Below are positions 1-64,000 of a stretch of 64,000 nucleotides of DNA, piece after piece (position 1 is the stretch's first letter; every line of letters begins with the position of its first letter). This DNA is from Escherichia phage I29. The position numbers were made by a program, and so were the translations under genes. Below the pieces are notes generated by a model. The model was not told the origin of the DNA. It did not search any database and saw only the letters and a list, made by a program, of their open reading frames with translations. The DNA lies in the sequence record ON286975; one strand, 5' to 3'.

Positions 1-373
1 GCTCCCACGATACCAGATCTCCATACGAGGAAATAGGATTACCGTCGATGAGTATGTCCTCTATACCTTCCAGAGGATGATTAGCAAGAACAATGGCACA
101 ATGGAGGGTTCTGTCTCTGTCCTGCTCCAAAAACGCAAGCAGTCCAGACGTGCGTGTCTTCCCATACACTACAGAGCAGGGTGCAGCAGAAGATCTGAGA
201 AGCTTTTGTCTATCTTGCTGACTTCTGTAAGATTTGTTGCCCTCAAAAATCTTATCCAGAGTTCTGGTGGTAACAGTGTTCAGGCTGTCAGCCAGAGCTG
301 CCTTGGATGCGTTCCAGTCATAACTTGAAGATCTTGCAGAAGCAACGATGTTATCAATCATTGCAATTGGCAT
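1..373 (-). CDS. hypothetical protein, 3'-truncated by window edge
   Basis: Own translation of minus strand: ATG at 373..371 overlaps the TAA of the upstream gene; frame stays open for 124 codons (MPIAMIDNIVASARSS...GNPISSYGDLVSWE) to the window edge. Absent from ORF track because there is no stop inside the window. Confidence 0.4.
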   Translation of the reverse strand, partial: MPIAMIDNIVASARSSSYDWNASKAALADSLNTVTTRTLDKIFEGNKSYRSQQDRQKLLRSSAAPCSVVYGKTRTSGLLAFLEQDRDRTLHCAIVLANHPLEGIEDILIDGNPISSYGDLVSWE

Positions 374-798
374 TAATACCTCCAGACATCAACAACGATA
401 GAATCTTTCATGTCGAACATAAAGACCCCTTTATCACCTTTCGCCCAAATCTGGTTGTTCCAGAACACACCAGCGGTGAGCCCGTTCAGACCTTCGAAGA
501 TAACAATATCGCCACGCTGAACCTGTTTAGGAGTATCTAGTCGAGTCATAAAGAGATCAAAAATAGTAGGCAGGTGTGTGGTTTTGAAACGGAGCATGCA
601 CCATCTTTTGCTTTCCAACTCTGTTTTATACGTTCCTTCGAAGTTAGAAAGAAAATCTGTTCCGTATTGGGCATCAACACACTTAGCTGCAAAGGTGCAG
701 CAATCGTGGAATCCCCATTCAAAAGGTATGGTGGCCTCTTCGTCAAACACTCTCCACAATCTTTCTTGCCAATCCACTAAACGAGGGTGTGTGCTCAT
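373..798 (-). CDS. NlpC/P60-like cysteine peptidase domain protein (lambda gpK C-terminal-like), putative tail-associated
   Basis: ORF track 373..810; ATG at 798 overlaps upstream stop (TAATG), whereas the track start at 810 is TTG. Motifs HDCCTFA ... GDIVIFEG ... TAGVFW match the Cys/His pattern of NlpC/P60 peptidases. Confidence 0.45.
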   Translation of the reverse strand: MSTHPRLVDWQERLWRVFDEEATIPFEWGFHDCCTFAAKCVDAQYGTDFLSNFEGTYKTELESKRWCMLRFKTTHLPTIFDLFMTRLDTPKQVQRGDIVIFEGLNGLTAGVFWNNQIWAKGDKGVFMFDMKDSIVVDVWRY

Positions 799-1349
799 TA
801 AACCTCCCAAATGATCGGGCGGCTCGCCACCTGATCCACATATTTAAAAAATCTGTCATTATCGTTTCTTGAGCTGTGGCTTTCCTCCGTGTACCGATAA
901 GGAAAACCTCTTAACCAGCTGTTGAAGATGGAAGAGATGGATATGGACAAAGCACTATTCTCACCTGTCTGAATAGCCATATCTGTTATAAGTCCGTCAA
1001 ACAAGCCATTAGTTGTAACAGGTAGACCATTCTCCATAGCGGTAATGTACAACGTGGCACGACAACCAGAATACTCCGTCTTCAGCAGATCACCCACATA
1101 CTTGGGATCAAACCCGTTTAATGTTGCTACCACAGATCCGAAGTTGGTGGCATCTTTCTCAGACACAGCAGTTAATGTTGCTGATCCACCTATCCCTATA
1201 AAATGTTGCCCCTCAATTACTACAACACCAGTGCCTGAGCACACTCTGACAGTTCCTGTCGGTAGCTCCAGCTTTGCAGCAATTAAGATCTCAACACCAT
1301 CAAGCTCCAGCTTTTCAAGAAATAAATTATCTAATGGCGCTCTGATCAT
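798..1349 (-). CDS. hypothetical tail-region protein
   Basis: ORF track 798..1364; first ATG at 1349 sits 1 nt after upstream TAA (track start is TTG). Co-oriented and tightly packed with tail genes. Confidence 0.45.
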   Translation of the reverse strand: MIRAPLDNLFLEKLELDGVEILIAAKLELPTGTVRVCSGTGVVVIEGQHFIGIGGSATLTAVSEKDATNFGSVVATLNGFDPKYVGDLLKTEYSGCRATLYITAMENGLPVTTNGLFDGLITDMAIQTGENSALSISISSIFNSWLRGFPYRYTEESHSSRNDNDRFFKYVDQVASRPIIWEV

Positions 1350-1350
1350 C

Positions 1351-1941
1351 TTAAAAATCCTCAAAGAAGTTGATAACTATATTATCACCTTTTTGCATAG
1401 CATCGACTTTTTGCTTAATTTTATAAATATCTCTGATATGAAACCTACCCTTCGGAGATTGAGTTATTATCTTCATGGTGTCCCCTGCGGCAATAGGTTT
1501 TCTAAGTCTTGGAGATATGCCTATAACAGCAGACCCAACACCATCACTACGCACTGGAGCTGTTACCACTTTCAACTCATCGTTCACAGATATTTTATCA
1601 CCAGCTCTGGCTATGTCTCTGTTTGGCTCCCACCCGACCGTCTTCAAAAAATCGTCGTTACCAGTAGGCCCAAGGGCGATTGGCTCGTTAGCTGTTACAG
1701 AGTGACCGTAAGTTTTAATAAGAAAGATGTTCCCATCTTTATACACCTGATCAACAAAGCTCTTAAGCTCTAGCAACTGTGACTCGCTGATATTGGAGAC
1801 CGTCAAAGTGCCTTTCCAGTTAGGTGTGGCATAGGTTACTTTTTGCGTTTTACCTGTAAACGGACTTTTAAACGTAACAATATCTGCCAGCAGCTCCAAT
1901 CTAATATCTGGAAGGTATCTAGGCCTTTCCCATAAAAACAT
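1351..1941 (-). CDS. hypothetical tail-region protein
   Basis: 196-aa ORF; ATG at 1941 preceded by GGAGG RBS on the minus strand. Confidence 0.5.
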   Translation of the reverse strand: MFLWERPRYLPDIRLELLADIVTFKSPFTGKTQKVTYATPNWKGTLTVSNISESQLLELKSFVDQVYKDGNIFLIKTYGHSVTANEPIALGPTGNDDFLKTVGWEPNRDIARAGDKISVNDELKVVTAPVRSDGVGSAVIGISPRLRKPIAAGDTMKIITQSPKGRFHIRDIYKIKQKVDAMQKGDNIVINFFEDF

Positions 1942-2002
1942 TGTGCCTCCAGGTTAAACAATCATGATAGTTATTTTACCAGATTTTGAGTTAATACGCA
2001 AT

Positions 2003-2033
2003 ACAAACAAAAAGCCCCCGCCGAAGCGAGGGC
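2003..2033 (-). terminator. intrinsic terminator downstream of long tail fiber gene
   Basis: Minus-strand reading GCCCTCGC-TTCG-GCGGGGGC (8-bp stem, one GU pair) followed by TTTTTGTTTGT. Confidence 0.65.
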
Positions 2034-2040
2034 AAAACAG

Positions 2041-5000
2041 TTACTTCAGTTTCTCTTGCAACCCAGTAACAACCTCTGTCAATTTTTTAACCTGCTCCTC
2101 AAGGGCGGTTATTTTATCGTCCTGTTCCCTGCAAACCTGGACAAGCAAGCCTGTTACAGCTGCATAGTCAACGTTATAGAATCTTTCCTCAGTCATCAGA
2201 GGGGTGCCGTCTTGAGTAGGCCCTGGAACCTCTTTCCTTTGCACGAAAGACCCAACCGCTTCTGGTAATGCTTCCATAACTTCTTGAGCAATTACCCCTG
2301 CGTAAGGCATACCATTCTCTTTTAAAGTATAGGTATAGCCTTTCATCTTCCGGATAGCTTCTACAGCGTTAGGTATGACCTCGATATTATCCTTCAGGTC
2401 ACGGTCAGAACTTTGACTAACAGTGGTGCATTCTACTGCACCATTGACAGCAAAATATCTTGATTTGGCCTCATCTGTCTTGGCCCCGCAATGGAATACC
2501 CAGTTGGAGAGTGTTGAGTTATCACTTATCTGGAACTCAAGCACATTCTTCCGGTCTGCACCATTGCCCCAATAATATAACCTACCTGTATTAGCAGGTA
2601 TGTTGGAACTGTTGCCAACAGTAGCTCCGCCGCCAGTGTGGATTATAAACTCTGGGTCAAGATTCGAACCTTGAGTTTTCAAAGTGATCCCTTTGCCACC
2701 AAGCTGCTGCCAAGGTCCCCATGTGAAAACACTACCTATTGTTGTTCCATAACGCAGGAATTTTTCCCCAAGATATGATACATATTCCTGCACACAGCTC
2801 TCAGGCACGTTGGCGTAATTCCTGTACACAATAAGTGTACCTGCCTGAGCACAAGGGTAGTTTCTCTCCGGAGTGGCCTGAGCATTGGCCTCTTGGTGAT
2901 AAAAACCCTCTCTATCCCCTTTGTAGTCGTTAAGGTCATTAGTTCCCAACCCTTGACCACGGTGCTGAATAACTTTGTTCCACGCTCTGTGGTTTCCCTG
3001 CTCTATGGAACGAGTGTACAGCTGGTCTAAACGACCTGCCATCTGGAAAGCGTAGTTTCCAGAAAAACCAACCGACAACCCTGCTACAACCATGGAACCT
3101 TCAGGTCCGTTGACGTTACCAGCCATTATTTTAGAAGGGTTGTTATTTCCGAACTGGTTGTTCCAGTCTGCACCTGTGTGGCATACAAAACCACCAGGAG
3201 CTGAGAAAGTGCCATCTTTGTTGAAGTTGTAGAATTTGTGAGCAGAACCTACAACATCACGAACAATAACTTGACCAGCCTCTGGAGTAGATCTGAACTC
3301 TGCCTGTCCTTTGAGACCAGCACCATTACCGCATTTAGAGGTAAACGTACCGTTAGTCAGATCCTCTGTCCCATCTGATGCACACTGGAAGCCTGCATTA
3401 GAGAATAACGCCTTTCTAGGACTGCCGTAGCACAAATAGTTAAGACCGTCTGCCCATAGCTCGACTTTTGGCATATTCATTTTGCTCATCACAGCATAGC
3501 GTTCAGCAGTGCCTATATAGTGCCACTGTGTGCCGCCACCAGTGTAGAACCCTGAAGTCCCTTTGAAGTCAACAATAGGTCTGGTGTTGGTATTATTATC
3601 TCCAAGAACAGCAAGATTCAAATCTGCTGACTGGAGAGGTGCAACGAACTTAACACCGTCCTGATTGTCTGTTACAGAGCCAACCTGGTAATCTTGCTCC
3701 CTGGTAAACACCTCGACAACATTTCTACTTGCGTATATGCTGACAGGGAAAGCACGCGCCTCTGCATAGAAAGCAACATATTCTTGTTTACCCCTTGTTG
3801 GAGCAACCATCCCAAGAAGTGCTTTTTCATTCTGGTAGAAATTTACTACCCCGTAGAAAGAGTCTCCTCTGTCTGTCCAACCACCAGTTCTATAGTGACA
3901 CTGTAAGGTCGCACAGTTCATAGGGTCATTTCCAGATGAAGACCTGGTGACTATAGTAATATCTGTACCTGTCGAAGGGGCGTAATACGGATCTGTTCTA
4001 ACGATGATTGGGTAGTATTTCCCATCTTCCATCCCTGCGGTTCTTGGCAGTGTTAAGAAGTCTTTTACACCTGCTGCTATAGGAACTTTGAACAGATTCT
4101 GAGCATCTGCTAAAGTTGTAGCCCCAGTGCCACCTGCGGCTTGAGGTAGAGGTTCCCACTTGGCCTTCCGGTTGTTATAAACACCCCATTCAAGCGTTCC
4201 TTCACCTTGCTCGTCCATACCGCCATCCCAGACAACCATCTTGGCGGCTTTCTTGGACCCCCAGAAGCCTCTTTCTGCCCCTGAACTACGGATCCACTCT
4301 CCAAGTCCCCAGTTTGCCAGCTGACCGTTCAGATCACCAACCTGCATATATTTAGGACAATCTAAGACCCCATCCTCACGGAAGCCTAAATAGCTATGAG
4401 TTTCAGATCCTTTTGCGCCTTTGTGCAGGTGGATTGTCAACCAAGCCTTATTGTCGTTTCTTACCTCAGAGTAGATCCTATACCCATGCTCAAGGACACC
4501 GTCAGCGCCGTATTTATCCCCATGGAGAATACCTGATGGAGACTTAACCTCAGAAGTGCTTTGAGATAGGTAAAGGTGCCCGAAGGTAGGGGTATTTCTA
4601 GACCCGAGACCGATGTGCGATCTAAAGGTATCATCGTTACGAGGTCTGACCATCGGCTGCCATGCAGTCCACTGATTTGTGTTGGCCTGATAGGTTCTCA
4701 AATACCAAACATCTACGTTAGAGAATGGATAGTATTCCTGACGACAACCTGTACCGCCGTTAGCATTGTTCTGCCAGACAATCAAGTGACCAGCACCAGA
4801 ACCTGCAGGGTAACCATTTGCCTCAGTTGCATAAGCAGTCATCGGCTGGTAGTATACACCATCCTGATTACCAGTCAAGTTATTGATATTGAAATTTGGC
4901 TCAAGGGCTGCACGTTGCTTATAGAAAGCACCGATATTGATACGGACTCCAGCGGCATCTCTAGCCCCTGTGCCGCCTTGCTCTATAGCAAGAGGTTGCC

Positions 5001-5841
5001 ACGAAGCTGTTTGTTGGTTCCACATACCCCAACGGCCTGTTGCATCAAGCTGCAAGTACCCTGCCGTATTTAAATCATCTCCAGCACGGATAACTGTTCT
5101 TGTTGGGTTGTTTGCCTCTAGGCGTTTAAATTCATCACGAAGTGCTATTCTTTTCGTTGTTGCTACACCGTTGGTTACTGCAATGGTGTACATGGCTCCG
5201 GTGGTAGCGCCACGGAAAATACCATCAACAGTTGTAGTATCACGACGAGATACCACACCGTTCAGAAATTTTTCACCAGCTGCTACAGAAGGGTAGTTGG
5301 TAGTTCTTCCCTCTTCAATAACTGCAGGGCCAACAAAGTTATCAAGGTGAATAACATCGCCTACAGTGTGCACTGTACCAAAATCTACACGCTGTGCAAG
5401 TGCTTTGGCATCGTTAGCTGTCTGAACAGTAACATCCATTACATCCTGGACAGACTGCCCTTCGGCTGTCATGATCATAGATGCGCCAATGGTAGATTCC
5501 AGCTCCTCCCTTAAGGACGGGTCAGTATATACCATCCATGCAGCATCAGTGATCCCACCATCGGAGTACGGTGAAGACAGTGCAGGAACAGTGTGCGGAA
5601 ATTCGCCTTTCCAACGTAGGTAGAGGTCTTCCTCTTCGAAGTAGGCAAAATCCATTGGGCCGTTTAACTTACCACCTTCCTTAAAGGAGATTACATGAGA
5701 AACAGTCCCATCAACATGGACAACATCGCCAATTTTTACACGACGGGTCAGGTCTGGTTGTTGAACAACCAGGTAATCATCCTCTGTCACTGCGGTAGTG
5801 GCAGGAAGAGATTCAATTCTGACAACTTTAATATCAGCCAT
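2041..5841 (-). CDS. long tail fiber / receptor-binding protein with C-terminal intramolecular chaperone domain
   Basis: 1266 aa; AGGAG RBS before ATG at 5841. N-terminal ~100 aa paralogous to the 8477..9145 product. C-terminal ~120 aa contains SDRDLKDNIEVIP...KMKGYTY, matching the conserved Ser-Asp-x-x-Leu-Lys autoproteolytic chaperone motif of tail fibers and tailspikes. Confidence 0.8.
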   Translation of the reverse strand: MADIKVVRIESLPATTAVTEDDYLVVQQPDLTRRVKIGDVVHVDGTVSHVISFKEGGKLNGPMDFAYFEEEDLYLRWKGEFPHTVPALSSPYSDGGITDAAWMVYTDPSLREELESTIGASMIMTAEGQSVQDVMDVTVQTANDAKALAQRVDFGTVHTVGDVIHLDNFVGPAVIEEGRTTNYPSVAAGEKFLNGVVSRRDTTTVDGIFRGATTGAMYTIAVTNGVATTKRIALRDEFKRLEANNPTRTVIRAGDDLNTAGYLQLDATGRWGMWNQQTASWQPLAIEQGGTGARDAAGVRINIGAFYKQRAALEPNFNINNLTGNQDGVYYQPMTAYATEANGYPAGSGAGHLIVWQNNANGGTGCRQEYYPFSNVDVWYLRTYQANTNQWTAWQPMVRPRNDDTFRSHIGLGSRNTPTFGHLYLSQSTSEVKSPSGILHGDKYGADGVLEHGYRIYSEVRNDNKAWLTIHLHKGAKGSETHSYLGFREDGVLDCPKYMQVGDLNGQLANWGLGEWIRSSGAERGFWGSKKAAKMVVWDGGMDEQGEGTLEWGVYNNRKAKWEPLPQAAGGTGATTLADAQNLFKVPIAAGVKDFLTLPRTAGMEDGKYYPIIVRTDPYYAPSTGTDITIVTRSSSGNDPMNCATLQCHYRTGGWTDRGDSFYGVVNFYQNEKALLGMVAPTRGKQEYVAFYAEARAFPVSIYASRNVVEVFTREQDYQVGSVTDNQDGVKFVAPLQSADLNLAVLGDNNTNTRPIVDFKGTSGFYTGGGTQWHYIGTAERYAVMSKMNMPKVELWADGLNYLCYGSPRKALFSNAGFQCASDGTEDLTNGTFTSKCGNGAGLKGQAEFRSTPEAGQVIVRDVVGSAHKFYNFNKDGTFSAPGGFVCHTGADWNNQFGNNNPSKIMAGNVNGPEGSMVVAGLSVGFSGNYAFQMAGRLDQLYTRSIEQGNHRAWNKVIQHRGQGLGTNDLNDYKGDREGFYHQEANAQATPERNYPCAQAGTLIVYRNYANVPESCVQEYVSYLGEKFLRYGTTIGSVFTWGPWQQLGGKGITLKTQGSNLDPEFIIHTGGGATVGNSSNIPANTGRLYYWGNGADRKNVLEFQISDNSTLSNWVFHCGAKTDEAKSRYFAVNGAVECTTVSQSSDRDLKDNIEVIPNAVEAIRKMKGYTYTLKENGMPYAGVIAQEVMEALPEAVGSFVQRKEVPGPTQDGTPLMTEERFYNVDYAAVTGLLVQVCREQDDKITALEEQVKKLTEVVTGLQEKLK

Positions 5842-5877
5842 TCTTTCTCCTGAAAGGGGGCAAACAGCCCCCCTATG

Positions 5878-8475
5878 TTAAAGGTACAATCCACGGTATT
5901 GAGCATAAAGGCCCAGACCGCGAAGGATTTCGCCAGAGTGATAGCCAACCGGATCAGAAACTGCCCAGCAGCCGTTTAAAATATTATCCCCATTAATGAA
6001 GTGGTGCTTTTGCAGTAGCTTCACACAGGCTTCCACAACAATATCTATTTGAGGTATTGTCTCTGAATACCCGCACAGACCTAGCCAGCAGCAACCTGCA
6101 AGCCATTCACCTACCACCCACATCCTGTCTCCTCTGTCCTGATAAGAATATCCCCCAGAGGTGTTAAAGTCTGTAGGCAGATTTCCTGAATGAGATGACT
6201 GGAATCTGTTGAGGAACCATGCCCATTTCTGGCAGAACAGGAATAGTCTTTCATCAACAGGTTCTTTATGTTTCTTGAGCTCATATATTGTGCGGCACGC
6301 AGCAACAAAAGATCTTGACTGGAGCTTAGAGTTATCTACCATCTCCCACCAACCAGTCAACCCTTCATTACCTCTTTGCCATACATAACGTGAGGCAACT
6401 GGACCCTCTGTCTTAAATGTATTATTATACCAGACTTGAGCGTCATACAGAAAGCCTATTGTATTTGACAATCTATGGCGATCTATGTTTTCTGCACCCA
6501 TGCAGTAGACTGCTGGGTATTGCATGCCAGGGTAGGGCCAATTTGGCCTTTCCTCTAAGAGATAGTTTTCCTTATCTATCACCTTTCCGGCAGGGAACAC
6601 ACCTGGTGTGTGCCTGTATGCACCTTGCTTGTAGTTTCTGACATAGCAATCACCAACCTTGGCGGTTGATTCTGTCTTGCTTGCCATCCATACGCTAAAC
6701 CAGATTAGATAAGCATCCCTATCTGCAATATAGAATTGCGGCAGTGTGTTGACGCAATATAGATCAAACAAGCCATTACCTATCTGCCTGTCGCTTAGGC
6801 TGAAATCTACAGAGGTGAGTCCCTTAGGATTAGCAAAGAAAGGTTTAATCTCTTCTTCAGTGTGATGAGGTTGTGTCGGATCTAGTTTGAAATCTCCTAG
6901 AGTAAGAGTTTCTGTTATCCATTGTCCATTAGTGGCATATAGATCAGCATACCATAACCACCTGTCTTTGTCAAGAAATTTGACCCTTACCATCTCATCA
7001 TCTGATCGATAAGTTACTGAGTTTAAAGAAATCTCTCTTCCAAAGTTGAAAGTTACTTTGCCTCTTGCTATATTACAACGGGTGAAGTTGTCAGAGTGGT
7101 TGTAAATGTCAGTATCGTACTGCATACTAACACTGGCACCACCGCTCACGGCAATGTTTTCCTCTTTAGGTAAGAGGTACGGATTACCGTCTTTACCAAC
7201 TACCTCTACGAAATCAGTAACCTTGGCAACTATTTCTGTTACCTCTGCCCCTCCAAAAGGAACCCCTATCCTGTACTGTTTTTTGTTATTGTTGCCATCA
7301 TTAAGGATGAAATGTGGCTGGAACAGAACCCCTTCTCCTCCGAAATTCATAACAATTTCAGCATCTCTGCCTATTTTGTATGTAGTCCCTTTTTGAATTA
7401 TTTCGCAAGGCTGGCGTGCGTTCATTCTAAAATTGATATACCCGTCACTGTCTCTGCTCATGACAGGAACTGTTCCTGCAACAAGACAAGTACCGTCTGT
7501 AAACGGTGCCTTAATCAACGTGGTCTTTCTAAACAACTTGTCGTAGGCGTTTATATCACTGAAATTAAGCAACTTGTTGTAAGACTGTTTAAACGCGGTG
7601 TAATACTTTTCCTCACCTGTCAAGGTGTAGAGTTGATAACAAGCGTCACACCACATTTCTTCCCCGTCCAACTCTGGGGCCTGATTATCTGCAACCACGT
7701 TTATAGGATTTACAATTACAGGGGATCCAGCAGGTATCACCGATCCACCCTGCTCTTGAGGTAATCTTACACAATAGGTCACCTTGTGGCTTCCTGTAAC
7801 ACCCTTATCTTGTAATTGGATTGTGCCGAACTCTATAGACGTATGCCCACTGTCGGCTATGCTCCCGTTAGCCCAATAGCGGTTACCATCCCATGCTATG
7901 TACCACTCAACCCACCAACTTAATCCTGATGTTGTCCAATCTGGGTTAGCATCTGTGCCACCGTAAACATCAGAGTCTACAGTGTTTCTTCCTAACACAC
8001 CGTTATACGCTTGGAATGCCTTGTCCAGGTATTCCCCCCATGTCGGAGATCCAGCTGGGATTTTTCCTCTACCGTTGGTAAAAGACACTACCACATCTTT
8101 AAACCCACCGTGTGATGGAACCCCATCTGTGGATAGAGGGTAGTGGGACAATCTTTGCATTTTACTTTCTACGGCATATGCACCCAGAAGATGACTATTG
8201 TAAGCTTCCCAAGCATCTTTTGCCCTATCCAGATAGAAATCGCTTTTCGATGCCCTGTATGCTTCAATGTATCCCAGAATCAACACAGCTTGGGACTCAT
8301 GCATTGCCCAATCGTTATTTATCTTATTACCTGCCCACCCTGCAGCTATAAGACCATCAGGGTTTACTAGCTTATTTTGTGTAGGTGTGTTGGTAATACC
8401 TGTGTTGTTATCGAGGCACTTCCTGTGCCCCTCAATCATCTGAAATACGTTATCAATGTTGTGTTGAATACGCAT
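5878..8475 (-). CDS. putative tailspike-like protein, possible glycan-degrading enzyme
   Basis: 865-aa ORF between two fiber genes; its ATG lies 1 nt after the TAA of the upstream 222-aa anchor-domain protein. No anchor domain of its own. Enzymatic assignment is inference only. Confidence 0.45.
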   Translation of the reverse strand: MRIQHNIDNVFQMIEGHRKCLDNNTGITNTPTQNKLVNPDGLIAAGWAGNKINNDWAMHESQAVLILGYIEAYRASKSDFYLDRAKDAWEAYNSHLLGAYAVESKMQRLSHYPLSTDGVPSHGGFKDVVVSFTNGRGKIPAGSPTWGEYLDKAFQAYNGVLGRNTVDSDVYGGTDANPDWTTSGLSWWVEWYIAWDGNRYWANGSIADSGHTSIEFGTIQLQDKGVTGSHKVTYCVRLPQEQGGSVIPAGSPVIVNPINVVADNQAPELDGEEMWCDACYQLYTLTGEEKYYTAFKQSYNKLLNFSDINAYDKLFRKTTLIKAPFTDGTCLVAGTVPVMSRDSDGYINFRMNARQPCEIIQKGTTYKIGRDAEIVMNFGGEGVLFQPHFILNDGNNNKKQYRIGVPFGGAEVTEIVAKVTDFVEVVGKDGNPYLLPKEENIAVSGGASVSMQYDTDIYNHSDNFTRCNIARGKVTFNFGREISLNSVTYRSDDEMVRVKFLDKDRWLWYADLYATNGQWITETLTLGDFKLDPTQPHHTEEEIKPFFANPKGLTSVDFSLSDRQIGNGLFDLYCVNTLPQFYIADRDAYLIWFSVWMASKTESTAKVGDCYVRNYKQGAYRHTPGVFPAGKVIDKENYLLEERPNWPYPGMQYPAVYCMGAENIDRHRLSNTIGFLYDAQVWYNNTFKTEGPVASRYVWQRGNEGLTGWWEMVDNSKLQSRSFVAACRTIYELKKHKEPVDERLFLFCQKWAWFLNRFQSSHSGNLPTDFNTSGGYSYQDRGDRMWVVGEWLAGCCWLGLCGYSETIPQIDIVVEACVKLLQKHHFINGDNILNGCWAVSDPVGYHSGEILRGLGLYAQYRGLYL

Positions 8476-8476
8476 C

Positions 8477-9145
8477 TTAGATAGCTCCTGCGATAATCAA
8501 TGCCCCGTACCAAGTTAACCCGTTGTCGTAGGTTTCCAACTTGAAAATGTCTGTTGCACCAGCTGTAAATGTTAGGATAGGATCTCTTCCGTAGGACCAT
8601 TTAACATTACCAGGCCAATAGACTTTGTTGCCGCCAGAGGTCTGAGTAATGCATACGGTTATAGTTCTCGCCACCCCTTCAAGACCTTCTGTTTGATTTT
8701 CAAAAGAGATTGTGGTATTTGAAGTTAGTCGAACCTTAAAGGTATCCGCAACTTCAAGATCCATATCAAGCTGACCACCGATAGATCCGTAATCAACTAT
8801 TCTGCCAGAAGAAGTTGCAGCAAGCTCACCAAAAACAGACCAGGCGTTTGCAGACACACCCCCAGCACCCTCTACAGTGGAGTCTGGGAGGATTATTTTA
8901 GGATAATCCCCGTTCCACGTGTAGTAGCGCTTAGTTTCTGGATCATAAGCAAAGTCCTTCTTGCTCTTAAGATAACCACCCTCTGTGAAATAGACTATCT
9001 TAGTAATGCTAAGATCGTTGACAACATCGTCAATCTTAGCCTTTCTTGTCCCATCAGTCTGGTTGACAACCAAGAAGTCATCACTCAGGACTGTTTCTGC
9101 ATCTTCAAGATCTGGAATTGGTATTGTAGGATAAGCTACAGCCAT
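8477..9145 (-). CDS. short tail fiber / adaptor protein with conserved N-terminal anchor domain
   Basis: 222 aa; N-terminus (DDFLVVNQTDGTRKAKIDDVV ... FTEGGYLKSKKDFAY ... WNGDYP) aligns with the N-terminus of the 1266-aa fiber. Confidence 0.55.
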   Translation of the reverse strand: MAVAYPTIPIPDLEDAETVLSDDFLVVNQTDGTRKAKIDDVVNDLSITKIVYFTEGGYLKSKKDFAYDPETKRYYTWNGDYPKIILPDSTVEGAGGVSANAWSVFGELAATSSGRIVDYGSIGGQLDMDLEVADTFKVRLTSNTTISFENQTEGLEGVARTITVCITQTSGGNKVYWPGNVKWSYGRDPILTFTAGATDIFKLETYDNGLTWYGALIIAGAI

Positions 9146-9154
9146 GATTTCTCC

Positions 9155-9871
9155 TTAGTTAACATCAATAGCACGACCAGACTGGTTGGCAATAGCCTCA
9201 TCATTGGAGGTAGCAATAACACCAGAGTATTCGCGCTCATCTGGAGCAAGAGTCCAGGTATTGCGGTTAATGGTTTGTTCTGCCTCGGTCATCAGCAGAT
9301 CTTTATCCTGAGTCAACAGAGAGCCTACAGGGATAGGGTTTTCCATCTCAGGACCAGCATACTGGTTCCACCATGTGGCATCTCCGGTTCTAGGCAATCT
9401 GAAGTTGATCAGGTAGTACAGTTTATTGGCCCACTTAATCCAACCTTCATCATCACAGAGAGAGGTTGTCCCAGAATCAGGCTGTGGGTAGGTAAACTGA
9501 TCAAGACCTACGAAAGCCAGCCTTACAATCTCGTTCTCTTTGGTAACAACCTCAAAGAACGCTTGGTATGTTCTCGATCTTCGATCCATGGTAGACTGGA
9601 AGTTTACGATGTTTAGCACATCCGGCTCTTGTCTTGCCACTTCCATAATCTTGTTATCAAGAACAGTCTTCATGACCTTCTTACTGAGAAAGTCCATATA
9701 AGGGAAGCCAAACAACTCGTCAAAGTACCAGCTCCCCTTCCACGTATTAAACCTCATCCACAAGCGCTGGCGCAGACTTACCTGGTTTGAATCTATCAAC
9801 TCAAGACCTTTGTCTATCGCCAAATCGCCTGTCTGTGGGTCCATCAATATATCACTATAAAGCGTAGCCAT
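9155..9871 (-). CDS. hypothetical baseplate/tail protein
   Basis: 238-aa ORF between spike-like gene and fiber genes; position only. Confidence 0.4.
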   Translation of the reverse strand: MATLYSDILMDPQTGDLAIDKGLELIDSNQVSLRQRLWMRFNTWKGSWYFDELFGFPYMDFLSKKVMKTVLDNKIMEVARQEPDVLNIVNFQSTMDRRSRTYQAFFEVVTKENEIVRLAFVGLDQFTYPQPDSGTTSLCDDEGWIKWANKLYYLINFRLPRTGDATWWNQYAGPEMENPIPVGSLLTQDKDLLMTEAEQTINRNTWTLAPDEREYSGVIATSNDEAIANQSGRAIDVN

Positions 9872-9883
9872 GAAAGCCCTCTA

Positions 9884-10561
9884 TTAGTGCGGTCCACTTG
9901 TCTCGCCATCAGGGCAAGAGTGGGTATGACCTTTATATTCTGCATAGAATGAATCCAAATCCACACCAGCAGCAGTTATAATTCTACCAGATGGGTCTAT
10001 TGTGGCACCATTCATTCTGATATTTCCATCCACAGCAGCTCGCAAATTGGCAGCACCGTTAGTGAAAGAAAACTCCCCGCTGCTGTCGCACCGTAATGTC
10101 CCACCCGGTGTTTGAAGCTCAAAATCTCCAGAAGGTGTCAGTTTAAAATAGACCTTATCATTCCATAACTCTACGTTATCAGGATCGATCTGTAAAGCGT
10201 TTGAGTCTGAATGAACAGAGGTTATTGCCCACCCAGGAAACAGGCCGTGAGTTTGTTGATCGTCGTTATTGTTTTCATTTCTCTCTGAAAACTGCAATCC
10301 TACAACATCACCAGCTTTAATAGGAAGTGTTAACCTTGCCTTTCCACTGTTTGCAGACATCACTTGAATTGGAACGTCATAGATAAGAGGGTATCTCTCC
10401 ACATCTCCATCATCAAACGTGGTTTCAGCTATTGGCTGCACGGCTGCAGAAGGGATACTGTAGTCTACACTGACAACTCTGGCCCTGATACTGGTGTGGT
10501 AGTCCCTCATTATTTTTTCTATAAAGGATCTTACAGCAGCATCTTTCCTATTTATTGCCAT
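9884..10561 (-). CDS. baseplate central spike-like protein (gpV / Mu gp45-like)
   Basis: 225 aa; C-terminal HTHSCPDGETSGPH resembles the His-rich apex of gpV-type spikes; located downstream of tape measure and hub-like genes. Confidence 0.5.
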   Translation of the reverse strand: MAINRKDAAVRSFIEKIMRDYHTSIRARVVSVDYSIPSAAVQPIAETTFDDGDVERYPLIYDVPIQVMSANSGKARLTLPIKAGDVVGLQFSERNENNNDDQQTHGLFPGWAITSVHSDSNALQIDPDNVELWNDKVYFKLTPSGDFELQTPGGTLRCDSSGEFSFTNGAANLRAAVDGNIRMNGATIDPSGRIITAAGVDLDSFYAEYKGHTHSCPDGETSGPH

Positions 10562-11565
10562 TATACCTCCTCAGTTTTGTCAACAACCCCACCGACTGTT
10601 TCCCCAAGGCCAAGCTCTGTGATGTAATCACCTCCTTCTATGGTTCCTTTATGATGCACCGTGATCACCTTATAGAAGCCTGTATATTGCTTGCTTTTAA
10701 GATAAATAGTGGACTCTGGGAGGATAGCTCCGTTAAGGCATGTGGTTACAGTAAGGCCAACATCCTCTCTCGGGTTTTTCTTTTTCTTTTTAGATGTCGA
10801 ACCACCTTTGGCAGCAGCTTTAGCTTTTCGTTTTTTAGCAGGTTCTGGATTTTTAGGGGTAGGAGATCCGTGCATCCCAGACTCTGCACTTATTTCAAAC
10901 ACAGAGTCTTTGAACCTTTTTCCAACCTTGGTCCAATACAAAGCCCCATCCTGAACGCTAAATGTGGAGTTGGTCAGCCTTGCAAACCTGCGGAGGTTCT
11001 CTGCAGTGTTTCCAGAGAAAGCCATAGAGTATTGTAAAGTCTGGTTTCCAAAACCAACAACCCTACCTTTTGGCAAGTTCATATCCTTCAGTAGGTCATT
11101 AAGCACAGAGTTCAGAGGCGTGCCTTTCTGATAAGATCTTGTGCTTTGGCACTTAATGATGTTCTCAGTGCCATCCCCAAAGATGAACTTAGTTTTTCTG
11201 GTAGGGCCTTCCCATCTGTCTTCAACAAACTCCACAGTTCCGGAGAATATCAACTGGTTCTCATTATCATAGCCAGCTTCAAACATAACTGCAAGGGCAT
11301 CAGCCTGATGCATATCCAAGTAGTTAACTGTATCGTCAGACAGGTTGTAAACTGTCACATAACCTTTGTTTGGCTCTTTGGTATTGTCCTTTTGTATGTC
11401 AAACTCTATATTGGCAGCACCAGTGTCCGAGCTAACTTCATAAACTCCGGAATCACTCTCCCCTTTCTTTTCAACAGATTTTGGGATATTGGTTTTTGAT
11501 TTGCCGCCATGTTCTACAGGACGACCAAACAATAATCGCCATGTTCTACGTCTGTACTCTGCCAT
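10561..11565 (-). CDS. baseplate hub-like protein (hypothetical)
   Basis: 334-aa ORF overlapping the spike gene start; Lys-rich internal stretch; assignment by position. Confidence 0.4.
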   Translation of the reverse strand: MAEYRRRTWRLLFGRPVEHGGKSKTNIPKSVEKKGESDSGVYEVSSDTGAANIEFDIQKDNTKEPNKGYVTVYNLSDDTVNYLDMHQADALAVMFEAGYDNENQLIFSGTVEFVEDRWEGPTRKTKFIFGDGTENIIKCQSTRSYQKGTPLNSVLNDLLKDMNLPKGRVVGFGNQTLQYSMAFSGNTAENLRRFARLTNSTFSVQDGALYWTKVGKRFKDSVFEISAESGMHGSPTPKNPEPAKKRKAKAAAKGGSTSKKKKKNPREDVGLTVTTCLNGAILPESTIYLKSKQYTGFYKVITVHHKGTIEGGDYITELGLGETVGGVVDKTEEV

Positions 11566-11945
11566 TATTCTAACCCTTGCTGTTCCTTGTAAAGATCAAC
11601 CGGGGTGCCGTATACAAGTTGTAGCTCAGATCTCGCCCCAAGGTTATATCTTCCAACCCTGCCCCAATATTGATCGTCTTTAAACGACAGCGCCATCAGT
11701 CTACCTTTCGGTAAATCATCTCTGTAATGCAGTCCGTCTAAAATATCTTGACAAGCTGTTACTTTTCTGGTTACTAAAGGACTGTCACCTACTGGACCAA
11801 GAGATAACCACCAGGACTCATCCCTCTCATTCCATTGCATACGCATTTCATACGTTTCATTGTCTAAAACAACACGCATGGTTTGATCAGGAAAGCCGTC
11901 AATGTCCCACACAAAGGTGATTATGCACCAATCTTTAAGCTCCAT
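11565..11945 (-). CDS. hypothetical tail protein
   Basis: 126-aa ORF, start/stop coupled to neighbours. Confidence 0.45.
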   Translation of the reverse strand: MELKDWCIITFVWDIDGFPDQTMRVVLDNETYEMRMQWNERDESWWLSLGPVGDSPLVTRKVTACQDILDGLHYRDDLPKGRLMALSFKDDQYWGRVGRYNLGARSELQLVYGTPVDLYKEQQGLE

Positions 11946-11957
11946 TATACGCTCCCC

Positions 11958-12842
11958 TTATTTCCCGTTAACTTTGTTGTAGTTTCCCTGCTCAGATGGG
12001 ACTATGGTAGAAGGTCTTCCATATTCCTGATAATACCAATCCGCAGCCGATTGGGTAACACCGTTTTCATCTGTCCACATCATAGATTTGTATGGCTGCC
12101 ACTCCTCTGCAGCGTTTGTGGATGCAGTGTCTGCGAATGCTCCTGTGTCCCTCTTGTTACCTACGTTACTACCATTCTTACAGTCGTTGACAGCGCCTTT
12201 TTGTTGGGTCTTGCCTACTTTCTTAGGATTGCTGTATACAGTTGCATTAACAACCTTATTCAAGTAGAATGTGCGGAACTCTGTAAGTTCTACATCAAAC
12301 ACCATTGCAGCGCCTTCACCAACAGACTTGTTGGCAGAAAGACTGGTTATGATGTAGTTCTCAAGAAGTCTCTCCTCGGTAACCAAAGAAACCAACTGGC
12401 GCTTATTAATGATCTCAGTCAAAGCCTCCAGTGCAGCGCCCGGTCGCATAGATGCTGCAGGGTTTTTAGAGTCAGTATTCCTGTCAATGTAGTTTTGCTC
12501 ATAGATTATATGTGGAGATGTATTTACCCTGCCAGTAAAAGAAAATACACCATCTTTAATTACAGCGTGGTCTGACAGGGTAGATTTATCTTCCACCGCA
12601 AACCCAGTCTTATCAACAGAATGTTTGAAAGAGTAATTCTCAACCTGATCGAAGATAATGGCAAGATCGTTAGTAAAGTTTTTACCCTTCATCTCCGTAT
12701 TGCGACCACCATAGTTAAGACCGCTGACAAACATAGTATACTTTACATCGCTTTCAGTTTGCTGCTCTGCCTTTTCAGCCTTTGGAGATTTAACCTCTTG
12801 AGGCTTGTACAGGTCTTTTTCATCAACTATATTGCTTGGCAT
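11958..12842 (-). CDS. hypothetical tail protein (immediately downstream of tape measure)
   Basis: 294-aa ORF; position after tape measure gene. Confidence 0.45.
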   Translation of the reverse strand: MPSNIVDEKDLYKPQEVKSPKAEKAEQQTESDVKYTMFVSGLNYGGRNTEMKGKNFTNDLAIIFDQVENYSFKHSVDKTGFAVEDKSTLSDHAVIKDGVFSFTGRVNTSPHIIYEQNYIDRNTDSKNPAASMRPGAALEALTEIINKRQLVSLVTEERLLENYIITSLSANKSVGEGAAMVFDVELTEFRTFYLNKVVNATVYSNPKKVGKTQQKGAVNDCKNGSNVGNKRDTGAFADTASTNAAEEWQPYKSMMWTDENGVTQSAADWYYQEYGRPSTIVPSEQGNYNKVNGK

Positions 12843-12946
12843 AACCTCTCCAGGACACTCCTATACCATCTAGATATTGTATCATAAAATAGCCGTTTTT
12901 ACAACACCGATAAAATAAAGGGGGCCGGAGCCCCCTGCACAGTTTA

Positions 12947-15283
12947 TTACCAAAGGTCGGTAGACATGAAGTTGATATCTTTATTGTTCTCCCACTCAAG
13001 TTTTGCATCAAATATTTTGTTAAACTCACCCTCATCTATTGAAATCGTGATTTTCCCATCACTGATCTCTAAAGGTAGCATTTCCATAGTTCTTAATTGA
13101 GAAGCAAAACCAGGGCCACCCGGCAACGGAAGAGTCCCGCCCGGTAAGGTGTCCAAAGGATTAACAAACCCGTTACCTCCCGATATGATATCTTTGCGAA
13201 TCATATCGCTGATAGTGTCCAGCTGCTGATTTCTTTCACTTAGTGGGTTGTAACGGTCATTAAATAATTCCCCGGCGCTTAGTATTGTACCGATAATGCC
13301 CAGCTTACCGAGCAGACCAACTTTGCCACCAGGTGTCTTGAGGCCACCCCCACCTTTTCCTGCCGGAGCTCCACCACCAGATCCTTCTGTAGTAGCGGCA
13401 CCCGCTGCTCCGGCTGCACCCCTTAGAGAGTTAAGGAATTTAAAGGTTTTTACAAGCATGGATGCCATGACAAAACCTTTTGTTAGGGCATTGACTACCA
13501 GCATGATGGCAGCAGCAAACCCTGCCCATTTAGCATAGCTAAAGGTGTCATGAAGCTCTTCAGAATATTCCTTCGTCTTAGCTGTTATGAATCCCCATTT
13601 AATCCCCCATTCAAGGAAAAACATGCGGATCTTGACTATGGTGTTGTTTAGTTCACCAACTACCCAGTTAAGGCCTCTCACAAACCCGCTAACAAAATCA
13701 CCAGAGGCATCCCACACAAATTGCAGAGTCTCACCAGTGCGGATTAGTGTATAATAGAACTCTGTTAGTTCGTCGGACCAACGGGTGAACAGTTTCTGAC
13801 GAGTCAGTTCGATGAAGGTTTTCAGTCTGTTTTCTGCCAGCACGTTAGACTTCTGCATTCTTTCATAACCAGCTGCAGATGCCTCGTTCATGTACTTAGC
13901 CACATACTTCATGATCTTGGCTGTTTTAACCTCACCTTTCTTCATCATGTCCATGAACTGATCCATGGAGAGTTCAGAAAGACCAAAAGCCTCTTTGGTG
14001 GCCTTGATAAAAGGTTCGTATGCACCGGGCAATGCTTCAGCAAGTTGTTGCTTCAGTTCTTCGGACATTACTTGTCCCTTGCCAAGCATCTGTTGGATAG
14101 CCATAATACCGCGCTGGTATTTTACCTCATCGGCACCATAAGCAGCAGCATACTGTGAGTATGCAGAAAACAGCTCATGCACTTCCTGATTTGTCATCTG
14201 GTTTTTGGCGTTTACCGACATCTGGGCGTAACCTTGAAGACCAGATTTGAGATCAAAACCAAGACGCATAGCCTCTTGCTGGACAAACGCAACCTCACTG
14301 TTGGCTTTGTTTGGATCTCCAGTAACAGCAGTAAGAGCAGCACTTGCCCCCTCCATCATGTGACCGGATCTGTTAACCGCAGCAAATCCAGAAAAAGCCG
14401 TATACGCAGCTGTTGCATTAATAACAGATCTACGTAAGTCTCTCATGGCATCGCCTAGTGTAAGCGTTTGGCTGGTGGCGCTTTTAAACCCAGACTGCAG
14501 CGCTGACAGGTGGGCGTTAAAGGTTGACTTCTTCATCTCCCCGCGAGCAAACCTGGACTCTAACTCTGAGTATCCTGGTAAGCTTCCACGGAATCCGGCC
14601 CCATACTTGGCAGAAAGTCTTATCGCGGAGTTGTAGAGGTGGGTTCTCCTTGCCTCACGATCCGACATAAGCTTATTATCCATACCAGCTTTACTGTCTC
14701 TTCTTAGCTGTCTATGATAACGATTCATAGCGGCTGTCTGAGCTTTCACAAGGTTAGGGTCGGAAGCCACACCACCCATATTAGGGTTACCGGGGATATA
14801 TTTGAAAGATTTGGCATTAGCCAAAACTCTTGCCTTAGGTGCCTTATAACCACCGTAAGACACTGGTGCAGATTTGGCAGCCTTTTTGGCCTCTTTAGCT
14901 TGCTGCTGGTAGAACTTACGCATCCTAGCCATTTCTGGATTTTTAGCGGTAAGATTACCTACAGCTTGTTTACGTCTCGCATTCTCCCTACGTTCTATTG
15001 CAGCCCTTACTGCAGCCTCTTTCTTGGCCTGTGCTACGCTCTCTCTGTGCAGTTTAGCATTTGCCTGAGATTGCTGTCTGGCAACCCGCTGCATTGTCTG
15101 CTGGGTTTTAACAGCTACCGCCTGCCATCTGCTCATGGGGTTGGCTGAGTTAAAATCTTCGCCCAGTTTCCTGAACTCCCTCCCAATACTGCGAATTTTC
15201 TCTACAGCTTTTTTGTAGGAGGAGTTCTCTATCTCAAAGCCAATCTTGTTGACTGTTGTGGCAACTATTTTGTTTGTAGCCAT
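12947..15283 (-). CDS. tail tape measure protein
   Basis: 778 aa, Ala/Gln/Lys-rich helical sequence with Gly-rich segment (GAAGAAGAATTEGSGGGAPAGKGGGGLKTPGG); located after the chaperone gene pair. Confidence 0.8.
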   Translation of the reverse strand: MATNKIVATTVNKIGFEIENSSYKKAVEKIRSIGREFRKLGEDFNSANPMSRWQAVAVKTQQTMQRVARQQSQANAKLHRESVAQAKKEAAVRAAIERRENARRKQAVGNLTAKNPEMARMRKFYQQQAKEAKKAAKSAPVSYGGYKAPKARVLANAKSFKYIPGNPNMGGVASDPNLVKAQTAAMNRYHRQLRRDSKAGMDNKLMSDREARRTHLYNSAIRLSAKYGAGFRGSLPGYSELESRFARGEMKKSTFNAHLSALQSGFKSATSQTLTLGDAMRDLRRSVINATAAYTAFSGFAAVNRSGHMMEGASAALTAVTGDPNKANSEVAFVQQEAMRLGFDLKSGLQGYAQMSVNAKNQMTNQEVHELFSAYSQYAAAYGADEVKYQRGIMAIQQMLGKGQVMSEELKQQLAEALPGAYEPFIKATKEAFGLSELSMDQFMDMMKKGEVKTAKIMKYVAKYMNEASAAGYERMQKSNVLAENRLKTFIELTRQKLFTRWSDELTEFYYTLIRTGETLQFVWDASGDFVSGFVRGLNWVVGELNNTIVKIRMFFLEWGIKWGFITAKTKEYSEELHDTFSYAKWAGFAAAIMLVVNALTKGFVMASMLVKTFKFLNSLRGAAGAAGAATTEGSGGGAPAGKGGGGLKTPGGKVGLLGKLGIIGTILSAGELFNDRYNPLSERNQQLDTISDMIRKDIISGGNGFVNPLDTLPGGTLPLPGGPGFASQLRTMEMLPLEISDGKITISIDEGEFNKIFDAKLEWENNKDINFMSTDLW

Positions 15284-15337
15284 GGTTTCCTCATAATAAA
15301 AAGGGCCAGATCCCAGAAAAGGAATCCGGCCCTTAGA

Positions 15338-15586
15338 TTATCCTCTCCTGCGCTTAGCTTTCGCAGCAGCTGCGGCAGCCTTCTGCTCCCGCTCCATTTC
15401 CCTGTTTTGGACGGTATCTAGGAATTCTTCGATATCAAGATACTCACAGAGCTTCAGGAAATACGCCATATCTGCAAGATTTAGCGATTCAAAATTTTCC
15501 CCTTTGAAATTCTTGAGCACCCTGCACCAAAGAAAGTCGAACCAGTTGAGTGAACTGTTCTTGGCTGCCCACTCACTGGCCCTCAC
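15338..15586 (-). CDS. tail assembly chaperone, downstream frame (possible frameshift extension)
   Basis: 82-aa ORF with GTG start at 15586; its frame is open upstream across the stop of 15598..16071 (own translation ...DSGRAGISKVV-MRA...), the usual G/GT arrangement before a tape measure gene. Confidence 0.35.
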   Translation of the reverse strand: MRASEWAAKNSSLNWFDFLWCRVLKNFKGENFESLNLADMAYFLKLCEYLDIEEFLDTVQNREMEREQKAAAAAAKAKRRRG

Positions 15587-15597
15587 AACAACCTTAC

Positions 15598-16071
15598 TTA
15601 TTCCTGCTCTTCCGGAGTCTGATCCAGGTTGTTCACCTGCTGAATCATACCCATCTGCTGTAACATCTCCAGAAGGCTTCCTAAACCGTCTTGTGTGAAA
15701 AAACAGCCGTAGTTAACCTCCAGAACCTTACCTGCCAGCTTAATCATCTCCAGCAGATGCCCTGCAAACACAACATCCGGGTTAAGCTTATCCACACCAT
15801 CTACGGTAATATCTTCGAACAAGATTTTAAATAACTCTTCAATAGAATTATCATCAAGTTCTTGGAACAGGTAAGCCAGAGCAGTAGGAAGGACCTCTGC
15901 CATATTCTGACCACCAGAGATAATAGATCCACCGATAGCACCTAGCGGGACAGCCACAATCTTACCGATTTTAGGCATGTTTTTCATTGCTTTCATCGGT
16001 CCCCAGTGGGTGATCACAAAGTTGTGCCCTGCTAAATCAATCTCTGTTGTAGGTCTAAAGTTTATAGCCAT
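15598..16071 (-). CDS. tail assembly chaperone (gpG-like)
   Basis: 157-aa acidic ORF directly upstream of the tape measure gene; RBS AAGGATG upstream of the ATG. Confidence 0.45.
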   Translation of the reverse strand: MAINFRPTTEIDLAGHNFVITHWGPMKAMKNMPKIGKIVAVPLGAIGGSIISGGQNMAEVLPTALAYLFQELDDNSIEELFKILFEDITVDGVDKLNPDVVFAGHLLEMIKLAGKVLEVNYGCFFTQDGLGSLLEMLQQMGMIQQVNNLDQTPEEQE

Positions 16072-16114
16072 TTTATAGCATCCTTATTAGTCATGTTGTG
16101 CACCATATTTGTGT

Positions 16115-16143
16115 ATTTTACCATGATTATGGTGCATTGTCAA
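16115..16143 (-). promoter_or_regulatory. sigma70-like promoter (TTGACA-17-TAAAAT) upstream of chaperone/tape-measure genes
   Basis: Minus-strand reading TTGACAatgcaccataatcatggTAAAAT. Confidence 0.5.
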
Positions 16144-16180
16144 TTTAACCTTTCAAGCAATTCAAGAACGTGTGTCAAAA

Positions 16181-16212
16181 CCATAAAAGCAAAAAGCCCC
16201 ACCCTAAGGTGA
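16181..16212 (-). terminator. intrinsic terminator after tube-like gene
   Basis: Minus-strand AGCCTCACC-TTAG-GGTGGGGCT (9-bp stem) followed by TTTTTGCTTTT. Confidence 0.65.
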
Positions 16213-16233
16213 GGCTTATGCTAAAATGTGCCC

Positions 16234-16707
16234 TTAGATAATACCTGCAAGACCTGCGAGGCCAGTGAGAGCACCAGTAATGTTATCACGGTTGAGCCAT
16301 GCATCCAGAATACCGATATCCCAGTCCAGTTGACCTACTTCGGTTCCGTAAGTCAGGTCAGGCTGTTTCTGGATCCAACCGATTGTGGAAATACCAGGGC
16401 CCTGGCTACCTTCCAGCAGAACCGGGAAGAATACCAGGCCAGTAATAGATGCCTGTTTCTGCCAGTCAGAAAGGTAAGCGTTCCATACAGAAGTGTTCTG
16501 CAAAGACACAGTCATAACACCAGATTGGTTACGGGACAGAGCTGCAGACATTTCACCATCCACACCAACGTGAGGATAAATGTTGTCTTCGTTTCTTGAA
16601 ACAACAATCTTGGTGTCAGCAGCGAAGCCAGTGACACGCTGCTGCATCAGATACAGTTTGACCTTTTTAGGGTCATACGCATAAGGAGTTAAAATTTGAG
16701 TTTCCAT
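16234..16707 (-). CDS. tail tube-like protein
   Basis: 157-aa ORF between the 458-aa sheath-like gene and the chaperone pair; assignment by gene order. Confidence 0.4.
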   Translation of the reverse strand: METQILTPYAYDPKKVKLYLMQQRVTGFAADTKIVVSRNEDNIYPHVGVDGEMSAALSRNQSGVMTVSLQNTSVWNAYLSDWQKQASITGLVFFPVLLEGSQGPGISTIGWIQKQPDLTYGTEVGQLDWDIGILDAWLNRDNITGALTGLAGLAGII

Positions 16708-16717
16708 CTAGGCTTCC

Positions 16718-18094
16718 TTATTCAGTCATTGCAACAGCATTGGTGGATTTAGAACCAACTTTGTCCAGAAGGACGTTGATCCGGATACGAACGAAGTGCA
16801 GGGCGTTGTTATACACCAGTTCTACTTTCACACCTTCCAGAACACGAGCAGCCAACTGATTGGTTGGGATTTCTGCACGTTTAGGAACTGTGATGATCGG
16901 GTCGTAGAACACATTGTTGTCTTCGTCAAAACCTGTCAGGATCGCGCCATTCTTAATGCCAGTATTGATCGGGTTGTTCATCAGAACAGACTTGATAACC
17001 GGAAGATCATCATCAGACATCTTCATGCTTAAACCCATGTTGGAGCGACGATGCATGTACCCAAACATAGATTCTTCAGATCTGAACTTGATCCAGTGTG
17101 CAAAACGAATAGCGTCTGCATACTGACCTGAAGCACACTTACCTTCCCAGAAAGCGCCAACACCGTTAATCATTCTGTAGAAGTTAACGTGGTTTTCCCA
17201 AATAGCCATACGCTGAGTTAAAGTCAGAGACGGTGCAATCACACCTGGCATCTGTTTTAAGTGCAAGCTGTCGCCGTAAGACGGATCGTTGGATGCCATA
17301 GCACCTATGATACCACCCTCCGGGAAGTCCTTATCTGCACGAGGATCGTACATGCCGACACTGTCATATTGTGCAGATTTCAGTTTGGTGGCGATGTTAT
17401 TATCTTTACCAGTCACATCTTCTGCAGTAGAGTAGACATGCAGCTTGTAGTTAGCCTGAGCCCACTTAGCACATGCTTCAATGTCGGTGTGGTCTTCATG
17501 GCACAGGAAGTACCAATTGTCACGCTCAGCATTGATCTTATCAACTACTGTAGAAGGTTTTTCAGCATTGGCGATATTTTTGATTGTATAGTTACCAGTA
17601 TGGTAACCAACAGTACAGTCACCAGTGATGGTGATAACACCATCAGCAGCCTCTACAGTGATATCGTCCAAGTTATCATCTGCTTCGATTTTAGTCTTCA
17701 TTGACTCTGCAATCTGAGTTGCAGCTGTTCCACCAGAGATAGGGACTATCAAAGAGGTATTGTAGCTACCTTTTGCAATAGTCATTACGACATCGGTATC
17801 AGCTGCGGCAGCAATACCTTTAAAATCTACAGTGGTCTTTTCTTTGGCCTGTCTGCCGATCATAACGTATTGTGGAGGGAATACACCACCAAAAGCTTTT
17901 GCTGCAAACTCATACGCTGCAGAGCCTTGTGCGAAACCATCTTCCACCATCTGATCCAGCTCTGCATATACGCGAGCTCGCTCAGTAAAGTTGTTGTGGA
18001 TAGCGATGAACAGGGGAGTTTCGAAACCTACAGTGTCAATAGGCTGGGTTCCGAGGTTAACTGTAACATCTACCACTTTATCTAAATATGGCAT
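16718..18094 (-). CDS. major tail protein, sheath-like
   Basis: 458-aa ORF followed by tube-size ORF, chaperones, tape measure and gpV-like spike, which fits a contractile-tail order; it could alternatively be a siphovirus major tail protein. Confidence 0.45.
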   Translation of the reverse strand: MPYLDKVVDVTVNLGTQPIDTVGFETPLFIAIHNNFTERARVYAELDQMVEDGFAQGSAAYEFAAKAFGGVFPPQYVMIGRQAKEKTTVDFKGIAAAADTDVVMTIAKGSYNTSLIVPISGGTAATQIAESMKTKIEADDNLDDITVEAADGVITITGDCTVGYHTGNYTIKNIANAEKPSTVVDKINAERDNWYFLCHEDHTDIEACAKWAQANYKLHVYSTAEDVTGKDNNIATKLKSAQYDSVGMYDPRADKDFPEGGIIGAMASNDPSYGDSLHLKQMPGVIAPSLTLTQRMAIWENHVNFYRMINGVGAFWEGKCASGQYADAIRFAHWIKFRSEESMFGYMHRRSNMGLSMKMSDDDLPVIKSVLMNNPINTGIKNGAILTGFDEDNNVFYDPIITVPKRAEIPTNQLAARVLEGVKVELVYNNALHFVRIRINVLLDKVGSKSTNAVAMTE

Positions 18095-18166
18095 TTGTTT
18101 CCTCTTAATATCTGTGCACGGATATCAAACACGCAGTGTAATCATTACACTACACAATTATAACGA

Positions 18167-18718
18167 TTACTGACCACTGTCTGTAACCGCTTTACCAGAA
18201 TTGGGTGAAGGGAAGTGTGTGGTTATTTCAGCCTTAATTCCCTGAAGATCCTCAAAAGCCCCAATGTCTGTTTCAACAAACCTTACGTTAAATGTCAGCA
18301 TCACAGTGGCTCTATTTTCATACGTCTGCTTATTCAACGGCACTCTTTGAGGTGAGATTGTTGAATTGTTAGAGTAGGCAAAGCACGATCCCAGAGGGAA
18401 ATACTTGTCATAAAACATTGGAAGGTTTATTGCTTGCAATACTCTGCTAAGTGCAGCATATGCCCTGCCACGATAAGCTGTTAACAGATAAGTAACAGTG
18501 TAGCTGTGGGTGACGTAAGCATTACCCTCCGCATCTTGAAACTCATTATCTTCCCAAGTGGTGGGATTGATCGCCAAGGTTTGTAAGAGTACAAACTCAC
18601 CTTCCGGCTTCGGTATGGTAGAGCTTTCTGCCAGAACTACAGTTCTTCCTGTGGCAACCTTGACAAGCTTAGCAATGGTTGTTTCAAGATCAGAAAAAAC
18701 TTTTTCGAAAGCTTCCAT
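18167..18718 (-). CDS. hypothetical head-tail joining/tail completion protein
   Basis: 183-aa ORF; position between head and tail genes. Confidence 0.4.
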   Translation of the reverse strand: MEAFEKVFSDLETTIAKLVKVATGRTVVLAESSTIPKPEGEFVLLQTLAINPTTWEDNEFQDAEGNAYVTHSYTVTYLLTAYRGRAYAALSRVLQAINLPMFYDKYFPLGSCFAYSNNSTISPQRVPLNKQTYENRATVMLTFNVRFVETDIGAFEDLQGIKAEITTHFPSPNSGKAVTDSGQ

Positions 18719-19143
18719 CAGTTTTCTCCTTCAGGCTCTTCTACCACAAAAAATCTATATCTCCCACCACCAGAGGTAACATATGCATCGCATTTTAAAA
18801 CAGTAAACCATTTCAAGTCACCACGGATGTCAGGCAGCTGAATTTGGTCAGCCATTGCATATGTTCCTTCGTCCGGACTATACAACTTGGTTGAGGAGTA
18901 AACTGTAAAAGCCTCGTACTGTCTGTCACCTTCAGGGTTTATTTGAGAGGAGTAATCTTTAGCTGCCCTTCCTGTCAACGGCTGCACAACACACTCTAAG
19001 ACATCAAACTCTTCATACTCAAGTTCTAACCCCTCGTTGGCAAAAGGGCCACCAACTGTTTTGTTATACACTCTGTGGCGACCTTTGAATGTTTTACGAG
19101 GTATTAGTCTGTTCTTTCCTATCAGCTTATAACCTGCTGCCAC
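18718..19143 (-). CDS. hypothetical head-tail protein
   Basis: 141-aa ORF overlapping neighbour by 1 nt. Confidence 0.4.
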   Translation of the reverse strand: MAAGYKLIGKNRLIPRKTFKGRHRVYNKTVGGPFANEGLELEYEEFDVLECVVQPLTGRAAKDYSSQINPEGDRQYEAFTVYSSTKLYSPDEGTYAMADQIQLPDIRGDLKWFTVLKCDAYVTSGGGRYRFFVVEEPEGEN

Positions 19144-19159
19144 TCAACCCCCTTATTTT

Positions 19160-19630
19160 TTACTGTCCGATTTTAAAGGTTGCAGATTCAAGCAGCACAT
19201 CGTAATGCCGCATAGCCTCGTTGAAGCCTTTCTCTTGTGCCCACTGCTCGCTAACAGTAGGATTACTAAACTGCCCAGCCTCAATAACAAACTGGATAGC
19301 TTTGGCCCCTGTGTCCCCCATCTGCTTAAGAATAGCCTCTGCACTTGATCCTCTAGCCATAGCTCTCAACAATTTTTCTGTCAAGGTCTGTAGTTGAGTG
19401 CTGTGAAATGCAAAGGCTGTCTCCATGAAATTGCGAACAGGCAGCCCGTTCCAACCGAAGTTGTGAATGGCTGCCAATGTTGCCATATTTAAGCCTGACG
19501 GGTGAGGTTCATCATAAAAGCCGTAGGTTATTGTTTTACTTTCAAGTCTCACAAGTTCTTTGTAGAAGCTATCTAAACGCTTTAGGTTGAACCTTGTTTG
19601 ACATTTAACCTTTAGCATTATATCCCTCAC
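19160..19630 (-). CDS. hypothetical head-tail connector protein
   Basis: 156-aa ORF; position. Confidence 0.4.
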   Translation of the reverse strand: MRDIMLKVKCQTRFNLKRLDSFYKELVRLESKTITYGFYDEPHPSGLNMATLAAIHNFGWNGLPVRNFMETAFAFHSTQLQTLTEKLLRAMARGSSAEAILKQMGDTGAKAIQFVIEAGQFSNPTVSEQWAQEKGFNEAMRHYDVLLESATFKIGQ

Positions 19631-19671
19631 TAATGTATTTTACCACAAAGATACATCAAAAGCAACAATTT

Positions 19672-20292
19672 TTAAAAACTGCGTTTGCGTCTTGGGTGGC
19701 GGGGAGGTTGGTTATTTAGACCACTGATAGGTGTAATACCCTGGACATCGAACGGCCCGTTGCTGTTTTCATTAAATTTAACCCGAATTCCTTCATCTAC
19801 ACGAACACCACCAATGATAATCATTCTGCTGTAAGCATCTAGCTCAGAATCTACATAGTCTGGGTGTGCCAGCAGCCAATCAAGGAAATCTTTCCATTGG
19901 GCGTAGGAAGATCCACCACGAATCTCTATGGTCTCATCACCTATTTTTTCCAGACGGGAAGTTATACTTGCATTACCGCTGGACACTTCCTGCATCATCA
20001 GCCACCGCACAAGCTGCACAAGCACATTGTACTTAAGCAGGGGCAGCTTATCAGGATCTGCCGGATAATTTAGTTTCAACTTCTCCATGTCAAGGAATGT
20101 TTTAATTACCTCATCAGGGAGGGTTTCCTCATCAACATTGCCAAGCAACAACCTCATAATATTAATAAGAGGTTGGTCTGGATCAGGTTCCGGAGGTACA
20201 GGATCTTCTTTTGGTGGTTCTTCTGGGGTATCGACTACACCATCATGGTTAGGCGGGGACGGGATAATCTCTTCATCTTCATACCATGCCAT
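19672..20292 (-). CDS. hypothetical head-tail protein
   Basis: ORF track 19672..20349 begins with TTG; ATG at 20292 (MAWYEDEE...) has a GAGG RBS and avoids overlap. Confidence 0.4.
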   Translation of the reverse strand: MAWYEDEEIIPSPPNHDGVVDTPEEPPKEDPVPPEPDPDQPLINIMRLLLGNVDEETLPDEVIKTFLDMEKLKLNYPADPDKLPLLKYNVLVQLVRWLMMQEVSSGNASITSRLEKIGDETIEIRGGSSYAQWKDFLDWLLAHPDYVDSELDAYSRMIIIGGVRVDEGIRVKFNENSNGPFDVQGITPISGLNNQPPRHPRRKRSF

Positions 20293-20351
20293 TTGAAAAT
20301 ACCTCGTAAAAATAAAGCCCCATTCCTGATTTGGAAGGGGCCTTAACAAAA

Positions 20352-21197
20352 TTATGCCAGTGCAGCCTCAAAATCTTTCATCATATTTTGGAAAGTTTTT
20401 GCCTTACTTAAGGTAACACCGTGCTCTTTGGCGAAGGTTTGGAGTGCATCTTTTGAACCACTTTTGTCATCTTCGTTGTTAAGAGCTGCGGCCTGCTGCA
20501 GTATGGCATCAATATCACTGCGAGAAGATCTTGATTCTTGTGCCTGTTCAGGATCCTGCTCAGTACCTCCCGGTGCAGCCGGATCTGGGGATTCTTCACC
20601 GTCACCACCAGGTTCAGTAGGACCTACAGGCAGCTCCGGTTCTGGTTCAGGCGGTGGAGCTATCGTAGAAACCAGTCCAAGATTTACAACCTGAGAACGT
20701 TTCTTAGGCCACTCAATGGTGAAAGTTTGGGTATCTTCTTCATAAACAATGTTGCATTGCTCATCGTTTATGGTCACTTTTTTAGGCATCCCTACAGGGT
20801 CCCATAGATGGCCCTCTGCCACGGAAACTTGGAAAGCAGCATCTACCTCTTTAAACACTGACGGGGTGAGGGTGATATTGACATCCCCGCTTTGCAGTGT
20901 TAAAGTGCTTTCATCAAGGTTCTCTGTGAAGAACAGAAGAATAACACCCATACGGATAGTTGAAATACCAGTATCAATTGGCAGGCCTGTATGTTTTGCA
21001 ATCTTCTCGAAGAAGTCTACAATCGTTCTACATGGATAGTGAACACTGCCAATAACGAATTCTGTTGGTGGCAGCAGAGCTGATAAACCAACATTGATTT
21101 CTTGATTGTATTGTGCTAAAAATTGATAAAAACTTAATTGATTGTTGAAAACTCTTAATAGAGGATCATACTCAACTGGATATACAGCTCTCTTCAC
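20352..21197 (-). CDS. hypothetical head protein with Pro/Glu-rich linker
   Basis: 281-aa ORF, GTG start with AGGAG RBS; internal PPPEPEPELPVGPTEPGG low-complexity linker. Confidence 0.4.
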   Translation of the reverse strand: MKRAVYPVEYDPLLRVFNNQLSFYQFLAQYNQEINVGLSALLPPTEFVIGSVHYPCRTIVDFFEKIAKHTGLPIDTGISTIRMGVILLFFTENLDESTLTLQSGDVNITLTPSVFKEVDAAFQVSVAEGHLWDPVGMPKKVTINDEQCNIVYEEDTQTFTIEWPKKRSQVVNLGLVSTIAPPPEPEPELPVGPTEPGGDGEESPDPAAPGGTEQDPEQAQESRSSRSDIDAILQQAAALNNEDDKSGSKDALQTFAKEHGVTLSKAKTFQNMMKDFEAALA

Positions 21198-21223
21198 GGG
21201 ACACTCCTGTTAAACCCTAATAA

Positions 21224-21254
21224 ATAAAAAGGGGAGGGGAGAACCCCCTCCCCA
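21224..21254 (-). terminator. intrinsic terminator immediately after major capsid gene
   Basis: Minus-strand GGGGAGGGGG-TTCT-CCCCTCCCC followed by TTTTTATTT. Confidence 0.7.
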
Positions 21255-21277
21255 TATGGGATGAATCACCTTAGTGA

Positions 21278-22288
21278 TTAGCCACCGTTTTTCAGAGTTA
21301 CTTTAACAACCAGCTCTGGGCGGGTGTTAACTGCCAGCATAGAAGTTTCAGATTCAATCTTCTCTTCACGCAGGTATGCAGAGTGTTTATACCACATATA
21401 CAGTTCCTGTGCTGGGGTATTTGCTTCGTTAACATCGTCTGCCGGAGCAAAGTGCAGCTGGAACATCTGATCAATACCCATCGGCAGAATGCGAGCTTCT
21501 TTCTTAGGAATATTGCCAGAGATATCTTCGATAAAGGTGATACCTTTATGCTCAAACACACGGTATACGCTGTCTTGACCGCCAGCACCCAGACGGCGAC
21601 GCAGAGGTTCCTGAGCAGAGCCGTAATAGGTGTATGCCAGTTCTACCAGCGGGTGATGGGTAATAGCACTGAAGAACTCTGGTGAGCACAGGGCTACAAT
21701 ACGATAGCCAGCTGCATTATCACCAGCTTGCAGTGCGATGTGCAGACGAGCTTCTTCCAGAACCTCCATAGGATCCTGATCTGCTTTTGCAGGGTCAATT
21801 TCAACAGATTTCTGAGACACACCCCACAGAGTGTAGTAATCATACTGACAGGTGGTGTCACCAGGTGCATAGGATTTACCCAGAATAGCCTGGAACAGCG
21901 CTTTCTCACGCAGTGCTTCATGAGAAACACGGATACGGCGAACAACGCGGGTTACTACGTCCTGAACAGTTTTCGGAGCATCAGGAGTGAAGTAACGACG
22001 GAAGTTCTGAACATCTGCGGCAGTGATGCCTTTGTCCAGAGGGAAGAACGGGATGTTCAGGTTTTTAACCTGAGCACGTTCACTACCAACGTAGTTACGC
22101 TCACCACCACGACGGCGTGCCGGAATGTCGGTTACAACTTCATCAACACGTTCGATCTGAGCAATTGTTGAGGTGCCGAGACGAGTTTCGAACAGATCCA
22201 TACCAGTAATCAGGCGGAATTGACGCGGAACAAGGTCCAGAGTAGCACCTAAATCAACAATGCCAAATTCATCTTTACGAGTAATCAT
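21278..22288 (-). CDS. major capsid protein
   Basis: 336-aa ORF downstream of scaffold and decoration-like genes and followed by a strong terminator; size and position typical for a major capsid protein. Confidence 0.6.
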   Translation of the reverse strand: MITRKDEFGIVDLGATLDLVPRQFRLITGMDLFETRLGTSTIAQIERVDEVVTDIPARRRGGERNYVGSERAQVKNLNIPFFPLDKGITAADVQNFRRYFTPDAPKTVQDVVTRVVRRIRVSHEALREKALFQAILGKSYAPGDTTCQYDYYTLWGVSQKSVEIDPAKADQDPMEVLEEARLHIALQAGDNAAGYRIVALCSPEFFSAITHHPLVELAYTYYGSAQEPLRRRLGAGGQDSVYRVFEHKGITFIEDISGNIPKKEARILPMGIDQMFQLHFAPADDVNEANTPAQELYMWYKHSAYLREEKIESETSMLAVNTRPELVVKVTLKNGG

Positions 22289-22336
22289 TTATTTCTCCAA
22301 AATAAAACTTAAATATTTTCCCGAACAATTTAGGGC

Positions 22337-22726
22337 TTACTCTTCACCAAGAGTCTGGACCTGAACCTTGTTGCCCAGAGCCTCAAGCTTGTCTAACACA
22401 GCCTGTTCTGCTTTAGCGCCACCAGTTGCCAGCAATTTATCCTTGGCAAAAGTAACACCACGCACAGCAACAACCAGTTTATATTTCTTTGTGCCAAGAG
22501 GTTCAGCGATATGTACTTTACCAGCAGAGTCTGGAATTAAAGCACGATCCACCAGAACGCCGTAGGCGTCTGAACCGTCCTGATTAGCAATGCTGCCATC
22601 TTTGGTCACAACCGTGCCAGCATGATGGTGCTCTGTCAGTGTAATTTCCATCTCTTTAAAATTGTAGCCAGCATCGCTAGAATCAACTTTGCCGAGCACG
22701 ATATCAGAATATTGAGCGGTAATCAT
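22337..22726 (-). CDS. head decoration-like protein (hypothetical)
   Basis: 129-aa ORF between scaffold and capsid genes. Confidence 0.35.
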   Translation of the reverse strand: MITAQYSDIVLGKVDSSDAGYNFKEMEITLTEHHHAGTVVTKDGSIANQDGSDAYGVLVDRALIPDSAGKVHIAEPLGTKKYKLVVAVRGVTFAKDKLLATGGAKAEQAVLDKLEALGNKVQVQTLGEE

Positions 22727-22746
22727 TTATTTCCCCCGTTAATGTC

Positions 22747-23724
22747 TTATTTGTTAGATTCTGCACGTGCACGAGCAAGTGCTTTTGCAACGTTTTCAGC
22801 AAGAATTTCTTCTGCGGATTTTGCAATATCATCCACAACAGGTTCGCCATCATTACCATGTTCAGTGGTGGCAAACTCTTCTTTGGTTTTATGAACCTCT
22901 GCTTCCAGCTCTTCAATTTTTGCTTGAGCTTTCTCCAGCATAGCTACGATAGGTTCGTTAGCTTTTTCCAGCATGAAGTCAACCAGGGTTGCGTGATCTT
23001 CTTCACCAACAAAGCTTAAAGCTTGAGCCTTAGTCAGCATTTTAGCTTTTTCAACTTCAACCTGGGCCTTGATAATTTCTTCAGCTTTACTCTGGGTTGC
23101 TTTCAGCTCTTCTACTTGCTTCAGCAGATCCAGATACTCTTTAGTTTTGGTTACGTCCACCGGATTCTCCTCGGTATTTGCGGATTTTGCAACATCATCC
23201 ACCTCGGTAGTTTTATCCACCTCAGCAGGTTCCTGTACCGCCTTGATCAGGTTCCCTTCTTTATCGAAGAGATCAGCGGTTACTTGTTCAAAAATCTGTT
23301 GTGTTTTTAACAGACTGTACTGATCTACCACACTAAGCTGCTTGCCTTCTTTTGCAGCTTTATGAATGGTCACGTTATCACAACGCTCTTCCAGCCATGC
23401 AATACAAGACTCTGCGTCAGCTTGCGCCCATTCCCAATCGGGGTGCTCTTTAGCCCAAGCCTCTTCTTCAATCTCAAAACCAAGCATGTGTGCAAGTGCT
23501 TTAGCATCATCATACCACATATCGAAGAAACGACGCAGGTATTCTTCAAAACTAAGCTCCACAGTAACTTGGCGAAGTGCCTTAACAATATCGTCTGTTA
23601 ACTGCTCCGGCTTAAGATCACTCTTCATCAAAAGAGATACAGGTCTGTTGTTAGCGCTATAGCCTTGCGCCTTATGGCACAGGGCGATCCCCTTCTCTTT
23701 AATAGTAATCGTTTTTTCAGACAT
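22747..23724 (-). CDS. scaffolding protein
   Basis: 325 aa, acidic, Ala/Glu/Lys-rich with coiled-coil character; located between portal region and capsid gene. Confidence 0.55.
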   Translation of the reverse strand: MSEKTITIKEKGIALCHKAQGYSANNRPVSLLMKSDLKPEQLTDDIVKALRQVTVELSFEEYLRRFFDMWYDDAKALAHMLGFEIEEEAWAKEHPDWEWAQADAESCIAWLEERCDNVTIHKAAKEGKQLSVVDQYSLLKTQQIFEQVTADLFDKEGNLIKAVQEPAEVDKTTEVDDVAKSANTEENPVDVTKTKEYLDLLKQVEELKATQSKAEEIIKAQVEVEKAKMLTKAQALSFVGEEDHATLVDFMLEKANEPIVAMLEKAQAKIEELEAEVHKTKEEFATTEHGNDGEPVVDDIAKSAEEILAENVAKALARARAESNK

Positions 23725-24155
23725 TATTCATTGCCCTCTTCTACAACACTGATCCCGAAGTTTACGTTGGTAATTTCACCAGTTTCTTCATCAACATTAC
23801 CTGTTGCCTGAATGCTTAGGCCACCGACAATGCCAGCCTTCTTAGCTTCCCATAGTTCAGGATTATTGTATTTAACTTTAGCAACCCAAGAGCCAGCCTT
23901 GATGACCTGCTCAGTGCCAATTACTACAACATCAAACTCTTCTTGAATCCACGTCTTTTCAATAGTGAAAGCATCTGTAGAGGTCAAGTGGAAAAGGTTT
24001 TCAGAAACTAGGCCTGCAGCGTATGCTGCGTCCCAGTTATCTTTAGCCTTTTTGATGGTGTCTTTACTCATCCACTCACCGTGAGCATCTTTAGTGTCAG
24101 GCTCGTAGATGATTTCGTAGGAAATCATTTCTTCCTGTGGCATCTTATTCCCCAT
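23724..24155 (-). CDS. hypothetical head morphogenesis protein (start uncertain)
   Basis: ORF track 23724..24299 overlaps the portal 3' end by 89 nt; internal ATGs at 24155/24143/24128 are more plausible starts. Confidence 0.35.
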   Translation of the reverse strand: MGNKMPQEEMISYEIIYEPDTKDAHGEWMSKDTIKKAKDNWDAAYAAGLVSENLFHLTSTDAFTIEKTWIQEEFDVVVIGTEQVIKAGSWVAKVKYNNPELWEAKKAGIVGGLSIQATGNVDEETGEITNVNFGISVVEEGNE

Positions 24156-24210
24156 GTGGATTATTTTATCACGCCAAAGGAGGTTTTGCAACCCCCTGTG
24201 TTGATAATTT

Positions 24211-25767
24211 TTAATTTTCCATGTTGGATATGGAATTATCTCTGGTTGATGATATCTTAGAAGTGCCGTTGCCAGTGGATCCTGCAGCCATTCCATCACC
24301 AGCTCTACTGATGTCCTGGCCCAAGAGCTTCATCAGCTCTTCCTGATCCATGTCCTCGTCAAATCTTTCATCAAACCCGCCTACTTCAAGAATCTTATTA
24401 ATTACTGCAGGAGTTTTTGGCAAGTAACCTACAGCACCGATCCTCTGGACAAACTTGGAGAAGCTCTCCATATCCACTTCTTCAATCAGACCAGGTTTCA
24501 GTTTAGGCATATCATCATCTTCAAGGATGATACCATTCAATGCCAGAAGCTGTGGAATAAGATCCTTATTGAAGGCTTCAGTGATAATATCTATATCACG
24601 CTGAACAAAATGACCATGGATAGACTGTTTTGACTCAGACAGAGAGAAGGATCCAACGTTATCGTTACCGAGGTTAATAAAGCCAGCACCGAAACGGTCA
24701 AGAATCGCCTTCTTACGGGCATCAATCAAATCTTTAGTGGAATACTGCTTACCCATACCGTCAACCCCCTTCAGGGTCATGGAGTAAAGCTCTTTACCAG
24801 ACTTATCTCTATCAGACGGAAGTATAAAGAAACTTTGCTCACCACTATGGGCGTTTGCTGCGTCAAGCATAAGGTCTGCAACCATTCTCCCTTCCATTGA
24901 ATTCGGGTCAATGCTGGCCTTGTTCAAAATATTGGAAGGAATTTTCAGCTCAAGCACACCACCAAGGTCTTTGGAACAGCCAACAACCTCAAGGTTTTCA
25001 ATCAGAACTTTCTCACGGAAAGATCTGTAGCAACCTATCATAGGTGACACACCTGCAGGGTTAGATTCTGTTCCTGACAGGGTCATGAGCATAAGCTTTT
25101 TAGCAGGGATGAAAATTTCAGGCTCATTAAAGCCTTTTGAAGGCATTGCAGCAAGAGGTCCAGCCCAGCGTGCATTCTGAGTGTTTAGAAATGCATTAGG
25201 TGACTGATAAATACCTGTCAGTGTTCTGCTATTCTTATCAAAAACAAACGGCTCTGATCTGGACAGGCTGGCCTGAGGCCGGAATGCAATTTTATCGATA
25301 AGAAGCATCCCGGCATATTTACCTTCTTTCTCTCTGCGGTATACTTTCTCAAACAGTGAAAAACCATACTCGTTAAAGGTAGCTGCGCTTCTTGCAATAT
25401 CTCGAAGAGTTTGTTGGTTTGCCAAATTACGCAAAGAATACTCTATAAGCTCGGCAGCTTTCTTAGAGTCTTCACTTTTAACATTATAAAGGATCTTAAA
25501 ATCATTGAATGCTTTCGTGATGAAAACATATTTTGTATCTAAGGCAGTAGCAACTGTGGAATCACATTTCATAGTCTCCACTGTGGCAATCAGCTGAGGC
25601 CAACGCAATTCCTCAACCATCATAGATTGCGATTCTGCCATAATTTGGGAAAGTGCGCCAGAACCGATCTCACTCATACGAACATTATGAGTTGGTGCGC
25701 CTGCGTTCCCAGATTTATTCACAGTTTTGGCTGTGGCGTTGTGTTTCCTGCGGTTCTTTTTGGACAC
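24211..25767 (-). CDS. portal protein
   Basis: 518-aa ORF immediately downstream of large terminase; size and acidic C-terminus typical of portals. Confidence 0.7.
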   Translation of the reverse strand: MSKKNRRKHNATAKTVNKSGNAGAPTHNVRMSEIGSGALSQIMAESQSMMVEELRWPQLIATVETMKCDSTVATALDTKYVFITKAFNDFKILYNVKSEDSKKAAELIEYSLRNLANQQTLRDIARSAATFNEYGFSLFEKVYRREKEGKYAGMLLIDKIAFRPQASLSRSEPFVFDKNSRTLTGIYQSPNAFLNTQNARWAGPLAAMPSKGFNEPEIFIPAKKLMLMTLSGTESNPAGVSPMIGCYRSFREKVLIENLEVVGCSKDLGGVLELKIPSNILNKASIDPNSMEGRMVADLMLDAANAHSGEQSFFILPSDRDKSGKELYSMTLKGVDGMGKQYSTKDLIDARKKAILDRFGAGFINLGNDNVGSFSLSESKQSIHGHFVQRDIDIITEAFNKDLIPQLLALNGIILEDDDMPKLKPGLIEEVDMESFSKFVQRIGAVGYLPKTPAVINKILEVGGFDERFDEDMDQEELMKLLGQDISRAGDGMAAGSTGNGTSKISSTRDNSISNMEN

Positions 25768-25782
25768 AAGCTTTACCCCTCA

Positions 25783-25817
25783 AAACAGTATAACAAAATA
25801 GCCCTCGTCAGAGGGCT
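25783..25817 (-). terminator. hairpin with T-rich tail after terminase gene (weak terminator or attenuator)
   Basis: AGCCCTC-loop-GAGGGCT 7-bp stem; minus-strand downstream sequence ATTTTGTTATACTGTTTT. Confidence 0.4.
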
Positions 25818-25867
25818 AGTATCTCCAATTACTTTATTGTACCACATCTAATTAAGATTGGCAACAC

Positions 25868-27415
25868 TTAGATAAAACGCTTGAACATAGAAGGTGATGA
25901 GATTGATGGAATCACACAAGGAAGTGCTACCTCCTCTTTCTCTAGGAAATTAATCGCAGAAGCTACACAGTCGGCCCAGTCGTCTTTTCTGTTAAATGTT
26001 GATCTTTCCCCGTTGAATTTTTCAAGTTCAGTCAGAAATGCTTCCAGAGTATCAGGATGGAAACTGGATTTTACAATCCTCACCATTCCTTGTTGGGCAA
26101 GATTGGCAAAAGGTGAGAACCTTGTCAGTTTAGACTTGTTGGAAGGCATTGGGTCTTCTTCAACCCTGAACCCTTCGGCAAGCAAGGATCTGGAGGAGGT
26201 TAAGAACTCACTCTTACCTGCCTGCCCTGGGTCCACAGAGAAGACGATTATGCAATCATCACCATCGAACTGCGCCTGTTTCCTGATGATCACATCTCGT
26301 TCACCAGCCTTTTTACAGAACTTGCCTTCCAGACCTGTGGAATACCTCCCGTCATCCACGTTCTCAGGACAATAATCACCGGACAGGTAATAAAAGCCGT
26401 CGCTATCTTTACTTACCTTAATACTGGCAGTAAAGTCAGGAAATTTATTACCGGAAGTTCTCTCGGTTCCTGCCTTATCCCATGCCCTGCAAGATACTGA
26501 CCCAAGAGGTACTCTATCGGCATCACGAAGGAAAGATCTTTGAAAATAGTTTGCACCCTCAGGCTTTGCAAACCAGTTACCATGGAGAAGCTGAGCTTTT
26601 TCCAGCTCTGGTAGACCTTCGAGGAAAGCAAGGTATTCTGGGTTGTCTCTCAAACAGACAGGATTATCGAATATTGTTGCGCCTATGAACGAGAATGACA
26701 ACGGTCTTGGCTTGATCTCTACGCCAAGTCCGTTAACCGTGGTGTATTTCTCTATCAACTCTTCTTTAGAGTCTCCCCAGATAAATTCACCGTCGCGTCG
26801 GATAAAATATCTTTTCTTACCGCATTTCTCCGGATCTGGATACCCTTCATCGTCCAACCACCATCTAACCAGTTTGGCAAGCATGTGTTCTGAATCGGGG
26901 TTACAGCTGATAACCATTCTTGATGGATACTTTGACTGAGATCGCAGACGAGACATCAGATAGTCTATCTGCTCCCATTCGAACTGCGTGCCCTCATCGA
27001 AGCAAACCATGGTGTACTCAAGCCCCTGATGGTTAAGCTTATCTTGTACATACTCCATATGGCAGTATTTTACAACAGCTCCCTTTTTGCTTCTATCCCA
27101 CTTACCAGTGTTCGGATCAAACCGTGGAAAAATGAACTTATGATCCTTCTCTCTGAACTTTGGCTTAATGTTTTCAGGCAGATCACTGTAAATAGCTACT
27201 GCTTTAGGCCATAGTCCACCCTCACCTTCCAACTGTGGGGTTGTTCTTCGGAACATAACCACAGAGCTGTGGGGGTCATCAATAATTTTAAGTGGCATCA
27301 ACTGCAAGAGGAACGACTTGCCAGACCCTGCGGCACCGCCGATTACCAAAATATCTGCATCGTTTTCTAGGATCATCTTCTGCTTTTCAGAACACGGTCC
27401 GTAAATCTTAGACAT
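25868..27415 (-). CDS. terminase large subunit
   Basis: 515 aa; Walker A GGAAGSGKS near N-terminus, Walker B-like VCFDEG, nuclease-type C-terminal half. Confidence 0.85.
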   Translation of the reverse strand: MSKIYGPCSEKQKMILENDADILVIGGAAGSGKSFLLQLMPLKIIDDPHSSVVMFRRTTPQLEGEGGLWPKAVAIYSDLPENIKPKFREKDHKFIFPRFDPNTGKWDRSKKGAVVKYCHMEYVQDKLNHQGLEYTMVCFDEGTQFEWEQIDYLMSRLRSQSKYPSRMVISCNPDSEHMLAKLVRWWLDDEGYPDPEKCGKKRYFIRRDGEFIWGDSKEELIEKYTTVNGLGVEIKPRPLSFSFIGATIFDNPVCLRDNPEYLAFLEGLPELEKAQLLHGNWFAKPEGANYFQRSFLRDADRVPLGSVSCRAWDKAGTERTSGNKFPDFTASIKVSKDSDGFYYLSGDYCPENVDDGRYSTGLEGKFCKKAGERDVIIRKQAQFDGDDCIIVFSVDPGQAGKSEFLTSSRSLLAEGFRVEEDPMPSNKSKLTRFSPFANLAQQGMVRIVKSSFHPDTLEAFLTELEKFNGERSTFNRKDDWADCVASAINFLEKEEVALPCVIPSISSPSMFKRFI

Positions 27416-27702
27416 TAACCTCTCTCCTTTGGAAACAGTGTTCTAATATAGTCTTGCAAAATGATCAATTTAGCTCTATCATTGCTACAAGACAGATTAT
27501 TATCCCTCATAATGCCAGAATTCACTGCATCTGGCGCACCTTTCTTCAAAGGCATAGCTTTAGCAGGTGGTTTCATGGCACCTTCCGGGGGTTTAACAAT
27601 CAACCTTCCTACATCCGGAGGGTCAATCTTGTATTCTCTCTCAACGCTGGTTGCACACCCACATAATAACAAGCACACAATAAACAGTGTAGCAACTCTC
27701 AT
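27415..27702 (-). CDS. o-spanin-like outer membrane lipoprotein (Rz1-like)
   Basis: 95 aa; signal peptide with Cys-containing lipobox-like LLLCGCATS; Pro-rich mature region; ends ...ERG as lambda Rz1 does; overlaps upstream i-spanin-like gene by 4 nt. Confidence 0.6.
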   Translation of the reverse strand: MRVATLFIVCLLLCGCATSVEREYKIDPPDVGRLIVKPPEGAMKPPAKAMPLKKGAPDAVNSGIMRDNNLSCSNDRAKLIILQDYIRTLFPKERG

Positions 27703-28097
27703 CTACCCTCCTGATTAATACTCTCATTATAAATATCTATAAGCTGATCAGGGAGTGTTGACTTCTTACCCTCAGGTGACTGGAGGTAAATAATCTGCTT
27801 TTCTTTACCTGCCTTCTCAGCCATATTTAATTTATCCTGTAGATCAGAAAGGGATTTTTCAAGGTTTTTAACCTCCTCTGCGTGGCCCATTTTAATTTTG
27901 TCGGCCTGCTTTTGTTGCTGATCAAGGATCCGTTCCCACTTTAACTCTGTTGCTGACACACCTTCTTGGTAGGCATCATTAAGCTTAGAGTTAAACCAAT
28001 ACACGGCCCCAAGATAAGCTGTACCTATCGCAGCTGCAAAAACTAAACCTTTTATGATCCATCTATACCTGCTCAGCCATGTTAAAACTGAAATCAT
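27699..28097 (-). CDS. i-spanin-like protein (Rz-like)
   Basis: 132 aa; N-terminal transmembrane segment (WIIKGLVFAAAIGTAYLGAVYWF) followed by charged coiled-coil-like region. Confidence 0.55.
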   Translation of the reverse strand: MISVLTWLSRYRWIIKGLVFAAAIGTAYLGAVYWFNSKLNDAYQEGVSATELKWERILDQQQKQADKIKMGHAEEVKNLEKSLSDLQDKLNMAEKAGKEKQIIYLQSPEGKKSTLPDQLIDIYNESINQEGR

Positions 28098-28113
28098 TTT
28101 AAGGCTCCAGAAA

Positions 28114-28148
28114 CGAAAAAACCCCGCAGCTATACAGCTAACGGGGCG
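28114..28148 (-). terminator. hairpin plus T-tract (terminator) upstream of spanin genes
   Basis: Minus-strand CCCCG...CGGGG stem enclosing AGCTGTATAGCT, followed by TTTTTTCGTTTCT. Confidence 0.45.
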
Positions 28149-28202
28149 GGTTAAAATTGAGTAACCTAAATAGATCGAAACTAACTAAAAGGAGACTAAT
28201 AC

Positions 28203-28472
28203 TTATCGAGGCACTCGGTGGATGATTCTAACAGTAACTGCATTTTCATTCATCAAGTATGCATCTACATCTCTGTAAATATAAAACTTCTGCTCACTAT
28301 CAACAACACAAGCTACCGCCCCTTCAGAGTTGTCTTCAAAAAAGACCACCACTGCATCGCAGCTGAGTTCATGATATGACTCTCGAAGATTTACAGCCAG
28401 AGGATTGAAATCGTCACGAAAATCTACGGTATGGGTTGGATTTACACGCTCTACAATTTTAAGTGTATACAT
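28203..28472 (-). CDS. hypothetical protein
   Basis: ORF track 28203..28562 would overlap tRNA-Pro; internal ATG at 28472 (MYTLKIVERV...) has an AAGGAAC RBS. Confidence 0.4.
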   Translation of the reverse strand: MYTLKIVERVNPTHTVDFRDDFNPLAVNLRESYHELSCDAVVVFFEDNSEGAVACVVDSEQKFYIYRDVDAYLMNENAVTVRIIHRVPR

Positions 28473-28518
28473 TTTAAAGGTTCCTTTTGTTTGTATATGT
28501 TTAAAGTATAACTGAAAG

Positions 28519-28595
28519 TGGTCTCCACGGAGTGATTCGAACACTCGACCTCCTGATCCCAAATCAGGCGCTCTACCAAGCTGAGCTACGCGGAG
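28519..28595 (-). tRNA. tRNA-Pro (anticodon UGG)
   Basis: Hand-folded: acceptor CTCCGCG/CGTGGAG (C1-G72), anticodon stem CCTGA/TCAGG, loop TTTGGGA, T-arm GAGTG-TTCGAAT-CACTC, encoded CCA. Confidence 0.8.
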
Positions 28596-28606
28596 TATTT
28601 ATTATT

Positions 28607-28681
28607 TGGTGGCCCTGGGTGGAATTGAACCACCGTCTGGCGATTATGAGTCGCTTGCTTGAACCTTCCAGCTACAGGGCC
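28607..28681 (-). tRNA. tRNA-Met or Ile2 (anticodon CAU)
   Basis: Hand-folded: acceptor GGCCCTG/CAGGGCC, anticodon loop CTCATAA, T-arm GGTGG-TTCAATT-CCACC, encoded CCA. Confidence 0.75.
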
Positions 28682-28682
28682 A

Positions 28683-28758
28683 TGGTGCTGATGGCAGGAC
28701 TTGAACCTGCAACCTATTGATTACAAATCAATTGCACTACCAATTGTGCTACATCAGC
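28683..28758 (-). tRNA. tRNA-Thr (anticodon UGU)
   Basis: Hand-folded: acceptor GCTGATG/CATCAGC, D-stem GCAC/GTGC, anticodon stem ATTGA/TCAAT, loop TTTGTAA, T-arm GCAGG-TTCAAGT-CCTGC, CCA. Confidence 0.8.
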
Positions 28759-28763
28759 AAAAA

Positions 28764-28862
28764 GGTGCTAGGTGATGGAATCGAACCACCTATGTATTCA
28801 ACGACTACCTCGTCTATTTTCAGGATTAAAAATCCTCGCCCTTGCCAAAGGGCTTACCTAGC
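28764..28862 (-). ncRNA. atypical tRNA-like element (possible pseudo-tRNA or small stable RNA); anticodon not assignable
   Basis: 7/7 complementary acceptor ends GCTAGGT/ACCTAGC, D-arm GCCC-TTTGGCAA-GGGC and T-arm GGTGG-TTCGATT-CCATC, but the 46-nt middle has no canonical anticodon arm and contains a tight AGGATT-TTT-AATCCT hairpin; 3' end is ACC-T rather than CCA. Confidence 0.35.
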
Positions 28863-28960
28863 TCAGTATGTTGACCATGTTGCTAGTCGGCGATGACGAC
28901 TGTAACATTTGATAATCCGGTTCTGCTTCCGGCTTTCGCTTAATTACAAGGTCAACAATA

Positions 28961-29051
28961 TGGCTGAGGGTAATGGAATCGAACCATCATCAAGTCATCC
29001 TCAACGGGACGGTTTTCAAGACCGCTTGAGCACCATTGCTCCCTACCCTCA
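28961..29051 (-). tRNA. tRNA-Ser (anticodon UGA), type II with long variable arm
   Basis: Hand-folded: acceptor TGAGGGT/ACCCTCA, anticodon stem GCGGT/ACCGT, loop CTTGAAA, long variable arm, T-arm GATGG-TTCGATT-CCATT, discriminator G, CCA. Confidence 0.7.
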
Positions 29052-29165
29052 TTTATAAACAATACTGATAATGACACTGATTTTCGAGCAGTTAGTGACT
29101 AGTATAAACGACGATAAATATCAATGCCATTATCTGTATGATTTATGCATTTAAAACTATAAATT

Positions 29166-29252
29166 TGGTGGGGAGTGGTGGAGTCGAACCACCCGAGTCG
29201 CAATGACAATAGATTTACAGTCTACACCGCTACCCCTACGGGATAACTCCCC
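29166..29252 (-). tRNA. tRNA-Tyr (anticodon GUA), type II
   Basis: Acceptor GGGGAGT/ACTCCCC, anticodon loop CTGTAAA and variable arm TGTCATTGCGACTCG closely resemble bacterial tRNA-Tyr; T-arm GGTGG-TTCGACT-CCACC, CCA. Confidence 0.8.
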
Positions 29253-29256
29253 AATT

Positions 29257-29331
29257 TGGCACCCCGTACTGGACTCGAACCAGTGTCAACGGCTTAGAAG
29301 GCCGCTGCTTTATCCACTAAGCTAACAGGGC
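29257..29331 (-). tRNA. tRNA-Arg (anticodon UCU)
   Basis: D-arm TTAGCTTAGTGGATAAAGC, anticodon stem-loop GCGGC-CTTCTAA-GCCGT, T-arm ACTGG-TTCGAGT-CCAGT, CCA; resembles bacterial tRNA-Arg(UCU). Confidence 0.75.
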
Positions 29332-29389
29332 ACTGGGTGGCTTTCTTTTACACCTTAGCCGCCAGAAAAGGTGGGAGACCATGTTTACA

Positions 29390-29419
29390 ATATTACACTG
29401 TTAAGCAAAGTTTGTCAAG
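29390..29419 (-). promoter_or_regulatory. sigma70-like promoter (TTGACA-18-TAATAT) upstream of tRNA cluster
   Basis: Minus-strand reading cTTGACAaactttgcttaacagtgTAATATtg, about 60 nt upstream of the first tRNA. Confidence 0.5.
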
Positions 29420-29427
29420 AAAATATT

Positions 29428-29766
29428 TTAGCTATTGCTAACAGGTTGTATTTCTGTGGTAAATGGCATAAAAGGTGCTGGTTTTTCAGCCTCTTCTACT
29501 ACCACCTCTTCCTCTTCACCAAACATCTCATCATATTCTTCCTGCATTCGGTCTGCCTTATCAAGAACATACTCTGCAATGCTTTGACGAATATTTTGTT
29601 TGGTTTTCGGGTCCAACATCAGCTCTCTTAAAACTTTGTGAGCTTCTGGAACCATCGCTATAAAAGATTCCTTCATATCAAGGATGTTCTTCTCTAGCTG
29701 AATGGCGTTGGACTCCTCTTTCAGAGGTCTGCCTCTACGGCGACGCTTTTTAGTTGTATCCGCCAT
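29428..29766 (-). CDS. small DNA-binding-like protein with AT-hook-type motif and acidic C-terminus
   Basis: ORF track 29428..29886; ATG at 29766 has a GGAGGAAAC RBS and sits downstream of the promoter at 29795..29823. N-terminus MADTTKKRRRRGRPLKEE contains an RGRP core; C-terminus is Glu-rich. Confidence 0.45.
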   Translation of the reverse strand: MADTTKKRRRRGRPLKEESNAIQLEKNILDMKESFIAMVPEAHKVLRELMLDPKTKQNIRQSIAEYVLDKADRMQEEYDEMFGEEEEVVVEEAEKPAPFMPFTTEIQPVSNS

Positions 29767-29794
29767 GTTTCCTCCATTATCACGTGATAGGTGG

Positions 29795-29823
29795 ATTTTA
29801 TCATAGCAAATACTGATTGTCAA
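29795..29823 (-). promoter_or_regulatory. sigma70-like promoter (TTGACA-17-TAAAAT)
   Basis: Minus-strand reading cTTGACAatcagtatttgctatgaTAAAATcc; same TTGACAAT...TAAAAT pattern as the promoter at 16115..16143. Confidence 0.55.
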
Positions 29824-30110
29824 GTTCGCCGCAGGGTGGTATTCCCTGCGACTTGTCCAGCGTCCTGGACCAGAAAGACCCAACAAGTGGGTTACCAGAG
29901 CCCATTACCGCACTTTGGCTCGACCTTATTACAGGTTGGCTGGGGTCACATCGTCATGTGCTGGCTGCCCCTACCATTTTAAGTGTGGTGCACTATCAAG
30001 CCCTCTAAGGGGAACTCAGCCTTCTCCGAACCCTGTTTCAAAGCATCCGGAGATAAAGCCATCAAATTCATCTTTAAATTGGATATTCATCATGATACAC
30101 GAAAACAACC

Positions 30111-30353
30111 TCATTGTAAAGCACAAATAAATAAAACATACTTAATTTGTTTGTTATCAGGCTCAGGGTAGAAGTAGAAGATCTTGCTATCACCGATCTG
30201 AACACCACCATCCCAACAGCATAGCCCATAACCCGTATTCATACAAGCTAAGTCGTTGGCAAAATCTATTGCATCATCCAGTGCACGAAATTCACCTTCA
30301 TCTTCTAAATAATCCTCATTCATGGAACGAAAAACGAGCTTAACCTTAAACAT
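30111..30353 (-). CDS. hypothetical protein
   Basis: 80-aa acidic ORF. Confidence 0.35.
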   Translation of the reverse strand: MFKVKLVFRSMNEDYLEDEGEFRALDDAIDFANDLACMNTGYGLCCWDGGVQIGDSKIFYFYPEPDNKQIKYVLFICALQ

Positions 30354-30429
30354 AGCATTACCTGTAGACCTCGTAAGTTAAAATTGCATCACATCATATT
30401 GCAGATCTTATCAGGTAACACTATTTTTG

Positions 30430-30639
30430 TCAACAGATTCCGGCCTTATCCTTCCTGTCTGCGTATTCTTTAATCGCAACCTCATCTGCATTAGTGACCA
30501 GGTCTTCAAAGTAACTCTCAAGCTCCTCGTCAATGTCAGGAGACCAGCTCTTTTTCCTGTCAGTGTGAATTGCAGACTTGTTGAACTTATTACAGTTCTT
30601 TGCTACCGGGTTGTTCATTAAGCGCTCCTCAGCGTTCAT
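30430..30639 (-). CDS. hypothetical protein
   Basis: 69-aa ORF overlapping the stop of the upstream gene. Confidence 0.3.
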   Translation of the reverse strand: MNAEERLMNNPVAKNCNKFNKSAIHTDRKKSWSPDIDEELESYFEDLVTNADEVAIKEYADRKDKAGIC

Positions 30640-31207
30640 AGTAAATCTTATTTAACATTACCTCATCCTTTGCAGAAAGGATATCAAGATATGCATCACC
30701 AAATCTTCCTGCAACAACCTCTGCATGATACATCACTTCGTTAACATCGTCAAGAGTGATAACCGGATGACCATATCTTTCTGAATATTGTCTCAGGGTG
30801 CGATGTAACGAGTCGTCATCATATGCAGACTTTTTAATATCACAAACACGACGAATAGCCTTGATGTCGAAAAAACCTGTGCGATACCACCCAAGAAAAA
30901 GGTTTCGTGCAGTGTCAACATCTACATTGATACCATCAAGAACCTTATCTACAAGATAGCTGTCATCCTTTGGACCAGCGTCCTTAGTGCGAATGTAGTT
31001 GCCATCTTTTCCAGGCGACATCTCCTTCTCATCCCCAACCTGCATGCCATCATTTGGCGGTGTTAGCCACTTATCCGGATGCTTACGATCACGAGCGTTA
31101 GAATGATTACGCTGGAAACCGGGCTTCCACTTGAAAGTTTTCTCCATCTGTTCTTCATTCTGATAACGTTTTGCAATCTTTTCACGGTCATCTTTGCGTG
31201 AACCCAT
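30629..31207 (-). CDS. hypothetical protein
   Basis: 192-aa ORF; first gene leftward of the iteron-containing intergenic region. Confidence 0.45.
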   Translation of the reverse strand: MGSRKDDREKIAKRYQNEEQMEKTFKWKPGFQRNHSNARDRKHPDKWLTPPNDGMQVGDEKEMSPGKDGNYIRTKDAGPKDDSYLVDKVLDGINVDVDTARNLFLGWYRTGFFDIKAIRRVCDIKKSAYDDDSLHRTLRQYSERYGHPVITLDDVNEVMYHAEVVAGRFGDAYLDILSAKDEVMLNKIYYER

Positions 31208-31711
31208 AGCTGCCTCCTCTTCAAGTTATAGAAAAACTAACTGTATCGCTTTGTAACGAGCTTTTCTATCAAACTGGTGCGATTGCATTACCTGGTATAG
31301 TTTATATAGCTGTGGAGCGATTTAGGGGCCTTCTTGTCAGTTTCCACACATAAACTTCATCCAAGCTCGCGCGGGAGACTCTCAACCGACTCCTTACGGC
31401 GCTGGCAAGCTTTCGTCGGTGGTCCACATCAGTGCTCGGCCTTTGGCCTGCGCTATCGCTTCGCTCCCACACATGTTAACAGACCTGTATGTATGAACTT
31501 CTGTTATTGTGTGCACCAAAGAGGCCCGGCATCTCGCCCCTCGTAGGCGAGTGCCAATGAAGGGCCGACACTGCCCATAGTAAGTAATAAATTTAAAACA
31601 TGGTACTTAGGATCTAGTATATTCTACATAAGTTAAGTATATGTACTTAGTACCATAAGTACTAGATCTTTTATTTTTTTATTATTTAGTTATTTTAGTT
31701 ATATTCTTTAT

Positions 31712-31820
31712 GTGTCCGTATCACGGACAGCTAGTGTCCGTATTACGGGCAGATGTGTCCGCGTGACGGACAGTAGTGTCCGTATCACGGACAGTTAATA
31801 GTATCCGTTCCATGGCGAAC
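31712..31820. repeat. array of four tandem ~21-bp direct repeats (iteron/operator-like), each with internal inverted repeat, plus one degenerate copy
   Basis: GTGTCCGTATCACGGACAG at 31712-31730 and 31776-31794 (identical), GTGTCCGTATTACGGGCAG at 31734-31752, GTGTCCGCGTGACGGACAG at 31755-31773, degenerate copy about 31800-31820; spacing 22/21/21 bp; each unit contains GTCCG...CGGAC. Confidence 0.8.
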
Positions 31821-31868
31821 ATAAAACATACGAATCCTTATAGTACAGATATTTAAGTTTTTACTGGT

Positions 31869-32219
31869 CTAACCAGTTGTTGACATCCGAATAACTTCTT
31901 CTGGTGGCAAAACTTTGGAAAATGTGCATCTTTTACCTCTCCCTTGTGTGGATGTTTCAACCACTCCTGCACATTCTAAAGTTTTAACGCACGCTGCTGC
32001 TTTTGTTTTCTTTATCCCAACATCTGCTGCAATTTTCCTTGTGCTTGGTGTGAAGCGTGAATTTCCTCCAAGCTTATACCAGTTGTGCAGGTAGCAGTAT
32101 ACGATCTTGTCATACAAGTCAAGAACAACAACCTCCCCAGTTGTGTCATTCAAAACTTTTGACATAGATAGTATTTCAAGGGGGACTTTAAGATATAGCA
32201 GCTTATCCCCATCTTTCAT
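31869..32219 (-). CDS. hypothetical protein, possible helix-turn-helix DNA-binding protein
   Basis: 116-aa ORF; segment STRKIAADVGIKKTKAAACVKTL has helix-turn-helix character (inference); 3' end abuts the iteron array. Confidence 0.35.
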   Translation of the reverse strand: MKDGDKLLYLKVPLEILSMSKVLNDTTGEVVVLDLYDKIVYCYLHNWYKLGGNSRFTPSTRKIAADVGIKKTKAAACVKTLECAGVVETSTQGRGKRCTFSKVLPPEEVIRMSTTG

Positions 32220-32266
32220 ATCTCCTGATTCTCCTTGTGTGGCAATTTTCTTTAAAATAGCAGGGA

Positions 32267-32821
32267 TTACTCCCTGCTGTCAATATCAAAACTCATTGCA
32301 ATACGGTATGCCTCTTCTAATGGTAAGAGTCTCCCCCACACATCCCAACCGACATCAAGCTGCCTGCCAAACAACTGTTGTGTGGTTCCGTGAGCATGAC
32401 CGAACAGTTGGACTGATCCGTGAGGCTTTCTGTTCCACTTTGCAAACTGGTAATGGCTCATACAGATCAAATTCTTGTTGTGGCGAAGCTCGTAATAATC
32501 TACAACCTCATGACCGAACTCTTTCATAATTCTGACAGTCGTCCTTGTGTCATGGTTGCCACGAACAAGAATAATATGTCCGTTCAACATATTTAGAATA
32601 TCTGGAAGTAAGTTGTTGATATTCTTATCATTAGTGCACGCAATATCTCCCAAGTGGAACACAGTGTCTGCAGGTGACACAACAGAGTTCCACTTGGCGA
32701 TGATTCCCGCATTCATACTGTCAAGATTGTGATCATACTGAGATCTGTGTTTTTGACATGAATCAAACTCCATGACCCGCTGGTGGAGAAAGTGTGTGTC
32801 GCTTGTTACAAAGTATTTCAT
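32267..32821 (-). CDS. calcineurin-like metallophosphoesterase (candidate RNA 2',3'-end phosphatase)
   Basis: ORF track 32267..32926; ATG at 32821 (MKYFVTSDTHF...) has a GAGGAA RBS. Motifs SDTHF, GDI, GNHD, GHAHG match binuclear metallophosphoesterases. Confidence 0.7.
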   Translation of the reverse strand: MKYFVTSDTHFLHQRVMEFDSCQKHRSQYDHNLDSMNAGIIAKWNSVVSPADTVFHLGDIACTNDKNINNLLPDILNMLNGHIILVRGNHDTRTTVRIMKEFGHEVVDYYELRHNKNLICMSHYQFAKWNRKPHGSVQLFGHAHGTTQQLFGRQLDVGWDVWGRLLPLEEAYRIAMSFDIDSRE

Positions 32822-32828
32822 ACATTCC

Positions 32829-33239
32829 TCATTTAAGTTTAATGCAGTTTTTAAGCTGGCGTTCCATACGATCCACAACCTTGTCTGGAACATCATGAAT
32901 GCTTTTATTACCGTGGCGGTTTTCAACCACGATCACGGTATAACTATACCCATGACTGATTGCCATGTCAACATATTCCTGCACATGTTTTTCTTTTGTA
33001 AACGTATTACTTACCACGATACGGTCGTATCCCATACGCATCATATCTTCTACGTTATCTTTGCACCATTTTGCTGCGAGTGTTACTTTACTTGCATCCC
33101 AGTTGTAATTGCCGTCATCGTCATACCAGAACATGTCGTTCTCAAAATGTGGATACAGACCCTCTAAAGATAGCGCATTTGCCAGTGTTGATTTGCCAGA
33201 CCCTGGTAGACCACGCACGATATATAGCATTTTAGACAT
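32829..33239 (-). CDS. P-loop kinase, polynucleotide kinase-like
   Basis: ORF track 32829..33296; ATG at 33239 (MSKMLYIVRGLPGSGKST...) has a GGAGGG RBS; Walker A GLPGSGKST at the N-terminus as in polynucleotide 5'-kinase domains; adjacent to phosphoesterase and RNA ligase-like genes. Confidence 0.55.
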   Translation of the reverse strand: MSKMLYIVRGLPGSGKSTLANALSLEGLYPHFENDMFWYDDDGNYNWDASKVTLAAKWCKDNVEDMMRMGYDRIVVSNTFTKEKHVQEYVDMAISHGYSYTVIVVENRHGNKSIHDVPDKVVDRMERQLKNCIKLK

Positions 33240-33339
33240 AGTGACCCTCCGTTTTAATTTCAACGGTAGTATACCTGACTGTTTTGTTAATTTCAAGTGT
33301 TGACACTAGGTTATTTGTGTGGCAGGATAGACTGACAAA

Positions 33340-34275
33340 ATGACAAATGAGGAACGTATGATGAAGTATTTTAATGCAGACGACCTAGTTGACAAAGGTC
33401 TTGTAACCAGTAGGTATTACCCAGATCTCGGGTTAAAGATCTATAAATATGCTAGAAAAGTATTTTACAACAATTTATGGCATTTGTCCCCTCGTTTACT
33501 GGAGTGCCGAGGCATTGTTGTAGGTAATGAAGGAAATGTTGTGGCATGGCCCTTCACAAAAGTGTTTAACTTGGGAGAAAACTCCACCAACCTGCCTGAC
33601 AATAAGCTTGTGACTGCGGTAGAGAAAAAGAACGGATTCCTTGGTGTGGTATCATCTCATAAAGGTGACCTATTGTTCTCAACAACCGGGTCTCTTGATT
33701 CTCCATATTGTAACCTTGCAAAGGAAACCATCCAAGAGCAATGTGGTAATTTAGATCTTATCAAGAAGGTTATGGGCAATGAAAACATGACATTCATGTT
33801 TGAAATTTGTCACCCTTCAGATCCGCATATTGTTCAAGAAGACCATGGCGCATATTTGATAGGTTGCAGATATAATGATTCTGGAATAATGCTACCAGAA
33901 GCAGCTTTAGATGGGATTGCCAAATACCTTGGTGCAAAACGTCCTCACACTGTGCGTGAAATCCCGTTCAGCTATGCAAAAGAATTAGCTGCAGAAACAA
34001 GGGGCGAAGGGTATATGATCCGTAAGCCTTACTACCCTTATGACCTGCAGCTGAAGATCAAGTCTCCATACTATTTGGCACGGAAGGCCGTAATGAGGGG
34101 TAAAGCTTGGAAGATTTGGGATGATGATATCTTTAAACGTATTGACGAAGAGTTTTATGGCATGGTAAACTTCATTCGTAGCAATTACACAGAAGATGTG
34201 TGGAACTGCCTCCTGGAGCAGGAACGCCGTGAGATACTTGATTGCTATTTTCACAACGAGGACTATATGCAATGA
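33340..34275 (+). CDS. RNA ligase-like nucleotidyltransferase
   Basis: 311 aa; covalent nucleotidyltransferase motif I-like VEKKNGFLG (KxNG); distinct from the DNA ligase at 36746; divergent from the kinase/phosphatase pair. Confidence 0.5.
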   Translation: MTNEERMMKYFNADDLVDKGLVTSRYYPDLGLKIYKYARKVFYNNLWHLSPRLLECRGIVVGNEGNVVAWPFTKVFNLGENSTNLPDNKLVTAVEKKNGFLGVVSSHKGDLLFSTTGSLDSPYCNLAKETIQEQCGNLDLIKKVMGNENMTFMFEICHPSDPHIVQEDHGAYLIGCRYNDSGIMLPEAALDGIAKYLGAKRPHTVREIPFSYAKELAAETRGEGYMIRKPYYPYDLQLKIKSPYYLARKAVMRGKAWKIWDDDIFKRIDEEFYGMVNFIRSNYTEDVWNCLLEQERREILDCYFHNEDYMQ

Positions 34276-34622
34276 AGAAGTTGATTGTGTGGCTAGATGA
34301 CTTGAGAGATCCGTCAAATTACGGAATCCAAGATGCTCTTTGGCTGAAGAACTCTTCTGAGTTCATGGATTTTATTAACGATAATAGAAAGCTCTACAGG
34401 CGCGTTTCTGAGTGGCATTTTGACAATGATCTAGGTGAAGTGCTTGAAGGGTACGACTGCTTCTCTGCGCTAGAGGAGAAACTTGTATTCGGAAAGCCAC
34501 CACTTATTGACAACGTGATTATTTTCGTGCATACTTCTAATCCATCGGCAGCTCGTAAATTTATGCTTGCTGCTGACTCATTCAAGAAGTTTGGAATAGA
34601 GATTAAACAAAACATCTACTGA
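34272..34622 (+). CDS. hypothetical protein, receiver (CheY-fold)-like residue pattern
   Basis: ORF track 34242..34622; ATG at 34272 overlaps the RNA ligase stop (ATGA). Pattern LIVWLDD ... HFDNDLG ... IFVHTSNP ... AARKF recalls the acidic/Thr/Lys positions of receiver domains (inference). Confidence 0.4.
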   Translation: MKKLIVWLDDLRDPSNYGIQDALWLKNSSEFMDFINDNRKLYRRVSEWHFDNDLGEVLEGYDCFSALEEKLVFGKPPLIDNVIIFVHTSNPSAARKFMLAADSFKKFGIEIKQNIY

Positions 34623-34630
34623 GGACACTT

Positions 34631-35392
34631 ATGCGACGACTGATTATTATCTCCGGTGCTGGTTTGAGCGCTGAATCTGGTATTCCCACTTTCCGATCTG
34701 GTAGCACTGCAATGTGGGAGAATTTCAGCATCGATGAGGTGTGCAACATCCACACCTTTGCCAAGAACTACTATAAGGTGCATGACTTTTACAATGCACG
34801 TCGTGTAGCTCTGGGCAGTGTTGATCCTAACCTTGCACATCTTCGGATCGCTGAGTGGTATTCCCGCTGGTCTGGTCGTGTGATCAACCTTACTACCAAT
34901 GTAGATGATTTGCTGGAGCGTGCTGGTGTAAAACATGAAGATATTTTACATGTCCACGGGTATTTGCCTGAAATCACCTACGAAGATGCTGAAGGTAATG
35001 ATGTAATTAAAAATATCGGATACACGGAGGTAGATACAGGCAAGTATACCTGGGTTAAGCCCAATGTAGTGTTCTTCGGTGAGGTTGCTCCTAAGTATAC
35101 AGACATGTATGACCTGTTGACATCTCTCACAAGCAATGATATGGTGATCCTGGTAGGTTGTTCTAACACAGTTATTAATTTTAACTGGGAATTGTTTCCT
35201 GCTACTTGTAAAGGCACAAAACTGCTGATTGTAAACAAGTATGATTCGCAGAGTGCAGATGGAAGTGGCATTTCACGTAGCGACCTTTATCAATATGAGG
35301 ATCGCGGGATCCCTGTATGGTTTAACGGTGCTGTTGACGCTTTCTCTGATAAAGCATTTATTGAAACTGTAGAAAACTTTATGGAACTTTAA
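34631..35392 (+). CDS. Sir2-family NAD-dependent deacylase/ADP-ribosyltransferase-like protein (zinc-ribbon-less)
   Basis: 253 aa; N-terminal GAGLSAESGIPTFRSG matches the Sir2 NAD-binding signature, with later HVHG; the canonical tetracysteine zinc module is not evident. Confidence 0.75.
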   Translation: MRRLIIISGAGLSAESGIPTFRSGSTAMWENFSIDEVCNIHTFAKNYYKVHDFYNARRVALGSVDPNLAHLRIAEWYSRWSGRVINLTTNVDDLLERAGVKHEDILHVHGYLPEITYEDAEGNDVIKNIGYTEVDTGKYTWVKPNVVFFGEVAPKYTDMYDLLTSLTSNDMVILVGCSNTVINFNWELFPATCKGTKLLIVNKYDSQSADGSGISRSDLYQYEDRGIPVWFNGAVDAFSDKAFIETVENFMEL

Positions 35393-35405
35393 AAGGAGAC
35401 CTTTA

Positions 35406-36119
35406 ATGCTGAATACTAAACTGATCGACAACCTGGAAAAACTGTCCCAGCCTGAAAACTACCTTTGGTCTGCCAACTGGGTGGAAAACTGGAACCGTGT
35501 GGCAGCTAAAGTGAAAAAATCATACACACCATTCGAATTACAGCTTAGCTTCATTGAGGAAGAGTTCAATGAGGTTTTGGAAGAGCTGGAGAAAGGTGAT
35601 GGTGGAGATCACCTGCTAAAAGAGGCCTGCGATCTTCACGTTGTCACAAGTTATGCAGCTTATCTTGTTAATGATAACCACGAAAAGTGGTCAAACCTGT
35701 TTGATAATCCGCGAGGTCTTAAGTTCAAGATCGGTGAGTTCTATGATACACTGATCGCTGCGAAAAACACATCCAAGCAAAGAGCGTCAGCTTACCGACT
35801 AGCGGAGTTATCAACAGCTTTGCTGTTCCAGCTTAGCGGGGATGTGTGTGGGATGATGCGGAAGGTTCTAAAATCTAATGACAGTAAGTTTGCACGGATC
35901 AACCATCTACGGCATTCACACGGTGCCAGTGCAGATATGCCTGCTGAACAACTCATCGAGTTGGAGATTAAAGATCTTGAGCGTCGTTTTGGTGGTCGCT
36001 ACGAAGGTTTCGTTGCTAAAGAGGAGTTCTACAACGGCAATAAAGTTATTATATTCCTTGACAGTAAAGGTAAGATTATGAAGCCTTCGAGCTTCAAGGA
36101 TGTAACAGAGTATATTTAA
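35406..36119 (+). CDS. hypothetical protein, possible MazG-like NTP pyrophosphohydrolase
   Basis: 237 aa; EEEFNEVLEELEKGD ... LLKEACDLH resembles the EExxE...D metal-binding motif of MazG-like enzymes (weak). Confidence 0.35.
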   Translation: MLNTKLIDNLEKLSQPENYLWSANWVENWNRVAAKVKKSYTPFELQLSFIEEEFNEVLEELEKGDGGDHLLKEACDLHVVTSYAAYLVNDNHEKWSNLFDNPRGLKFKIGEFYDTLIAAKNTSKQRASAYRLAELSTALLFQLSGDVCGMMRKVLKSNDSKFARINHLRHSHGASADMPAEQLIELEIKDLERRFGGRYEGFVAKEEFYNGNKVIIFLDSKGKIMKPSSFKDVTEYI

Positions 36120-36124
36120 CAACA

Positions 36125-36150
36125 TAGCCGGGATTACCCGGCTTTACTTA
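36125..36150 (+). terminator. hairpin terminator after 35406..36119
   Basis: AGCCGGG-ATTA-CCCGGCT 7-bp stem followed by TTTACTTATTAT. Confidence 0.5.
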
Positions 36151-36181
36151 TTATGGAAAGTATGCAGTGAGGTAGTCAGTT

Positions 36182-36490
36182 ATGTACAAGCATTCCAGAG
36201 ATCTTGAAAAAGATGCTGTGTTTGGCGACCAGATGAAGGAGCTGATCAAACTTATTGGTAGAATGGAAGATAAGTTTGACACTAAAATCTACATCGATAG
36301 CAAGGTCTTCAACCACAAAATATGGACAAATGTGTGTGTTGGGCTACATGGTGATAAAGATATTGTAAATTTGGTTGTAATAAAGTTCATAGTGTGGCAG
36401 AATAGGACTATACGTTATTACGACCCACACTTACTTGTTTATCCTATAAAAGACCTACTACAGAAGGAGGACTGCAATGCCGTTATTTAA
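36182..36490 (+). CDS. hypothetical protein
   Basis: 102-aa ORF. Confidence 0.4.
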   Translation: MYKHSRDLEKDAVFGDQMKELIKLIGRMEDKFDTKIYIDSKVFNHKIWTNVCVGLHGDKDIVNLVVIKFIVWQNRTIRYYDPHLLVYPIKDLLQKEDCNAVI

Positions 36491-36746
36491 TCTTGCTAAA
36501 CCTGTAGAAGCACATCAGTTTGACGGAAGCTCTTCATCAGTATCTGATCTGCAACGGTGGATTGATACAGGTGTGTTTACATCGTCACCTGTTCGGACCA
36601 GAGATCTTCGTCGCATGTGTGAGCTTGTCGAGCCTTTTGGTAACCTTGTCTTGTACCAGGGAGATTGGCTAGTTGACTTTATGGGAGACTGGTTGGTAAT
36701 GAGTAAAGAAGAGATGTTTAAAATTTTTAAGGAAGAGGCCGAGTAA
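36477..36746 (+). CDS. hypothetical protein
   Basis: 89-aa ORF overlapping neighbours at both ends. Confidence 0.4.
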   Translation: MPLFNLAKPVEAHQFDGSSSSVSDLQRWIDTGVFTSSPVRTRDLRRMCELVEPFGNLVLYQGDWLVDFMGDWLVMSKEEMFKIFKEEAE

Positions 36747-38029
36747 TGCATCAGATCAAAACAACACTGTACGCACTGAATAAAGATGGCAGCTACCAAC
36801 AGTGGAAAGTATTCACGGATGGTGATAAGGTTATCGTAGAGTTTGGCAAGCTTGATGGTAAACTGCAGTACAAAGAGACGGTATGCACACCTAAGAACGT
36901 AGGTCGTGCCAACGAGACTACAGCTGAGCAACAGGCCGAGCTTGAGGCTATCAGCAAGTGGGAAAAACAAGTCCGTCTGGGGTATGTTGAAAACATGGAA
37001 GATTGCGAGCAGGGTGTTGATCTTTTACCCATGCTGGTGCATGACTACCTGAAGCGTGGCAAGGCACTTAAATTACCTTGCTGGATCTTGCGTAAGTTAG
37101 ATGGCCTTCGTCTGCTTGTTGTTTTCCAAAATGGTGAGCCTAAATTTATTTCCCGTGGTAATAAGTCCTACCCTATTCAAGGAAAGCTTTTAGAGCAACT
37201 TCGTTCTTTCCATTCTACCACTGGGATTAAACAACTTGATGGGGAACTATACATTCATGGTCTTCCTTTGCAGAAAATAGTGTCTCTTGCTAAACGGTGG
37301 CGCACACAGGAAGAGATTCAGGCCGAGATCGATAAAGACTATGAGGCAGATAAAAAACGCCGTCATGCAGCAATTAAGGCAGGTTTATCAACATACAAAA
37401 ACTTCAACAAGGTAGATATTCCTGTCGATGTTGAGCCTGTTCGTGATGATTTGCGTTACGGTGGGTACTGTAGCTACGATCTGGAGTATCACATTTTTGA
37501 TATTCCTAGCGACAAGGTGTGGTGGGATCCAGAAACAGAGTCTGGACGCTGCAAGGATCTTATGGATGCAGAGGATACCGTTACCACTCTGATGCTTGAC
37601 CATATCAAGGTTGTTGACGCAGAGCTTGCGTACACAGTTGATCATTGCGAAGAATCTGTTGGTATATTCATGTCCGAAGGATATGAAGGTACTATCATGC
37701 GTAATTTCTGCGGTAAATACGAGTACGGTCAGCGAACATCTGAAGCATTGAAATGGAAAAAGTTCAACGACGCAGAGGTGAAAGTTATTGACGTTGAGAA
37801 AGATAAGAATGATGAAGGTGTTCTTATCTGTGTTGACAAGGAAGGTGTTATTGTTAAAATGAAGATGAAAGGCACGCACGAGGAGCGTAGCTATGACAGG
37901 ATGCAGGAAATGATCGGCAAGTTTGTCACCTTCAAATATCAATCAAGGACAGAAGACAACAACTACCAATTCCCTGTCGGTATCTGCGTCCGAAATGTTG
38001 ACCCAGACACTTGGGAGGTTCTGGAATGA
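36746..38029 (+). CDS. ATP-dependent DNA ligase
   Basis: 427 aa; motif I KLDGLR (KxDGxR) at about residue 118. Confidence 0.65.
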   Translation: MHQIKTTLYALNKDGSYQQWKVFTDGDKVIVEFGKLDGKLQYKETVCTPKNVGRANETTAEQQAELEAISKWEKQVRLGYVENMEDCEQGVDLLPMLVHDYLKRGKALKLPCWILRKLDGLRLLVVFQNGEPKFISRGNKSYPIQGKLLEQLRSFHSTTGIKQLDGELYIHGLPLQKIVSLAKRWRTQEEIQAEIDKDYEADKKRRHAAIKAGLSTYKNFNKVDIPVDVEPVRDDLRYGGYCSYDLEYHIFDIPSDKVWWDPETESGRCKDLMDAEDTVTTLMLDHIKVVDAELAYTVDHCEESVGIFMSEGYEGTIMRNFCGKYEYGQRTSEALKWKKFNDAEVKVIDVEKDKNDEGVLICVDKEGVIVKMKMKGTHEERSYDRMQEMIGKFVTFKYQSRTEDNNYQFPVGICVRNVDPDTWEVLE

Positions 38030-38153
38030 TGTAGGAAGGTTTAGTAGGTAACGGTAGCCAATCGAATGATGGTTTTTCAATTGGCACCTACATAACCACA
38101 CTGTGTAGTGTTGTTGATCTGGTTAGTTATGAGTAAACTGGAGAGTATGAAAA

Positions 38154-38624
38154 ATGAAACTTGATAAAAATGTTCAACGAAAAGCTTTCTTGGATATGAT
38201 CGCATATTCAGAAGGCACAGATAATGGTAGACAACCCACCAAGGATCGGGGCTATGATGTCATAGTTGGTGGCAAGCTGTTTAGCGATTACAGCAAGCAT
38301 CCAGGTGTGTACGTTAAGCTAAATGCTAAACTTACCTCCTCCGCTGCTGGGCGTTACCAGGTTTTGGAGAAGTTTGCTAAACACTACATGGAACAGTTAG
38401 GATTGCCAGATTTTGGCCCTGCCAGTCAGGACAAGATTGCGTTGCAACTGATCCGTGAGTGCAAGGCTCTCGCCGACATTGACGAAGGGCGTATCCACGA
38501 GGCTATCCATAAATGCCGTTCCCGCTGGGCTTCGTTACCTGGTGCTGGATATGGTCAGCATGAACAGAAGATTGAGAAGTTGATCGAGGTGTTTAAAAAG
38601 GCAGGCGGTGTTGTCCTTGATTGA
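38154..38624 (+). CDS. endolysin, lambda R-like lytic transglycosylase
   Basis: 156 aa; near-colinear similarity to lambda R as recalled: QRKAFLDMIAYSEGTDNGRQ ... GYDVIVGG ... AAGRYQ ... WASLPGAGYGQHEQ. Confidence 0.85.
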   Translation: MKLDKNVQRKAFLDMIAYSEGTDNGRQPTKDRGYDVIVGGKLFSDYSKHPGVYVKLNAKLTSSAAGRYQVLEKFAKHYMEQLGLPDFGPASQDKIALQLIRECKALADIDEGRIHEAIHKCRSRWASLPGAGYGQHEQKIEKLIEVFKKAGGVVLD

Positions 38625-38687
38625 TCATTGACATAACCACACGGACGTGGTATTGTTGCCTCATAGAATGTTCGAAAGGGTTTAACC

Positions 38688-38894
38688 ATGAAAGATTTTC
38701 TGTTGGCAATTTTGTTCATGGCAGCATGTCTGGCCTGTGGTGTCGTGTTTGCAGGTGAAACAGCGTATCTTGTCGATGTATATCGGGACAATGGTAAACG
38801 TATTTGCCTTTATGAGACAAGCCAAGGTGAGCTCTACGAGCTTGTGAAACAAGGCGAGGCTGGATCTTGTCCTCGCACCCATTTCTTTGAATGA
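38688..38894 (+). CDS. small secreted/membrane protein (signal peptide, Cys-containing)
   Basis: 68 aa; hydrophobic N-terminus FLLAILFMAACLACGVVFAG; immediately downstream of endolysin. Confidence 0.4.
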   Translation: MKDFLLAILFMAACLACGVVFAGETAYLVDVYRDNGKRICLYETSQGELYELVKQGEAGSCPRTHFFE

Positions 38895-38903
38895 GGAGAA
38901 TAC

Positions 38904-39368
38904 GTGGAAGACGGACGTTTAATGAAGTCTGAACGCAGGCTTATTGTGCAACTGATCCCAGAAACAGCTTGGTATAATAACCTACGAAACGCTGTGAAGA
39001 AGAGTGAGTGGGATAAGATCCGTAAGAAGTGCTACAGAGAAGCCAACTACACTTGTGAGGTGTGCGGAGGTAAAGGCAGCAAACATCCAGTGGAGTGTCA
39101 TGAACTTTACACTTTCGAAGAGGGAGTGATCCGGCTTGTCGGACTGATAGCGTTGTGCCCAGATTGTCACACATCTGTGCATCCTGGGTTAGCAAATATC
39201 CGTGGAAAGTATGCTCAGGCAGTTAATCAGTTGGCTAAGGTGAATAAGATCACCAAGGGTATGGCAGAGGCCTATTACCGAGACTGCTTTGCAGAGTGGC
39301 GTGAGCTTAGTAAAGTTCCAGAATGGAAGACTGACTTTTCGTGGATAGAAGGTTACCTTGATGGCTAA
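38904..39368 (+). CDS. HNH-like zinc-binding nuclease (putative)
   Basis: 154 aa; CEVCGG ... ECHE ... CPDCH...VH Cys/His pattern. Confidence 0.45.
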   Translation: MEDGRLMKSERRLIVQLIPETAWYNNLRNAVKKSEWDKIRKKCYREANYTCEVCGGKGSKHPVECHELYTFEEGVIRLVGLIALCPDCHTSVHPGLANIRGKYAQAVNQLAKVNKITKGMAEAYYRDCFAEWRELSKVPEWKTDFSWIEGYLDG

Positions 39369-39651
39369 GAAACCTGCAAAAGAGAAATTTGATAAGACAG
39401 CTTTTGTATTCGATACACCTCTGGACGATATCATCAGAGGTATGCAAGCCTTGTATCGGAAGTCTGAATCTGAGCAGTTGTCGGAATCAGAGCTTTACTG
39501 GTTGGGTTGGTGGGAGCTTAATCTACCTAAAGCTGAAAGCTCTGATCTAAAAACCGTTAAAACGTGTGCCCAAGAAAATGCTGCACTTGGAATTTACCAC
39601 AAAAGAAAAAGATCAACAAAAAGCTCTCCAAGAAAGACTAAAAAGTCTTGA
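39358..39651 (+). CDS. hypothetical protein
   Basis: 97-aa ORF, basic C-terminus. Confidence 0.35.
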   Translation: MMAKKPAKEKFDKTAFVFDTPLDDIIRGMQALYRKSESEQLSESELYWLGWWELNLPKAESSDLKTVKTCAQENAALGIYHKRKRSTKSSPRKTKKS

Positions 39652-39677
39652 CAAATGAGTCTCTGATCTGATATTAT
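39648..39677 (+). promoter_or_regulatory. sigma70-like promoter (TTGACA-18-TATTAT)
   Basis: TTGACA at 39648-39653, TATTAT at 39672-39677; downstream AGGAGAACTAGGT-ATG start of 39711 gene. Confidence 0.5.
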
Positions 39678-39710
39678 CAGTTAACTATTTATTAACTAGG
39701 AGAACTAGGT

Positions 39711-40019
39711 ATGCTTAAAATTTTTATTGTTGAAGATAAAGATATCGTCCAGTTGTATGCAAATGAGAATCACAAAGGTATGATTCTGAAGAAGGCAAGC
39801 AACCTTCATGAAAACACAATTCAACCTGGCGATGTAATTAAGATCTGTGGCTATCTGATACCAGACTCCTTGATGAAAATAACCCACCACTGGGGGTCTA
39901 ATCCGTTCCTTTTTGAAAAGTATTGGGATGTTGAGTCACTTATTGCAGAAAGTGATGATGCATTTCATTACAGCATCCAACCATCTTGCAGAGTAACTAA
40001 CAGGAGGGGCTTTGAGTAG
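39711..40019 (+). CDS. hypothetical protein
   Basis: 102-aa ORF with RBS. Confidence 0.4.
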   Translation: MLKIFIVEDKDIVQLYANENHKGMILKKASNLHENTIQPGDVIKICGYLIPDSLMKITHHWGSNPFLFEKYWDVESLIAESDDAFHYSIQPSCRVTNRRGFE

Positions 40020-41151
40020 AGAATATCCACTTATTGAATCTGTAGATTGTCTTGCTGATCTTCTCGAACCTGACGCTATAGTTTATTATGACTTCGACCA
40101 GGTTGCATATCAAGCTGCGGCAAGTTGTGAAAAAAGGACAATTGAGGTAACACACAAAGCCTCCGGACGCAAGAAGATGTTTAAAACACGAACAGAGTTC
40201 TGGGGGCGGCAGAAGAACACCGTTGGTGGTTGGTTAAAAGCTGAGAATACCAACCGTGAAGCCGCATGTAAAAAGGCTGGAAAGGAGTTTATTCCGTGGA
40301 CACGCGAAGATTTCGATGTCTTGGATATCCAAACCCCTGATCCTGTAGAGAACTGCTTACACACAATTAAGTGTAAAGCTAATGCAGTTCTTAACTATCT
40401 AGGTATTCCGGAAGAGCGATGTGTCGGGGTGTTGGGAGGCACAGGTAACTTCAGACTAGATCTTCCAATGCCGGAAAGATACAAGGCCAACCGTAACAAT
40501 ACTCTTCGACCACTGCTGCTTGGAGATGCAAGACAGTATCTACAAAAGCAGTATAATGCTCAAGTGATCAACGGTATCGAGGCTGACGACTGGTTAGCTA
40601 TTCAGCAATTTGAAGGTTGGAACCACTACCAAAAAACAGGTAAGTTCAACAAGTTTATTATCTCTATTGATAAGGACCAAAGAACACTACCTGGGCTTGT
40701 GTTCGATCCCATGCGAAACGATAAGGGGGATTTTGTAAGGGAAACCCCTATGCTGATCGATAACGGTATGGGGAACATCTTCATGAAGCCTAATGGAGAG
40801 GTTGGTGGTTACGGAATGCTGTTCTTCGGATACCAAATGCTGTGTGGTGACTCTGCTGACAACATTAAGCCGTATCAAGGACTTATCGGTAAGGGTAAGT
40901 TCGGGGATGCCTCAGCATTCTACCTACTGTCTCAGTGCAGCACTCCAAAGGAGATGTGGGTGGCTATTATTGATCAGTACAAGAAGTGGTTCCCGAAAGG
41001 TGTTGTTAAGTATACTGACTTCAATGGTGTTGATCGTAGAATTTCCGTAGGTCAATGGATGAGTATAATTTTTGACTGTTTGTATATGAAGCGAACATTC
41101 AATGATCAAACAAAACTTGTTAACGTTCTTAGAAATGTTGGAGCAATTTGA
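40012..41151 (+). CDS. 5'-3' exonuclease / flap endonuclease (RNase H-like, FEN family)
   Basis: 379 aa; H3TH-type motif LCGDSADNIKPYQGL. Confidence 0.6.
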   Translation: MSREYPLIESVDCLADLLEPDAIVYYDFDQVAYQAAASCEKRTIEVTHKASGRKKMFKTRTEFWGRQKNTVGGWLKAENTNREAACKKAGKEFIPWTREDFDVLDIQTPDPVENCLHTIKCKANAVLNYLGIPEERCVGVLGGTGNFRLDLPMPERYKANRNNTLRPLLLGDARQYLQKQYNAQVINGIEADDWLAIQQFEGWNHYQKTGKFNKFIISIDKDQRTLPGLVFDPMRNDKGDFVRETPMLIDNGMGNIFMKPNGEVGGYGMLFFGYQMLCGDSADNIKPYQGLIGKGKFGDASAFYLLSQCSTPKEMWVAIIDQYKKWFPKGVVKYTDFNGVDRRISVGQWMSIIFDCLYMKRTFNDQTKLVNVLRNVGAI

Positions 41152-41483
41152 TGACTAAAAATTCTGTAGATAATGCAATTATGGAAGCTGTTTTTGAGGA
41201 TGATCATACAACAGGGACCATTAAAACAAAAAATACATTTATTGTTGCCACAGGTATGTGGCGGTTGTATGAAGATGACACTATTTCATACATCCTGTAC
41301 ACGGATGATTACGCAGATGACCGTGTATGGTCTGCTGTTTTAAAAGAGGATTGTGAGCTGATTGAGGGCGAGCGGTTATGCATGTTCACCAGTGTGGAAA
41401 CAGATGTTAAGCTTTGCTCTCTCGTCCTGTTCAAAGATAAGGCTTATGCTCCTGATGAAGGAGAGGAGGATGAGGAAGCATGA
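41148..41483 (+). CDS. hypothetical acidic protein
   Basis: 111-aa ORF, Glu/Asp-rich C-terminus. Confidence 0.4.
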   Translation: MMTKNSVDNAIMEAVFEDDHTTGTIKTKNTFIVATGMWRLYEDDTISYILYTDDYADDRVWSAVLKEDCELIEGERLCMFTSVETDVKLCSLVLFKDKAYAPDEGEEDEEA

Positions 41484-42109
41484 GAGAGCGTCTATTATCC
41501 ATAGACCAGTCGTTGACACACACAGCTTGCGTTGTATGGGACGATGGAAAGCCTGTTCACAAGGTTGTGTTACGAACTCAAAGCTCATCTGCAAAAGAGA
41601 AGAAACCAGGGACGGTTTCTTTTGCAACAGCTGCTGAGCGTATTGACTGGATCTGCAAACAGGTCAGATATTATATCCACACGCACCACGTTGACACCGT
41701 GGTTATGGAAGGGCTTTCCTTTGGATCACGCGGGGATGCCACACGTGAACTGGCTGGGTTGTTTTACGGTCTCGAAGTTATGCTTTGGGATGCTTTAGCT
41801 GATTGTGAAAATGACGGCCTGTTTAAGGTTCACACAGTGACACCAACAACTGCCAAAAAGTTTGCTCGTAGTCATCTTCCTGAGGAACTTGCTTTTGAGG
41901 AGAAGAAAAAGCTTGACAAAAGGACAGGTAAAGAGCATACTGTGAAGAAACCTGTTACGATGGATAAAAAGTTGATGGTTAAGGCCTGCGAAGTATCTGA
42001 ACCTGGGTTCCTAGATGGGATCAATTTGGTACAAGGTAAGGCCGATCTTGCAGATGCTTATTGGATAGGCAGGGCGCATCTGGAGGGATTATCGCAAAGC
42101 GTAAAATAA
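41480..42109 (+). CDS. RuvC-like Holliday junction resolvase (putative)
   Basis: 209 aa; N-terminal LSIDQSLTHTACVVWDDG and C-terminal DAYWIGRA resemble RuvC-fold catalytic segments (inference). Confidence 0.5.
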   Translation: MRERLLSIDQSLTHTACVVWDDGKPVHKVVLRTQSSSAKEKKPGTVSFATAAERIDWICKQVRYYIHTHHVDTVVMEGLSFGSRGDATRELAGLFYGLEVMLWDALADCENDGLFKVHTVTPTTAKKFARSHLPEELAFEEKKKLDKRTGKEHTVKKPVTMDKKLMVKACEVSEPGFLDGINLVQGKADLADAYWIGRAHLEGLSQSVK

Positions 42110-42666
42110 GAAAGAAAGCTGTCAAAGCTCCCGTTCATAACGGGTGGTTAAAAGATTCTAAGGACATAGCCAACTTTCGAAAAGAATTGTCAGAGGAGCA
42201 GGATGGTCTTGATCCAATCTTGTGCGAGCCACTTCGTAAGCCTTGTTTAGATCATGATCATCTGACTGGTCGTTGCAGGGGTGTTTTGTCTCAATGCACT
42301 AATACCTTTGAGGGGTATGTGCTTAAATACTGGATGAAATACTGTAACGAGTATACAGATTGCAGTTTATCAGAGGCGTTGCGCCGGATGGCTGACTATT
42401 TGGAGAAAGACTACAGCGACTTCCCGCTCCACAAAAACTACAGAGATGATATGACAAAGTTCTTGAGGAGATGCTCTAAAGCTACGATCATTGCACGAGC
42501 AGAATCAGATCTCAATCTTGTCATTAATCCGGAGTGCACCAAGCATGAGGCTATTGAGTTCTACATGCAGGAGTTTATAAAGAAAACTGAGGAGAGAGAT
42601 TTCTATGGGGATGAAAAAGGTATTCAATCCTTGCGACTCAGTCCTGATCAGGATGAAATACCGTAA
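42061..42666 (+). CDS. endonuclease VII-like (T4 gp49 family) HNH nuclease
   Basis: 201 aa; CLDHDHLTGRCRGVLSQCTN matches the DHDHxTGxxRGxLCxxCN signature. Track start is TTG and overlaps the RuvC-like gene by 49 nt, so the true start is uncertain. Confidence 0.6.
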   Translation: MDRQGASGGIIAKRKIRKKAVKAPVHNGWLKDSKDIANFRKELSEEQDGLDPILCEPLRKPCLDHDHLTGRCRGVLSQCTNTFEGYVLKYWMKYCNEYTDCSLSEALRRMADYLEKDYSDFPLHKNYRDDMTKFLRRCSKATIIARAESDLNLVINPECTKHEAIEFYMQEFIKKTEERDFYGDEKGIQSLRLSPDQDEIP

Positions 42667-42826
42667 CTGGAAAGGTGTTGTTGCAGATCGCTGCGTTACT
42701 GAGCCTAATTTATGGTTTGGCTCTACAGAGTATCATAAAGAAGAGCAGTGGTTGATGCGTGCCTTCGATGTAGACAAGGGCGAATATCGTGACTTCGCTT
42801 TAAAAGACATTCTTCAGTTTTACTAA
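42605..42826 (+). CDS. hypothetical protein (start uncertain)
   Basis: 73-aa ORF overlapping the endonuclease VII-like gene; internal ATG at 42653 is an alternative start. Confidence 0.3.
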   Translation: MGMKKVFNPCDSVLIRMKYRNWKGVVADRCVTEPNLWFGSTEYHKEEQWLMRAFDVDKGEYRDFALKDILQFY

Positions 42827-42838
42827 GGAATCTTAACG

Positions 42839-43822
42839 ATGATGACAAAGTTAACTCTTGAGCAAATTTTAACACTAAAGCAACAGGGATACACTAATAG
42901 ACAAATTGCTCGTGAATTTTTAGGCCGTGAGTCACGTGAGAGCTGGATCCGACTACAGCTTAAACGTGCACAAGAGAATATGTCAGAGATTGTAGGAGAA
43001 GCAACGGAGCGCTTCCTTGAAGAGCACAAAGGCGCTAAAGTTTGGGTGTATGATACAGAGACATCCCCAACAAACGGCTGGTTCTTTGGGCACTATAAGA
43101 CCAACATTCAAACCTGTGGTATTGAAGTTATGCCTTATATGCTAACTTTCGCAGGTAAGTGGTTAGACAGCCCTAGTGTGGTTGACTGCGCTCTTCCCGA
43201 TTACAAAATGTGGGATGAGGATATTCACAATGATCTCGAATTGATTCAGGATTTGTGGTATTATCTGGATAAATGCGATGTCGCAGTAGCCCACAATTCA
43301 GGTTTTGACTGCGGGTGGGCCAACCAACGATTTGCATTTCACGGGTTGCCTCCAACAAGCCCCTACAAAGAGGTTGACACCCTTAAAATGATCAAGAAGG
43401 CATTCCGTTTGAATGCAAACACTTTGGAGTATGCATGCAAATACTTCCAACTGGCCAGACAGAAACTGATTGATCACACATTTGAAATGTGGATCAAGTG
43501 TGTCCATGGCGATCTTGAGGCATTTAAACAGATGCGGGAGTATAATGTTGGTGATATCCTGTCTCTGGAAGGACTGTATTTGCTGGCTCGCCCGTTTGCT
43601 AAGCAGCACCCAAACATGTCATTGTACTACCAGGACGAGGAGCCAAAGGTTCGTTGCCCACGCTGTGGTGGAGAACACCTTCACGAGGAAGAAGCTTTGG
43701 CATATACTCAGCTGAGTGCATTTAAAACATACCGCTGCGAAGGTTGTGGATCTGTTGTTCGTGACCGTAACAACATCCGTACCAGAGAAGAAATGAAAAA
43801 CACCCTGATTCAGATAATCTAA
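42839..43822 (+). CDS. DEDDh-type 3'-5' exonuclease (DnaQ-like) with N-terminal HTH-like segment
   Basis: 327 aa; Exo I VWVYDTETS, Exo II AHNSGFDCGW, Exo III YNVGDI; C-terminal CxxC...CxxC. Confidence 0.65.
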   Translation: MMTKLTLEQILTLKQQGYTNRQIAREFLGRESRESWIRLQLKRAQENMSEIVGEATERFLEEHKGAKVWVYDTETSPTNGWFFGHYKTNIQTCGIEVMPYMLTFAGKWLDSPSVVDCALPDYKMWDEDIHNDLELIQDLWYYLDKCDVAVAHNSGFDCGWANQRFAFHGLPPTSPYKEVDTLKMIKKAFRLNANTLEYACKYFQLARQKLIDHTFEMWIKCVHGDLEAFKQMREYNVGDILSLEGLYLLARPFAKQHPNMSLYYQDEEPKVRCPRCGGEHLHEEEALAYTQLSAFKTYRCEGCGSVVRDRNNIRTREEMKNTLIQII

Positions 43823-43837
43823 CAATTATAGGGAGGC

Positions 43838-44686
43838 TTGCGCCTCCCTTTTCCTTTTGGAGGCACTTTGAGCAAGAAAGAGTCCAACGACAAATATTAC
43901 ACAAACCCTGAGTATGCAGAATATCTTGTTGGTAAAGTAAAAGATAAGTATGGAAATTGTGCATACGTTGAGCCTTCTGCTGGAAGAGGTTCTTTTTCAA
44001 AACTATTTTCAGAGATACTGTCGTACGATTTAGTACCAGATCCTGAATTTGAAGGGCCAACACCGTGCATTCAGGCAAACTTCTTGGAGGTGCACCCCAA
44101 GGCAGATGTCTTCATAGGTAACCCACCATTTGGCAAGAATTCATCTTTAGCTTGCAAATTCTTCAACCATTGTGCATCATTGCTAGAGCTTGGAGGGGCC
44201 ATAGCCTTCATCTTGCCACGGACATTTGAAAAAATATTTTTTGCAAACAAATTGGACATGTCGATGCACCTTGTCTACAGCGAAAGGTGCCCTAAGAATT
44301 CGTTTTTACTTAATGGCAAACCTTATGACGTGCCGTGTGTTTTCCAAATTTGGGAGAAAAAGGCGTGTAATAGGGATCCTGTAGAGATTGGAGAGAATAA
44401 GTTATTTTCTTTTAGCACTCCAGATGACTACGACTTCTGTGTAAGACGTGTTGGGTATAATGCTGGAAAAGTATTGGGGGATGATGACCCAAAATCTGAA
44501 GAATCGACATATTTCATAAAATCTTTAGTTGACGGTGTTGACAGAGTGTTTTCTGAATGCTATTCTTCTTTTCAAGAAGAAGCAGGTAAGACTGCCGGAA
44601 TGAAGAGTATAGGCAAGAAAGAACTACAATACATTTTGGAGACCAGGTATGATCAAAAGCATAGACTTGACCAAAGAACTCACTGA
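43838..44686 (+). CDS. DNA amino-methyltransferase (N6-adenine or N4-cytosine), orphan
   Basis: 282 aa; motif I VEPSAGRGSF and motif IV GNPPFG. Confidence 0.7.
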   Translation: MRLPFPFGGTLSKKESNDKYYTNPEYAEYLVGKVKDKYGNCAYVEPSAGRGSFSKLFSEILSYDLVPDPEFEGPTPCIQANFLEVHPKADVFIGNPPFGKNSSLACKFFNHCASLLELGGAIAFILPRTFEKIFFANKLDMSMHLVYSERCPKNSFLLNGKPYDVPCVFQIWEKKACNRDPVEIGENKLFSFSTPDDYDFCVRRVGYNAGKVLGDDDPKSEESTYFIKSLVDGVDRVFSECYSSFQEEAGKTAGMKSIGKKELQYILETRYDQKHRLDQRTH

Positions 44687-45107
44687 TGCGAAAGCTTTTG
44701 GTGAGACAGCGGTACAAAGGGGGCAGGCAATGGGACTGGCACTACCTTTCGTCTTAAAAGAGCACTTTACAGATTTTCAACTTATCAAGGGCGATAAGGG
44801 AATGCTTATCCTGGAGCATAAGTTGAGTAAGAAACGCTATAAAGTTGTTTTTAATTCTAAAGCTCCAACAAAACTGGGATTCAGAACTTACAATCTTAAC
44901 CCATCCTACACTAAGGGTGTTGGAAGGGTAGAACAACAGCATTTCAGTGCCAGAGCTTCTTTAGCCCCTTTGATGCTAAATTTCTCAGGGGTGGCTTTAG
45001 GATACCTTGATAAGAAAAGAGTTCTTCATGTCCGTTTCACAGACTTTGTAACGCTTTTAGCTAACAACGAGGTTGATGAAAAGGGACGTGTAAAAACAAA
45101 CTTCTAA
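44649..45107 (+). CDS. hypothetical protein (start uncertain)
   Basis: 152-aa ORF overlapping methyltransferase end by 38 nt. Confidence 0.35.
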   Translation: MIKSIDLTKELTDAKAFGETAVQRGQAMGLALPFVLKEHFTDFQLIKGDKGMLILEHKLSKKRYKVVFNSKAPTKLGFRTYNLNPSYTKGVGRVEQQHFSARASLAPLMLNFSGVALGYLDKKRVLHVRFTDFVTLLANNEVDEKGRVKTNF

Positions 45108-45122
45108 TAACGCATAATATGA

Positions 45123-45326
45123 TTGGAGACCACAATGACACTAAAGTTAACAATTCCAGACAGCTTTTCAGAAAACTTTATCCCAGAAATGATGAGTAAG
45201 ATGCGATCATTGCTTGATCAGATTGAGGAGGCTGTTTGGGAAGACGATGCTGTAGTGGCTAACGAGCTGGTAGATAAGTGTAAAAGTATTATTGATGCAG
45301 TTGAAGAATACCACGGAGGTTTTTGA
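45123..45326 (+). CDS. hypothetical protein
   Basis: 67-aa acidic ORF. Confidence 0.35.
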   Translation: METTMTLKLTIPDSFSENFIPEMMSKMRSLLDQIEEAVWEDDAVVANELVDKCKSIIDAVEEYHGGF

Positions 45327-45940
45327 TGGATATTATTGTTCTTAACGCCCCACCCAGCAGTGGTAAGGATCACATTGCAGATCTCTTGTTGGAAGCTATT
45401 CCTAACTCACACCACCGTGAGGTTAAGGAGATGCTCTTCAGTGTGGCAATTAAGGCAGCTGGTGTAACTCCTCAACTCTGGAATGCCCTTTATGACCGCC
45501 ACTACAAAGAAGAGCCTTGCCCTTTCTTAATGATAGACGGCAAGCATGTTTCTCCGCGAGAATGGATGATCCATTGTAGTGAAAATCTGATTAAACCTAT
45601 CTTTGGTGAAGATGCTTTCGGTAAAGCCGCAGTCACATCTTTGAAGAAAGATTTCCCTGAAGGTAAAGGGGTTATTGTTTACTCCGATGGGGGATTCAAA
45701 GAGGAGCTGGCATGCCTTAGTGAGTACGCATACAGTACAGGTGGAGATCTGTTGTTGTTCCGTATTCACCGTGTAGGATATGACTGGGGAAATGATTCCA
45801 GAACCTACCTAAGTCTGGAAAAGAACGGAATAAAAGGGGTTGAGTTTGATGTTGTAAACCCTGAAGGTGCACCTTGGGAGTGTGCATCGGAGATTGTGTG
45901 CAAGTATATTGATGCTAAAGAGGCCCAAGAAGAATGTTAA
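45323..45940 (+). CDS. deoxynucleoside monophosphate kinase-like P-loop protein
   Basis: 205 aa; N-terminal IIVLNAPPSSGKDH resembles the phage dNMP kinase P-loop. Confidence 0.45.
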   Translation: MMDIIVLNAPPSSGKDHIADLLLEAIPNSHHREVKEMLFSVAIKAAGVTPQLWNALYDRHYKEEPCPFLMIDGKHVSPREWMIHCSENLIKPIFGEDAFGKAAVTSLKKDFPEGKGVIVYSDGGFKEELACLSEYAYSTGGDLLLFRIHRVGYDWGNDSRTYLSLEKNGIKGVEFDVVNPEGAPWECASEIVCKYIDAKEAQEEC

Positions 45941-46527
45941 TCGGAATTGATGTAGATCTGACACTGGTAGATTCAGGAACAGCATGGTGGGAGTGGTTGG
46001 AGCGTTTGTATGGTCCAGCCAGTAAGACAGTCGCTAAACCTTCTAATGGGTTAATGTATTACGATCTGTCAAAGTATTGGCCTGATCGCCCCAAAGAAAA
46101 CATCATAGGGCCTTTTGATTTCTGGAGTGACCCGTTCCTTTACGACTTTCTTAAGCCTGAAGAGGGGGCTATTGAGGTTATGAAAGATTTGGTGGCTCGT
46201 GGTCACAAGCTTGCGTTTATCTCGGTATGCAAGAAAGGTCACCTTGCATCTAAATCAAGGTTCTTAAAGCGTTGGACCAGTGATTTTATGGATCTGGACG
46301 ATCACACCCAGGGCCACGGATTCTACGCCACACATTTCAAAGGGAATGTGGCTGTAGATGTTATAATTGACGACAGGCATGAATACCTGAACCAATTCGC
46401 TTCACGACCTGAAGTTATTAAAATCCTAAAAGATACGCCTTATGAGCAATTCGAGGAGTTAAAGGTCAGTATTGACTATACCGCCAATAGCTGGTATAAA
46501 ATAGGAAAGTTTTTAGAAGGTATTTGA
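45934..46527 (+). CDS. HAD-superfamily phosphatase, 5'(3')-deoxyribonucleotidase-like
   Basis: 197 aa; motif I GIDVDLTLVDS (DxDxT) and later VIIDDR. Confidence 0.55.
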   Translation: MLIGIDVDLTLVDSGTAWWEWLERLYGPASKTVAKPSNGLMYYDLSKYWPDRPKENIIGPFDFWSDPFLYDFLKPEEGAIEVMKDLVARGHKLAFISVCKKGHLASKSRFLKRWTSDFMDLDDHTQGHGFYATHFKGNVAVDVIIDDRHEYLNQFASRPEVIKILKDTPYEQFEELKVSIDYTANSWYKIGKFLEGI

Positions 46528-46528
46528 A

Positions 46529-46729
46529 ATGGGCAGATGTTCTAAAGGTGGCGATCCTGTAGTCAGATACGGAGACTGGCTAGAGGTATATAATCTGGAG
46601 GGAAAGCTAGTGTATGCTTCCAGGATCACCCAGGATATGTGCTCTGATATGTTTAACAGGTACCTTGCATTTAAGGCCAACATAAACCCAGACGAAATTT
46701 CCAAAATTAAAACAAGGAGAGCTAAATAA
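46529..46729 (+). CDS. hypothetical protein
   Basis: 66-aa ORF. Confidence 0.35.
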   Translation: MGRCSKGGDPVVRYGDWLEVYNLEGKLVYASRITQDMCSDMFNRYLAFKANINPDEISKIKTRRAK

Positions 46730-47712
46730 TGCTAAAACTGTGCACTGCAAAGATTATTGCTGACAGCATTTCCGAGAAAGGTAAGCGTATAACCACTTTT
46801 GAGCTAGAGTATCCTAGAATCATTCACTCTGAACTCATGACACACCGAGTTTTCAGCAGAAACGCCATGTCCTCTCGTGCAGTACCTGTTAACAAAATGC
46901 TGCAGCAGGTTGTGGAAAATCCTGCAATGCCAGTTCGTTTTGGTGTAAACCAGCGAGGTATGGAGGATGGTGGCGATCACGATCAGAAGATCCGTGTAGA
47001 GTATACTGATCTTGAGTTCTCTCCTGAAGAGTTCTGGAAAGAAGCTGCCAAAAATGCAGCCTGGCATGCAGAGAAGTTCGCACTTGCTGGTTACCATAAG
47101 CAAGTATGTAACCGCTTAGTGGAGCCTTTTCAGCGCATGAAAACAGTTGTAACAAGCACCGAGTGGAATAATTTTTTCCACCTCCGTTGCTGGCACGATG
47201 CGGATCCTACGATTCAGATGTTGGCTAATTGTATGTGGGAGGCTCTTGGGAATAGCACTCCTGAAATCCTTAAACCGGGTCAATGGCACACCCCATATGT
47301 AGAGCACGTTTATTTGGACGGAGAGTTTAACTACGCTGTGCGTGACACAGAAGGAAAGCTCTGCATTCTCGATACTAAAGAAGCTCTGTCTATCAGTGCT
47401 AGTTGCTGTGCACAAGTATCTTATCGAAATATTGACAGCACGTTTGAAAAGGCAGACAGTGTGGCTAAAAAATTGATTGGTGGGGATCGTATTCATGCAA
47501 GCCCTTACGAGCACCAGGCAACACCTATGGATCACGATAACGCAATGGAACGTTTAAACTACTACCTGTCTTCATGTGAAATCACACAAGACATCAGTAC
47601 TTGGCAGGAAGGTGTAACCCATCAAGACCGTGATGGTAAATTCTGGTCTGCCAACTTTTGTGGGTGGGTTCAGCACAGACAACTGCTTAATAACCACTTC
47701 GTGAAAGGTTAA
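46729..47712 (+). CDS. thyX: flavin-dependent thymidylate synthase ThyX
   Basis: 327 aa; ThyX signature THRVFSRNAMSSRA (RHRxxSxxxxSxR). Confidence 0.85.
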   Translation: MLKLCTAKIIADSISEKGKRITTFELEYPRIIHSELMTHRVFSRNAMSSRAVPVNKMLQQVVENPAMPVRFGVNQRGMEDGGDHDQKIRVEYTDLEFSPEEFWKEAAKNAAWHAEKFALAGYHKQVCNRLVEPFQRMKTVVTSTEWNNFFHLRCWHDADPTIQMLANCMWEALGNSTPEILKPGQWHTPYVEHVYLDGEFNYAVRDTEGKLCILDTKEALSISASCCAQVSYRNIDSTFEKADSVAKKLIGGDRIHASPYEHQATPMDHDNAMERLNYYLSSCEITQDISTWQEGVTHQDRDGKFWSANFCGWVQHRQLLNNHFVKG

Positions 47713-47713
47713 T

Positions 47714-47738
47714 CCTATCACAGCGATAGGTAACTTTT
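47714..47738 (+). terminator. hairpin after thyX (weak terminator)
   Basis: CCTATC-ACAGC-GATAGG followed by TAACTTTTGTG. Confidence 0.35.
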
Positions 47739-47741
47739 GTG

Positions 47742-47770
47742 TTGACTAATAGTATCAGATAATCTATAAT
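47742..47770 (+). promoter_or_regulatory. sigma70-like promoter (TTGACT-17-TATAAT)
   Basis: TTGACT 47742-47747, 17-bp spacer, TATAAT 47765-47770; followed by GGCTCAC-TTTGTTA-GTGAGCC hairpin at 47774-47794. Confidence 0.6.
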
Positions 47771-47810
47771 AATGGCTCACTTTGTTAGTGAGCCAGAAAT
47801 GGAGACAGAT

Positions 47811-48272
47811 ATGAGTAATGTTATGATTCCTAAAAAGACATTTATTTCAGTTACTTTGGATTTCCTATCTACCGTTCCCGGGTTTAACGTTCGCACACGA
47901 AACGGTCTCCGAGCTGCACTCTTTGCCGTAGGGTTCGATTTAAAAAGTATTGATGTTCTTCGTGGAAAAAACGTTCGATGCAAAAATAAGCCAACACATT
48001 ATCGAAAGGCAGATGTATTTGCTGGTGTCATGCGTGCAGACTTTAGATATCCGCAAATGTATAACGGTGTAGATATTTTAGATGTAGATAAAGCACCCGG
48101 TGAGGCAATGCTTGTTCAAGATCTTCCGTATGATATCCCTGTAGAGGATCGTGTTAATGTAAGAAAGTATACAAAACAATCTGAAAAGGCTGAAGATATT
48201 CATATTGTTGATGAACCTTTCAATTTTGAAGATCTGCATCGCCTGGAAAAATTATTCGGTATTGAAAGCTAA
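47811..48272 (+). CDS. hypothetical protein
   Basis: ORF track 47772..48272; the ATG at 47772 lies inside the -10 region, so ATG at 47811 (MSNVMIPKK...) with GGAGA RBS is the likely start. Confidence 0.4.
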   Translation: MSNVMIPKKTFISVTLDFLSTVPGFNVRTRNGLRAALFAVGFDLKSIDVLRGKNVRCKNKPTHYRKADVFAGVMRADFRYPQMYNGVDILDVDKAPGEAMLVQDLPYDIPVEDRVNVRKYTKQSEKAEDIHIVDEPFNFEDLHRLEKLFGIES

Positions 48273-48285
48273 GGTGGTGAAGATG

Positions 48286-48513
48286 AGTCATAACTCCAAG
48301 TGGAAGGATCTTGGTTTTGCAAGCCGGGCAGAGTATGTTGGTTGGCTTTGGTTCAATGGCCTGACAAACGATATTAAAATGTATGATGATGTCTATTATG
48401 ACGAGTATACAGGTAAAATTATAAATATCTCTGTAGAAGAGGATACTTTTATCCAGCAAGATACTGATACCTGCCTTGATAAATACGTTAGTGAAGTGGA
48501 GGAAGCAAATTGA
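48286..48513 (+). CDS. hypothetical protein
   Basis: ORF track 48205..48513; internal ATG at 48286 (MSHNSKWKDLG...) avoids the overlap. Confidence 0.35.
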   Translation, partial: SHNSKWKDLGFASRAEYVGWLWFNGLTNDIKMYDDVYYDEYTGKIINISVEEDTFIQQDTDTCLDKYVSEVEEAN

Positions 48514-50825
48514 TCACCAAGGTAATTAAAAGCAACGGATGTGAAGTGGCATTCGATCCAGAACGTTTAAATAAGGCAGCTATTTTCGGTGACGACGGTA
48601 ACGGCAATTGGTCACACATTGCACTGGATGCATACAAACGACTGTATGATGGATGTACAACCAAAGAAGTTAACCAAGCTATCATAGACTCCTGTGTTAG
48701 CCGTAAAGACGAAGCACATTCCCGTATGGCTGGTCGTGTTCTTATTGGTCAGATTTATAAAGAGGCTTTTGGAGGGTTTACAAAGATCCCTTCCTTACCA
48801 TCATTTTACAATACCATGGTTGAGAAAGGGTATTGGGAGGATATGGGCTATAGCTTTACCGAGCTAAACACTTTAGACGCTGTTATTGACCACAGTAAAG
48901 ATCTCGGTTATGGCTATGCAGTCCTTAAACAGTTTCGCGACAAATACGGGATCAAGGATACTCTTAAAGACACCCTGTTTGAATCTCCCCAGATGATGTT
49001 TATGGGGATAGCAATGGCTGTCATGAAGAATATGCCGAAAGAACGTCGTATCAACGATGTTGTAAAATTGTACACTTATCTGTCCGACTTAAAGATCAAT
49101 GCCCCGACACCGTACTTAAACGGGCTGCGCACAGGTAAGACAGGGTATGCATCTTGTTGTGTAATAAAAGCTGACGATACAGCAAAATCTATTGGTGTGG
49201 CACGTGAAGTTGCGTACACAATGACGGTTAACCAAGCAGGTATCGGCTACTATTTATCATCAAGATCTGCAGGCGATGGTGTTCGTGGTAACACTATTAA
49301 ACATATGGGTAAGATTCCATATTATCGAGGTATTGATGCTGGGGTTAAGGAGAACAGACAACAATCACGTGGCGGTTCTGCAACAGTATCATTCCTTGCA
49401 CTGGACCCGCAGATTGATGAGCTAATCCGTTTGAGAAACCCTATGACTGTTGCTTCAAAAAGAATCAACACCATGGACTACTCCATCGGTATTAATAGGT
49501 CGTTTATCAACCGTGTGGCTAAGAATTTGGATTGGATGCTTGTTTCTTATAAGCACGCGCCTCAACTGCATGAGGGTATCTTCACCATGTCTATGGAGGA
49601 GTTTGATGCAGAGGTTGATCGTATCGCTAAAGATGACAGTATTCCTAAAACATGGATCCGAGCTAGAGATCTTGCTGTTGAGCTGATCACGCAGCGTACC
49701 GAGGTGGGAAGACTGTACGTATACTGGACAGATGAGATGAATAGACATACACCTTTTAAAGATGTGATCTATTCAAGTAACCTGTGTGCAGAAATAGCTC
49801 TCCCGACAAAAGGCTATTCAGATATGCGTAATATCTTCAAGCACGATGTTGATGATGGCGAAGTTGCATTGTGCTTCCTGTCATCTCTTGTAGCTGGAAG
49901 GGTTACCCCAGAGGAGTATGAGGATGTTGCATACTACACGGTGCTTATGATTGACAATGTTATGGAAATCATGACATATCCGTATGAAAATATGGAAAGC
50001 ACAGTTAAAAAACGCAGATCCATCGGGGTTGGCCTTACCAATGTTGCACATTTTATTGCCAGCCACAAGGTTACTTACGGATCTCCTGAAAGTAAACAGC
50101 TCGTTCACGATCTTGCAGAACTTCACAGCTACAGCTTGCATAAGGCAAGTTTACGGTTGGCAAAAGAGCGTGGTGTCTGCGAGTGGATGCATAAAACAAA
50201 ATATCCAGAAGGTTGGTTACCAATCGACACCTACAACAAAGAGGTCGATAGCGTGGTGAAAGATCCTTCTCTTAAACAGGATTGGGAAGGGTTACGTAAA
50301 GAAATCATTGAAAATGGTGGGCTACGTAATAGCGTTCTTGAAGCATATATGCCTAATGAAAGCTCTTCGCTGGCAACAAACACCACTAACGGGGTTTATC
50401 CTGTCCGTGAGCACATTATCTTTAAAAAGTCGCCACAAGGGCAGGTGCTGTTTATCGTTCCTGACTATGATGAGTTGAAAGAGTATTACACCTCGGCTTG
50501 GGACGTTGATACTAACGACATGATCGATATGTATGCTGTAATTCAAAAATTCACAGGTCAGGCAATCAGCGCGGATTTATACATAGACTACACCAAGTTG
50601 AAAGATGGTAAAATTTCAATGAAGGAGCAGTTAGGGTACCTTATCCGTGCCACTAAATTCGGGATGAAGACATGGTATTATTTAAACTCTAGGGTTGGTG
50701 CTGGTGACTCCTTGGCAGAGGAACTTCATGCCAAGAAACAGGCTGAAGATGAAACCAGAAAGAACTATCCTTTGATTGCAGATAGTTCAGTTGAAGATCC
50801 GTATTGCGAAAGCTGTGCACTATAA
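48510..50825 (+). CDS. nrdA: ribonucleotide reductase class Ia large subunit
   Basis: 771 aa; N-terminal ATP-cone (VIKSNGCEVAFDPERL), active-site SNLCAEI, C-terminal CESCAL. Confidence 0.9.
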   Translation: MITKVIKSNGCEVAFDPERLNKAAIFGDDGNGNWSHIALDAYKRLYDGCTTKEVNQAIIDSCVSRKDEAHSRMAGRVLIGQIYKEAFGGFTKIPSLPSFYNTMVEKGYWEDMGYSFTELNTLDAVIDHSKDLGYGYAVLKQFRDKYGIKDTLKDTLFESPQMMFMGIAMAVMKNMPKERRINDVVKLYTYLSDLKINAPTPYLNGLRTGKTGYASCCVIKADDTAKSIGVAREVAYTMTVNQAGIGYYLSSRSAGDGVRGNTIKHMGKIPYYRGIDAGVKENRQQSRGGSATVSFLALDPQIDELIRLRNPMTVASKRINTMDYSIGINRSFINRVAKNLDWMLVSYKHAPQLHEGIFTMSMEEFDAEVDRIAKDDSIPKTWIRARDLAVELITQRTEVGRLYVYWTDEMNRHTPFKDVIYSSNLCAEIALPTKGYSDMRNIFKHDVDDGEVALCFLSSLVAGRVTPEEYEDVAYYTVLMIDNVMEIMTYPYENMESTVKKRRSIGVGLTNVAHFIASHKVTYGSPESKQLVHDLAELHSYSLHKASLRLAKERGVCEWMHKTKYPEGWLPIDTYNKEVDSVVKDPSLKQDWEGLRKEIIENGGLRNSVLEAYMPNESSSLATNTTNGVYPVREHIIFKKSPQGQVLFIVPDYDELKEYYTSAWDVDTNDMIDMYAVIQKFTGQAISADLYIDYTKLKDGKISMKEQLGYLIRATKFGMKTWYYLNSRVGAGDSLAEELHAKKQAEDETRKNYPLIADSSVEDPYCESCAL

Positions 50826-50832
50826 TTTTAAA

Positions 50833-50851
50833 GGGGCTTCGGCCCCATTTT
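50833..50851 (+). terminator. GC hairpin with TTCG tetraloop between nrdA and nrdB (attenuator or RNA stabiliser)
   Basis: GGGGC-TTCG-GCCCC followed by ATTTTAG; lies in the 38-nt nrdA-nrdB gap. Confidence 0.4.
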
Positions 50852-50863
50852 AGAGGTAGAATA

Positions 50864-51952
50864 ATGGCTGTATTTAATGCTGAGAACACCGCTCATAAAA
50901 CTGGTGACTATCCGCTGTTTCTGGGACAGCAAATGGGTATGTACGACTCTATCAACAAAAAATATCCACAACTGTTTGAACTATACAAAAAACAAAAAGA
51001 GCAAGATTGGGCAGAGGATGAAGTGGATTTGTCGCAATCTATTTCAGATTTTGTAACATGCTCAAAGTCAACTTATGACGTGATGGTACAGACCTTGATG
51101 TGGCAATGGGAGGCTGATAGCGTTGCGGCAAGATCGATCATCTGCCTCTTTTCACCATTCATCACTAATAGTGAGCTTTTCACTCTATTGATGAAACAGT
51201 CAGAGATTGAAGTTCTTCACGCACTAACTTACTCAGAGATTGTTAGACAATGCCTCCCCAATGCCCGTGAGATTATAGAAGAGATTCAGGAAAACCAAAA
51301 CGTTCTGAGCAGATCCGGCGTTATTGTCAAATACATGCAAGAGCTTGAGGTTATTGGTGCAAAATACCGCCTGGATCCTTCTAGTGTTGAAGAAGATATT
51401 GTGCGGAAATGCATTCTTAGAGCGCTTTTTGCACTTTTAGCCCTGGAAAGTATTGAGTTTATTGCAAGTTTTGCATGCACTTTCGCAGTAGCTGAACAGG
51501 GTATTTTTGTTCAGGTGGCGCAGCTTGTTCAAAAAATCATGCTTGACGAAATGCTACATTCGAAAGGTGATTTTGCCATCATTGATATCTTGCTTAACGA
51601 TCCCGCATGGGAGAAAAGCTTCCTGGAGATAAAAGGGGAGTTAAAAGAGATTCTTGATGAAGTACGAACCAAAGAGTACGGTTGGAGTGACTATATTTTC
51701 AGCGAAGGAAGAGCGATTATAGGTCTTAACTCACCGTTGCTTAAAGAATGGGTTGACTATAACTGCTCACCGATTTATGATTACTACGACATCGACAAAG
51801 ACTTTGTGCCGCCAACAAAGGACCCGCTACCGTTTATGCAGGTGTGGATGAAACCTTCATTGCAACAGACGGCGAACCAAGAAATGTCGAACACTGACTA
51901 CCGCGTCAACACAACTGTTAACGACGCTGAAGAAGAAATTTGGGAGTTTTAA
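50864..51952 (+). CDS. nrdB: ribonucleotide reductase class Ia small subunit
   Basis: ORF track 50804..51952; ATG at 50864 (MAVFNAENTAHK...) follows the hairpin and an AGAGGTAGA RBS; helical di-iron type protein, adjacent to nrdA. Confidence 0.85.
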   Translation: MAVFNAENTAHKTGDYPLFLGQQMGMYDSINKKYPQLFELYKKQKEQDWAEDEVDLSQSISDFVTCSKSTYDVMVQTLMWQWEADSVAARSIICLFSPFITNSELFTLLMKQSEIEVLHALTYSEIVRQCLPNAREIIEEIQENQNVLSRSGVIVKYMQELEVIGAKYRLDPSSVEEDIVRKCILRALFALLALESIEFIASFACTFAVAEQGIFVQVAQLVQKIMLDEMLHSKGDFAIIDILLNDPAWEKSFLEIKGELKEILDEVRTKEYGWSDYIFSEGRAIIGLNSPLLKEWVDYNCSPIYDYYDIDKDFVPPTKDPLPFMQVWMKPSLQQTANQEMSNTDYRVNTTVNDAEEEIWEF

Positions 51953-51955
51953 TAT

Positions 51956-52234
51956 ATGAGCTGCGAAAAATCTTTTTTCATCATCATTTACGGTAAGGAT
52001 AACTGCCCACATTGTGTCAGAGCAAAAGAATTTGCAATCAGCAAAGGTCTGCCTTTTGTATATAAGACACTTGGCGAGGGCTACACAAAAGAAGAGCTTA
52101 TTGAGAAGTGTAGTCCAATCGTCCCCCGAACGTTGCCGCAGATCTTCTTAGAAAGCGATCTTGACAGTATCCATATAGGCGGTGCCGACGATTTCATCTC
52201 TTTTGTTAAGAATGGTTTTGGAGAGAAAAAGTGA
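51956..52234 (+). CDS. glutaredoxin/NrdH-like redoxin
   Basis: 92 aa; CPHC active site (IIYGKDNCPHCVRAKEF). Confidence 0.7.
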   Translation: MSCEKSFFIIIYGKDNCPHCVRAKEFAISKGLPFVYKTLGEGYTKEELIEKCSPIVPRTLPQIFLESDLDSIHIGGADDFISFVKNGFGEKK

Positions 52235-54369
52235 AAGTTGTAAAACGGGACGGTAGAGAAGAGTTCTATAACGGAATTAAGGTGATCAAGGCGGCAGAGT
52301 CCGCCTTACTTGAGTCTGGACATACTGAAGAAGAAGCTTACCGGATCGCTTGTGCGGTTAATGAAGTTGTTGCTAACAATCTGCCAACCGACCAGTGCAC
52401 GATCTCTGTAAAAAATATCCATATCCTTGTTGAAGATGCTCTTATGGATATGGGTTTAAAATGTGCAGCCAGAGAATACATCCAGTATAGACAGACAAGA
52501 GATAATAACAGAGAGGCAGGTGGAAAACTGCTTGCAGATATTAGTGGCTTCTTGGATCGAACTTGTGATGAATTTACAAAAGAAAACGCAAATAAGCCCA
52601 CTAATCATGTACACACTCATCGTGACCTGCTTGCAGGCATCCTTAGCAAACACCTTGCATCAACACAGATCCTGCCAGACCGTGTCTCCGAAGAGCACAA
52701 TAAAGGCTTCATCCATGTGCATGATCTTGACTACTTGATCAGTCCGTTAACAAACTGTTGTTTGGTAAATTATCCAGATATGCTGGAAAACGGATTCAAC
52801 ATTGGTAACGCCCATGTCAGTAAGCCGAAGTCAATAGGGGTTGCAACAACAATCCTTAGCCAAATCTCCAGTGCGGTAGCTAGTGCTCAATATGGTGGTC
52901 AGACTATGAGCCATATTGATCATTATCTGGCACAGTATGCTGAAGCGACCTATGAGAAGAACCTTAAATTTTGCCAGGAACATTGGTTGCCAGATGCTGA
53001 GACCGTTGCAATGCAAATGACAGATAAAGACGTGTTTGACAGCATGCAGACTTTGCTCTATCAAATCAATACGTTAACCTCTGTCAACGGGCAAACTCCA
53101 TTCATCACATTAAGTTTAGGACTGGATACCTCGGTCTTTGGTAGAATGATTACCAAAAATTACTTGAAAGTCCACAAAATGGGTCTTGGTGAAGAACGGA
53201 TCACACCTGTGTTCCCTAAAGTGCTGTTCTTCCTAGAAGAGGGTGTCAACATGAGCCCTAGAGATCCTAACTATGATTTGAAACGATTAGCTCTGGAATG
53301 CTGTGCAGAACGTATCTATCCTGACTTCGTATCTGTACCACTAAATAGAAAAGTGACAGGCTCGACAGATGGCAAAGTAACGAGCATGGGTTGCCGGAGT
53401 TTTCTTAGCAAATACAATGACTTGGAAACAGGCGAGGAGAAATACCTTGGCAGATTTAACTTAGGCGTTGTTAGCCTTAACCTGCCAATGATTGCGGCAA
53501 AAGCTAAGACGGAAGGTGTTGATTTCTTTGCAGTTCTTGACGAATACTTAGATCTTGCATACGAGGCTCACCTTGTAAGGGTTAACCGTCTAAAAGGAAC
53601 AAAGGCAGGGCAGAACCCCATCATGTGGTGTGAAGGCGCTCTTGCTCGCCTGGATCCTGAAGAAAGTATTGATAAACTCTTCTATGACGGGTACGCTTCC
53701 ATCAGCATTGGGTACATTGGTGTGTATGAAACCTGTCAGATTTTGGGCAGAGAAGGTGACAAGGCTTTAGCTCTTGGAATCCTTCAGCACATGAGAGATG
53801 CTTGTGAGCGATACAAGAAGGAAAGTAGACTAGCATTTAGCTTGTACGGCACTCCTTCTGAGAGTCTATGCTATAAAGCTGCAACCTGTCTGGATCGTGA
53901 ATATCCAGAAGTGTTAAAGCACGAGCATGAATATCTCACCAACAGTTTCCATCAGCCAGTATGGATCAATAGCTCTCCTTTTGATAAGTGGGAGTATGAG
54001 GAAGGTTTTGCTATGATCTCCTCCGGTGGCAACATCGGATACGTAGAGACACCTAACCTGAAAAACAACCTTGATGCTTTAGAGGCTCTTGTTGACTTCG
54101 GGTATAAACACATTATGTATTTTGGTATTAACCAACCTGTGGATAAATGTCTCAAGTGTGGTTTCTCTGGTGAGTTCAGTGCAACAGCTAAAGGGTTCTG
54201 CTGCCCTGCGTGCGGATGCCACGATGAACAATATATCTCAGTGATCCGAAGAGTGTCTGGCTATCTCTCCAGCCCGAACAGTAGGCCGTATAACACAGGT
54301 AAACAAGCAGAGGTTATCGAACGTGTTAAACATGTTGGGAATGTAGACTGTTGTCCGTTGAGTAAATAA
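52231..54369 (+). CDS. nrdD: anaerobic ribonucleoside-triphosphate reductase
   Basis: 712 aa; N-terminal ATP-cone, C-terminal Zn-ribbon CLKCGFSG...CCPACGCHD and glycyl-radical-type RVSGY. Confidence 0.85.
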   Translation: MKVVKRDGREEFYNGIKVIKAAESALLESGHTEEEAYRIACAVNEVVANNLPTDQCTISVKNIHILVEDALMDMGLKCAAREYIQYRQTRDNNREAGGKLLADISGFLDRTCDEFTKENANKPTNHVHTHRDLLAGILSKHLASTQILPDRVSEEHNKGFIHVHDLDYLISPLTNCCLVNYPDMLENGFNIGNAHVSKPKSIGVATTILSQISSAVASAQYGGQTMSHIDHYLAQYAEATYEKNLKFCQEHWLPDAETVAMQMTDKDVFDSMQTLLYQINTLTSVNGQTPFITLSLGLDTSVFGRMITKNYLKVHKMGLGEERITPVFPKVLFFLEEGVNMSPRDPNYDLKRLALECCAERIYPDFVSVPLNRKVTGSTDGKVTSMGCRSFLSKYNDLETGEEKYLGRFNLGVVSLNLPMIAAKAKTEGVDFFAVLDEYLDLAYEAHLVRVNRLKGTKAGQNPIMWCEGALARLDPEESIDKLFYDGYASISIGYIGVYETCQILGREGDKALALGILQHMRDACERYKKESRLAFSLYGTPSESLCYKAATCLDREYPEVLKHEHEYLTNSFHQPVWINSSPFDKWEYEEGFAMISSGGNIGYVETPNLKNNLDALEALVDFGYKHIMYFGINQPVDKCLKCGFSGEFSATAKGFCCPACGCHDEQYISVIRRVSGYLSSPNSRPYNTGKQAEVIERVKHVGNVDCCPLSK

Positions 54370-54380
54370 GGAAAGAGGTG

Positions 54381-54419
54381 GAGAGCAAGGATGCTCTCAT
54401 TTTTTTTTTTTTTGTTTTT
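54381..54419 (+). terminator. strong intrinsic terminator after nrdD
   Basis: GAGAGCA-AGGA-TGCTCTC 7-bp stem followed by a run of about 20 T. Confidence 0.75.
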
Positions 54420-54420
54420 A

Positions 54421-54449
54421 TTGACTTCTATTCCTCTTTTCTATAGTAT
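54421..54449 (+). promoter_or_regulatory. sigma70-like promoter (TTGACT-17-TAGTAT)
   Basis: TTGACT 54421-54426, TAGTAT 54444-54449, upstream of 54488 gene. Confidence 0.4.
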
Positions 54450-54487
54450 GCAATATAAAGTGAATAGCGGAAGGGTCTGGTCTGGTA

Positions 54488-55420
54488 ATGAGAAGACTAA
54501 CAACCGAAGAGTTTATAGAAAAAGCTCAGACTATACATGGTGACAAATATGATTACTTCAAAGTGGAGTATAAAAACAACAAGACACCTGTGTGTATAAT
54601 TTGTCCTGAGCACGGTGAGTTCTGGCAAACCCCTGTGGCACATGCTTTCAAGAATCATGGTTGTCCAAGGTGTGGTGGGTCAGCGAAAAAGAACACTGAA
54701 GAGTTCATAAAAGAGGCTATGGCTGTTCATGGGGACAAGTACGATTACTCATTAGTCAAATATGCGAACATGAGAACGCCTGTAAAAATTGTTTGCCCTG
54801 AACACGGTGTGTTTGAACAATACCCTGAAAACCACTTATACCAAAGAAACGGCTGCCCAGAGTGCTATGACTTAAGACGTGGGCAAAGTCAAGCGTTAAC
54901 CCATAAGGAGCATGCTGCAATTATCCACAAAGCCAACCCAGACATAGAAATATTAGAGAAAATTGCCAATGATAACACAAAAGTGCAATGTAGGTGCAAA
55001 ATTTGTGGGTATAAGTGGTCTGCTAAACCTAATAACCTAAAAAGTGGTCGTGGCTGCTGTAAATGCGCACAAAATGGATTCTTATCTCATGAGTACGGTA
55101 AACTCTACATTATGGTTGATGACTTAGAAGTGCCAACACTTATGAAAATCGGTGTATGCGTTAAAATGCACAGGAGGAAAAATGAGGTGCTTAACAGTGC
55201 TCGTAAATCTGGCGCAGGTGTCCACACTCTTCACGTAGTAAAAACATGGAGCGGATCAACTCAAAACATGGTAGATTTAGAAAAATCTGTGCATAAGGCC
55301 TTGAGCAAGTATAAAATAAACTTTCCTGTAAAATTTGACGGTAGCACTGAGTTTTTCTACTACAGGCCTGAAGTGTTTGACACGGTAGAAGAGGTATACA
55401 AGAAGATTTGTGGTAAATGA
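54488..55420 (+). CDS. homing-endonuclease-like protein (repeated Zn-finger modules plus T5orf172/GIY-YIG-like C-terminal domain)
   Basis: 310 aa; three repeats of HGDKYDY..V.Y.N..TPV.I.CPEHG.F.Q.P..H....GCP.C; C-terminal GKLYIMVDD...KIGVCVK...VHTLHVV...GSTEFF. Inserted between nrdD and nrdG with own terminator/promoter. Confidence 0.45.
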   Translation: MRRLTTEEFIEKAQTIHGDKYDYFKVEYKNNKTPVCIICPEHGEFWQTPVAHAFKNHGCPRCGGSAKKNTEEFIKEAMAVHGDKYDYSLVKYANMRTPVKIVCPEHGVFEQYPENHLYQRNGCPECYDLRRGQSQALTHKEHAAIIHKANPDIEILEKIANDNTKVQCRCKICGYKWSAKPNNLKSGRGCCKCAQNGFLSHEYGKLYIMVDDLEVPTLMKIGVCVKMHRRKNEVLNSARKSGAGVHTLHVVKTWSGSTQNMVDLEKSVHKALSKYKINFPVKFDGSTEFFYYRPEVFDTVEEVYKKICGK

Positions 55421-55472
55421 TTGTAGAAAGATATGCATATCTTAAACATGCTATTAACTAAGGAGGTGCAGT

Positions 55473-55589
55473 ATGTCATCAGGTATTTATAAAATTTGCA
55501 AGTGCGGCTGTAGTTGCAATCTTCGTTGGTGCAAGGCACTAGACGATTTTATTTGGCATTGCCCTAAATGTGATGCGGAGTATCTATGA
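55473..55589 (+). CDS. 38-aa Cys-rich micro-protein (zinc-ribbon-like), translationally coupled to nrdG
   Basis: Own translation MSSGIYKICKCGCSCNLRWCKALDDFIWHCPKCDAEYL; AAGGAGGT RBS 5 nt upstream; stop TGA overlaps nrdG ATG (ATGA). Below the ORF-track size cutoff. Confidence 0.45.
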   Translation: MSSGIYKICKCGCSCNLRWCKALDDFIWHCPKCDAEYL

Positions 55590-56059
55590 ACATTGTCGGA
55601 TACACAGAAATATCTTACACCGAAGGGCCAGGTATTAGAACTGCCTTGTGGGTATCTGGGTGCCCACACGCTTGCCCTGGTTGCTTTAATCAGGCATTTT
55701 GGTCAAAAGATAAGGGGAGGGAGTTCACTGAAGAAGACTTGCAAAAAATCTTGTCAGATTTAGATAACCCGTCTGTGTGCGGTATCTCTCTGCTGGGTGG
55801 AGAACCCTTAGCATACTATAATGAGCCAGATATTATTAGCCTGATGGAGAAAATTAAGGAAAAATTTGGTGACAAGAAAACTATTCTTGTATATACTGGG
55901 TTCACATTTGACCATATCTCTAGTGATGTTCTTAAACTGGCTGATATCATCATTGACGGTAAGTATGTAAAAGATTTACCAACCAAGAAACCGTTCCGAG
56001 GCAGTGATAACCAAAGAATGTTTAAAAAAGTATCAGGCGGTTGGGTTCAGGTAGACTAG
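55586..56059 (+). CDS. nrdG: anaerobic ribonucleotide reductase activating protein (radical SAM)
   Basis: 157 aa; radical-SAM cysteine motif CPHACPGC near N-terminus. Confidence 0.85.
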   Translation: MNIVGYTEISYTEGPGIRTALWVSGCPHACPGCFNQAFWSKDKGREFTEEDLQKILSDLDNPSVCGISLLGGEPLAYYNEPDIISLMEKIKEKFGDKKTILVYTGFTFDHISSDVLKLADIIIDGKYVKDLPTKKPFRGSDNQRMFKKVSGGWVQVD

Positions 56060-56062
56060 TTG

Positions 56063-56092
56063 TTGACAAAGCTTTGTTTAGATAGGTATAAT
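56063..56092 (+). promoter_or_regulatory. sigma70-like promoter (TTGACA-18-TATAAT)
   Basis: gTTGACAaagctttgtttagataggTATAATtatcg. Confidence 0.6.
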
Positions 56093-56123
56093 TATCGTAA
56101 AATGAAAGTAGAGGAGGTGCCAA

Positions 56124-56237
56124 ATGGCTAAAAAAGCCTTGAAGAAGGCGTACAAGAAAGAGATTGCGCTTGAGCTTAAGAAAAAACACAAGCGTGAAAA
56201 GAAACATCATGGAGATGAAGAGGGGGTGCAACAGTGA
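56124..56237 (+). CDS. 37-aa Lys-rich basic micro-protein (hypothetical)
   Basis: Own translation MAKKALKKAYKKEIALELKKKHKREKKHHGDEEGVQQ; GAGGAGGTG RBS; stop overlaps GTG start of next ORF. Confidence 0.3.
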   Translation: MAKKALKKAYKKEIALELKKKHKREKKHHGDEEGVQQ

Positions 56238-56584
56238 CACAAGAACGTATCGATTTGGCTAATAAGTTTGTAGATCTCATTTTGCCACGGTTAGTTACTC
56301 AACATGCAGATGCTATTTCTACTAATCTTGATGGCTTACGCCTAATGCTGAATCGCACAGATGACCCTCGTATTCGGGCTGATTTAGAAGCCTCTGCCAA
56401 CAAACTGGAAAAGTTCTTGCAAGTAGACACGCAAGAAGCCTTGCACAAGATTATGGTGGAAGGTTTCTCTAAAGAATTTACCATTAAAGAGCTTAAGGAG
56501 CTGATCCACCAAGAAGAGATGAATATCCGAGTTCAGGCTGTTGCAAGCAGCATGGAAGCGGCTATTGAAAAACTGTTGCAGTAA
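56234..56584 (+). CDS. hypothetical protein
   Basis: 116-aa ORF (GTG start). Confidence 0.4.
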   Translation: MTQERIDLANKFVDLILPRLVTQHADAISTNLDGLRLMLNRTDDPRIRADLEASANKLEKFLQVDTQEALHKIMVEGFSKEFTIKELKELIHQEEMNIRVQAVASSMEAAIEKLLQ

Positions 56585-56622
56585 AAGTACTTGGCACATC
56601 TCAATCTGAAAGGAGTCCCAAC

Positions 56623-57411
56623 ATGGGTCGAGCTAAAGAAACAAAACGCATGCGTGATGAAGCTAGAGAGGCTCGCAAATCTGATCGCTTGCGTAAGGCT
56701 GCTGAGAAATTTGCTGACGAAAGAGAGCACACCGCTCCAGCTCTCCGACCAATGAATAAGAAGCAGCAAAAGTATCTTGATTATCTAGGGTCACGTAAGA
56801 TTATTATTGTAAACGGTGTGTTTGGATCCGGTAAGACATTTATGGCATCTGCATATGCAGGTGATCTTCTGCGTAAGAACGAGATTGATAAGATCATTGT
56901 TGCACGTCCTTACGTCCAGACAGGAAAGACTTCAGGATTTAAACCCGGAAATGCAATTCAGAAACTGTGGCCCTATCTTCGAAGCATGATGGACACGATT
57001 TGTCGTCGTGTTGGCAAAGGTGCTTTTGCCGCAATGCTGGGAGACGGTCAGAACAGTCGTATCGAGATTTGTGAGGTTGAAAGCATTCGTGGTCGTAGTT
57101 TCGATGAGCGATGCTTTGTCCTGATTGACGAGGCACAGCAAACTAACCCTGAAGAAATGTTGTCAATTATCACAAGGATCTCTGATCAAGCCACCCTTGT
57201 AATTATGGGTGATAATAGCCAACGTGACATCCCTGGTAAATCTGGCCTTGCGTGGGTGACGGATTTCTTTACTCGTCATCCAGATCCTGAGGTTGGAATG
57301 ATCAGCTTTGATAGTCCAGACGATGTCGTTCGTTCCGGGTTGGGCCGTCAGATCGCACTCAATCTTATTGAGGATCGTGCAAATCATATTTGGACCCCTG
57401 TTTCCGAGTAA
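56623..57411 (+). CDS. phoH: PhoH-like ATPase
   Basis: 262 aa; Walker A VNGVFGSGKTF and conserved PhoH core (LIDEAQQ, IMGDNSQRD). Confidence 0.8.
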   Translation: MGRAKETKRMRDEAREARKSDRLRKAAEKFADEREHTAPALRPMNKKQQKYLDYLGSRKIIIVNGVFGSGKTFMASAYAGDLLRKNEIDKIIVARPYVQTGKTSGFKPGNAIQKLWPYLRSMMDTICRRVGKGAFAAMLGDGQNSRIEICEVESIRGRSFDERCFVLIDEAQQTNPEEMLSIITRISDQATLVIMGDNSQRDIPGKSGLAWVTDFFTRHPDPEVGMISFDSPDDVVRSGLGRQIALNLIEDRANHIWTPVSE

Positions 57412-57416
57412 TACAG

Positions 57417-57437
57417 AAGGGTGGTTATTCCACCCTT
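57417..57437 (+). terminator. hairpin after phoH (weak terminator)
   Basis: AAGGGTGG-TTATT-CCACCCTT 8-bp stem; downstream sequence is A-rich, so efficiency is doubtful. Confidence 0.35.
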
Positions 57438-57455
57438 AAATATCTAAAACAGTTG

Positions 57456-57484
57456 TTGACAAATAGGTAAGCTTTAGATATTAT
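57456..57484 (+). promoter_or_regulatory. sigma70-like promoter (TTGACA-17-TATTAT)
   Basis: gTTGACAaataggtaagctttagaTATTATcgg; shares the GTTGTTGACAAA -35 context with the promoter at 56063. Confidence 0.55.
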
Positions 57485-57512
57485 TATCGGACAAAACAGA
57501 GAGAAGGACAGT

Positions 57513-57824
57513 ATGGCTACAATACAAGAGAAACTGAATAAAATATACTGCCTGTTTGTCTATAACGGCGAGACAATTTTGGCAAATAAAGGATCCAAGA
57601 ATGTGTGGACCAAGGACAGCGGTGGTAATATAATTAACTTAGCGTTGCTACGTGAGCGCCGACACAGATTCTTTATCGAGTCTCGAATTATTGAAAGCAG
57701 CACTTGCTACAGAACAGGCGATAAAGTAATTGTTGACAATGATACGTGGTATGTGGTAGATTGGCAATCATTGAGTTGTGATGCTTCTGACAATCGTAAG
57801 TACTCCATAGTGATTGCTAAATAA
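57513..57824 (+). CDS. hypothetical protein
   Basis: 103-aa ORF. Confidence 0.4.
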   Translation: MATIQEKLNKIYCLFVYNGETILANKGSKNVWTKDSGGNIINLALLRERRHRFFIESRIIESSTCYRTGDKVIVDNDTWYVVDWQSLSCDASDNRKYSIVIAK

Positions 57825-57884
57825 AGGTAAATGTGAATCAGGTTTAAATAAATAGCTTTCAACTTCCAATATTAAGGATTTCTC

Positions 57885-58934
57885 ATGAATTTAACACCTC
57901 GCAGCACCATGGTACACGGCATGAAAGAAAAACAGAACGGTTTCGAACCTATGAGTAATAAAATGTTTGGTATGCCGGGCGGTATCATGGAAACATACAG
58001 CTACCCAACACCTGTTGTTGACCACGTTCTTTATATCGACGATTTGGAGGACCTGCAGGATCATATGTCTCGTCTGCAGACGATCCGTATGGCTCAGCCG
58101 GAAGAAAGCATTCGTGTGATCATCAATAGCCCTGGTGGTTGCGTGCACATTGCAATGGCTTATCTGCAGGCATTCCGCGAGTCTCAGGCAAGCGTTGTTG
58201 CACATGCTGAAGGGATGTGCTGCTCTGCTGGAACAATCTTATGGCTTGGTTGCAAAGAACGTACTGTGGCTCCGGACACAGAATTTATGTTCCACTACTA
58301 TCAAGGTGGCACTTATGGTAACGGTGTTAACATGAATACTCAGGTCAGCTACTGGAAAAAACGTTTTGAACACCTGATCGAAAAATACTACGGTGGGGTG
58401 CTGACAGAAGATGAGATCGCATCCATCACAGCTGGTGGCGAAGTGTGGTTGGACGGAGAAGAGTTGGCAGCACGCACTGGAGCTATTATTCTGGATGAAG
58501 GCAACATACAACGCATCCAGAACGGACAAAAACCGAAAAAGCTTCTGGCAAAAGGTGATGAAGAAGGCGTGTTAGGTGAAGCAGGTCTTCCGGAGATTCA
58601 TCAGTGCACATCTTTAGATGAGTTAGTTCATGCTGTTGAATCTGCAAAAGCGGGTGGTTCGAAAGGTGATGTTCACACTGTGTTCCTGAATCTGCAGATG
58701 GAAAGTGGCGAGACCGTCCGAATTGCCCTGGGTGAGATTACTTCAGAAGATCTGCAGAGATTCTCTGTCGTTGAACTTCAGGATATTCTGTCTCAATTGA
58801 AGACTACTCTGAACGGCGGTGAAGAGGTTAAGGTGAAAGATAAGACTCGCAAGCGTCTTGTGGACAATATTATTAAAACAGCAAAAGAGCTCAATGAAAA
58901 AATCCTGGGTGCAGGAATTGTCGAAGAAGCTTAA
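57885..58934 (+). CDS. ClpP-family (S14-like) serine protease homolog
   Basis: 349 aa; ClpP-like blocks VIINSPGG, AEGMCCSAGTIL (Ser) and FMFHYYQGG (His); long C-terminal extension; true start may be a downstream Met. Confidence 0.7.
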   Translation: MNLTPRSTMVHGMKEKQNGFEPMSNKMFGMPGGIMETYSYPTPVVDHVLYIDDLEDLQDHMSRLQTIRMAQPEESIRVIINSPGGCVHIAMAYLQAFRESQASVVAHAEGMCCSAGTILWLGCKERTVAPDTEFMFHYYQGGTYGNGVNMNTQVSYWKKRFEHLIEKYYGGVLTEDEIASITAGGEVWLDGEELAARTGAIILDEGNIQRIQNGQKPKKLLAKGDEEGVLGEAGLPEIHQCTSLDELVHAVESAKAGGSKGDVHTVFLNLQMESGETVRIALGEITSEDLQRFSVVELQDILSQLKTTLNGGEEVKVKDKTRKRLVDNIIKTAKELNEKILGAGIVEEA

Positions 58935-58947
58935 ACATTAATTCTAA

Positions 58948-58968
58948 AGCCCTCTTCGGAGGGCTTTT
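58948..58968 (+). terminator. intrinsic terminator after ClpP-like gene
   Basis: AGCCCTC-TTCG-GAGGGCT followed by TTTT. Confidence 0.6.
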
Positions 58969-58985
58969 ATGATCTGGAGATTTGC

Positions 58986-59519
58986 ATGACTTGTGCTAGA
59001 AAACCTGATGAACAACGTAACGCCTACGATGAGTATGTGACACCGGAGTGGTGTGCAGAAGGGCTGTATGACCTTATTCCGTTCCCAGAAGACTGGACCT
59101 ACTTAGAGCCTTGCAGGAATAGTGCCTCAGGTGTGTTCTACTCCCGTATGCCGTTAGGATCTGCATGGGGAGAAATCCAAGAAGGTGTTGACTATCTGAA
59201 TACAGAATACAACCATGTTGACTGTATTATCACCAACCCGCCGTACAGCCTGGCTCGTGAGTTTGTGGACAAGGCGTTGAAAGATGCCGACGTAGTTATT
59301 ATGCTTTTGCGTCTTAATTTTCTGGAAAGCAAGGCCAGATTTGAATGGTGGCTTGATAATGCACCTACCACTGTGATCACAATATCTAAGCGTCCGTCAT
59401 TCCAATCTAATGGTAGAACGGATGGGCAGGCATATGCATATTTTGTGTGGGATAAGAAAAACCGTTTAGACTTGCCGCCATTTATGTGGTTGGCACCCCC
59501 AGAGGTAGACCTGAAATGA
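58986..59519 (+). CDS. small DNA amino-methyltransferase (NPPY type)
   Basis: 177 aa; LEPCRNSASG (motif I-like) and ITNPPYS (motif IV). Confidence 0.55.
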   Translation: MTCARKPDEQRNAYDEYVTPEWCAEGLYDLIPFPEDWTYLEPCRNSASGVFYSRMPLGSAWGEIQEGVDYLNTEYNHVDCIITNPPYSLAREFVDKALKDADVVIMLLRLNFLESKARFEWWLDNAPTTVITISKRPSFQSNGRTDGQAYAYFVWDKKNRLDLPPFMWLAPPEVDLK

Positions 59520-59800
59520 AAATGAGTGCTAAGGACAAATTACACCAGTTAGCGCTAAAACGTCCTGTAACGCTCCCTGACGAGCTTAACTCCATTTATG
59601 ATGCGATTGTAGGGGAGATACAAAATAAAGCGTTAGCAGGCTTTCTGGGATGCGGATTTTCGATAAATCTACCGTCGCATCTCTCAGATTACTTCCCGCA
59701 CATTGTTGGAGATTTAAGGGCAGGAGGTTTGCAGGTAGATGTTGTCGGCATCTCTCCAGAGAAAAATAACACGGTTGCCTACTTGACAGTAACCTGGTAG
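59516..59800 (+). CDS. hypothetical protein
   Basis: ORF track 59486..59800; ATG at 59516 overlaps the methyltransferase stop (ATGA). Confidence 0.35.
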   Translation: MKMSAKDKLHQLALKRPVTLPDELNSIYDAIVGEIQNKALAGFLGCGFSINLPSHLSDYFPHIVGDLRAGGLQVDVVGISPEKNNTVAYLTVTW

Positions 59801-59807
59801 TTGTGTA

Positions 59808-60074
59808 TTGTTGTTCTCAACAAGGGGGTCATTTATGTACAAGTCATTCTCAATTTACTCAAGACAGGCGAAACACTACACAGAGATCCTGATTACTCAG
59901 AAAAAATCTGTAGAAGGTGAGTGGGAATATCACCATAAAATGTTGCGTCCAGATTGGGTTTTTGATAGACTTATTGCCATGATCCCTCTTGGGGAAGTAT
60001 ACCCTCTGACAGCCCATCGCGATGCTTGGGATTTAATTGATTACATAGATTCATTTAAGGAGCCTAGATTATGA
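59808..60074 (+). CDS. hypothetical protein
   Basis: 88-aa ORF. Confidence 0.35.
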   Translation: MLFSTRGSFMYKSFSIYSRQAKHYTEILITQKKSVEGEWEYHHKMLRPDWVFDRLIAMIPLGEVYPLTAHRDAWDLIDYIDSFKEPRL

Positions 60075-60472
60075 AGATTGAGATTACTAAAGAAGGTAAG
60101 AAAGTGTCCGGCAACTATGCAACAGTAATTCGGGATTTAATGTTTGAAGCCACCAAGATAGGTACATCTAAAGTTGGTCAAACTGTTAGTGTGAAAAGTA
60201 ATATCGCCACAGGAGAGAAGGTATTCATTGTGGTCAAAGGGCAGGATCCTGTGGAAGGAACAGTGGGCCGAGGAGGTTACCTGTGCATTTCTGAAGAGCC
60301 TCGTATGCTAGTGGCTGACTCCGCTACTATAGGTGGGAAACGTGTGTGCGAGGCGGATGAGGTAATGATTATCCAGCCTGTTGACCCAGATGATCCAGCA
60401 ACTTGGGTGGTAGGAAATGAAATCTTCTCTTTAGAAGAGTTATCCTTCCCAGCCCCGCGCTCTGTTCAGTAA
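60071..60472 (+). CDS. hypothetical protein
   Basis: 133-aa ORF, ATGA overlap with upstream ORF. Confidence 0.4.
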   Translation: MKIEITKEGKKVSGNYATVIRDLMFEATKIGTSKVGQTVSVKSNIATGEKVFIVVKGQDPVEGTVGRGGYLCISEEPRMLVADSATIGGKRVCEADEVMIIQPVDPDDPATWVVGNEIFSLEELSFPAPRSVQ

Positions 60473-60511
60473 TAATTTATCTTACCAGGGACGGTAGAAG
60501 CAGGAGGTAGC

Positions 60512-60745
60512 ATGAAAGTTAAATTTCTTACAGATTTAGGGTACCCTTCCTTGGTTGACTGTGTTGGTAAAATTGTGGAAGCAAAACGGCTATCTGCAAA
60601 CGAGAATGTTGTCCTGGTTAAAGGGAAGGATTTACTAGCTGCAGGTGCAGAGTCTGGCAGGATCTCTCCTGATTATATGTATTACCTATCTTTAAGTAAT
60701 CTGCCAGAGCGAGGCGGTAAAGGCCTTGAAGTTGTGGAGGAGTGA
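60512..60745 (+). CDS. hypothetical protein
   Basis: 77-aa ORF. Confidence 0.35.
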   Translation: MKVKFLTDLGYPSLVDCVGKIVEAKRLSANENVVLVKGKDLLAAGAESGRISPDYMYYLSLSNLPERGGKGLEVVEE

Positions 60746-61275
60746 CAGGTATGCTTCTGATTAACTGGGAAGACCTCTATGGGGACAAAGACCCTGTTGC
60801 GTTTGTTGATCGTAGGTGGAGATACACTGAAGAACAACTGGCGGCAAAAAATTTAACTGCAAAACGCAGAAAGATCATCCAGTGCAAGTACAAATACGCA
60901 CAGTTTGCTGCAAAAGTGTCTCCACAAATCGAGAGCTTTGTGCTTAAATTGTATGACGAGTACCTCAAATTCAAATTGGATTTTGTACAGGTGTACCGTG
61001 CACAGGTACGACCAGATACCAACATATGTAGATGGAAGGTTGTTTGTGACGGTAAAGATTTGCCGCTCAGCTTGACAATTGAGTGGCGTTATGGGTATCA
61101 TGAGTGTGGTCTGTATGATATTTGGGATGTCATTGTAGATCCTGCTAAGCATCTGAACACAGAGGAGCTGGAATATATCAATAAGGTTATTCTCGATATG
61201 TTTTTCAGCTACACCCATGAAAACTCTGAGAAAGAACGGGATAATTTTCTTGACACCCTCAGCTGCCATTTGTAG
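60742..61275 (+). CDS. hypothetical protein
   Basis: 177-aa ORF. Confidence 0.4.
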   Translation: MTGMLLINWEDLYGDKDPVAFVDRRWRYTEEQLAAKNLTAKRRKIIQCKYKYAQFAAKVSPQIESFVLKLYDEYLKFKLDFVQVYRAQVRPDTNICRWKVVCDGKDLPLSLTIEWRYGYHECGLYDIWDVIVDPAKHLNTEELEYINKVILDMFFSYTHENSEKERDNFLDTLSCHL

Positions 61276-61305
61276 TATACAATTTAACCTACAAAGGGAG
61301 GACCA

Positions 61306-61542
61306 ATGAGTATAAATGTTGTGCTAATAGGTTACCTGGTAATGTCCGTTATAACAGCGGTATTCTTGACAGGTGTATGCATCGTGTCCAGACGAAGGGT
61401 GAAGTTTGATGATTTTATCACCATCATCACTGCTGCACCTTTTTGGCCTGTTGTTATCTTCATCGTGATAATGTGCCTGGTTGATTACTACAAGAATATC
61501 CGTAAGGAGAAAAAGGAGGGTAGGGATGGAGACCGCACCTAA
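61306..61542 (+). CDS. small membrane protein with two predicted TM segments (holin-like topology)
   Basis: 78 aa; two hydrophobic stretches (VLIGYLVMSVITAVFLTGVCIV and ITAAPFWPVVIFIVIMCLV) and a charged C-terminus. Confidence 0.4.
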   Translation: MSINVVLIGYLVMSVITAVFLTGVCIVSRRRVKFDDFITIITAAPFWPVVIFIVIMCLVDYYKNIRKEKKEGRDGDRT

Positions 61543-61678
61543 AACTGTTTATACTGTTCTTAAAGAGATTGCGTTCTACGCAGATCTTAGTCAGGCACCT
61601 TTATGGGAAAAGAACATGTATTTAAAATGGTGCGTTAATTTAGGGAGACCTTCCAGTGTTTCAAGCCATGTTTATTGA
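61526..61678 (+). CDS. hypothetical small protein
   Basis: ORF track 61481..61678; ATG at 61526 (METAPKTVYTV...) has a GGAGGG RBS. Confidence 0.3.
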   Translation: METAPKTVYTVLKEIAFYADLSQAPLWEKNMYLKWCVNLGRPSSVSSHVY

Positions 61679-61743
61679 GATGCTATCTGGGGTATTGTTA
61701 CTGGTAGCCATCTTAGGTGGTGCAGTTCTGATGTATAACTATC

Positions 61744-61947
61744 TTGAAAAAGGAGACAGTAATGGCAAAAAATAAATCTTTAGAGCAGGCTGAAAACCTT
61801 CTCCACGAGCTGGTAAAGGAGTGGAAAGTCGAATACTCAGATTTTAATGCACGAGAGGGTGAAGATTATTGGCCTACGGAGCGCTCCGAGGGTGAATGGT
61901 ATCAAGATTTTATAGAGTGGTTATATCAGACGTGCGATGAGGGGTGA
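61744..61947 (+). CDS. hypothetical protein
   Basis: 67-aa ORF. Confidence 0.35.
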   Translation: MKKETVMAKNKSLEQAENLLHELVKEWKVEYSDFNAREGEDYWPTERSEGEWYQDFIEWLYQTCDEG

Positions 61948-62414
61948 CGATGTTTGTTAAATATGTAAAAACGTGCCTCAACAGCCTTGGCAGAGAGCAT
62001 TGGTACACCTTGCTTGAAAAAGGAGAAATTTTAACAAAATCTGGAAAGATAACTTTGATACCTCTTGATAGTAAAGGTAAAGACCCGTCACGACTTGTTA
62101 TAGATGATTACGTTACAGGTGTGACGTTCGAGGTCTCTGTGGAGAGGTTAATACGCAGAGCTGGCGGCCCTTATGACCGAAGAGAGTATGTTTTCGATTC
62201 CGTTACAGAGATGGGGGAGCATCCGTCTTTAATGTTCAGGATGGTAATCAGAGATATGAGGTCATCTATAGATAGGATCGTAAAGGACATTAAGGAACCT
62301 TTTAGAGTAAAAGTTAAGAAGTTTTTCGATTCTAAGATTAACATACTCGCCGTTGCACTAGGTGTAGTTCAACTTCTGTTAATTTTGCACTATTTTGAAC
62401 TGTTGTTTAAGTAG
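61944..62414 (+). CDS. hypothetical protein
   Basis: 156-aa ORF; hydrophobic C-terminus. Confidence 0.4.
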   Translation: MTMFVKYVKTCLNSLGREHWYTLLEKGEILTKSGKITLIPLDSKGKDPSRLVIDDYVTGVTFEVSVERLIRRAGGPYDRREYVFDSVTEMGEHPSLMFRMVIRDMRSSIDRIVKDIKEPFRVKVKKFFDSKINILAVALGVVQLLLILHYFELLFK

Positions 62415-62474
62415 TGTGCAACAAGGCACAAAGGATGTGCCATAATTAAACAAATTAAGAAAGAGGTAGAGAGA

Positions 62475-62822
62475 ATGTCAAAGATTAAATCGATATTAAT
62501 GTGGGTAGCTGTTGTGGCTTTTGTAGGATACTGGACTTGGGAAACTGAATTAAAAGATATCGGATATACCAGTCTTGAGAGCAAGGCGTGCATTGGCATA
62601 ACCGATGCATTCAGGCAAAATGCTATGGATCACGAATGTGTCGATGCAGATATAGATGAGAAACTGTCTAAGGACAAGGATTTTTACCATGGTCATGCCT
62701 TGCTTGATAGTGGTGACACTGTAGAATTCTGGTCGTGGTTCCGTGAAGATGGAACAATAAAGACAGCAGTAAAGATTTCCAACAAAGAGTTAATGCTGTT
62801 GCAGCAGAAGGAGGTGCAATGA
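62475..62822 (+). CDS. hypothetical protein with N-terminal TM/signal segment
   Basis: 115 aa; N-terminal SILMWVAVVAFVGYWTW. Confidence 0.4.
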   Translation: MSKIKSILMWVAVVAFVGYWTWETELKDIGYTSLESKACIGITDAFRQNAMDHECVDADIDEKLSKDKDFYHGHALLDSGDTVEFWSWFREDGTIKTAVKISNKELMLLQQKEVQ

Positions 62823-63106
62823 TTTGGATATCCTACACTGATGGCACCATGCTGTATACTGCAGGTACCAGATATGAAGTTCAGGAGAACGATAAAAAAT
62901 TTATCGTAAAAACATTTGACAAGGACGACAACCTTTTGCTAGAATTGACTTACAAAGTTGGAGAGGTATCCAATATCCAGTTGGATTGTGGTCATAAAGA
63001 TAATCCACTCAAAAAACCTGGAGTAGGTAAGGCTTCAGAAGAACGTCTGTCTCGTATTGCAGAAAGCGTTTCTCCCCAAAAATCTAAGAAGAGGACTAGA
63101 AAATGA
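62819..63106 (+). CDS. hypothetical protein
   Basis: 95-aa ORF. Confidence 0.35.
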   Translation: MIWISYTDGTMLYTAGTRYEVQENDKKFIVKTFDKDDNLLLELTYKVGEVSNIQLDCGHKDNPLKKPGVGKASEERLSRIAESVSPQKSKKRTRK

Positions 63107-63297
63107 AAAACTTACGTTTTAACACTTATTACTACAACACATTGAATGATTTGTATTATATTGTTCGAAGTAAAAGTCCTGAAACAGTCCTATTCTGCCG
63201 CGAACCTTTCAAAGGGGAGGAAGTAGAGTCTGAGATGAATGTTAGCCAGATCACCTCTTTGTTGCTCTCAGGCGCAATGGAAGAAGCAATATTCTAA
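63103..63297 (+). CDS. hypothetical protein
   Basis: 64-aa ORF. Confidence 0.3.
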   Translation: MKNLRFNTYYYNTLNDLYYIVRSKSPETVLFCREPFKGEEVESEMNVSQITSLLLSGAMEEAIF

Positions 63298-63315
63298 ACC
63301 AGGCGGGAGGGTTTT

Positions 63316-63501
63316 ATGAAGCACTATTGCCTGTCTGGTAGAATGGGTGCAGATTGTGATTGGGTTTTCTTAAAACTTGTCAGCATTCGAGAGTTCATCC
63401 CAGAGGAAGAGCAAGAAAGCGAGCTGATGTCATGGATCAACCATTACGGTAACACTTTTCGGCATGTTAAGGTGGAAGAGTTGCCAAGCGAGGCTGATTG
63501 A
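63316..63501 (+). CDS. hypothetical protein
   Basis: 61-aa ORF. Confidence 0.3.
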   Translation: MKHYCLSGRMGADCDWVFLKLVSIREFIPEEEQESELMSWINHYGNTFRHVKVEELPSEAD

Positions 63502-63596
63502 CTATGATTGCATCAATATTAACGTTTATGGGTGGCGTGGCATTCGGATTCATTGTTTGCCTGTTTATAGTGATTATGTCTATGCGAGGCTGAATT

Positions 63597-63893
63597 ATGA
63601 AACTTTTTGAGTGGTTTAAAAAGTTTAAATATAAAGCTGTAGCCATCGTGCCGTGGTCCATTCAGTGGGTTGATGAAGGTGGTCTACCAATACCTGGTGA
63701 CAAAGATACTGGGTACTGGATTATGATGGAGAACGGGTTTGGAAAGCGAAAGTATACGTGCACAAACTCTACTCGATCTGCACTTAATAGAGTGCCTGGT
63801 TACAAACTTATGGTTGTGTGGAAAATGTCAGGTGTGCCTCCAGCTAATGCTCAATTTCTTACTGACAATCCGACCACGGTGGAGGGAGATTGA
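63597..63893 (+). CDS. hypothetical protein
   Basis: 98-aa ORF. Confidence 0.35.
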   Translation: MKLFEWFKKFKYKAVAIVPWSIQWVDEGGLPIPGDKDTGYWIMMENGFGKRKYTCTNSTRSALNRVPGYKLMVVWKMSGVPPANAQFLTDNPTTVEGD

Positions 63894-63895
63894 TA

Positions 63896-64000
63896 ATGAA
63901 AAAGATTAACAGTGGTGAAGTTGAGTTTAAACTTGTCGGGAAAGGCACTTACTGGGAAGTTCGTCAAAAGGTATATTTGTTCGGTCTTATTCCCTATTGG
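63896..64000 (+). CDS. hypothetical protein, 3'-truncated by window edge
   Basis: ATG at 63896 preceded by GGAGGGAGA RBS; open to window end (MKKINSGEVEFKLVGKGTYWEVRQKVYLFGLIPYW). Confidence 0.3.
   Translation, partial: MKKINSGEVEFKLVGKGTYWEVRQKVYLFGLIPYW

Follow-up and report, generated by a model that had tools for sequence, protein, structure and literature searches.

Where do the rV5-like phages (Vequintavirus) start to replicate their DNA? An origin was sought by skew analysis in the rV5 genome paper and none was found (PMC3606486). Our literature searches found no work on iterons or an origin in Vequintavirus, and nothing relevant on TGTCCG/CGGACA iterons. The question arises at a non-coding gap of Escherichia phage I29 (sequence record ON286975), where a strongly AT-rich segment adjoins a series of short tandem palindromes. 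We analysed this locus within a stretch of 64,000 nucleotides, here called the window, and compared it with relatives and with known replication systems.

A conserved gap downstream of a small winged-helix gene

Sequence identity of the region is 99.7% to Escherichia phage rV5_ev146, and it reaches 90% or more with about 118 records of Vequintavirus (rV5-like phages). All share one gene order, in which a tRNA cluster and small ORFs are followed by a gene for a 192-aa protein, the gap, a gene for a 116-aa protein, a phosphoesterase gene and a divergent strand switch. The features discussed below are collected in Table 1. The preliminary description of this DNA had placed the repeats in a non-coding gap of about 660 bp, which agrees with the 661 bp between the two flanking genes; ORFs of at least 40 aa were absent over 31547-31868. 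The large terminase gene lies approximately 4.3 kb from the repeats. The phage has its own replisome, consisting of a T7 gp4-like primase-helicase and a T7-like (family-A) polymerase.

Table 1. Coordinates of the gap, its parts and the flanking genes in the window
Feature	Position	Strand	Remarks
192-aa gene, PHROG 12226	30629..31207	-	Downstream edge of gap; conserved along with gap
Non-coding gap	31208-31868		661 bp, from start of 192-aa gene to stop of 116-aa gene, both on minus strand
GC-rich conserved structured non-coding element	31322..31575	+ (weak preference)	About 250 bp, beside origin-like region
Stem P1	31385-31390 with 31415-31420		Within structured element
3' hairpin	31523-31566		Within structured element
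AT-rich segment, candidate DNA-unwinding element	31578..31711	none	A-rich on minus strand (sense strand of 116-aa gene)
Candidate iteron array	31712..31794	none	Four 19-bp palindromic units GTGTCCG-N5-CGGACAG; 21-22 bp spacing
Unit 1	31712-31730		
Unit 2	31734-31752		
Unit 3	31755-31773		
Unit 4	31776-31794		
Spacer, stop codon to array	31798..31868	none	Site of alleged fifth copy
116-aa winged-helix protein gene, rV5 gp075/ORF79 type, candidate iteron-binding initiator	31869..32219	-	Winged helix only
Sigma-70-like promoter	32254..32283	-	TTGACA-18-TATTTT with TG, 10/12 matches; upstream of 116-aa gene

Existing annotation of the locus is divided. The product of the 116-aa gene is named 'putative transcriptional regulator' in most GenBank records and 'replication initiation protein' in the RefSeq re-annotation, and some GenBank records tag the repeats automatically as 'repeat_region', without a function. 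The sigma-70-like promoter upstream of the 116-aa gene occupies a position equivalent to that of the annotated promoter P76 in the rV5 RefSeq record. Judged from its position, transcripts starting there would cross both the repeats and the AT-rich segment.

GC skew was rejected as evidence for an origin: its cumulative minimum lay 1.6-2 kb off, at the divergent strand switch, and followed gene direction. That the skew is uninformative had already been noted for rV5 (PMC3606486). Within the gap we found no exact DnaA box and one box with a single mismatch, against 1.9 expected; neither IHF sites nor GATC clustering were enriched there, and the same was true of the rV5 and T4 late-promoter motifs.

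Four palindromic units at a spacing of two helical turns

Four repeats at 21-22 bp, two of them exact and two variant, each with an internal inverted repeat, had been reported from a first inspection. The unit coordinates, tandem-repeat analysis (TRF score 110, period 21) and shuffling all bear this out: with up to three mismatches the 19-mer gave four matches, against 0.00 expected in 100 shuffles. From start to start the units are 22, 21 and 21 bp apart. The first and the last are the same in sequence, unit 2 differs from them by two bases and unit 3 by three, and every unit is a 6-N5-6 palindrome, TGTCCG-N5-CGGACA. A degenerate form of this pattern found only four good sites in the 64 kb, all of them in the array. 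In the 132-kb genome of rV5_ev146 the palindrome was likewise restricted to the array, which is the strongest tandem repeat of that genome (score 110-126; next 52); the motif, searched for elsewhere as had been proposed for the 19-mer, was confined to the array in the window and in this close relative. The degenerate fifth copy that had also been claimed (at about 31798-31820) did not hold up. Alignment by hand gave some 12 matches out of 19, and the spacer in which it would lie is the most variable part of the gap in an alignment of nine genomes.

To see which parts of the unit are kept, arms and centres were compared across 13 further rV5-like sequences. In 56 units from these relatives the arms were constant, except for a fixed variant of unit 2 (CGGGCA), and the centres varied. 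The number of units was two in phage navn, three in a gut-metagenome contig, four in most phages and six in O157 typing phage 14. Spacing of 21-22 bp was kept in all rV5-like relatives, copy number shifting by whole units. Fixed arms, variable centres and whole-unit copy changes form a pattern that fits recognition by a protein. The array is genuine, and selection acts on it.

An extreme of AT content beside the array

A strongly AT-rich segment had been noticed beside the repeats, and its composition is indeed extreme. Positions 31585-31704 are 80.8% AT, about 5 standard deviations over the mean (56.6%, standard deviation 4.7); the runner-up among the 120-bp windows of the 64 kb reaches 73.3%. 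In the 132-kb rV5_ev146 genome, too, no 120-bp stretch is richer in AT than the counterpart of this segment. In 100-bp windows the GC content of the segment falls to 22%. Short A-rich direct repeats (TAACTAAATAA, 31671-31702; TRF period 11) lie within it, together with two inverted motif pairs. One motif, ATGGTACTWAG, forms an inverted pair at 31600-31610 and 31646-31656 that is unique in the window; GTACTTAG is present twice. Among nine genomes the segment was near-invariant, with few single-base changes and small differences in the length of T-runs.

The 116-aa protein matches initiator families

The 116-aa protein is a winged helix only, without a C-terminal domain. It matched PHROG 12838, 'replication initiation protein', with E=5e-80 and, more weakly, the initiator families 8102, 428 and 270. 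In Pfam, DUF6945 (PF22182) scored 27.4 bits (cut-off 28) and HTH_36 (PF13730) 24.5 bits (cut-off 25); generic repressor families matched as well. PF13730 is among the precomputed Pfam assignments of a 99%-identical cluster representative, and the remote relatives P0009 and P0011 scored above the Pfam cut-off. HTH_36 is present in plasmid Rep proteins (PMC3832669) and, in Stx phages, also in genes of the variable region that holds the replication genes (PMC8951638). Pfam Phage_rep_O gave no match to the 116-aa protein at E<=1, BLASTP against lambda O gave nothing, and Pfam and PHROG gave no match to terminase small-subunit, ParB or recombinase families.

We modelled the protein with AF2 from a 16-sequence alignment, which yielded a winged-helix topology at pLDDT 79.9; a single-sequence AlphaFold model was dropped (pLDDT 39). 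The top match of a Foldseek search against the PDB was 4ro3, an uncharacterised N-terminal domain from Vibrio. Next came the iteron-binding N-terminal domains of staphylococcal RepA_N proteins, 4pql, 4pt7 and 5kbj (the last with DNA), at modest scores (TM 0.54-0.56, E=1e-3 to 7e-3, rmsd 2.3-2.6 over 82 columns) and with generic repressors and ordinary transcription factors close behind in the list. By this comparison of models, the RepA_N initiators are the closest solved folds of known function.

The protein is nearly an orphan, with eight matches in 1.84 billion representatives. Longer relatives of 182-217 aa come from uncultured phages with genes for a T7-like polymerase and a DnaB-primase, where they are encoded next to divergent intergenic regions. 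Several of these longer relatives have an acidic tail with a terminal Phe, which the 116-aa protein lacks. Near the remote homologues in other uncultured phages (L017, L018) there were only weak repeated motifs and no clear array.

Protein and repeats change together

If the protein binds the repeats, the two should change in step. A profile search with the 116-aa family was the source of two informative cases, P0013 and L043. P0013, on the short contig L016, is 70% identical to the 116-aa protein. The spacer after its stop codon has diverged, yet the unit cTGTCCGTGTGACGGACAG is kept, along with the tail of the preceding unit. The second case, L043, is a 137-kb uncultured relative in which three neighbours are kept: phosphoesterase, 192-aa protein (82% identity) and GC-rich structured element. 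Its syntenic position holds a 143-aa homologue of the 116-aa protein, 28% identical (pairwise E=7e-7), and near the 3' end of that gene are different palindromes, TCTGATRCA-N4-TGTATCAGA. A like protein goes with like repeats and a diverged protein with other repeats, so the pair behaves as a cognate specificity module.

Protein and repeats thus look like a cognate pair in the sequences compared. The flanking helix-turn-helix protein had been proposed as the binder, and the relatives at 70% and 28% identity back this pairing. We predict that it is very probably this 116-aa winged-helix neighbour that binds the array. Other Vequintavirinae (Proteus phage Mydo and phAPEC8-like phages) were considered as carriers of the same module and rejected, as their synteny differs and they have no comparable array. 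Lacking the module, these phages must begin replication in some other way.

The same palindrome lies inside O-like initiator genes of other phages

We scanned IMG/VR viral contigs for two adjacent TGTCCG-N5-CGGACA units. The scan returned 18 loci, none of them rV5-like; 17 of the 18 had 3-7 units. Most of these arrays sit inside ORFs of 284-387 aa, directly past an N-terminal winged-helix domain, and in at least five loci (L020, L028, L032, L037 and L035) an A-rich patch follows the array. Among the PHROG families matched by the array-bearing ORFs are those labelled 'replication initiation protein' and 'replication initiation O-like'; 270, 428 and 8102 are among them. Profile-profile comparison (hhalign) of the O-like N-terminal domains with the rV5 family gave 92% probability over 37 columns, which cover the HTH core. 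A cyanophage initiator, homologous to one of the array-bearing ORFs, has an equal plan with other repeats. Genes coding for 133 aa with HTH_36 plus an array (L022) were followed by unknown ORFs and a terminase, a context that was uninformative.

In bacterial genomes, sigma-54 activator genes (L141, L142) have two to three tandem copies of TGTCCG-N5-CGGACA at their 3' end. Since the palindrome also occurs beside such genes, the motif alone is no marker of an origin.

A structured element shared with phage-like plasmids

The part of the gap next to the AT-rich segment is occupied by a conserved non-coding element of 55-58% GC, composed of hairpin modules ending in CCCACACA. The element is approximately 85% identical to unannotated DNA of 13-15-kb phage-like plasmids of E. 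coli. These 'plasmids' encode capsid, baseplate and tape-measure proteins.

It was comparison with the plasmid homologues that made the structure of the element evident. In stem P1, compensatory changes between clades were seen in three of the six pairs and 96.7% of cells were paired, with pair 20-55 broken in two of ten sequences. The 3' hairpin had compensatory changes in two of 15 pairs and no broken pair. Folding of the whole GC-rich region as a single RNA was rejected (z only -1.3 and -1.9). A conserved plus-strand promoter for the element was rejected as well: the candidate, TGGTATAGT at 31293-31301, is not kept among relatives. Over the window, only tRNAs passed the Rfam gathering thresholds; in the gap the best sub-threshold match, at 22 bits, stayed below its gathering score of 100, and the plasmid copy of the element gave no match.

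In the plasmids, too, the element is followed by iteron-like arrays, which differ among plasmids, and is accompanied by an HTH protein with a weak match to O-like PHROGs. The structured element is found with lineage-specific, swappable iteron sets in three replicon types: the rV5-like phages, L043 and the 13-kb plasmids. It might provide a primer, work as a regulatory RNA, or present a single-strand signal at which the phage primase-helicase begins priming. We tentatively raise the possibility, about which we are more doubtful than confident, that the entire 661-bp gap is an undescribed composite origin in which a DNA-binding-domain-only initiator, extragenic iterons and an unwinding element are coupled to the structured element of about 250 nt. 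The idea of a split O gene, with the gap or the 192-aa gene as the remnant of an O-like C-terminal part, was discarded; the similarity came only from translated repeats, and the 192-aa protein showed no similarity to the C-terminal domains of O-like initiators.

Comparison with known replication systems

The closest parallel in layout is ori-lambda. There, four TCCCTC-N5-GAGGGA iterons, spaced by 20, 24 and 23 bp, begin 348 nt into the O gene and are followed by an A-rich tract. Read along its minus strand, the window presents a gene of 351 nt, a stretch of 75 nt and then four 6-N5-6 units, spaced 21, 21 and 22 bp, before an A-rich tract with short A-rich direct repeats. Both systems consist of four direct repeats, 6-N5-6 within units of 18-19 bp, 20-24 bp apart; in both the array comes directly 3' of the code for a DNA-binding domain, roughly 110-116 aa in length, the A-rich strand is the sense strand, and specificity modules are swapped among relatives. 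The two also differ. The rV5 array and AT tract are non-coding and begin 75 bp past the stop codon, whereas the lambda origin lies inside the O gene. The C-terminal domain of lambda O recruits P-DnaB, and the 116-aa protein lacks this domain. The rV5-type AT tract is approximately three times as long as that of lambda, and the phage, unlike lambda, is a virulent myovirus of 137 kb that encodes a T7-like primase-helicase and polymerase of its own.

The in-gene arrays of the O-like group (L020-L037, from uncultured GC-rich phages) have equal arms, 3-7 units and a spacing of 20-25 bp. Most of the proteins are 230-387 aa long and have the array translated in frame. They share PHROG families 270, 428 and 8102 with the rV5 protein, but show no detectable close relation to it outside the HTH core. 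RepA_N initiators such as RepA of pSK41 and pTZ2162 likewise place a winged-helix N-terminal domain on tandem iterons encoded in cis. Their sequence similarity to the 116-aa protein is weak (E ~0.8), and each is a complete Rep protein, with a second domain that the 116-aa protein does not have. Gram-negative iteron plasmids usually have DnaA boxes, in contrast to the rV5-type gap, where such boxes are not enriched.

As to the replisome, the nearest likeness is to T7, which has the same type (gp4-like primase-helicase and family-A polymerase) and whose primary origin has an AT-rich region downstream of a promoter. The T7 origin relies on promoters for the phage's own RNA polymerase and has neither iterons nor an initiator protein; rV5-like phages encode no T7-type RNA polymerase. 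Finally, the sigma-54 activator sites (L141, L142) have the identical palindrome in two to three copies at a spacing of about 20 bp beside a regulator gene. Here, however, the regulators are AAA+ activators of 560-880 aa with a Fis-type HTH, encoded on bacterial chromosomes, and no AT-rich tract follows the sites.

Origin, operator or other site

The preliminary description had left a choice between a replication origin and a multi-operator control region. An origin is favoured by the layout shared with ori-lambda, by the in-gene O-like arrays, by the PHROG families, by the RepA_N folds and by the AT peak. From this analysis we consider, with moderate confidence, that the array together with the AT-rich segment is probably the replication origin of rV5-like phages, or one of their origins, built on the plan of ori-lambda with a minimal initiator. 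Several observations count against it: the protein is a DNA-binding domain only, the array lies outside the gene, the Pfam scores are just under their cut-offs, the Foldseek scores are modest, the palindrome also occurs beside sigma-54 activator genes, remote homologues have no clear array nearby, and Mydo and phAPEC8-like phages lack the module.

Two other readings also have the 116-aa protein at these sites. If the protein is a transcription factor, the sites would be a multi-operator, a roadblock or an enhancer-like array. They would govern how transcription that starts at the early promoter runs on into downstream genes, or how the structured element is expressed. Winged-helix repressors (CodY, LexA, TrmB, MarR-like) do match the protein as well as the model built of it, a C-terminal domain of the initiator kind is absent, and the tandem palindromes by the sigma-54 activator genes of L141 and L142 indicate that such an architecture can be transcriptional; in one record, PhagePromoter placed a promoter within the AT-rich segment. 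The array, however, has no sigma-70-like promoter over or beside it on either strand. None of the sites is at the protein's own promoter, and the late-promoter motif, as noted, is not enriched in the gap. Nor would a set of operators explain why the array abuts the AT peak of the genome, or why the order of domain, repeats and A-tract is common to ori-lambda and the O-like genes. We regard a regulatory operator array, the main alternative to an origin, as rather unlikely. Repeated sites are also typical of pac, partition and recombination functions, and the array could be a DNA site of this kind bound by the 116-aa protein. The array is, after all, close to the large terminase gene, and circular permutation marks the genome as one packaged by the headful mechanism (PMC3606486). 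But the protein matches none of the terminase small-subunit, ParB and recombinase families, no recombinase gene is adjacent, and both family membership and layout favour initiators, which makes a packaging, partition-like or site-specific recombination site highly improbable.

The repeats might instead act at the level of RNA, as tandem hairpins in the 3' UTR of the 116-aa mRNA with a REP-like or stabilising function or as a leaky terminator. The array does lie on the transcribed strand, 75 nt past the stop codon, and either strand folds strongly (z ~ -7); palindromic repeats, however, fold strongly automatically. A hairpin needs complementarity only, and here the arm sequence is fixed while the centre varies. 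Further downstream on the minus strand a GC hairpin is followed by CUCUUU, but a T-run terminator was not found. Unrelated phages also have identical arms, in arrays that are translated as part of a protein, the copy number ranges from two to six, and in L043 the repeats change together with the protein. An RNA element is for these reasons very unlikely.

A proposed model for initiation and its implications

For the origin, we infer the steps of binding, melting, helicase loading and initiation as follows. The 116-aa winged-helix protein would be expressed early from its own sigma-70-type promoter, and its dimers would bind the four TGTCCG-N5-CGGACA units. The spacing of 21-22 bp corresponds to about two helical turns and would therefore put all sites on one face of the helix. 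The resulting protein-DNA complex would stress the adjoining AT-rich segment of approximately 130 bp and cause it to melt, and the T7 gp4-like primase-helicase and the T7-like polymerase could then begin synthesis at the melted segment. Read-through transcription from the initiator gene may assist, as it does at ori-lambda.

What is new here is a candidate origin for the rV5-like phages, whose initiation site had not been mapped. The structured element, common to these phages and to small phage-like plasmids, represents a new, uncatalogued candidate class of origin-associated element. The rV5-like phages are among the most frequently isolated phages of E. coli and have been widely suggested for biocontrol and therapy. 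Should the assignment be correct, the origin would offer an engineering handle, for example for origin-bearing shuttle constructs or replication-defective derivatives, and the natural variants with two to six units would be explained. It would also mean that a lambda-type plan can work with a protein that is a DNA-binding domain only, beside a T7-like replisome.

A structured non-coding element beside the candidate iterons

A conserved, GC-rich non-coding element had no match in Rfam. Its counterpart in phage-like E. coli plasmids of 13-15 kb (NZ_CP020521.1, CP035869, CP148565 and p3RM10740) lies in unannotated DNA and is ≈ 85% identical to it. Five compensatory base-pair changes were found in the element; one pair of its P1 stem was unpaired in two of the 10 sequences, and no pair of the 3' hairpin was broken. 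Lineage-specific iteron-like arrays adjoin the element in all three replicon types, that is, the rV5-like phages, their divergent 137-kb relative and the small plasmids.

Features located in the window and in related or bacterial sequences
Feature	Location	Strand	Remarks
Structured non-coding element	window 31322-31575		hairpin modules, each ending in CCCACACA
tRNA-like gene	window 28764-28862	-	99 nt; in a cluster of seven tRNAs
Large terminase ORF	window 25868-27415	-	515 aa
Annotated large terminase	rV5_ev146 60234-62664		two-piece join
Gene-poor stretch	rV5_ev146 105.4-108.7 kb (L014:5400-8700)		outside the window
Homologue of the 116-aa protein	L043:2339-2770	-	acidic tail
Tandem TGTCCG-N5-CGGACA	L141:1860-1896		bacterial MAG contig
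Tandem TGTCCG-N5-CGGACA	L142:1361-1414		bacterial MAG contig

Related replicons and database records

The 39.6-kb 'plasmid' NZ_CP043822.1 consists of three head-to-tail copies of a ≈ 13.5-kb unit, which carries capsid, baseplate and tape-measure genes and has no assigned replicon type. Either the copies were concatenated during assembly, or the trimer is a genuine multimer of a phage-like replicon of very small size. Other public records are probably mislabelled or misfiled: 18 GenBank entries matching window positions 31200-32300 (MG0656xx; 93.9-99.2% identity among the matches listed) carry the label 'Campylobacter phage', and the genome of an rV5-like phage is listed in PLSDB as the 137.6-kb 'plasmid' CP057073.1.

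Other features of the window and its relatives

In rV5_ev146, a close relative, an insertion of ≈ 880 bp separates the two annotated pieces of the large terminase gene, with an endonuclease VII-like ORF between them. Since the window ORF is uninterrupted, it looks, from annotation and coordinates alone, like an insertion-free allele. The odd tRNA-like gene has a four-base anticodon (atcc) according to ARAGORN and an Rfam tRNA score of only 35.5 bits; its counterparts in relatives are annotated as tRNA-OTHER or tRNA-Lys.

The gene-poor stretch of rV5_ev146 lies at the end of the transcription map where the two directions converge; its ≈ 3 kb are nearly devoid of genes and contain AT-rich patches (76% AT) and no tandem repeats. 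It probably matches the 'non-coding' box drawn on the rV5 genome map (PMC3606486), and could contain a further replication or packaging signal.

The 116-aa protein and the neighbouring palindrome

Longer homologues of the 116-aa winged-helix protein (P0009, P0011, P0014, P0015, P0017, P0019 and that of the 137-kb relative) close with an acidic tail and a terminal Phe (..DEAPF, ..DAPF, ..GEPF, ..EEPF or ..ESGEDF), which the rV5-type protein lacks. Such an ending resembles the C-terminal tails of SSB, T7 gp2.5 and gp4, which dock onto a polymerase or a partner protein.

The palindrome TGTCCG-N5-CGGACA also occurs, in two to three tandem copies, at the 3' end of bacterial sigma-54 enhancer-binding-protein genes. 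As these copies are probably binding sites for the activators, a single palindrome appears to serve unrelated HTH proteins.

Follow-up and report, generated by a model that had tools for sequence, protein, structure and literature searches.

The analyzed window, a 64,000-nt stretch of the genome of Escherichia phage I29 (record ON286975), matches 118 GenBank phage records across the region considered here at 88–100% identity, all of which belong to Vequintavirus or to unclassified Vequintavirinae. By this measure, the window is that of a Vequintavirus, i.e., an rV5-like myophage of E. coli; several of the 118 records were deposited under the name "Campylobacter phage". The left half of the window is occupied by structural genes on the minus strand, including those for the tape measure, the major head protein, the portal and the large terminase, and a run of small minus-strand genes follows a block of tRNA genes (Table 1). 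Two minus-strand genes, coding for a 192-aa protein and for a 116-aa winged-helix protein, are separated by 660 bp that include a GC-rich island, an AT-rich spacer and an array of iterons. Plus-strand genes are found from 33340 on, and both this switch in gene orientation and the minimum of the cumulative GC skew fall at about 33.3 kb, 1.5–2 kb from the module that includes the island. As the skew tracks gene orientation, its minimum is not independent evidence for an origin. Elsewhere, the rV5 genome has genes for a DNA polymerase of the T7 type and for a primase-helicase (gp225).

Table 1. Genes and sequence features at the locus, in coordinates of the window.
Feature	Position	Strand	Remarks
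Large terminase gene	25868-27415	−	~4 kb from the island
Spanin ORF	27699-28097		
Seven tRNA genes	28519-29331		Found with ARAGORN
192-aa gene (rV5 gp073)	30629-31207	−	Downstream of the island; function not assigned
Whole conserved GC-rich non-coding island	31290-31575		GC 0.542; in 118 phage records; ~82% identity in contigs L003 and L022
Left hairpin-like segment	31296-31360		Displays conserved ATTTAGGGG (31320-31328); terminal sequence TCCACACA (31343-31350)
Conserved box CGCGCGGGAGACTCT	31368-31382		Near-invariant in phages and satellites; retained in the variant plasmid L079
Helix H2	31385-31420		Arms 31385-31390 and 31415-31420 (ACCGAC/GTCGGT); 24-nt loop 31391-31414, TCCTTNCGGCGCTGGCAAGCTTTC
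Hairpin H3	31421-31441		GGTC-CAC / GTG-(CTC)-GGCC
CCCACACA motif, then variable hairpin	31466-31515		Motif at 31466-31473; arms 31470-31483 and 31500-31513, 79% complementary
Hairpin A	31523-31566		15 bp, one-base bulge, 6-nt internal loop; includes the example stem of the earlier note
AT-rich spacer	31576-31711		~25–35% GC; interleaved inverted repeats, two GATC sites and a T-run
Four palindromic iterons of 21–22 bp (GTGTCCGTATCACGGACAG)	31712-31797		Found by repeat scan; 137 bp right of the island
116-aa winged-helix gene (rV5 gp075)	31869-32219	−	"Replication initiation protein" in the rV5 record, "transcriptional regulator" in others
RNA ligase, polynucleotide kinase and phosphoesterase genes	32267-34275		

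An earlier note, made from the letters of the window alone, had singled out positions 31330–31560 as richer in GC than their surroundings, and this holds: their GC fraction is 0.545 against a window average of 0.434. Just 10 of 6377 sliding 231-nt segments (the top 0.2%) reach this value, and those away from the island lie only near 4.1 kb and 29.8 kb. Comparison with relatives showed that the conserved element is wider than first noted, extending over ~31290–31575, with flanks at a GC fraction of 0.405 on the left (31100–31289) and 0.331 on the right (31576–31868).

The plus-strand ORF 31334..31546, which the same note had dismissed as noise, does exist, but it is not the only one across the island, as had been stated: the minus-strand ORFs 31302..31472 and 31394..31519 cross it too, and the former is annotated in rV5 as ORF78/gp074 (56 aa). 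In most of the 19 compared relatives, the plus-strand ORF is broken by in-frame stops. The variable sites of ORF78 are spread over codon positions 1, 2 and 3 as 11, 17 and 12, with no third-position bias, and nearly every change alters the amino acid; this ORF is frameshifted in Alma and carries a stop in the distant relative L003, being otherwise open in most Vequintavirus records. A 31-aa ORF annotated in records of BASEL-collection phages has frameshifts in four relatives. With the plus-strand ORF stopped in most relatives and the minus-strand ORFs frameshifted and devoid of codon-position bias, the earlier call of a non-coding island is upheld, and on these comparisons the island is non-coding.

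Each of the 118 Vequintavirus records has the island exactly once. Across the genus, the nucleotide diversity pi amounts to 0.016–0.03 in the bins 31400–31479 and 31520–31559, compared to 0.03–0.08 in the 192-aa gene; judged by these values, the island is conserved at least as strongly as the adjoining genes, and the selection is on nucleotides. Variation is found in the bins 31280–31359 and 31480–31519, the latter being the most variable of the island (pi = 0.167) and containing an 18-bp deletion (31490–31507) in rV5, Murica and typing phage 5. Diversity in the region is lowest (pi = 0.008) in the 60-nt bin that immediately precedes the 192-aa gene. The iterons vary in copy number, with 21-bp deletions in CarlMeissner, V18 and typing phage 4.

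Beyond the genus, we recovered two distant relatives, IMG/VR contig L003 and Logan contig L022, whose version of the 192-aa protein is 82% identical and which carry the island at ~82% identity. The homology ends at ~31575, exactly the edge of the island: to the right of the break, both contigs have a gene for a 143-aa DNA-binding protein and five 20-nt repeats, neither related to their counterparts in the window, along with an AT-rich stretch that also differs, and the spacer 31576–31711 is not alignable with either of them. A further contig, L021, codes for a homolog of the 192-aa protein (50% identical) with no island upstream, and the island is therefore not tied to that gene. A distant-mode blastn search, like tblastn searches with the proteins of both flanks, led to the same 118–119 Vequintavirus-like records and to nothing beyond. 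Three scans of a viral contig collection gave one relative contig; a scan of genome contigs with a 19-mer gave 19 matches, all by chance; and a metagenome scan with the core 19-mer gave 32 matches, six of them real (three phage-like, one duplicate of L003 and two plasmid-like).

A blastn search against E. coli genomes and plasmids further found parts of the island, at ~85% identity, in circular non-mobilizable plasmids of 13.2–13.7 kb; one record of 39.6 kb has three copies. These plasmids code for a major head protein from the phage's own PHROG family, for Dit-like, Neck1-like and tape-measure proteins homologous to proteins of the window (50%, 45% and 25% identity, respectively), for several helix-turn-helix proteins and for a winged-helix protein of 303 aa that weakly matches PHROGs of replication initiators. 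Their annotation lists no terminase gene, and none was found among the plasmid proteins scanned. Given the shared rV5-like structural genes, the plasmids look like satellites of rV5-like phages, a helper relation that is read from the structural-gene homologs together with the shared DNA. The plasmids also appear, at another site, to direct an antisense RNA at the phage.

Plasmids and phage are most alike at the nucleotide level in the core of the island (84% over 68 nt), the homologous genes standing at ~65%. A covariance model of this core found one copy in each plasmid, one in the window and none elsewhere in the rV5 genome, so counting both strands. A second piece shared by phage and plasmids lies at ~105.7 kb of rV5. 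The plasmid versions are not uniform: hairpin A is absent from most of them, and plasmid L079 keeps the upstream box GCGCGGGAGACTC and has a different 8-bp hairpin in place of H2. The motif YCCACACA recurs in the element and its surroundings, and the plasmids have far more copies of it than expected (12 against 1.2). Since the satellite-like plasmids also carry a copy, the island is probably a functional signal, most likely one of DNA replication.

The earlier note had further seen several local stem-forming segments in the island. The stem that it quoted, CTCGCCCCTCGTAGGCGAG, is the tip of hairpin A, which folds at −26 to −28 kcal/mol with z-scores of −3.4 on the plus strand and −3.2 on the minus strand relative to dinucleotide shuffles. 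The full 300 nt fold no better than shuffled sequence (z = −1.3 and −1.8 on the two strands). The core likewise folds no better than shuffles (z = +0.4 to +0.7). In thermodynamic terms, no more than a part of the region stands out, and the case for structure rests on the comparison with relatives. Here, the search for compensatory changes, which the note had proposed among related phages, was positive between phage and plasmids, with five pairs in two helices changing on both sides and remaining paired. The H2 arms of the phages are ACCGAC/GTCGGT and those of the plasmids GCTGCC/GGCAGC, around a 24-nt loop that is the same in both; three of the six pairs are compensated, 96.7% of the cells are paired, and none of the slid controls has a compensatory pair. 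In hairpin A, two pairs change from G-C to T-A in the satellite plasmid L023, the remaining differences lying in loops, and 99.3% of the cells are paired across 10 sequences, with slid controls again at zero. Every compensatory change comes from the single deep split between phage and plasmids, amounting to few independent events; with that reach, a structured element is supported by the covariation in H2 and hairpin A. The combination of varying stems around invariant loops suggests a single-stranded structure that would present its sequence to a factor common to the carriers. The earlier note had named the absence both of a transcript and of conserved sequence or structure among relatives as what would refute it, and both sequence and structure proved to be shared with related phages and plasmids.

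The remaining predicted pairings are less clear. In the left segment, ATTTAGRGG is conserved in phages and satellite plasmids, and a stem is predicted on both strands with a z-score of only about −1 and a 5′ arm that shifts in position between lineages; we regard this segment as the weakest of the listed parts. The arms of H3 recur in the satellites without the CTC bulge and without compensatory change, and one-sided H3 changes in L003 retain pairing only when the plus strand is read. RNAalifold offers as an alternative to H3 a long-range helix of 31430–31441 with 31563–31573, for which there is one C-G to U-A change, coincident with the clade split, and whose partner is missing in most plasmids. 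We set aside the RNAalifold model of the minus strand, in which an AGCUUGC/GCGAGCU pairing is lost in the plasmids and H2 is missed, and used hand-checked helices instead. A GGGAG/CUCCU pseudoknot with the H2 loop was also rejected, as it shows no covariation and is broken in both L003 and L022.

The order of the module is an initiator-like winged-helix gene, iterons, an AT-rich region and the island. The island is found 0.1–0.5 kb from an iteron array in three settings, in which the iterons and the initiator-like proteins are mutually unrelated: four 22-nt repeats with the 116-aa protein in the window, five 20-nt repeats with the 143-aa protein in L003 and L022, and six 19–21-nt repeats with the 303-aa protein in the plasmids. 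An AT-rich segment separates island and iterons in three of four arrangements (the window, L003/L022 and plasmid L023) and is missing from that place in most plasmids. The 116-aa protein matches PHROG 12838, labeled "replication initiation protein" by annotation, with an E-value of 5e-80; its weaker matches are to PHROGs 8102 and 428, with the Pfam domains HTH_36 and DUF6945 just under their cut-offs. The 143-aa and 303-aa proteins have weak matches to "replication initiation protein" PHROGs (E ~1e-4 to 1e-6). Two features expected of an iteron origin are at hand, namely at least three direct repeats of ~17–22 bp beside an initiator-like gene and an adjacent AT-rich segment. No exact DnaA box (TTWTNCACA) is found in 31200–31900, the nearest sequence being GTTTCCACA at 31340–31348 with one mismatch. 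The pentamer GTGTC begins every iteron, and on the minus strand, hairpin A has GTGTC or GGGTC at its base. We did not accept these as T7-type primase sites, such pentamers being too frequent to count.

We also looked for signs that the island is a known RNA or a transcription unit. The scan against Rfam covariance models, suggested at the outset, yielded no family for the island: at gathering scores, the whole window gives tRNAs only, and in E-value mode, the segment 31100–31900 gives nothing on the island core, only rli43 and microRNA-type noise. The rli43 match scores 22 bits against a gathering score of 100 and is centered on the AT-rich DNA and the iterons, touching the right end of the island. 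Three whole plasmids have zero Rfam matches at E <= 0.1, the 2.6-kb gap of rV5 also has none, and ARAGORN finds no tRNA or tmRNA in the island. A promoter scan of 31000–32400, limited to sigma-70-like sequences, found none adjoining the island, its sole match lying upstream of the 116-aa gene. What comes after hairpin A is AATGAAGG or CACTGCCC and not T residues, and no terminator-like site was found in 31000–32400; an intrinsic terminator at hairpin A was accordingly rejected. As there is no terminator after the 116-aa gene, minus-strand read-through transcription of the island is to be expected. In the plasmids, no convincing promoter is found beside the element (the best plus-strand match is 9/12), the promoter of a leftward operon, TTGACA-17-TAAGAT (L023, 12088–12060), lies downstream of it, and a terminator-like G/C hairpin follows it on the plus strand.

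As to which strand might act, the RNAalifold consensus energies are equal for both, and the evidence from wobble pairs, as far as these alignments go, is contradictory: T31420C, seen in three sequences, pairs only on the minus strand, and both H3 and an alternative pairing of the 3′ arm of H2 (CGCUG/CGGUG) hold only on the plus strand. A search for a target complementary to the loop found none in the window or in the plasmid.

We tentatively favor the interpretation of the island as a cis-acting non-coding signal in the flank of an origin, acting as single-stranded hairpins. It is favored by the non-coding nature of the island, the selection at the nucleotide level, the covarying stems, the single copy, the kinship of the plasmids with this group of phages and the occurrence in three unrelated iteron settings, along with the skew and orientation switch 1.5–2 kb off, the RSF1010 precedent discussed below and the lack of a flanking promoter or terminator. 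Origin activity, single-stranded action and the protein partner are what we infer here. The initiator bound to the iterons would open the AT-rich DNA, and the unwinding would extend into the island, whose strands could then fold into H2 with its invariant 24-nt loop and into hairpin A. These hairpins would offer conserved single-stranded sequence to a replication protein common to all carriers, the candidates being a priming factor of the host and, from the phage, the polymerase or the primase-helicase, and might thereby set the start of priming or helicase loading. In a close variant, a transcript of the island would fold in the same way and act as a primer or R-loop. The satellite plasmids, having their own initiator and iterons and the same island core, might use the core for access to the same machinery. 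The protein-binding site that the earlier note had listed among its options is compatible with such an origin-flank signal.

Several observations weigh against this preference. The iterons could be operators of a transcription factor, the 143-aa and 303-aa proteins match initiator PHROGs only weakly, the label of the 116-aa protein derives from annotation, and a DnaA box is lacking from 31200–31900. L003 and L022 swapped the initiator, iterons and AT-rich DNA as a unit that did not include the island, so an island of unrelated function that merely borders the cassette fits as well. The two inverted ssi copies of the IncQ layout are absent, and the compensatory changes all derive from one deep split. 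Moreover, RNA explains the covariation equally well, and minus-strand transcription of the island is expected in any case. It is possible, if on balance doubtful, that the island encodes or contains a structured ncRNA, either an sRNA or a processed piece, whose loops bind protein or RNA in trans, with possible roles in phage or host gene regulation or in cross-talk between phage and satellite. Beyond the covariation-supported helices with invariant loops, this would fit the RNA-rich neighborhood (the seven tRNA genes and the genes for RNA ligase, polynucleotide kinase and phosphoesterase), the expected read-through from the 116-aa gene, the one-sided changes that stay paired as G-U on one strand only, the terminator-like plus-strand hairpin after the plasmid element and the antisense RNA that the same plasmids apparently direct at the phage elsewhere. 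An ncRNA is harder to reconcile with the lack of an Rfam family even at permissive thresholds, of a convincing adjoining promoter in phage or plasmids and of a terminator after the island in the phage. The equal folding energies of the strands, the conflicting wobble pairs, the core z-scores of +0.4 to +0.7 and the want of a loop-complementary target in the window or a plasmid tell in the same direction. A more modest role for a transcript, which we hold to be improbable, is that of an intercistronic processing or stability site (e.g., an RNase III-type hairpin) in a leftward polycistronic mRNA of the 116-aa and 192-aa genes. The processing sites of phage T7 are RNase III substrates, and hairpin A, with its long stem and internal loop, resembles such substrates; there is also no terminator between the two genes, and conservation in the region peaks (pi = 0.008) in the 60 nt before the 192-aa gene. 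However, the plasmid element lies upstream of the leftward-operon promoter and hence outside that mRNA, the 50%-identical homolog of the 192-aa protein does without the island, and 285 nt with an invariant 24-nt loop far exceed the need.

Packaging is a different way in which a satellite might depend on the island. Classical satellites share cos or pac sites with their helpers, as do P4 with P2 and the phage-inducible chromosomal islands, and the island might be a pac site that satellites lacking a terminase copy for packaging by the helper terminase. The plasmids would suit such a role, with their head, tape-measure, Dit-like and Neck1-like genes and no terminase gene found. Among the non-coding matches of plasmids and phage, the single-copy island core ranks first, and the recurrence of YCCACACA recalls the repeated motifs typical of small-terminase binding sites. 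Vequintaviruses are also reported to be headful (pac) packagers (PMC13211470). We nevertheless consider a pac site unlikely: a site recognized as double-stranded DNA would not be expected to show compensatory changes that preserve stems, the island is ~4 kb from the large terminase gene and has no small terminase gene beside it (27699–28097 is the spanin), most plasmids are without hairpin A, and the shared piece at ~105.7 kb of rV5 is an equally possible candidate. That the island is instead a small protein gene (the minus-strand ORF78 of rV5), compositional noise or a horizontally acquired relic is very improbable. In its favor, ORF78 is annotated in rV5 and several relatives and is mostly open, and the GC of the island departs from that of the genome. 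Against a gene stand the 11/17/12 spread over codon positions, the Alma frameshift and the L003 stop, and no matching ORF exists in the plasmid copies; noise and a relic are ruled out by the strong conservation and the compensatory changes. The relic proposed in the earlier note is further contradicted by the single copy in 118 of 118 Vequintavirus records and by the retention of the island in the module-swapped relatives and in a family of plasmids.

Across replication and packaging, a broader possibility, which we put forward as speculative, is that the island might be a structured single-stranded handle, of DNA or RNA, by which previously undescribed plasmid satellites plug into an rV5-like helper. 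The invariant 24-nt loop would be read by a replication or packaging protein of the phage, and the satellites would keep their own initiator, iterons and head, tail-length and neck genes, possibly with an antisense RNA against the head gene of the helper. If so, the island would stand for a new class of structured elements associated with origins or hijacking, with no counterpart in Rfam or the literature. The rV5-like phages are widely used as candidates for therapy and biocontrol, yet their origin and packaging site have not been mapped, nor have their non-coding functions; the literature searched offered no work on these phages, whether on transcriptome, origin, packaging site or satellites, that bears on the locus. 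In public genome records, the 285-nt element is ignored or annotated as small hypothetical genes. As a non-coding, structured and strongly selected element, it provides a concrete cis site for work on replication or packaging. The plasmids, in turn, point to a possible satellite family of a virulent E. coli myophage, and we found neither a publication on such plasmids nor a description of such a family in the searched literature. If they are satellites, the search for how they exploit the helper would naturally begin with the shared element.

The closest parallel for an origin-flank signal is the oriV of plasmid RSF1010, where the initiator on the iterons, together with the helicase, unwinds the DNA and uncovers two hairpins, ssiA and ssiB, that are required by the plasmid primase (PMC8567376). 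Like these, the island is hairpin-forming, sequence-specific non-coding DNA beside iterons and an AT-rich segment, would be exposed on unwinding of the origin and is unique in its replicon. The RSF1010 ssi sites, however, are two near-identical 40-nt copies on opposite strands, whereas the island is ~285 nt long and single-copy, with no internal inverted duplication. We accordingly rejected its membership among the IncQ-type ssi sites, as it is not an inverted pair.

Origins primed by transcripts, such as that of ColE1 with its RNA II and those of phages T7 and T4, combine a promoter with an AT-rich region and an R-loop primer. The present locus is similar in that a structured, GC-richer segment adjoins an AT-rich region, and covariation is what would be expected of a folded primer RNA. 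Such priming is the other candidate mechanism here, since rV5 has a T7-like DNA polymerase along with a primase-helicase. Unlike ColE1 and T7, it has an initiator and iterons, and we found no upstream promoter and no antisense partner like RNA I. A ColE1-type primer RNA was rejected, given that no sigma-70-like promoter flanks the island and no Rfam match of the RNA I or ctRNA type was obtained.

Among satellites, P4 and P2 share a cos site, and PLE replicates with the replisome of phage ICP1 from its own RepA-iteron origin. A published account of PLE describes this origin and its iterons (PMC8263062). The plasmids differ from both pairs in being free circular molecules of ~13 kb, with a helper relation that is read from shared homologs and DNA. 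They resemble P2/P4 and ICP1/PLE in that a small element carries a near-identical version of a non-coding signal of the phage together with an initiator and iterons of its own.

The initiator-like gene, the iterons and the AT-rich DNA (window 31576-31797 region) behave as an exchangeable cassette. In the more distant phage relatives L003 and L022, the place between the GC-rich hairpin-forming island and the phosphoesterase gene, which is conserved, is taken by an unrelated set of initiator-like gene, iterons and AT-rich DNA (compare L003 2249-2615). Within the genus, 21-bp deletions in CarlMeissner, V18 and typing phage 4 make the iteron number itself variable. At window 54138-55296, four sequences within 1.2 kb match the DnaA box exactly (TTATCCACA twice, TTATACACA and TTATGCACA); they fall mostly within coding DNA, and none of the four is near the iteron region.

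The highest conservation in the whole 1.7-kb region (pi = 0.008) was observed at window 31228-31279, a segment of 50 nt that precedes the 192-aa gene, where divergence is 0-5% even in L003 and L022. This segment contains an inverted repeat, ATAGAAAAACT/AGCTTTTCTAT. Because no sigma-70 consensus is recognizable in it, it may represent a phage-specific promoter or operator.

The motif (Y)CCACACA displays a strong enrichment in the satellite-like E. coli plasmids, where 12 copies occur and 1.2 would be expected (0 of 200 shuffles). Enrichment extends to the right part of the rV5 genome (15 versus 2.8 expected) and, mildly, to the window (11 versus 5.2 expected). The copies cluster in non-coding DNA, bordering GC-rich hairpin modules, and there appears to have been gain or loss of hairpin modules beside them. 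In rV5 (NC_011041.1), no gene is annotated in a 2.6-kb stretch at a junction where genes converge (104,013-106,618, i.e., L081 7014-9619; outside the window). This stretch combines GC-rich hairpins with CCACACA motifs and a ACTGTTTAC-type repeat array. It had no family match in Rfam and includes a 50-nt piece (L081 8689-8737) with 80-90% identity to pieces of the satellite-like plasmids described below.

Separately, a tRNA-like gene was left without an assignment by ARAGORN (a four-base anticodon call) and scored only 35.5 bits with Rfam. Its counterpart in related records is annotated as a 97-nt tRNA-Lys(TTT), and the I29 version may carry an insertion or intron.

Coordinates of the tRNA-like gene and of (Y)CCACACA sites
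Feature	Location	Strand	Size or number
tRNA-like gene	window 28764-28862	-	99 nt
(Y)CCACACA sites	L023, e.g. 12479, 12529, 12627		12 sites
(Y)CCACACA sites	window 31343, 31466, 31945(-), 32335		
(Y)CCACACA sites	L081 7101-8324 (rV5)		

A further match between plasmid and phage covers 35 nt at 91% identity (L023 2594-2628 versus window 20502-20536). On the plasmid it is immediately preceded by what reads by eye as a perfect sigma-70 promoter, TTGACA-17-TATAAT, while on the phage it falls within a head-related ORF (20352..21197, minus strand) that adjoins the major head gene. Thus, judged from the sequence, a plasmid transcript from the predicted promoter would be antisense to the head-related mRNA of the helper.

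L023 (NZ_CP020521.1) belongs, with L024, L050, L055 and L076-L079, to a family of ~13.2-13.9-kb circular E. coli plasmids that are non-mobilizable and for which our literature search found no descriptive publication. No terminase gene is present among their annotations. Their gene products include a tape measure and a major head protein along with Dit-like and Neck1-like proteins; of these four, three are homologous to I29 phage proteins. A Rep-like gene and an array of iterons are present as well. These ~13-kb plasmids look like satellites of rV5-like phages.

Follow-up and report, generated by a model that had tools for sequence, protein, structure and literature searches.

The question

Escherichia phage I29 (record ON286975) keeps a metallophosphoesterase (MPE), a P-loop kinase, an RNA ligase, a small receiver-like protein (cREC), a sirtuin (Sir2) and a MazG-like protein side by side near its tRNA genes. 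What do these six genes do together? We propose that the locus is probably a phage tRNA "heal-and-seal" repair cassette carrying lineage-specific passengers, with protein families assigned by homology and activities inferred from sequence.

A divergent locus beside a tRNA cluster

The window, the whole 64,000-nucleotide stretch analysed here, is an rV5-like Vequintavirus genome 99.7% identical to Escherichia phage MaxTheCat/A6-1. All six open reading frames at 32267-36119 agree with annotated coding sequences of that relative. Together with profile searches, the annotated relatives bear out the genes and domain calls of the original prediction, including a divergent layout in which MPE and kinase are read from the minus strand and the remaining four genes from the plus strand. 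The tRNA cluster it had placed nearby lies 2.9 kb away. The features are as follows.

28519..29331, minus strand: seven tRNA genes (ARAGORN, Rfam tRNA matches, MaxTheCat annotation)
32267..32821, minus strand: small binuclear MPE of the aq_1665 family, 184 aa (Metallophos_2 and Metallophos above Pfam cut-offs)
32829..33239, minus strand: polynucleotide kinase (PNK)-clade P-loop kinase, 136 aa (AAA_33, E=1e-10)
33240..33339, no strand: divergent intergenic region between kinase and ligase starts, 100 bp, with presumed promoters for both operons
33340..34275, plus strand: Rnl1-family ATP-dependent RNA ligase, 311 aa (RNA_lig_T4_1, PF09511, E=1e-14)
34272..34622, plus strand: cREC (cyclic-phosphate processing receiver), 116 aa (cREC_REC, PF20274, E=4.5e-14)
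34631..35392, plus strand: class III (CobB/SIRT5-like) sirtuin, 253 aa (SIR2, PF02146, E=7e-28)
35406..36119, plus strand: all-alpha NTP pyrophosphohydrolase superfamily protein ("MazG-like"), 237 aa
36126..36143, no strand: GC-rich 7-bp hairpin AGCCGGG-ATTA-CCCGGCT (terminator scan; terminator-like on both strands)

The two minus-strand genes are separated by 7 nt. On the plus strand, the cREC start overlaps the ligase stop as ATGA, with a GAGGA motif upstream, which points to translational coupling of cREC to the ligase; gaps of 8 nt (cREC to Sir2) and 13 nt (Sir2 to MazG-like) follow. The hairpin stands 7 nt past the stop codon of the last plus-strand gene and likely ends the ligase-cREC-Sir2-NTPPase transcription unit, a terminator role assigned by position because terminator-like hairpin counts across the region were not above shuffles. 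The ATGA overlap, the short gaps and the terminal hairpin indicate that these four genes form one operon. Promoters at 33240..33339 are presumed, because a sigma-70 consensus scan there was not above chance. An ATP-dependent DNA ligase gene lies 0.6 kb downstream of the locus.

The tRNA cluster encodes Pro-UGG, Thr-UGU, Lys-UUU, Ser-UGA, Tyr-GUA and Arg-UCU, as well as a CAU tRNA called Met by ARAGORN but Ile in the MaxTheCat record. The tRNA-Lys-UUU is unusually long (97 nt); its surplus of 25–27 nt belongs to the variable region, where it folds into an additional arm, and is not an anticodon-loop intron. More broadly, 46 of 80 IMG/VR viral loci have tRNA genes no more than 10 kb from the ligase, a proximity partly owed, perhaps, to shared early-region synteny. 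Two T5-like phages have cREC within their tRNA clusters.

Predicted healing and sealing enzymes

In the mechanism we favour, a host anticodon nuclease would cut a tRNA to leave a 2',3'-cyclic phosphate and a 5'-OH. The aq_1665-type MPE would clear the 3' end to a 3'-OH, the PNK-clade kinase would phosphorylate the 5'-OH, and the Rnl1-family ligase would reseal the break using ATP. End healing plus sealing had been the original reading of the locus, and it is upheld by the kinase profile, the identity of the ligase and the co-occurrence of the three genes.

The kinase matches phrog_2071 and phrog_505 (polynucleotide kinase). Its family profile aligns full-length with T4 Pnk (1ltq, E=7.5e-9), Pnkp1 (4xrp, E=1e-8), PSTK, the Rhizopus azygosporus kinase 9d8a and CthPnk (E=1e-6). 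The matches to T4 Pnk, Pnkp1 and CthPnk confirm the PNK-like assignment made earlier and speak against a dNMP kinase. The Walker A motif and D35, which aligns with T4 Asp35, are invariant in the family; an equivalent of T4 Pnk Arg38 is missing, and the lid arginines vary among family members. The protein is a candidate RNA 5'-OH kinase.

The ligase, annotated from an alternative start (33358) in GenBank relatives, scores 55 bits against PF09511 (cut-off 28) and matches phrog_562 (E=7e-66), and its profile matches T4 Rnl1 (2c5u, E=2.6e-13). Residues R57, K74, F76, K96, G99, E155, E223, G224, K239 and K241 are invariant. Foldseek searches with an AF2 model (pLDDT 92) reached Rnl3, the Trl1 ligase domain and T4 Rnl1 at about 1e-11, against about 1e-5 for the best DNA ligase (ASFV ligase) and 1e-3 or weaker for cellular ones. 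Profile and structure matches both favour ssRNA ligases, as predicted, and rule out a DNA ligase or capping enzyme. The ~65 residues after motif V cannot be aligned with the C-terminal domain of T4 Rnl1, which confers tRNA specificity. The protein would act as the sealing enzyme, although homology to such ligases is not in itself proof of a part in repair, because T4 Rnl1 doubles as the tail-fibre attachment factor gp63.

The MPE matches phrog_547 (E=2e-51), and its metal-binding motifs are all invariant (D8, H10, D59, N89, H90, H123, H142, H144). The only strong match of its family profile is PDB 1xm7 (aq_1665, E=2.5e-22), the sole solved relative and itself uncharacterised. The MPE had been likened to the phosphatase of bacterial Pnkp, a comparison that stands at the superfamily level only: the family is aq_1665-like, and its profile search returned no match to lambda-phosphatase or the CthPnkp phosphatase. 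Matches to NCBIfam PdeM and SbcD-related models are weak and sub-threshold (20 bits; cut-offs at least 115). The MPE is a putative 3'-end healing enzyme, acting as a cyclic phosphodiesterase and/or phosphomonoesterase.

A widespread triad with probable local passengers

The ligase-centred survey covered 80 IMG/VR viral loci (ligase identity 36–49%; these loci, like those of the Sir2 survey, are phylogenetically non-independent), 57 of them with at least 3 kb on both sides. The kinase is present in 73 of the 80, in 68 of them no more than 1.5 kb from the ligase; for MPE the corresponding counts are 62 and 56, and 11 loci encode kinase and ligase as a single fusion protein. Among the 57 well-flanked loci, 56 have the kinase and 48 the MPE, with the MazG-like gene in 13, Sir2 in 11 and cREC in 10. 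Gene order varies (MPE-LIG-KIN, KIN-LIG-MPE or divergent), and the triad has therefore been retained despite rearrangements. Across 50,697 phage records, ligase and kinase counts by genus are nearly equal: Escherichia 199/197, Pseudomonas 177/173, Klebsiella 39/36, Acinetobacter 26/24, Salmonella 14/14 and Aeromonas 13/13.

MPE, kinase and ligase thus constitute a robust, widespread phage heal-and-seal cassette, which cREC, Sir2 and the MazG-like gene join only in the rV5/PVP-SE1/Hena1 lineage. Co-occurrence in related genomes, whose absence was to count against the original prediction, holds tightly for the triad across diverse phages, fusions included, but Sir2 and the MazG-like gene are not linked to the ligase outside that one lineage.

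cREC scores 53 bits against PF20274 (cut-off 27), and its residues D9, D10, R12, D51, D53, H87 and N90 are invariant even in a jumbo-phage Nudix-cREC fusion. It is predicted to be a metal-independent phosphoesterase and may serve some lineages as an accessory that opens cyclic phosphates on RNA ends or ADP-ribose derivatives. The MazG-like protein is nearest in fold to dimeric dUTPases and has a small C-terminal beta hairpin. Its gene is probably a syntenic neighbour of the cassette, encoding a dimeric-dUTPase-like NTP pyrophosphatase that probably serves nucleotide housekeeping rather than RNA repair.

The Sir2 profile best matches E. coli CobB (1s5p, E=1e-33), followed by Sir2-Af and SIRT5. 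GAGxS, N90, D93, H109 and the Y54-x-x-R57 motif are invariant, and the Cys4 Zn-binding site is absent. These features describe what appears to be a catalytically intact, zinc-less, NAD+-consuming sirtuin, here putatively co-transcribed with the cassette; its substrate options are KptA/Tpt1-like 2'-phosphate removal and protein deacylation or ADP-ribosylation. About 1,000 phage records carry this clade, most of them lacking this ligase, and its frequent neighbours are other RNA-end phosphatases or NAD+ salvage genes.

Alternative explanations

Sir2, possibly with cREC, might instead have an NAD+/ADP-ribose-centred host-takeover or counter-defence function unrelated to RNA repair, and owe its place beside the cassette solely to early-region synteny that both share. 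Candidate roles are CobB-like lysine deacylation or ADP-ribosylation of host proteins, or a part in processing ADP-ribose-derived immune signals. Kinship to CobB and SIRT5, with catalytic His and YxxR conserved, fits such a role. So do NAD+ salvage genes (NAMPT, PRPP synthetase, NMNAT) within 8 kb of Sir2 in 13 of 80 Sir2 loci from several lineages; in jumbo phage BF they adjoin Sir2, which has a 2H/Acb1-like esterase and a Nudt16-like Nudix-cREC fusion among its other neighbours. In KVP40, Phapecoctavirus and many metagenomic phages, no repair gene lies near Sir2. We nevertheless find this account somewhat doubtful: cREC is apparently coupled to the ligase here and sits between ligase and kinase in PVP-SE1-like phages, and the recurrent Sir2 partner in T5-like phages is the HAD_SAK_2 "Swiss Army Knife RNA repair" phosphatase (23 of 80 Sir2 loci). 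Moreover, Sir2 has no Zn module, the part that gives the peptide cleft of canonical sirtuins its shape, and it matched none of the defence-type NADase Sir2 models.

A unified scheme, in which all six genes serve one NAD+-dependent RNA repair pathway, strikes us as unlikely. Here, cREC or MPE would open the 2',3'-cyclic phosphate to a 2'-phosphate, and kinase and ligase would join the ends with the junction 2'-phosphate kept. The sirtuin would then move ADP-ribose from NAD+ onto that phosphate in KptA/Tpt1-like fashion, and cREC, MPE or the NTP-PPase would dispose of the resulting ADP-ribose cyclic phosphate. To our knowledge, no sirtuin acts on an RNA 2'-phosphate. In favour of the scheme, fungal tRNA ligase Trl1 requires a 2'-phosphate, and its ligase domain and T4 Rnl1 fit our ligase model about equally well. 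The plus-strand set of four genes is compact and hairpin-bounded, and in three phage groups the Sir2 clade lies beside three unrelated RNA-end/cyclic-phosphate esterase families: cREC here, HAD_SAK_2 in T5-like phages, and 2H/Acb1-like plus Nudix-cREC fusion in phage BF. This very neighbourhood was also the subject of the same proposal by Iyer et al. (2022; PMC9503650). Distribution argues against it: 46 of the 57 well-flanked ligase loci (about 80%) have the triad without Sir2 or cREC within 10 kb, and Pseudomonas phages, with their 177 ligase records, fall outside the ten most frequent Sir2 genera. Conversely, only 11 of 80 Sir2 loci have the ligase and 31 have none of the tested partners, and the class III YxxR acyl-lysine motif fits a protein substrate.

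It is very improbable that the triad acts on DNA ends, on maturation of the phage's own tRNAs or, through the ligase, on tail-fibre attachment like T4 gp63: the T4 label "RNA ligase and tail fiber attachment catalyst" in public annotations, the sub-threshold PdeM and SbcD-related matches, the downstream DNA ligase and the odd tRNA-Lys would fit, but the kinase profile fits RNA/polynucleotide and tRNA kinases, the ligase is nearer ssRNA than DNA ligases, a kinase-ligase fusion would be senseless for tail-fibre attachment, and the surplus tRNA nucleotides form no anticodon-loop intron.

Comparison with known systems

The heal-and-seal reading concerns a locus whose composition was first taken to be undescribed, which proved incorrect. 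Iyer, Burroughs, Anantharaman and Aravind (2022, Viruses 14:1977, PMC9503650) described a sirtuin-centred, NAD+-utilising RNA repair neighbourhood, "type 2", with Escherichia phage V5 and Proteus phage Mydo as prototypes. [quoted passage not shown] The I29 locus is that very neighbourhood, carried by a near-identical phage, with no difference in composition. The arrangement is real and already known as a computational prediction; we found no experimental test of it, and it is a good experimental lead. Our survey refines that description: the phosphoesterase, called "occasional" there, accompanies this ligase clade almost everywhere (48 of 57 loci), the sirtuin and the MazG-like gene are linked to the ligase in one lineage only, and the MazG-like protein is nearest in fold to dimeric dUTPases.

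T4 Pnkp and Rnl1, the classic counter to the anticodon nuclease PrrC, share the logic of 5' kinase, 3' phosphatase and Rnl1-family ligase. Alignment of our kinase with the T4 Pnk kinase domain is full-length and takes in Asp35, and the ligase retains all T4 Rnl1 nucleotidyltransferase motifs. In T4, however, the phosphatase is a HAD domain fused to the kinase, whereas here it is a separate binuclear metallophosphoesterase. The kinase Arg38 and ligase Lys119 equivalents and an alignable T4-type ligase C-terminal domain are missing here, the ligase falls far under the T4 RnlA equivalog cut-off (38.7 versus 242 bits), and cREC and Sir2 are extra.

The bacterial RNA repair systems Pnkp/Hen1 and Pnkp1-Rnl-Hen1 (Clostridium thermocellum, Capnocytophaga) likewise combine kinase, metallophosphoesterase and ligase, and their kinases are among our profile matches. 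Here, in contrast, the proteins are separate, the ligase is Rnl1-type, the MPE is of the aq_1665 family with no detectable lambda-phosphatase-type match, and no Hen1 methyltransferase was seen.

The fungal and plant Trl1 plus Tpt1 pathway would match step for step if the 2022 hypothesis holds, combining cyclic phosphodiesterase, kinase, ligase and NAD+-dependent 2'-phosphate removal; Trl1 ligase domains are matched by our ligase model (about 1e-11). Yet Sir2, with its Rossmann sirtuin fold, has no kinship to the ADP-ribosyltransferase fold of Tpt1/KptA, nor cREC to 2H esterases, and the presence of MPE points to plain removal of the phosphate, unlike in that pathway. Finally, Sir2 shares the NAD+ pocket, catalytic His and YxxR motif of its best profile match, E. 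coli CobB, and of human SIRT5. It differs from both in lacking the four Zn-binding cysteines, from CobB in falling under the NCBIfam cut-offs (122.6 versus 243 bits), and from both in being phage-encoded, in RNA-repair or NAD+-salvage neighbourhoods.

Gene content of the locus

The locus at 32267-36119 comprises six genes in two divergent groups. All six open reading frames (ORFs) of the original prediction are present in the window, and their Pfam and PHROGs assignments agree with it.

Genes of the locus (coordinates, strand, assignment)
32267-32821, minus strand: metallophosphoesterase (MPE), Pfam Metallophos_2/Metallophos
32829-33239, minus strand: kinase, Pfam AAA_33
33340-34275, plus strand: RNA ligase, Pfam RNA_lig_T4_1
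34272-34622, plus strand: cREC, Pfam cREC_REC
34631-35392, plus strand: Sir2, Pfam SIR2
35406-36119, plus strand: MazG-like protein, no Pfam match, PHROGs nucleotide pyrophosphohydrolase family (phrog_671, E = 2e-21)

Spacing within each group is tight. On the minus strand, 7 nt separate the MPE and kinase genes. The first two plus-strand genes share an ATGA, in which the cREC start codon overlaps the ligase stop, preceded by a GAGGA motif. The gaps that follow are 8 nt and then 13 nt; a GC-rich hairpin sits 7 nt past the last stop codon. Counts of sigma-70 promoters and terminators across 31200-36800 were not above shuffled expectation, so we claim no promoter.

Escherichia phages A6-1 and MaxTheCat (Bas57) share 99.7% identity with this 3.85-kb stretch, whose sequence is therefore not new. 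In total, 121 phage records, almost all rV5-like Vequintavirus, match it at 90% identity or more. The MaxTheCat annotation reads, from MPE to ligase, putative phosphoesterase, polynucleotide kinase and RNA ligase, and from cREC to the MazG-like gene, hypothetical protein, sirtuin-domain NAD-dependent deacetylase and hypothetical protein. About 23 GenBank "Campylobacter phage" records (MG0656xx) show 97-100% identity to rV5-like coliphages over the locus and are probably mislabelled or contaminant assemblies.

Downstream of MPE by 47 nt, and on the same strand, lies a gene for a 116-aa helix-turn-helix protein (31869-32219, minus strand) that may be co-transcribed with MPE and kinase. It matches DUF6945/HTH_36 at or just below the Pfam cut-offs, and its MaxTheCat counterpart is labelled putative transcriptional regulator. 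The adjoining ~660 nt (31208-31868) hold small ORFs only, where MaxTheCat annotates coding sequences of 56 and 33 aa; a below-threshold Rfam match there to rli43 (22 bits, E = 0.05) is probably due to chance.

A putative ligase, kinase and phosphoesterase triad

The ligase scores 55.3 bits against PF09511 (cut-off 28.3). A single-sequence search of the PDB gave nothing useful and a family profile was needed; built from 22 homologues, it matched T4 Rnl1 (2c5u, E = 2.6e-13). Residues K96/G99 (motif I), E155 (III), E223/G224 (IV) and K239/K241 (V), and likewise R57, K74 and F76, are invariant in these homologues and align with residues essential in T4, including the Rnl1-specific Arg54, Lys75 and Phe77. 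One exception is T4 Lys119, which is not retained and aligns with T116 of the phage ligase. The AlphaFold model (pLDDT 92) matched single-stranded RNA ligases in Foldseek at ~1e-11 (Rnl3, the fungal Trl1 ligase domain and T4 Rnl1), compared with ~1e-5 for the best DNA ligase (from ASFV) and 1e-3 or weaker for cellular enzymes. By model match and conserved motifs, we therefore assign the protein to the Rnl1 (T4 RnlA) family, with a predicted ATP-dependent activity that would seal 3'-OH/5'-phosphate RNA ends. It scores 38.7 bits against the TIGR02308 equivalog model, far below the cut-off of 242, so it is not an orthologue of T4 RnlA itself. The C-terminal helical domain of T4 Rnl1 confers tRNA specificity. 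In the phage ligase, ~65 residues past motif V are predicted to be helical (H270-310), but this tail falls outside the T4 Rnl1 alignment, which stops near T4 residue 250.

The kinase resembles polynucleotide kinases (PNKs), as originally predicted, rather than dNMP or thymidylate kinases. Its single sequence found nothing in the PDB. Along its entire length the family profile (23 members) aligned with the T4 enzyme (E = 7.5e-9), and it also matched Capnocytophaga Pnkp1 (1e-8), CthPnk (the Pnkp kinase of Clostridium thermocellum), the seryl-tRNA(Sec) kinase PSTK and a kinase from Rhizopus azygosporus (PDB 9d8a). For adenylate, shikimate and nucleoside kinases, the match was confined to the P-loop region. 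The P-loop (GxxGSGKST) is invariant in the family, as is D35, the residue aligned with Asp35, the general base of T4 Pnk. Other parts of the T4 active site differ. In T4 Pnk, Arg38 and the lid arginines bind the phosphoacceptor and NTP. The phage family instead has an aromatic residue at the Arg38 position (W38 in the window protein), and R110 and K114, aligned with lid residues Arg122 and Arg126, are not conserved across it; an invariant H115-x-V-P motif stands in place of the lid arginines.

The MPE passes the Pfam cut-offs and carries all the metal-binding motifs of its superfamily (DxH, GD, GNH(D/E), H, GHxH), with D8, H10, G58-D59, G88-N89-H90, H123, G141-H142 and H144 invariant in 23 homologues. 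In the PDB, its profile matched aq_1665 (E = 2.5e-22), GpdQ-like phosphohydrolases (8e-4) and COG0622; aq_1665 of Aquifex, itself uncharacterised, is the only strong solved relative. Models for PdeM and SbcD-related DNA-repair proteins scored far below their cut-offs. The phosphatase had been likened to that of bacterial Pnkp. It does belong to the binuclear metallophosphoesterase superfamily, but the profile search of the PDB returned neither lambda phosphatase nor the CthPnkp phosphatase domain at E <= 0.1, and the comparison therefore holds at superfamily level only.

Linkage of the triad in phage genomes

We surveyed gene neighborhoods around ligase homologues of 36-49% identity on 80 viral contigs (10-kb flanks, window proteins as queries), 57 of which have at least 3 kb of flank on both sides.

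Partners of the ligase (loci of 80; loci with the partner within 1.5 kb of the ligase; loci of the 57 well flanked)
Kinase: 73; 68; 56
MPE: 62; 56; 48
cREC: 10; 9; 10
Sir2: 11; 10; 11
MazG-like: 13; 1; 13

The expectation that the genes would be linked in related genomes is thus borne out for the triad of MPE, kinase and ligase. Its gene order varies (MPE-ligase-kinase, kinase-ligase-MPE, or divergent as in the window), and 11 of the 80 loci have kinase and ligase in one ORF, one of them confirmed (AAA_33 plus ligase, 418 aa). Moreover, matches to ligase and kinase in the phage database run in parallel across host genera: Escherichia 199/197, Pseudomonas 177/173, Klebsiella 39/36, Acinetobacter 26/24 and Salmonella 14/14. 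Combining co-occurrence, fusions, variable order and matching genus counts, we conclude that the triad is a conserved functional unit. In 46 of the 80 loci, tRNA genes are found no further than 10 kb from the ligase; association of the triad with tRNA clusters therefore recurs.

The 11 fusions, all on metagenomic contigs, are ~420 aa long with the kinase N-terminal to the ligase. No aq_1665-type MPE lies within their available flanks, and Pfam searches for a replacement phosphatase beside them turned up none, only an additional ligase of Rnl2 type and a GIY-YIG protein. On one contig (L043), the Rnl2-type ligase (PF09414 plus an OB domain) is 1.7 kb downstream of the fusion.

Sir2, cREC and the MazG-like protein

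Among matches to the Sir2 clade profile, E. coli CobB ranked first (E = 1e-33), ahead of archaeal Sir2 and SIRT5. Residues G9-A10-G11-x-S13, Y54, R57, N90, D93 and the catalytic H109 are invariant or nearly so in the clade, and the class III motif Y54-x-x-R57 aligns with FYNARR of CobB. Between the catalytic histidine and the FGE motif, ten clade members have no cysteines that could form the Cys4 zinc module. We rejected a defense-type NADase (ThsA, DSR, SIR2-HerA), as no PADLOC family matched at E <= 1e-3.

Sir2 keeps several kinds of company. Members of the clade are encoded in 1,022 phage records, the majority from T5-like phages of Salmonella and Escherichia without this ligase. Counting partners within 8 kb of Sir2 in 80 viral loci, we found the HAD_SAK_2 "Swiss Army Knife RNA repair" phosphatase in 23 (T5-like; Pfam-confirmed), the ligase cassette in 11, NAMPT in 11 and none of the tested partners in 31. 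NMNAT occurs in two further loci, so an NAD+ salvage gene is present in 13 of 80, across several lineages. The originally predicted link between Sir2 and the ligase is therefore real, but restricted by lineage. Phages like PVP-SE1 and Hena1 carry NAMPT and PRPP synthetase genes in divergent orientation immediately before MPE-ligase-(cREC)-kinase-Sir2. The rV5-like phages lack these two genes, and tblastn with the relatives' proteins detected no NAMPT, NMNAT or PRPP synthetase in the 64-kb window. The recurrence of Sir2 beside RNA-end phosphoesterases of three unrelated folds is suggestive, and its NAD+ salvage company is equally so. That Sir2 serves independently of RNA repair, in NAD+/ADP-ribose metabolism or modification of the host, is conceivable but on balance unlikely.

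Across PVP-SE1-like, Hena1-like and phi92-like relatives (loci L009, L012-L016, L019 and L111-L139), 2-3 kb separate the MPE-ligase block from the divergent NAMPT and PRPP synthetase genes upstream of it. In Serratia phage BF (locus L088), Sir2 adjoins a 2H-family protein (4281-4727; E = 4e-15 to the Acb1 model of anti-CBASS proteins) and a fusion of a Nudt16-like Nudix domain with cREC (5763-6671), with NMNAT, NAMPT and a PIN-PhoH protein on the flanks. The region looks like an NAD+/cyclic-nucleotide counter-defense island.

cREC scores 53.3 bits (cut-off 27) against PF20274, the cyclic-phosphate processing receiver domain, which the Aravind group defined (PMC7824862). The acidic active-site residues of the receiver fold, D9, D10, D51 and D53, are invariant in 11 sequences, among them the Nudix-cREC fusion of a jumbo phage, and so are H87 and N90. 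That cREC hydrolyses 2',3'-cyclic phosphate or ADP-ribose cyclic phosphate is a literature prediction only (PMC7824862, PMC9503650). Its gene lies between ligase and kinase in PVP-SE1-like phages, 0.5 kb upstream of MPE-ligase-kinase in phi92-like phages, and within a tRNA gene array in T5-like Pectobacterium phage DU_PP_V (L005, 4998-5342) and Proteus phage 1 (L089, 5926-6273). Neither of the latter two loci has an annotated ligase or Sir2, and the window proteins detected no homologue of either at the DU_PP_V locus. In jumbo phage BF, the Nudix-cREC fusion adjoins Sir2. These contexts thus link cREC to RNA ligases and tRNAs as well as to NAD+/ADP-ribose enzymes.

Sequence features place the MazG-like protein in the all-alpha NTP pyrophosphohydrolase superfamily (MazG/HisE/dimeric dUTPase). 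E52, E53, E56 and D76 form an invariant EExxE...D metal-binding motif; the match to HisE is marginal, and PF01503 is found on three homologues although the window protein itself lacks a Pfam match. Foldseek returned nothing significant. In relatives the gene follows a DNA ligase, not Sir2. We regard it as a putative nucleotide pyrophosphatase and syntenic neighbor, and have low confidence in a role in repair.

A tRNA array near the locus

Seven tRNA genes (28519-29331, minus strand) lie 2.9 kb from the locus: Thr-UGU, Lys-UUU, Tyr-GUA, Arg-UCU, Pro-UGG, a CAU tRNA and Ser-UGA. The tRNA-Ser (28961-29051) is unannotated in the near-identical MaxTheCat record. A 97-nt tRNA (28766-28862, minus strand) was left untyped by ARAGORN, which reported a 4-base anticodon, and is called tRNA-Lys in GenBank relatives. 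Visual inspection and folding give it an ordinary acceptor stem, ordinary D and T arms and a normal UUUUUAA anticodon loop (anticodon UUU), with an extra 5-bp hairpin in a ~27-nt variable region (minimum free energy -34.2 kcal/mol, z = -4.1). It is a class-II-like tRNA-Lys. We rejected an intron spliced by the cassette because the extra nucleotides form a fifth arm in the variable region and the anticodon loop is normal.

PrrC targets tRNA-Lys(UUU). PARIS is also counted among tRNA-cleaving systems (2026 OLD preprint), so the 97-nt tRNA-Lys could be a nuclease-evading replacement. OLD cleaves tRNA-Thr(UGU) (2026 OLD preprint), and the set in the window overlaps the reported targets of anti-phage tRNases.

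Discussion

The families and linkage of the triad point to a T4-like heal-and-seal mechanism, which we consider likely. The MPE would clear the RNA 3' end, the kinase would phosphorylate the 5'-OH and the Rnl1-like ligase would seal the two; we infer these activities, and tRNA as the substrate. The original observation of the locus is confirmed, and its interpretation is supported in part.

A broader reading enlists all six genes in an NAD+-dependent pathway with Sir2 as an analogue of Tpt1. None of the six proteins matches Tpt1/KptA, an enzyme of ADP-ribosyltransferase fold that uses NAD+ to take the 2'-phosphate off RNA, and a sirtuin that removes 2'-phosphates as KptA does has been proposed (Iyer et al. 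2022, Viruses 14:1977, PMC9503650). However, the triad usually occurs without Sir2 or cREC, and Sir2 retains the hallmarks of a protein deacylase; we consider such a pathway improbable. More speculative still is a nucleic-acid role for the class III sirtuin without zinc, as an RNA 2'-phosphotransferase that depends on NAD+ or an RNA-end ADP-ribosyltransferase, with cREC as its partner, a new metal-independent cyclic phosphodiesterase. If true, this idea, already predicted in 2022, would give phages a Tpt1-independent, Trl1-like route of tRNA repair.

The locus offers a sound experimental lead, with the BASEL Vequintavirus isolates of E. coli as a tractable system. If sirtuin and cREC act on RNA ends, sirtuins would gain a new class of substrate and the receiver fold a new enzymatic role. 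Even if they do not, the locus is an example of how RNA repair, NAD+ metabolism and tRNA supply cluster in phage early regions.

How does the locus compare with known systems? Its composition had been thought undescribed. This was wrong, since Iyer et al. 2022 (PMC9503650) already describe the neighborhood; our finding is a rediscovery of a published computational prediction that names this phage type. The other two sirtuin contexts of that study are independently confirmed here. Our literature search for experimental work on phage sirtuins, cREC or the cassette yielded two computational papers only, and found no characterization of the MPE-kinase-Rnl1 cassette, which is carried by hundreds of sequenced Escherichia, Pseudomonas, Vibrio, Klebsiella and Acinetobacter phages.

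To our knowledge, Pnkp and Rnl1 of T4 are the only experimentally understood phage repair answer to tRNA cleavage. Such cleavage is one of the commonest anti-phage strategies, employed by PrrC, RloC, PARIS, retron-Septu, OLD, Cas13 and Cas12a3 (2026 OLD preprint). Unlike the T4-type bifunctional Pnkp, the I29 kinase is a 136-aa protein with no second domain and no fused DxDxT HAD phosphatase, and the candidate phosphatase is instead a separate MPE.
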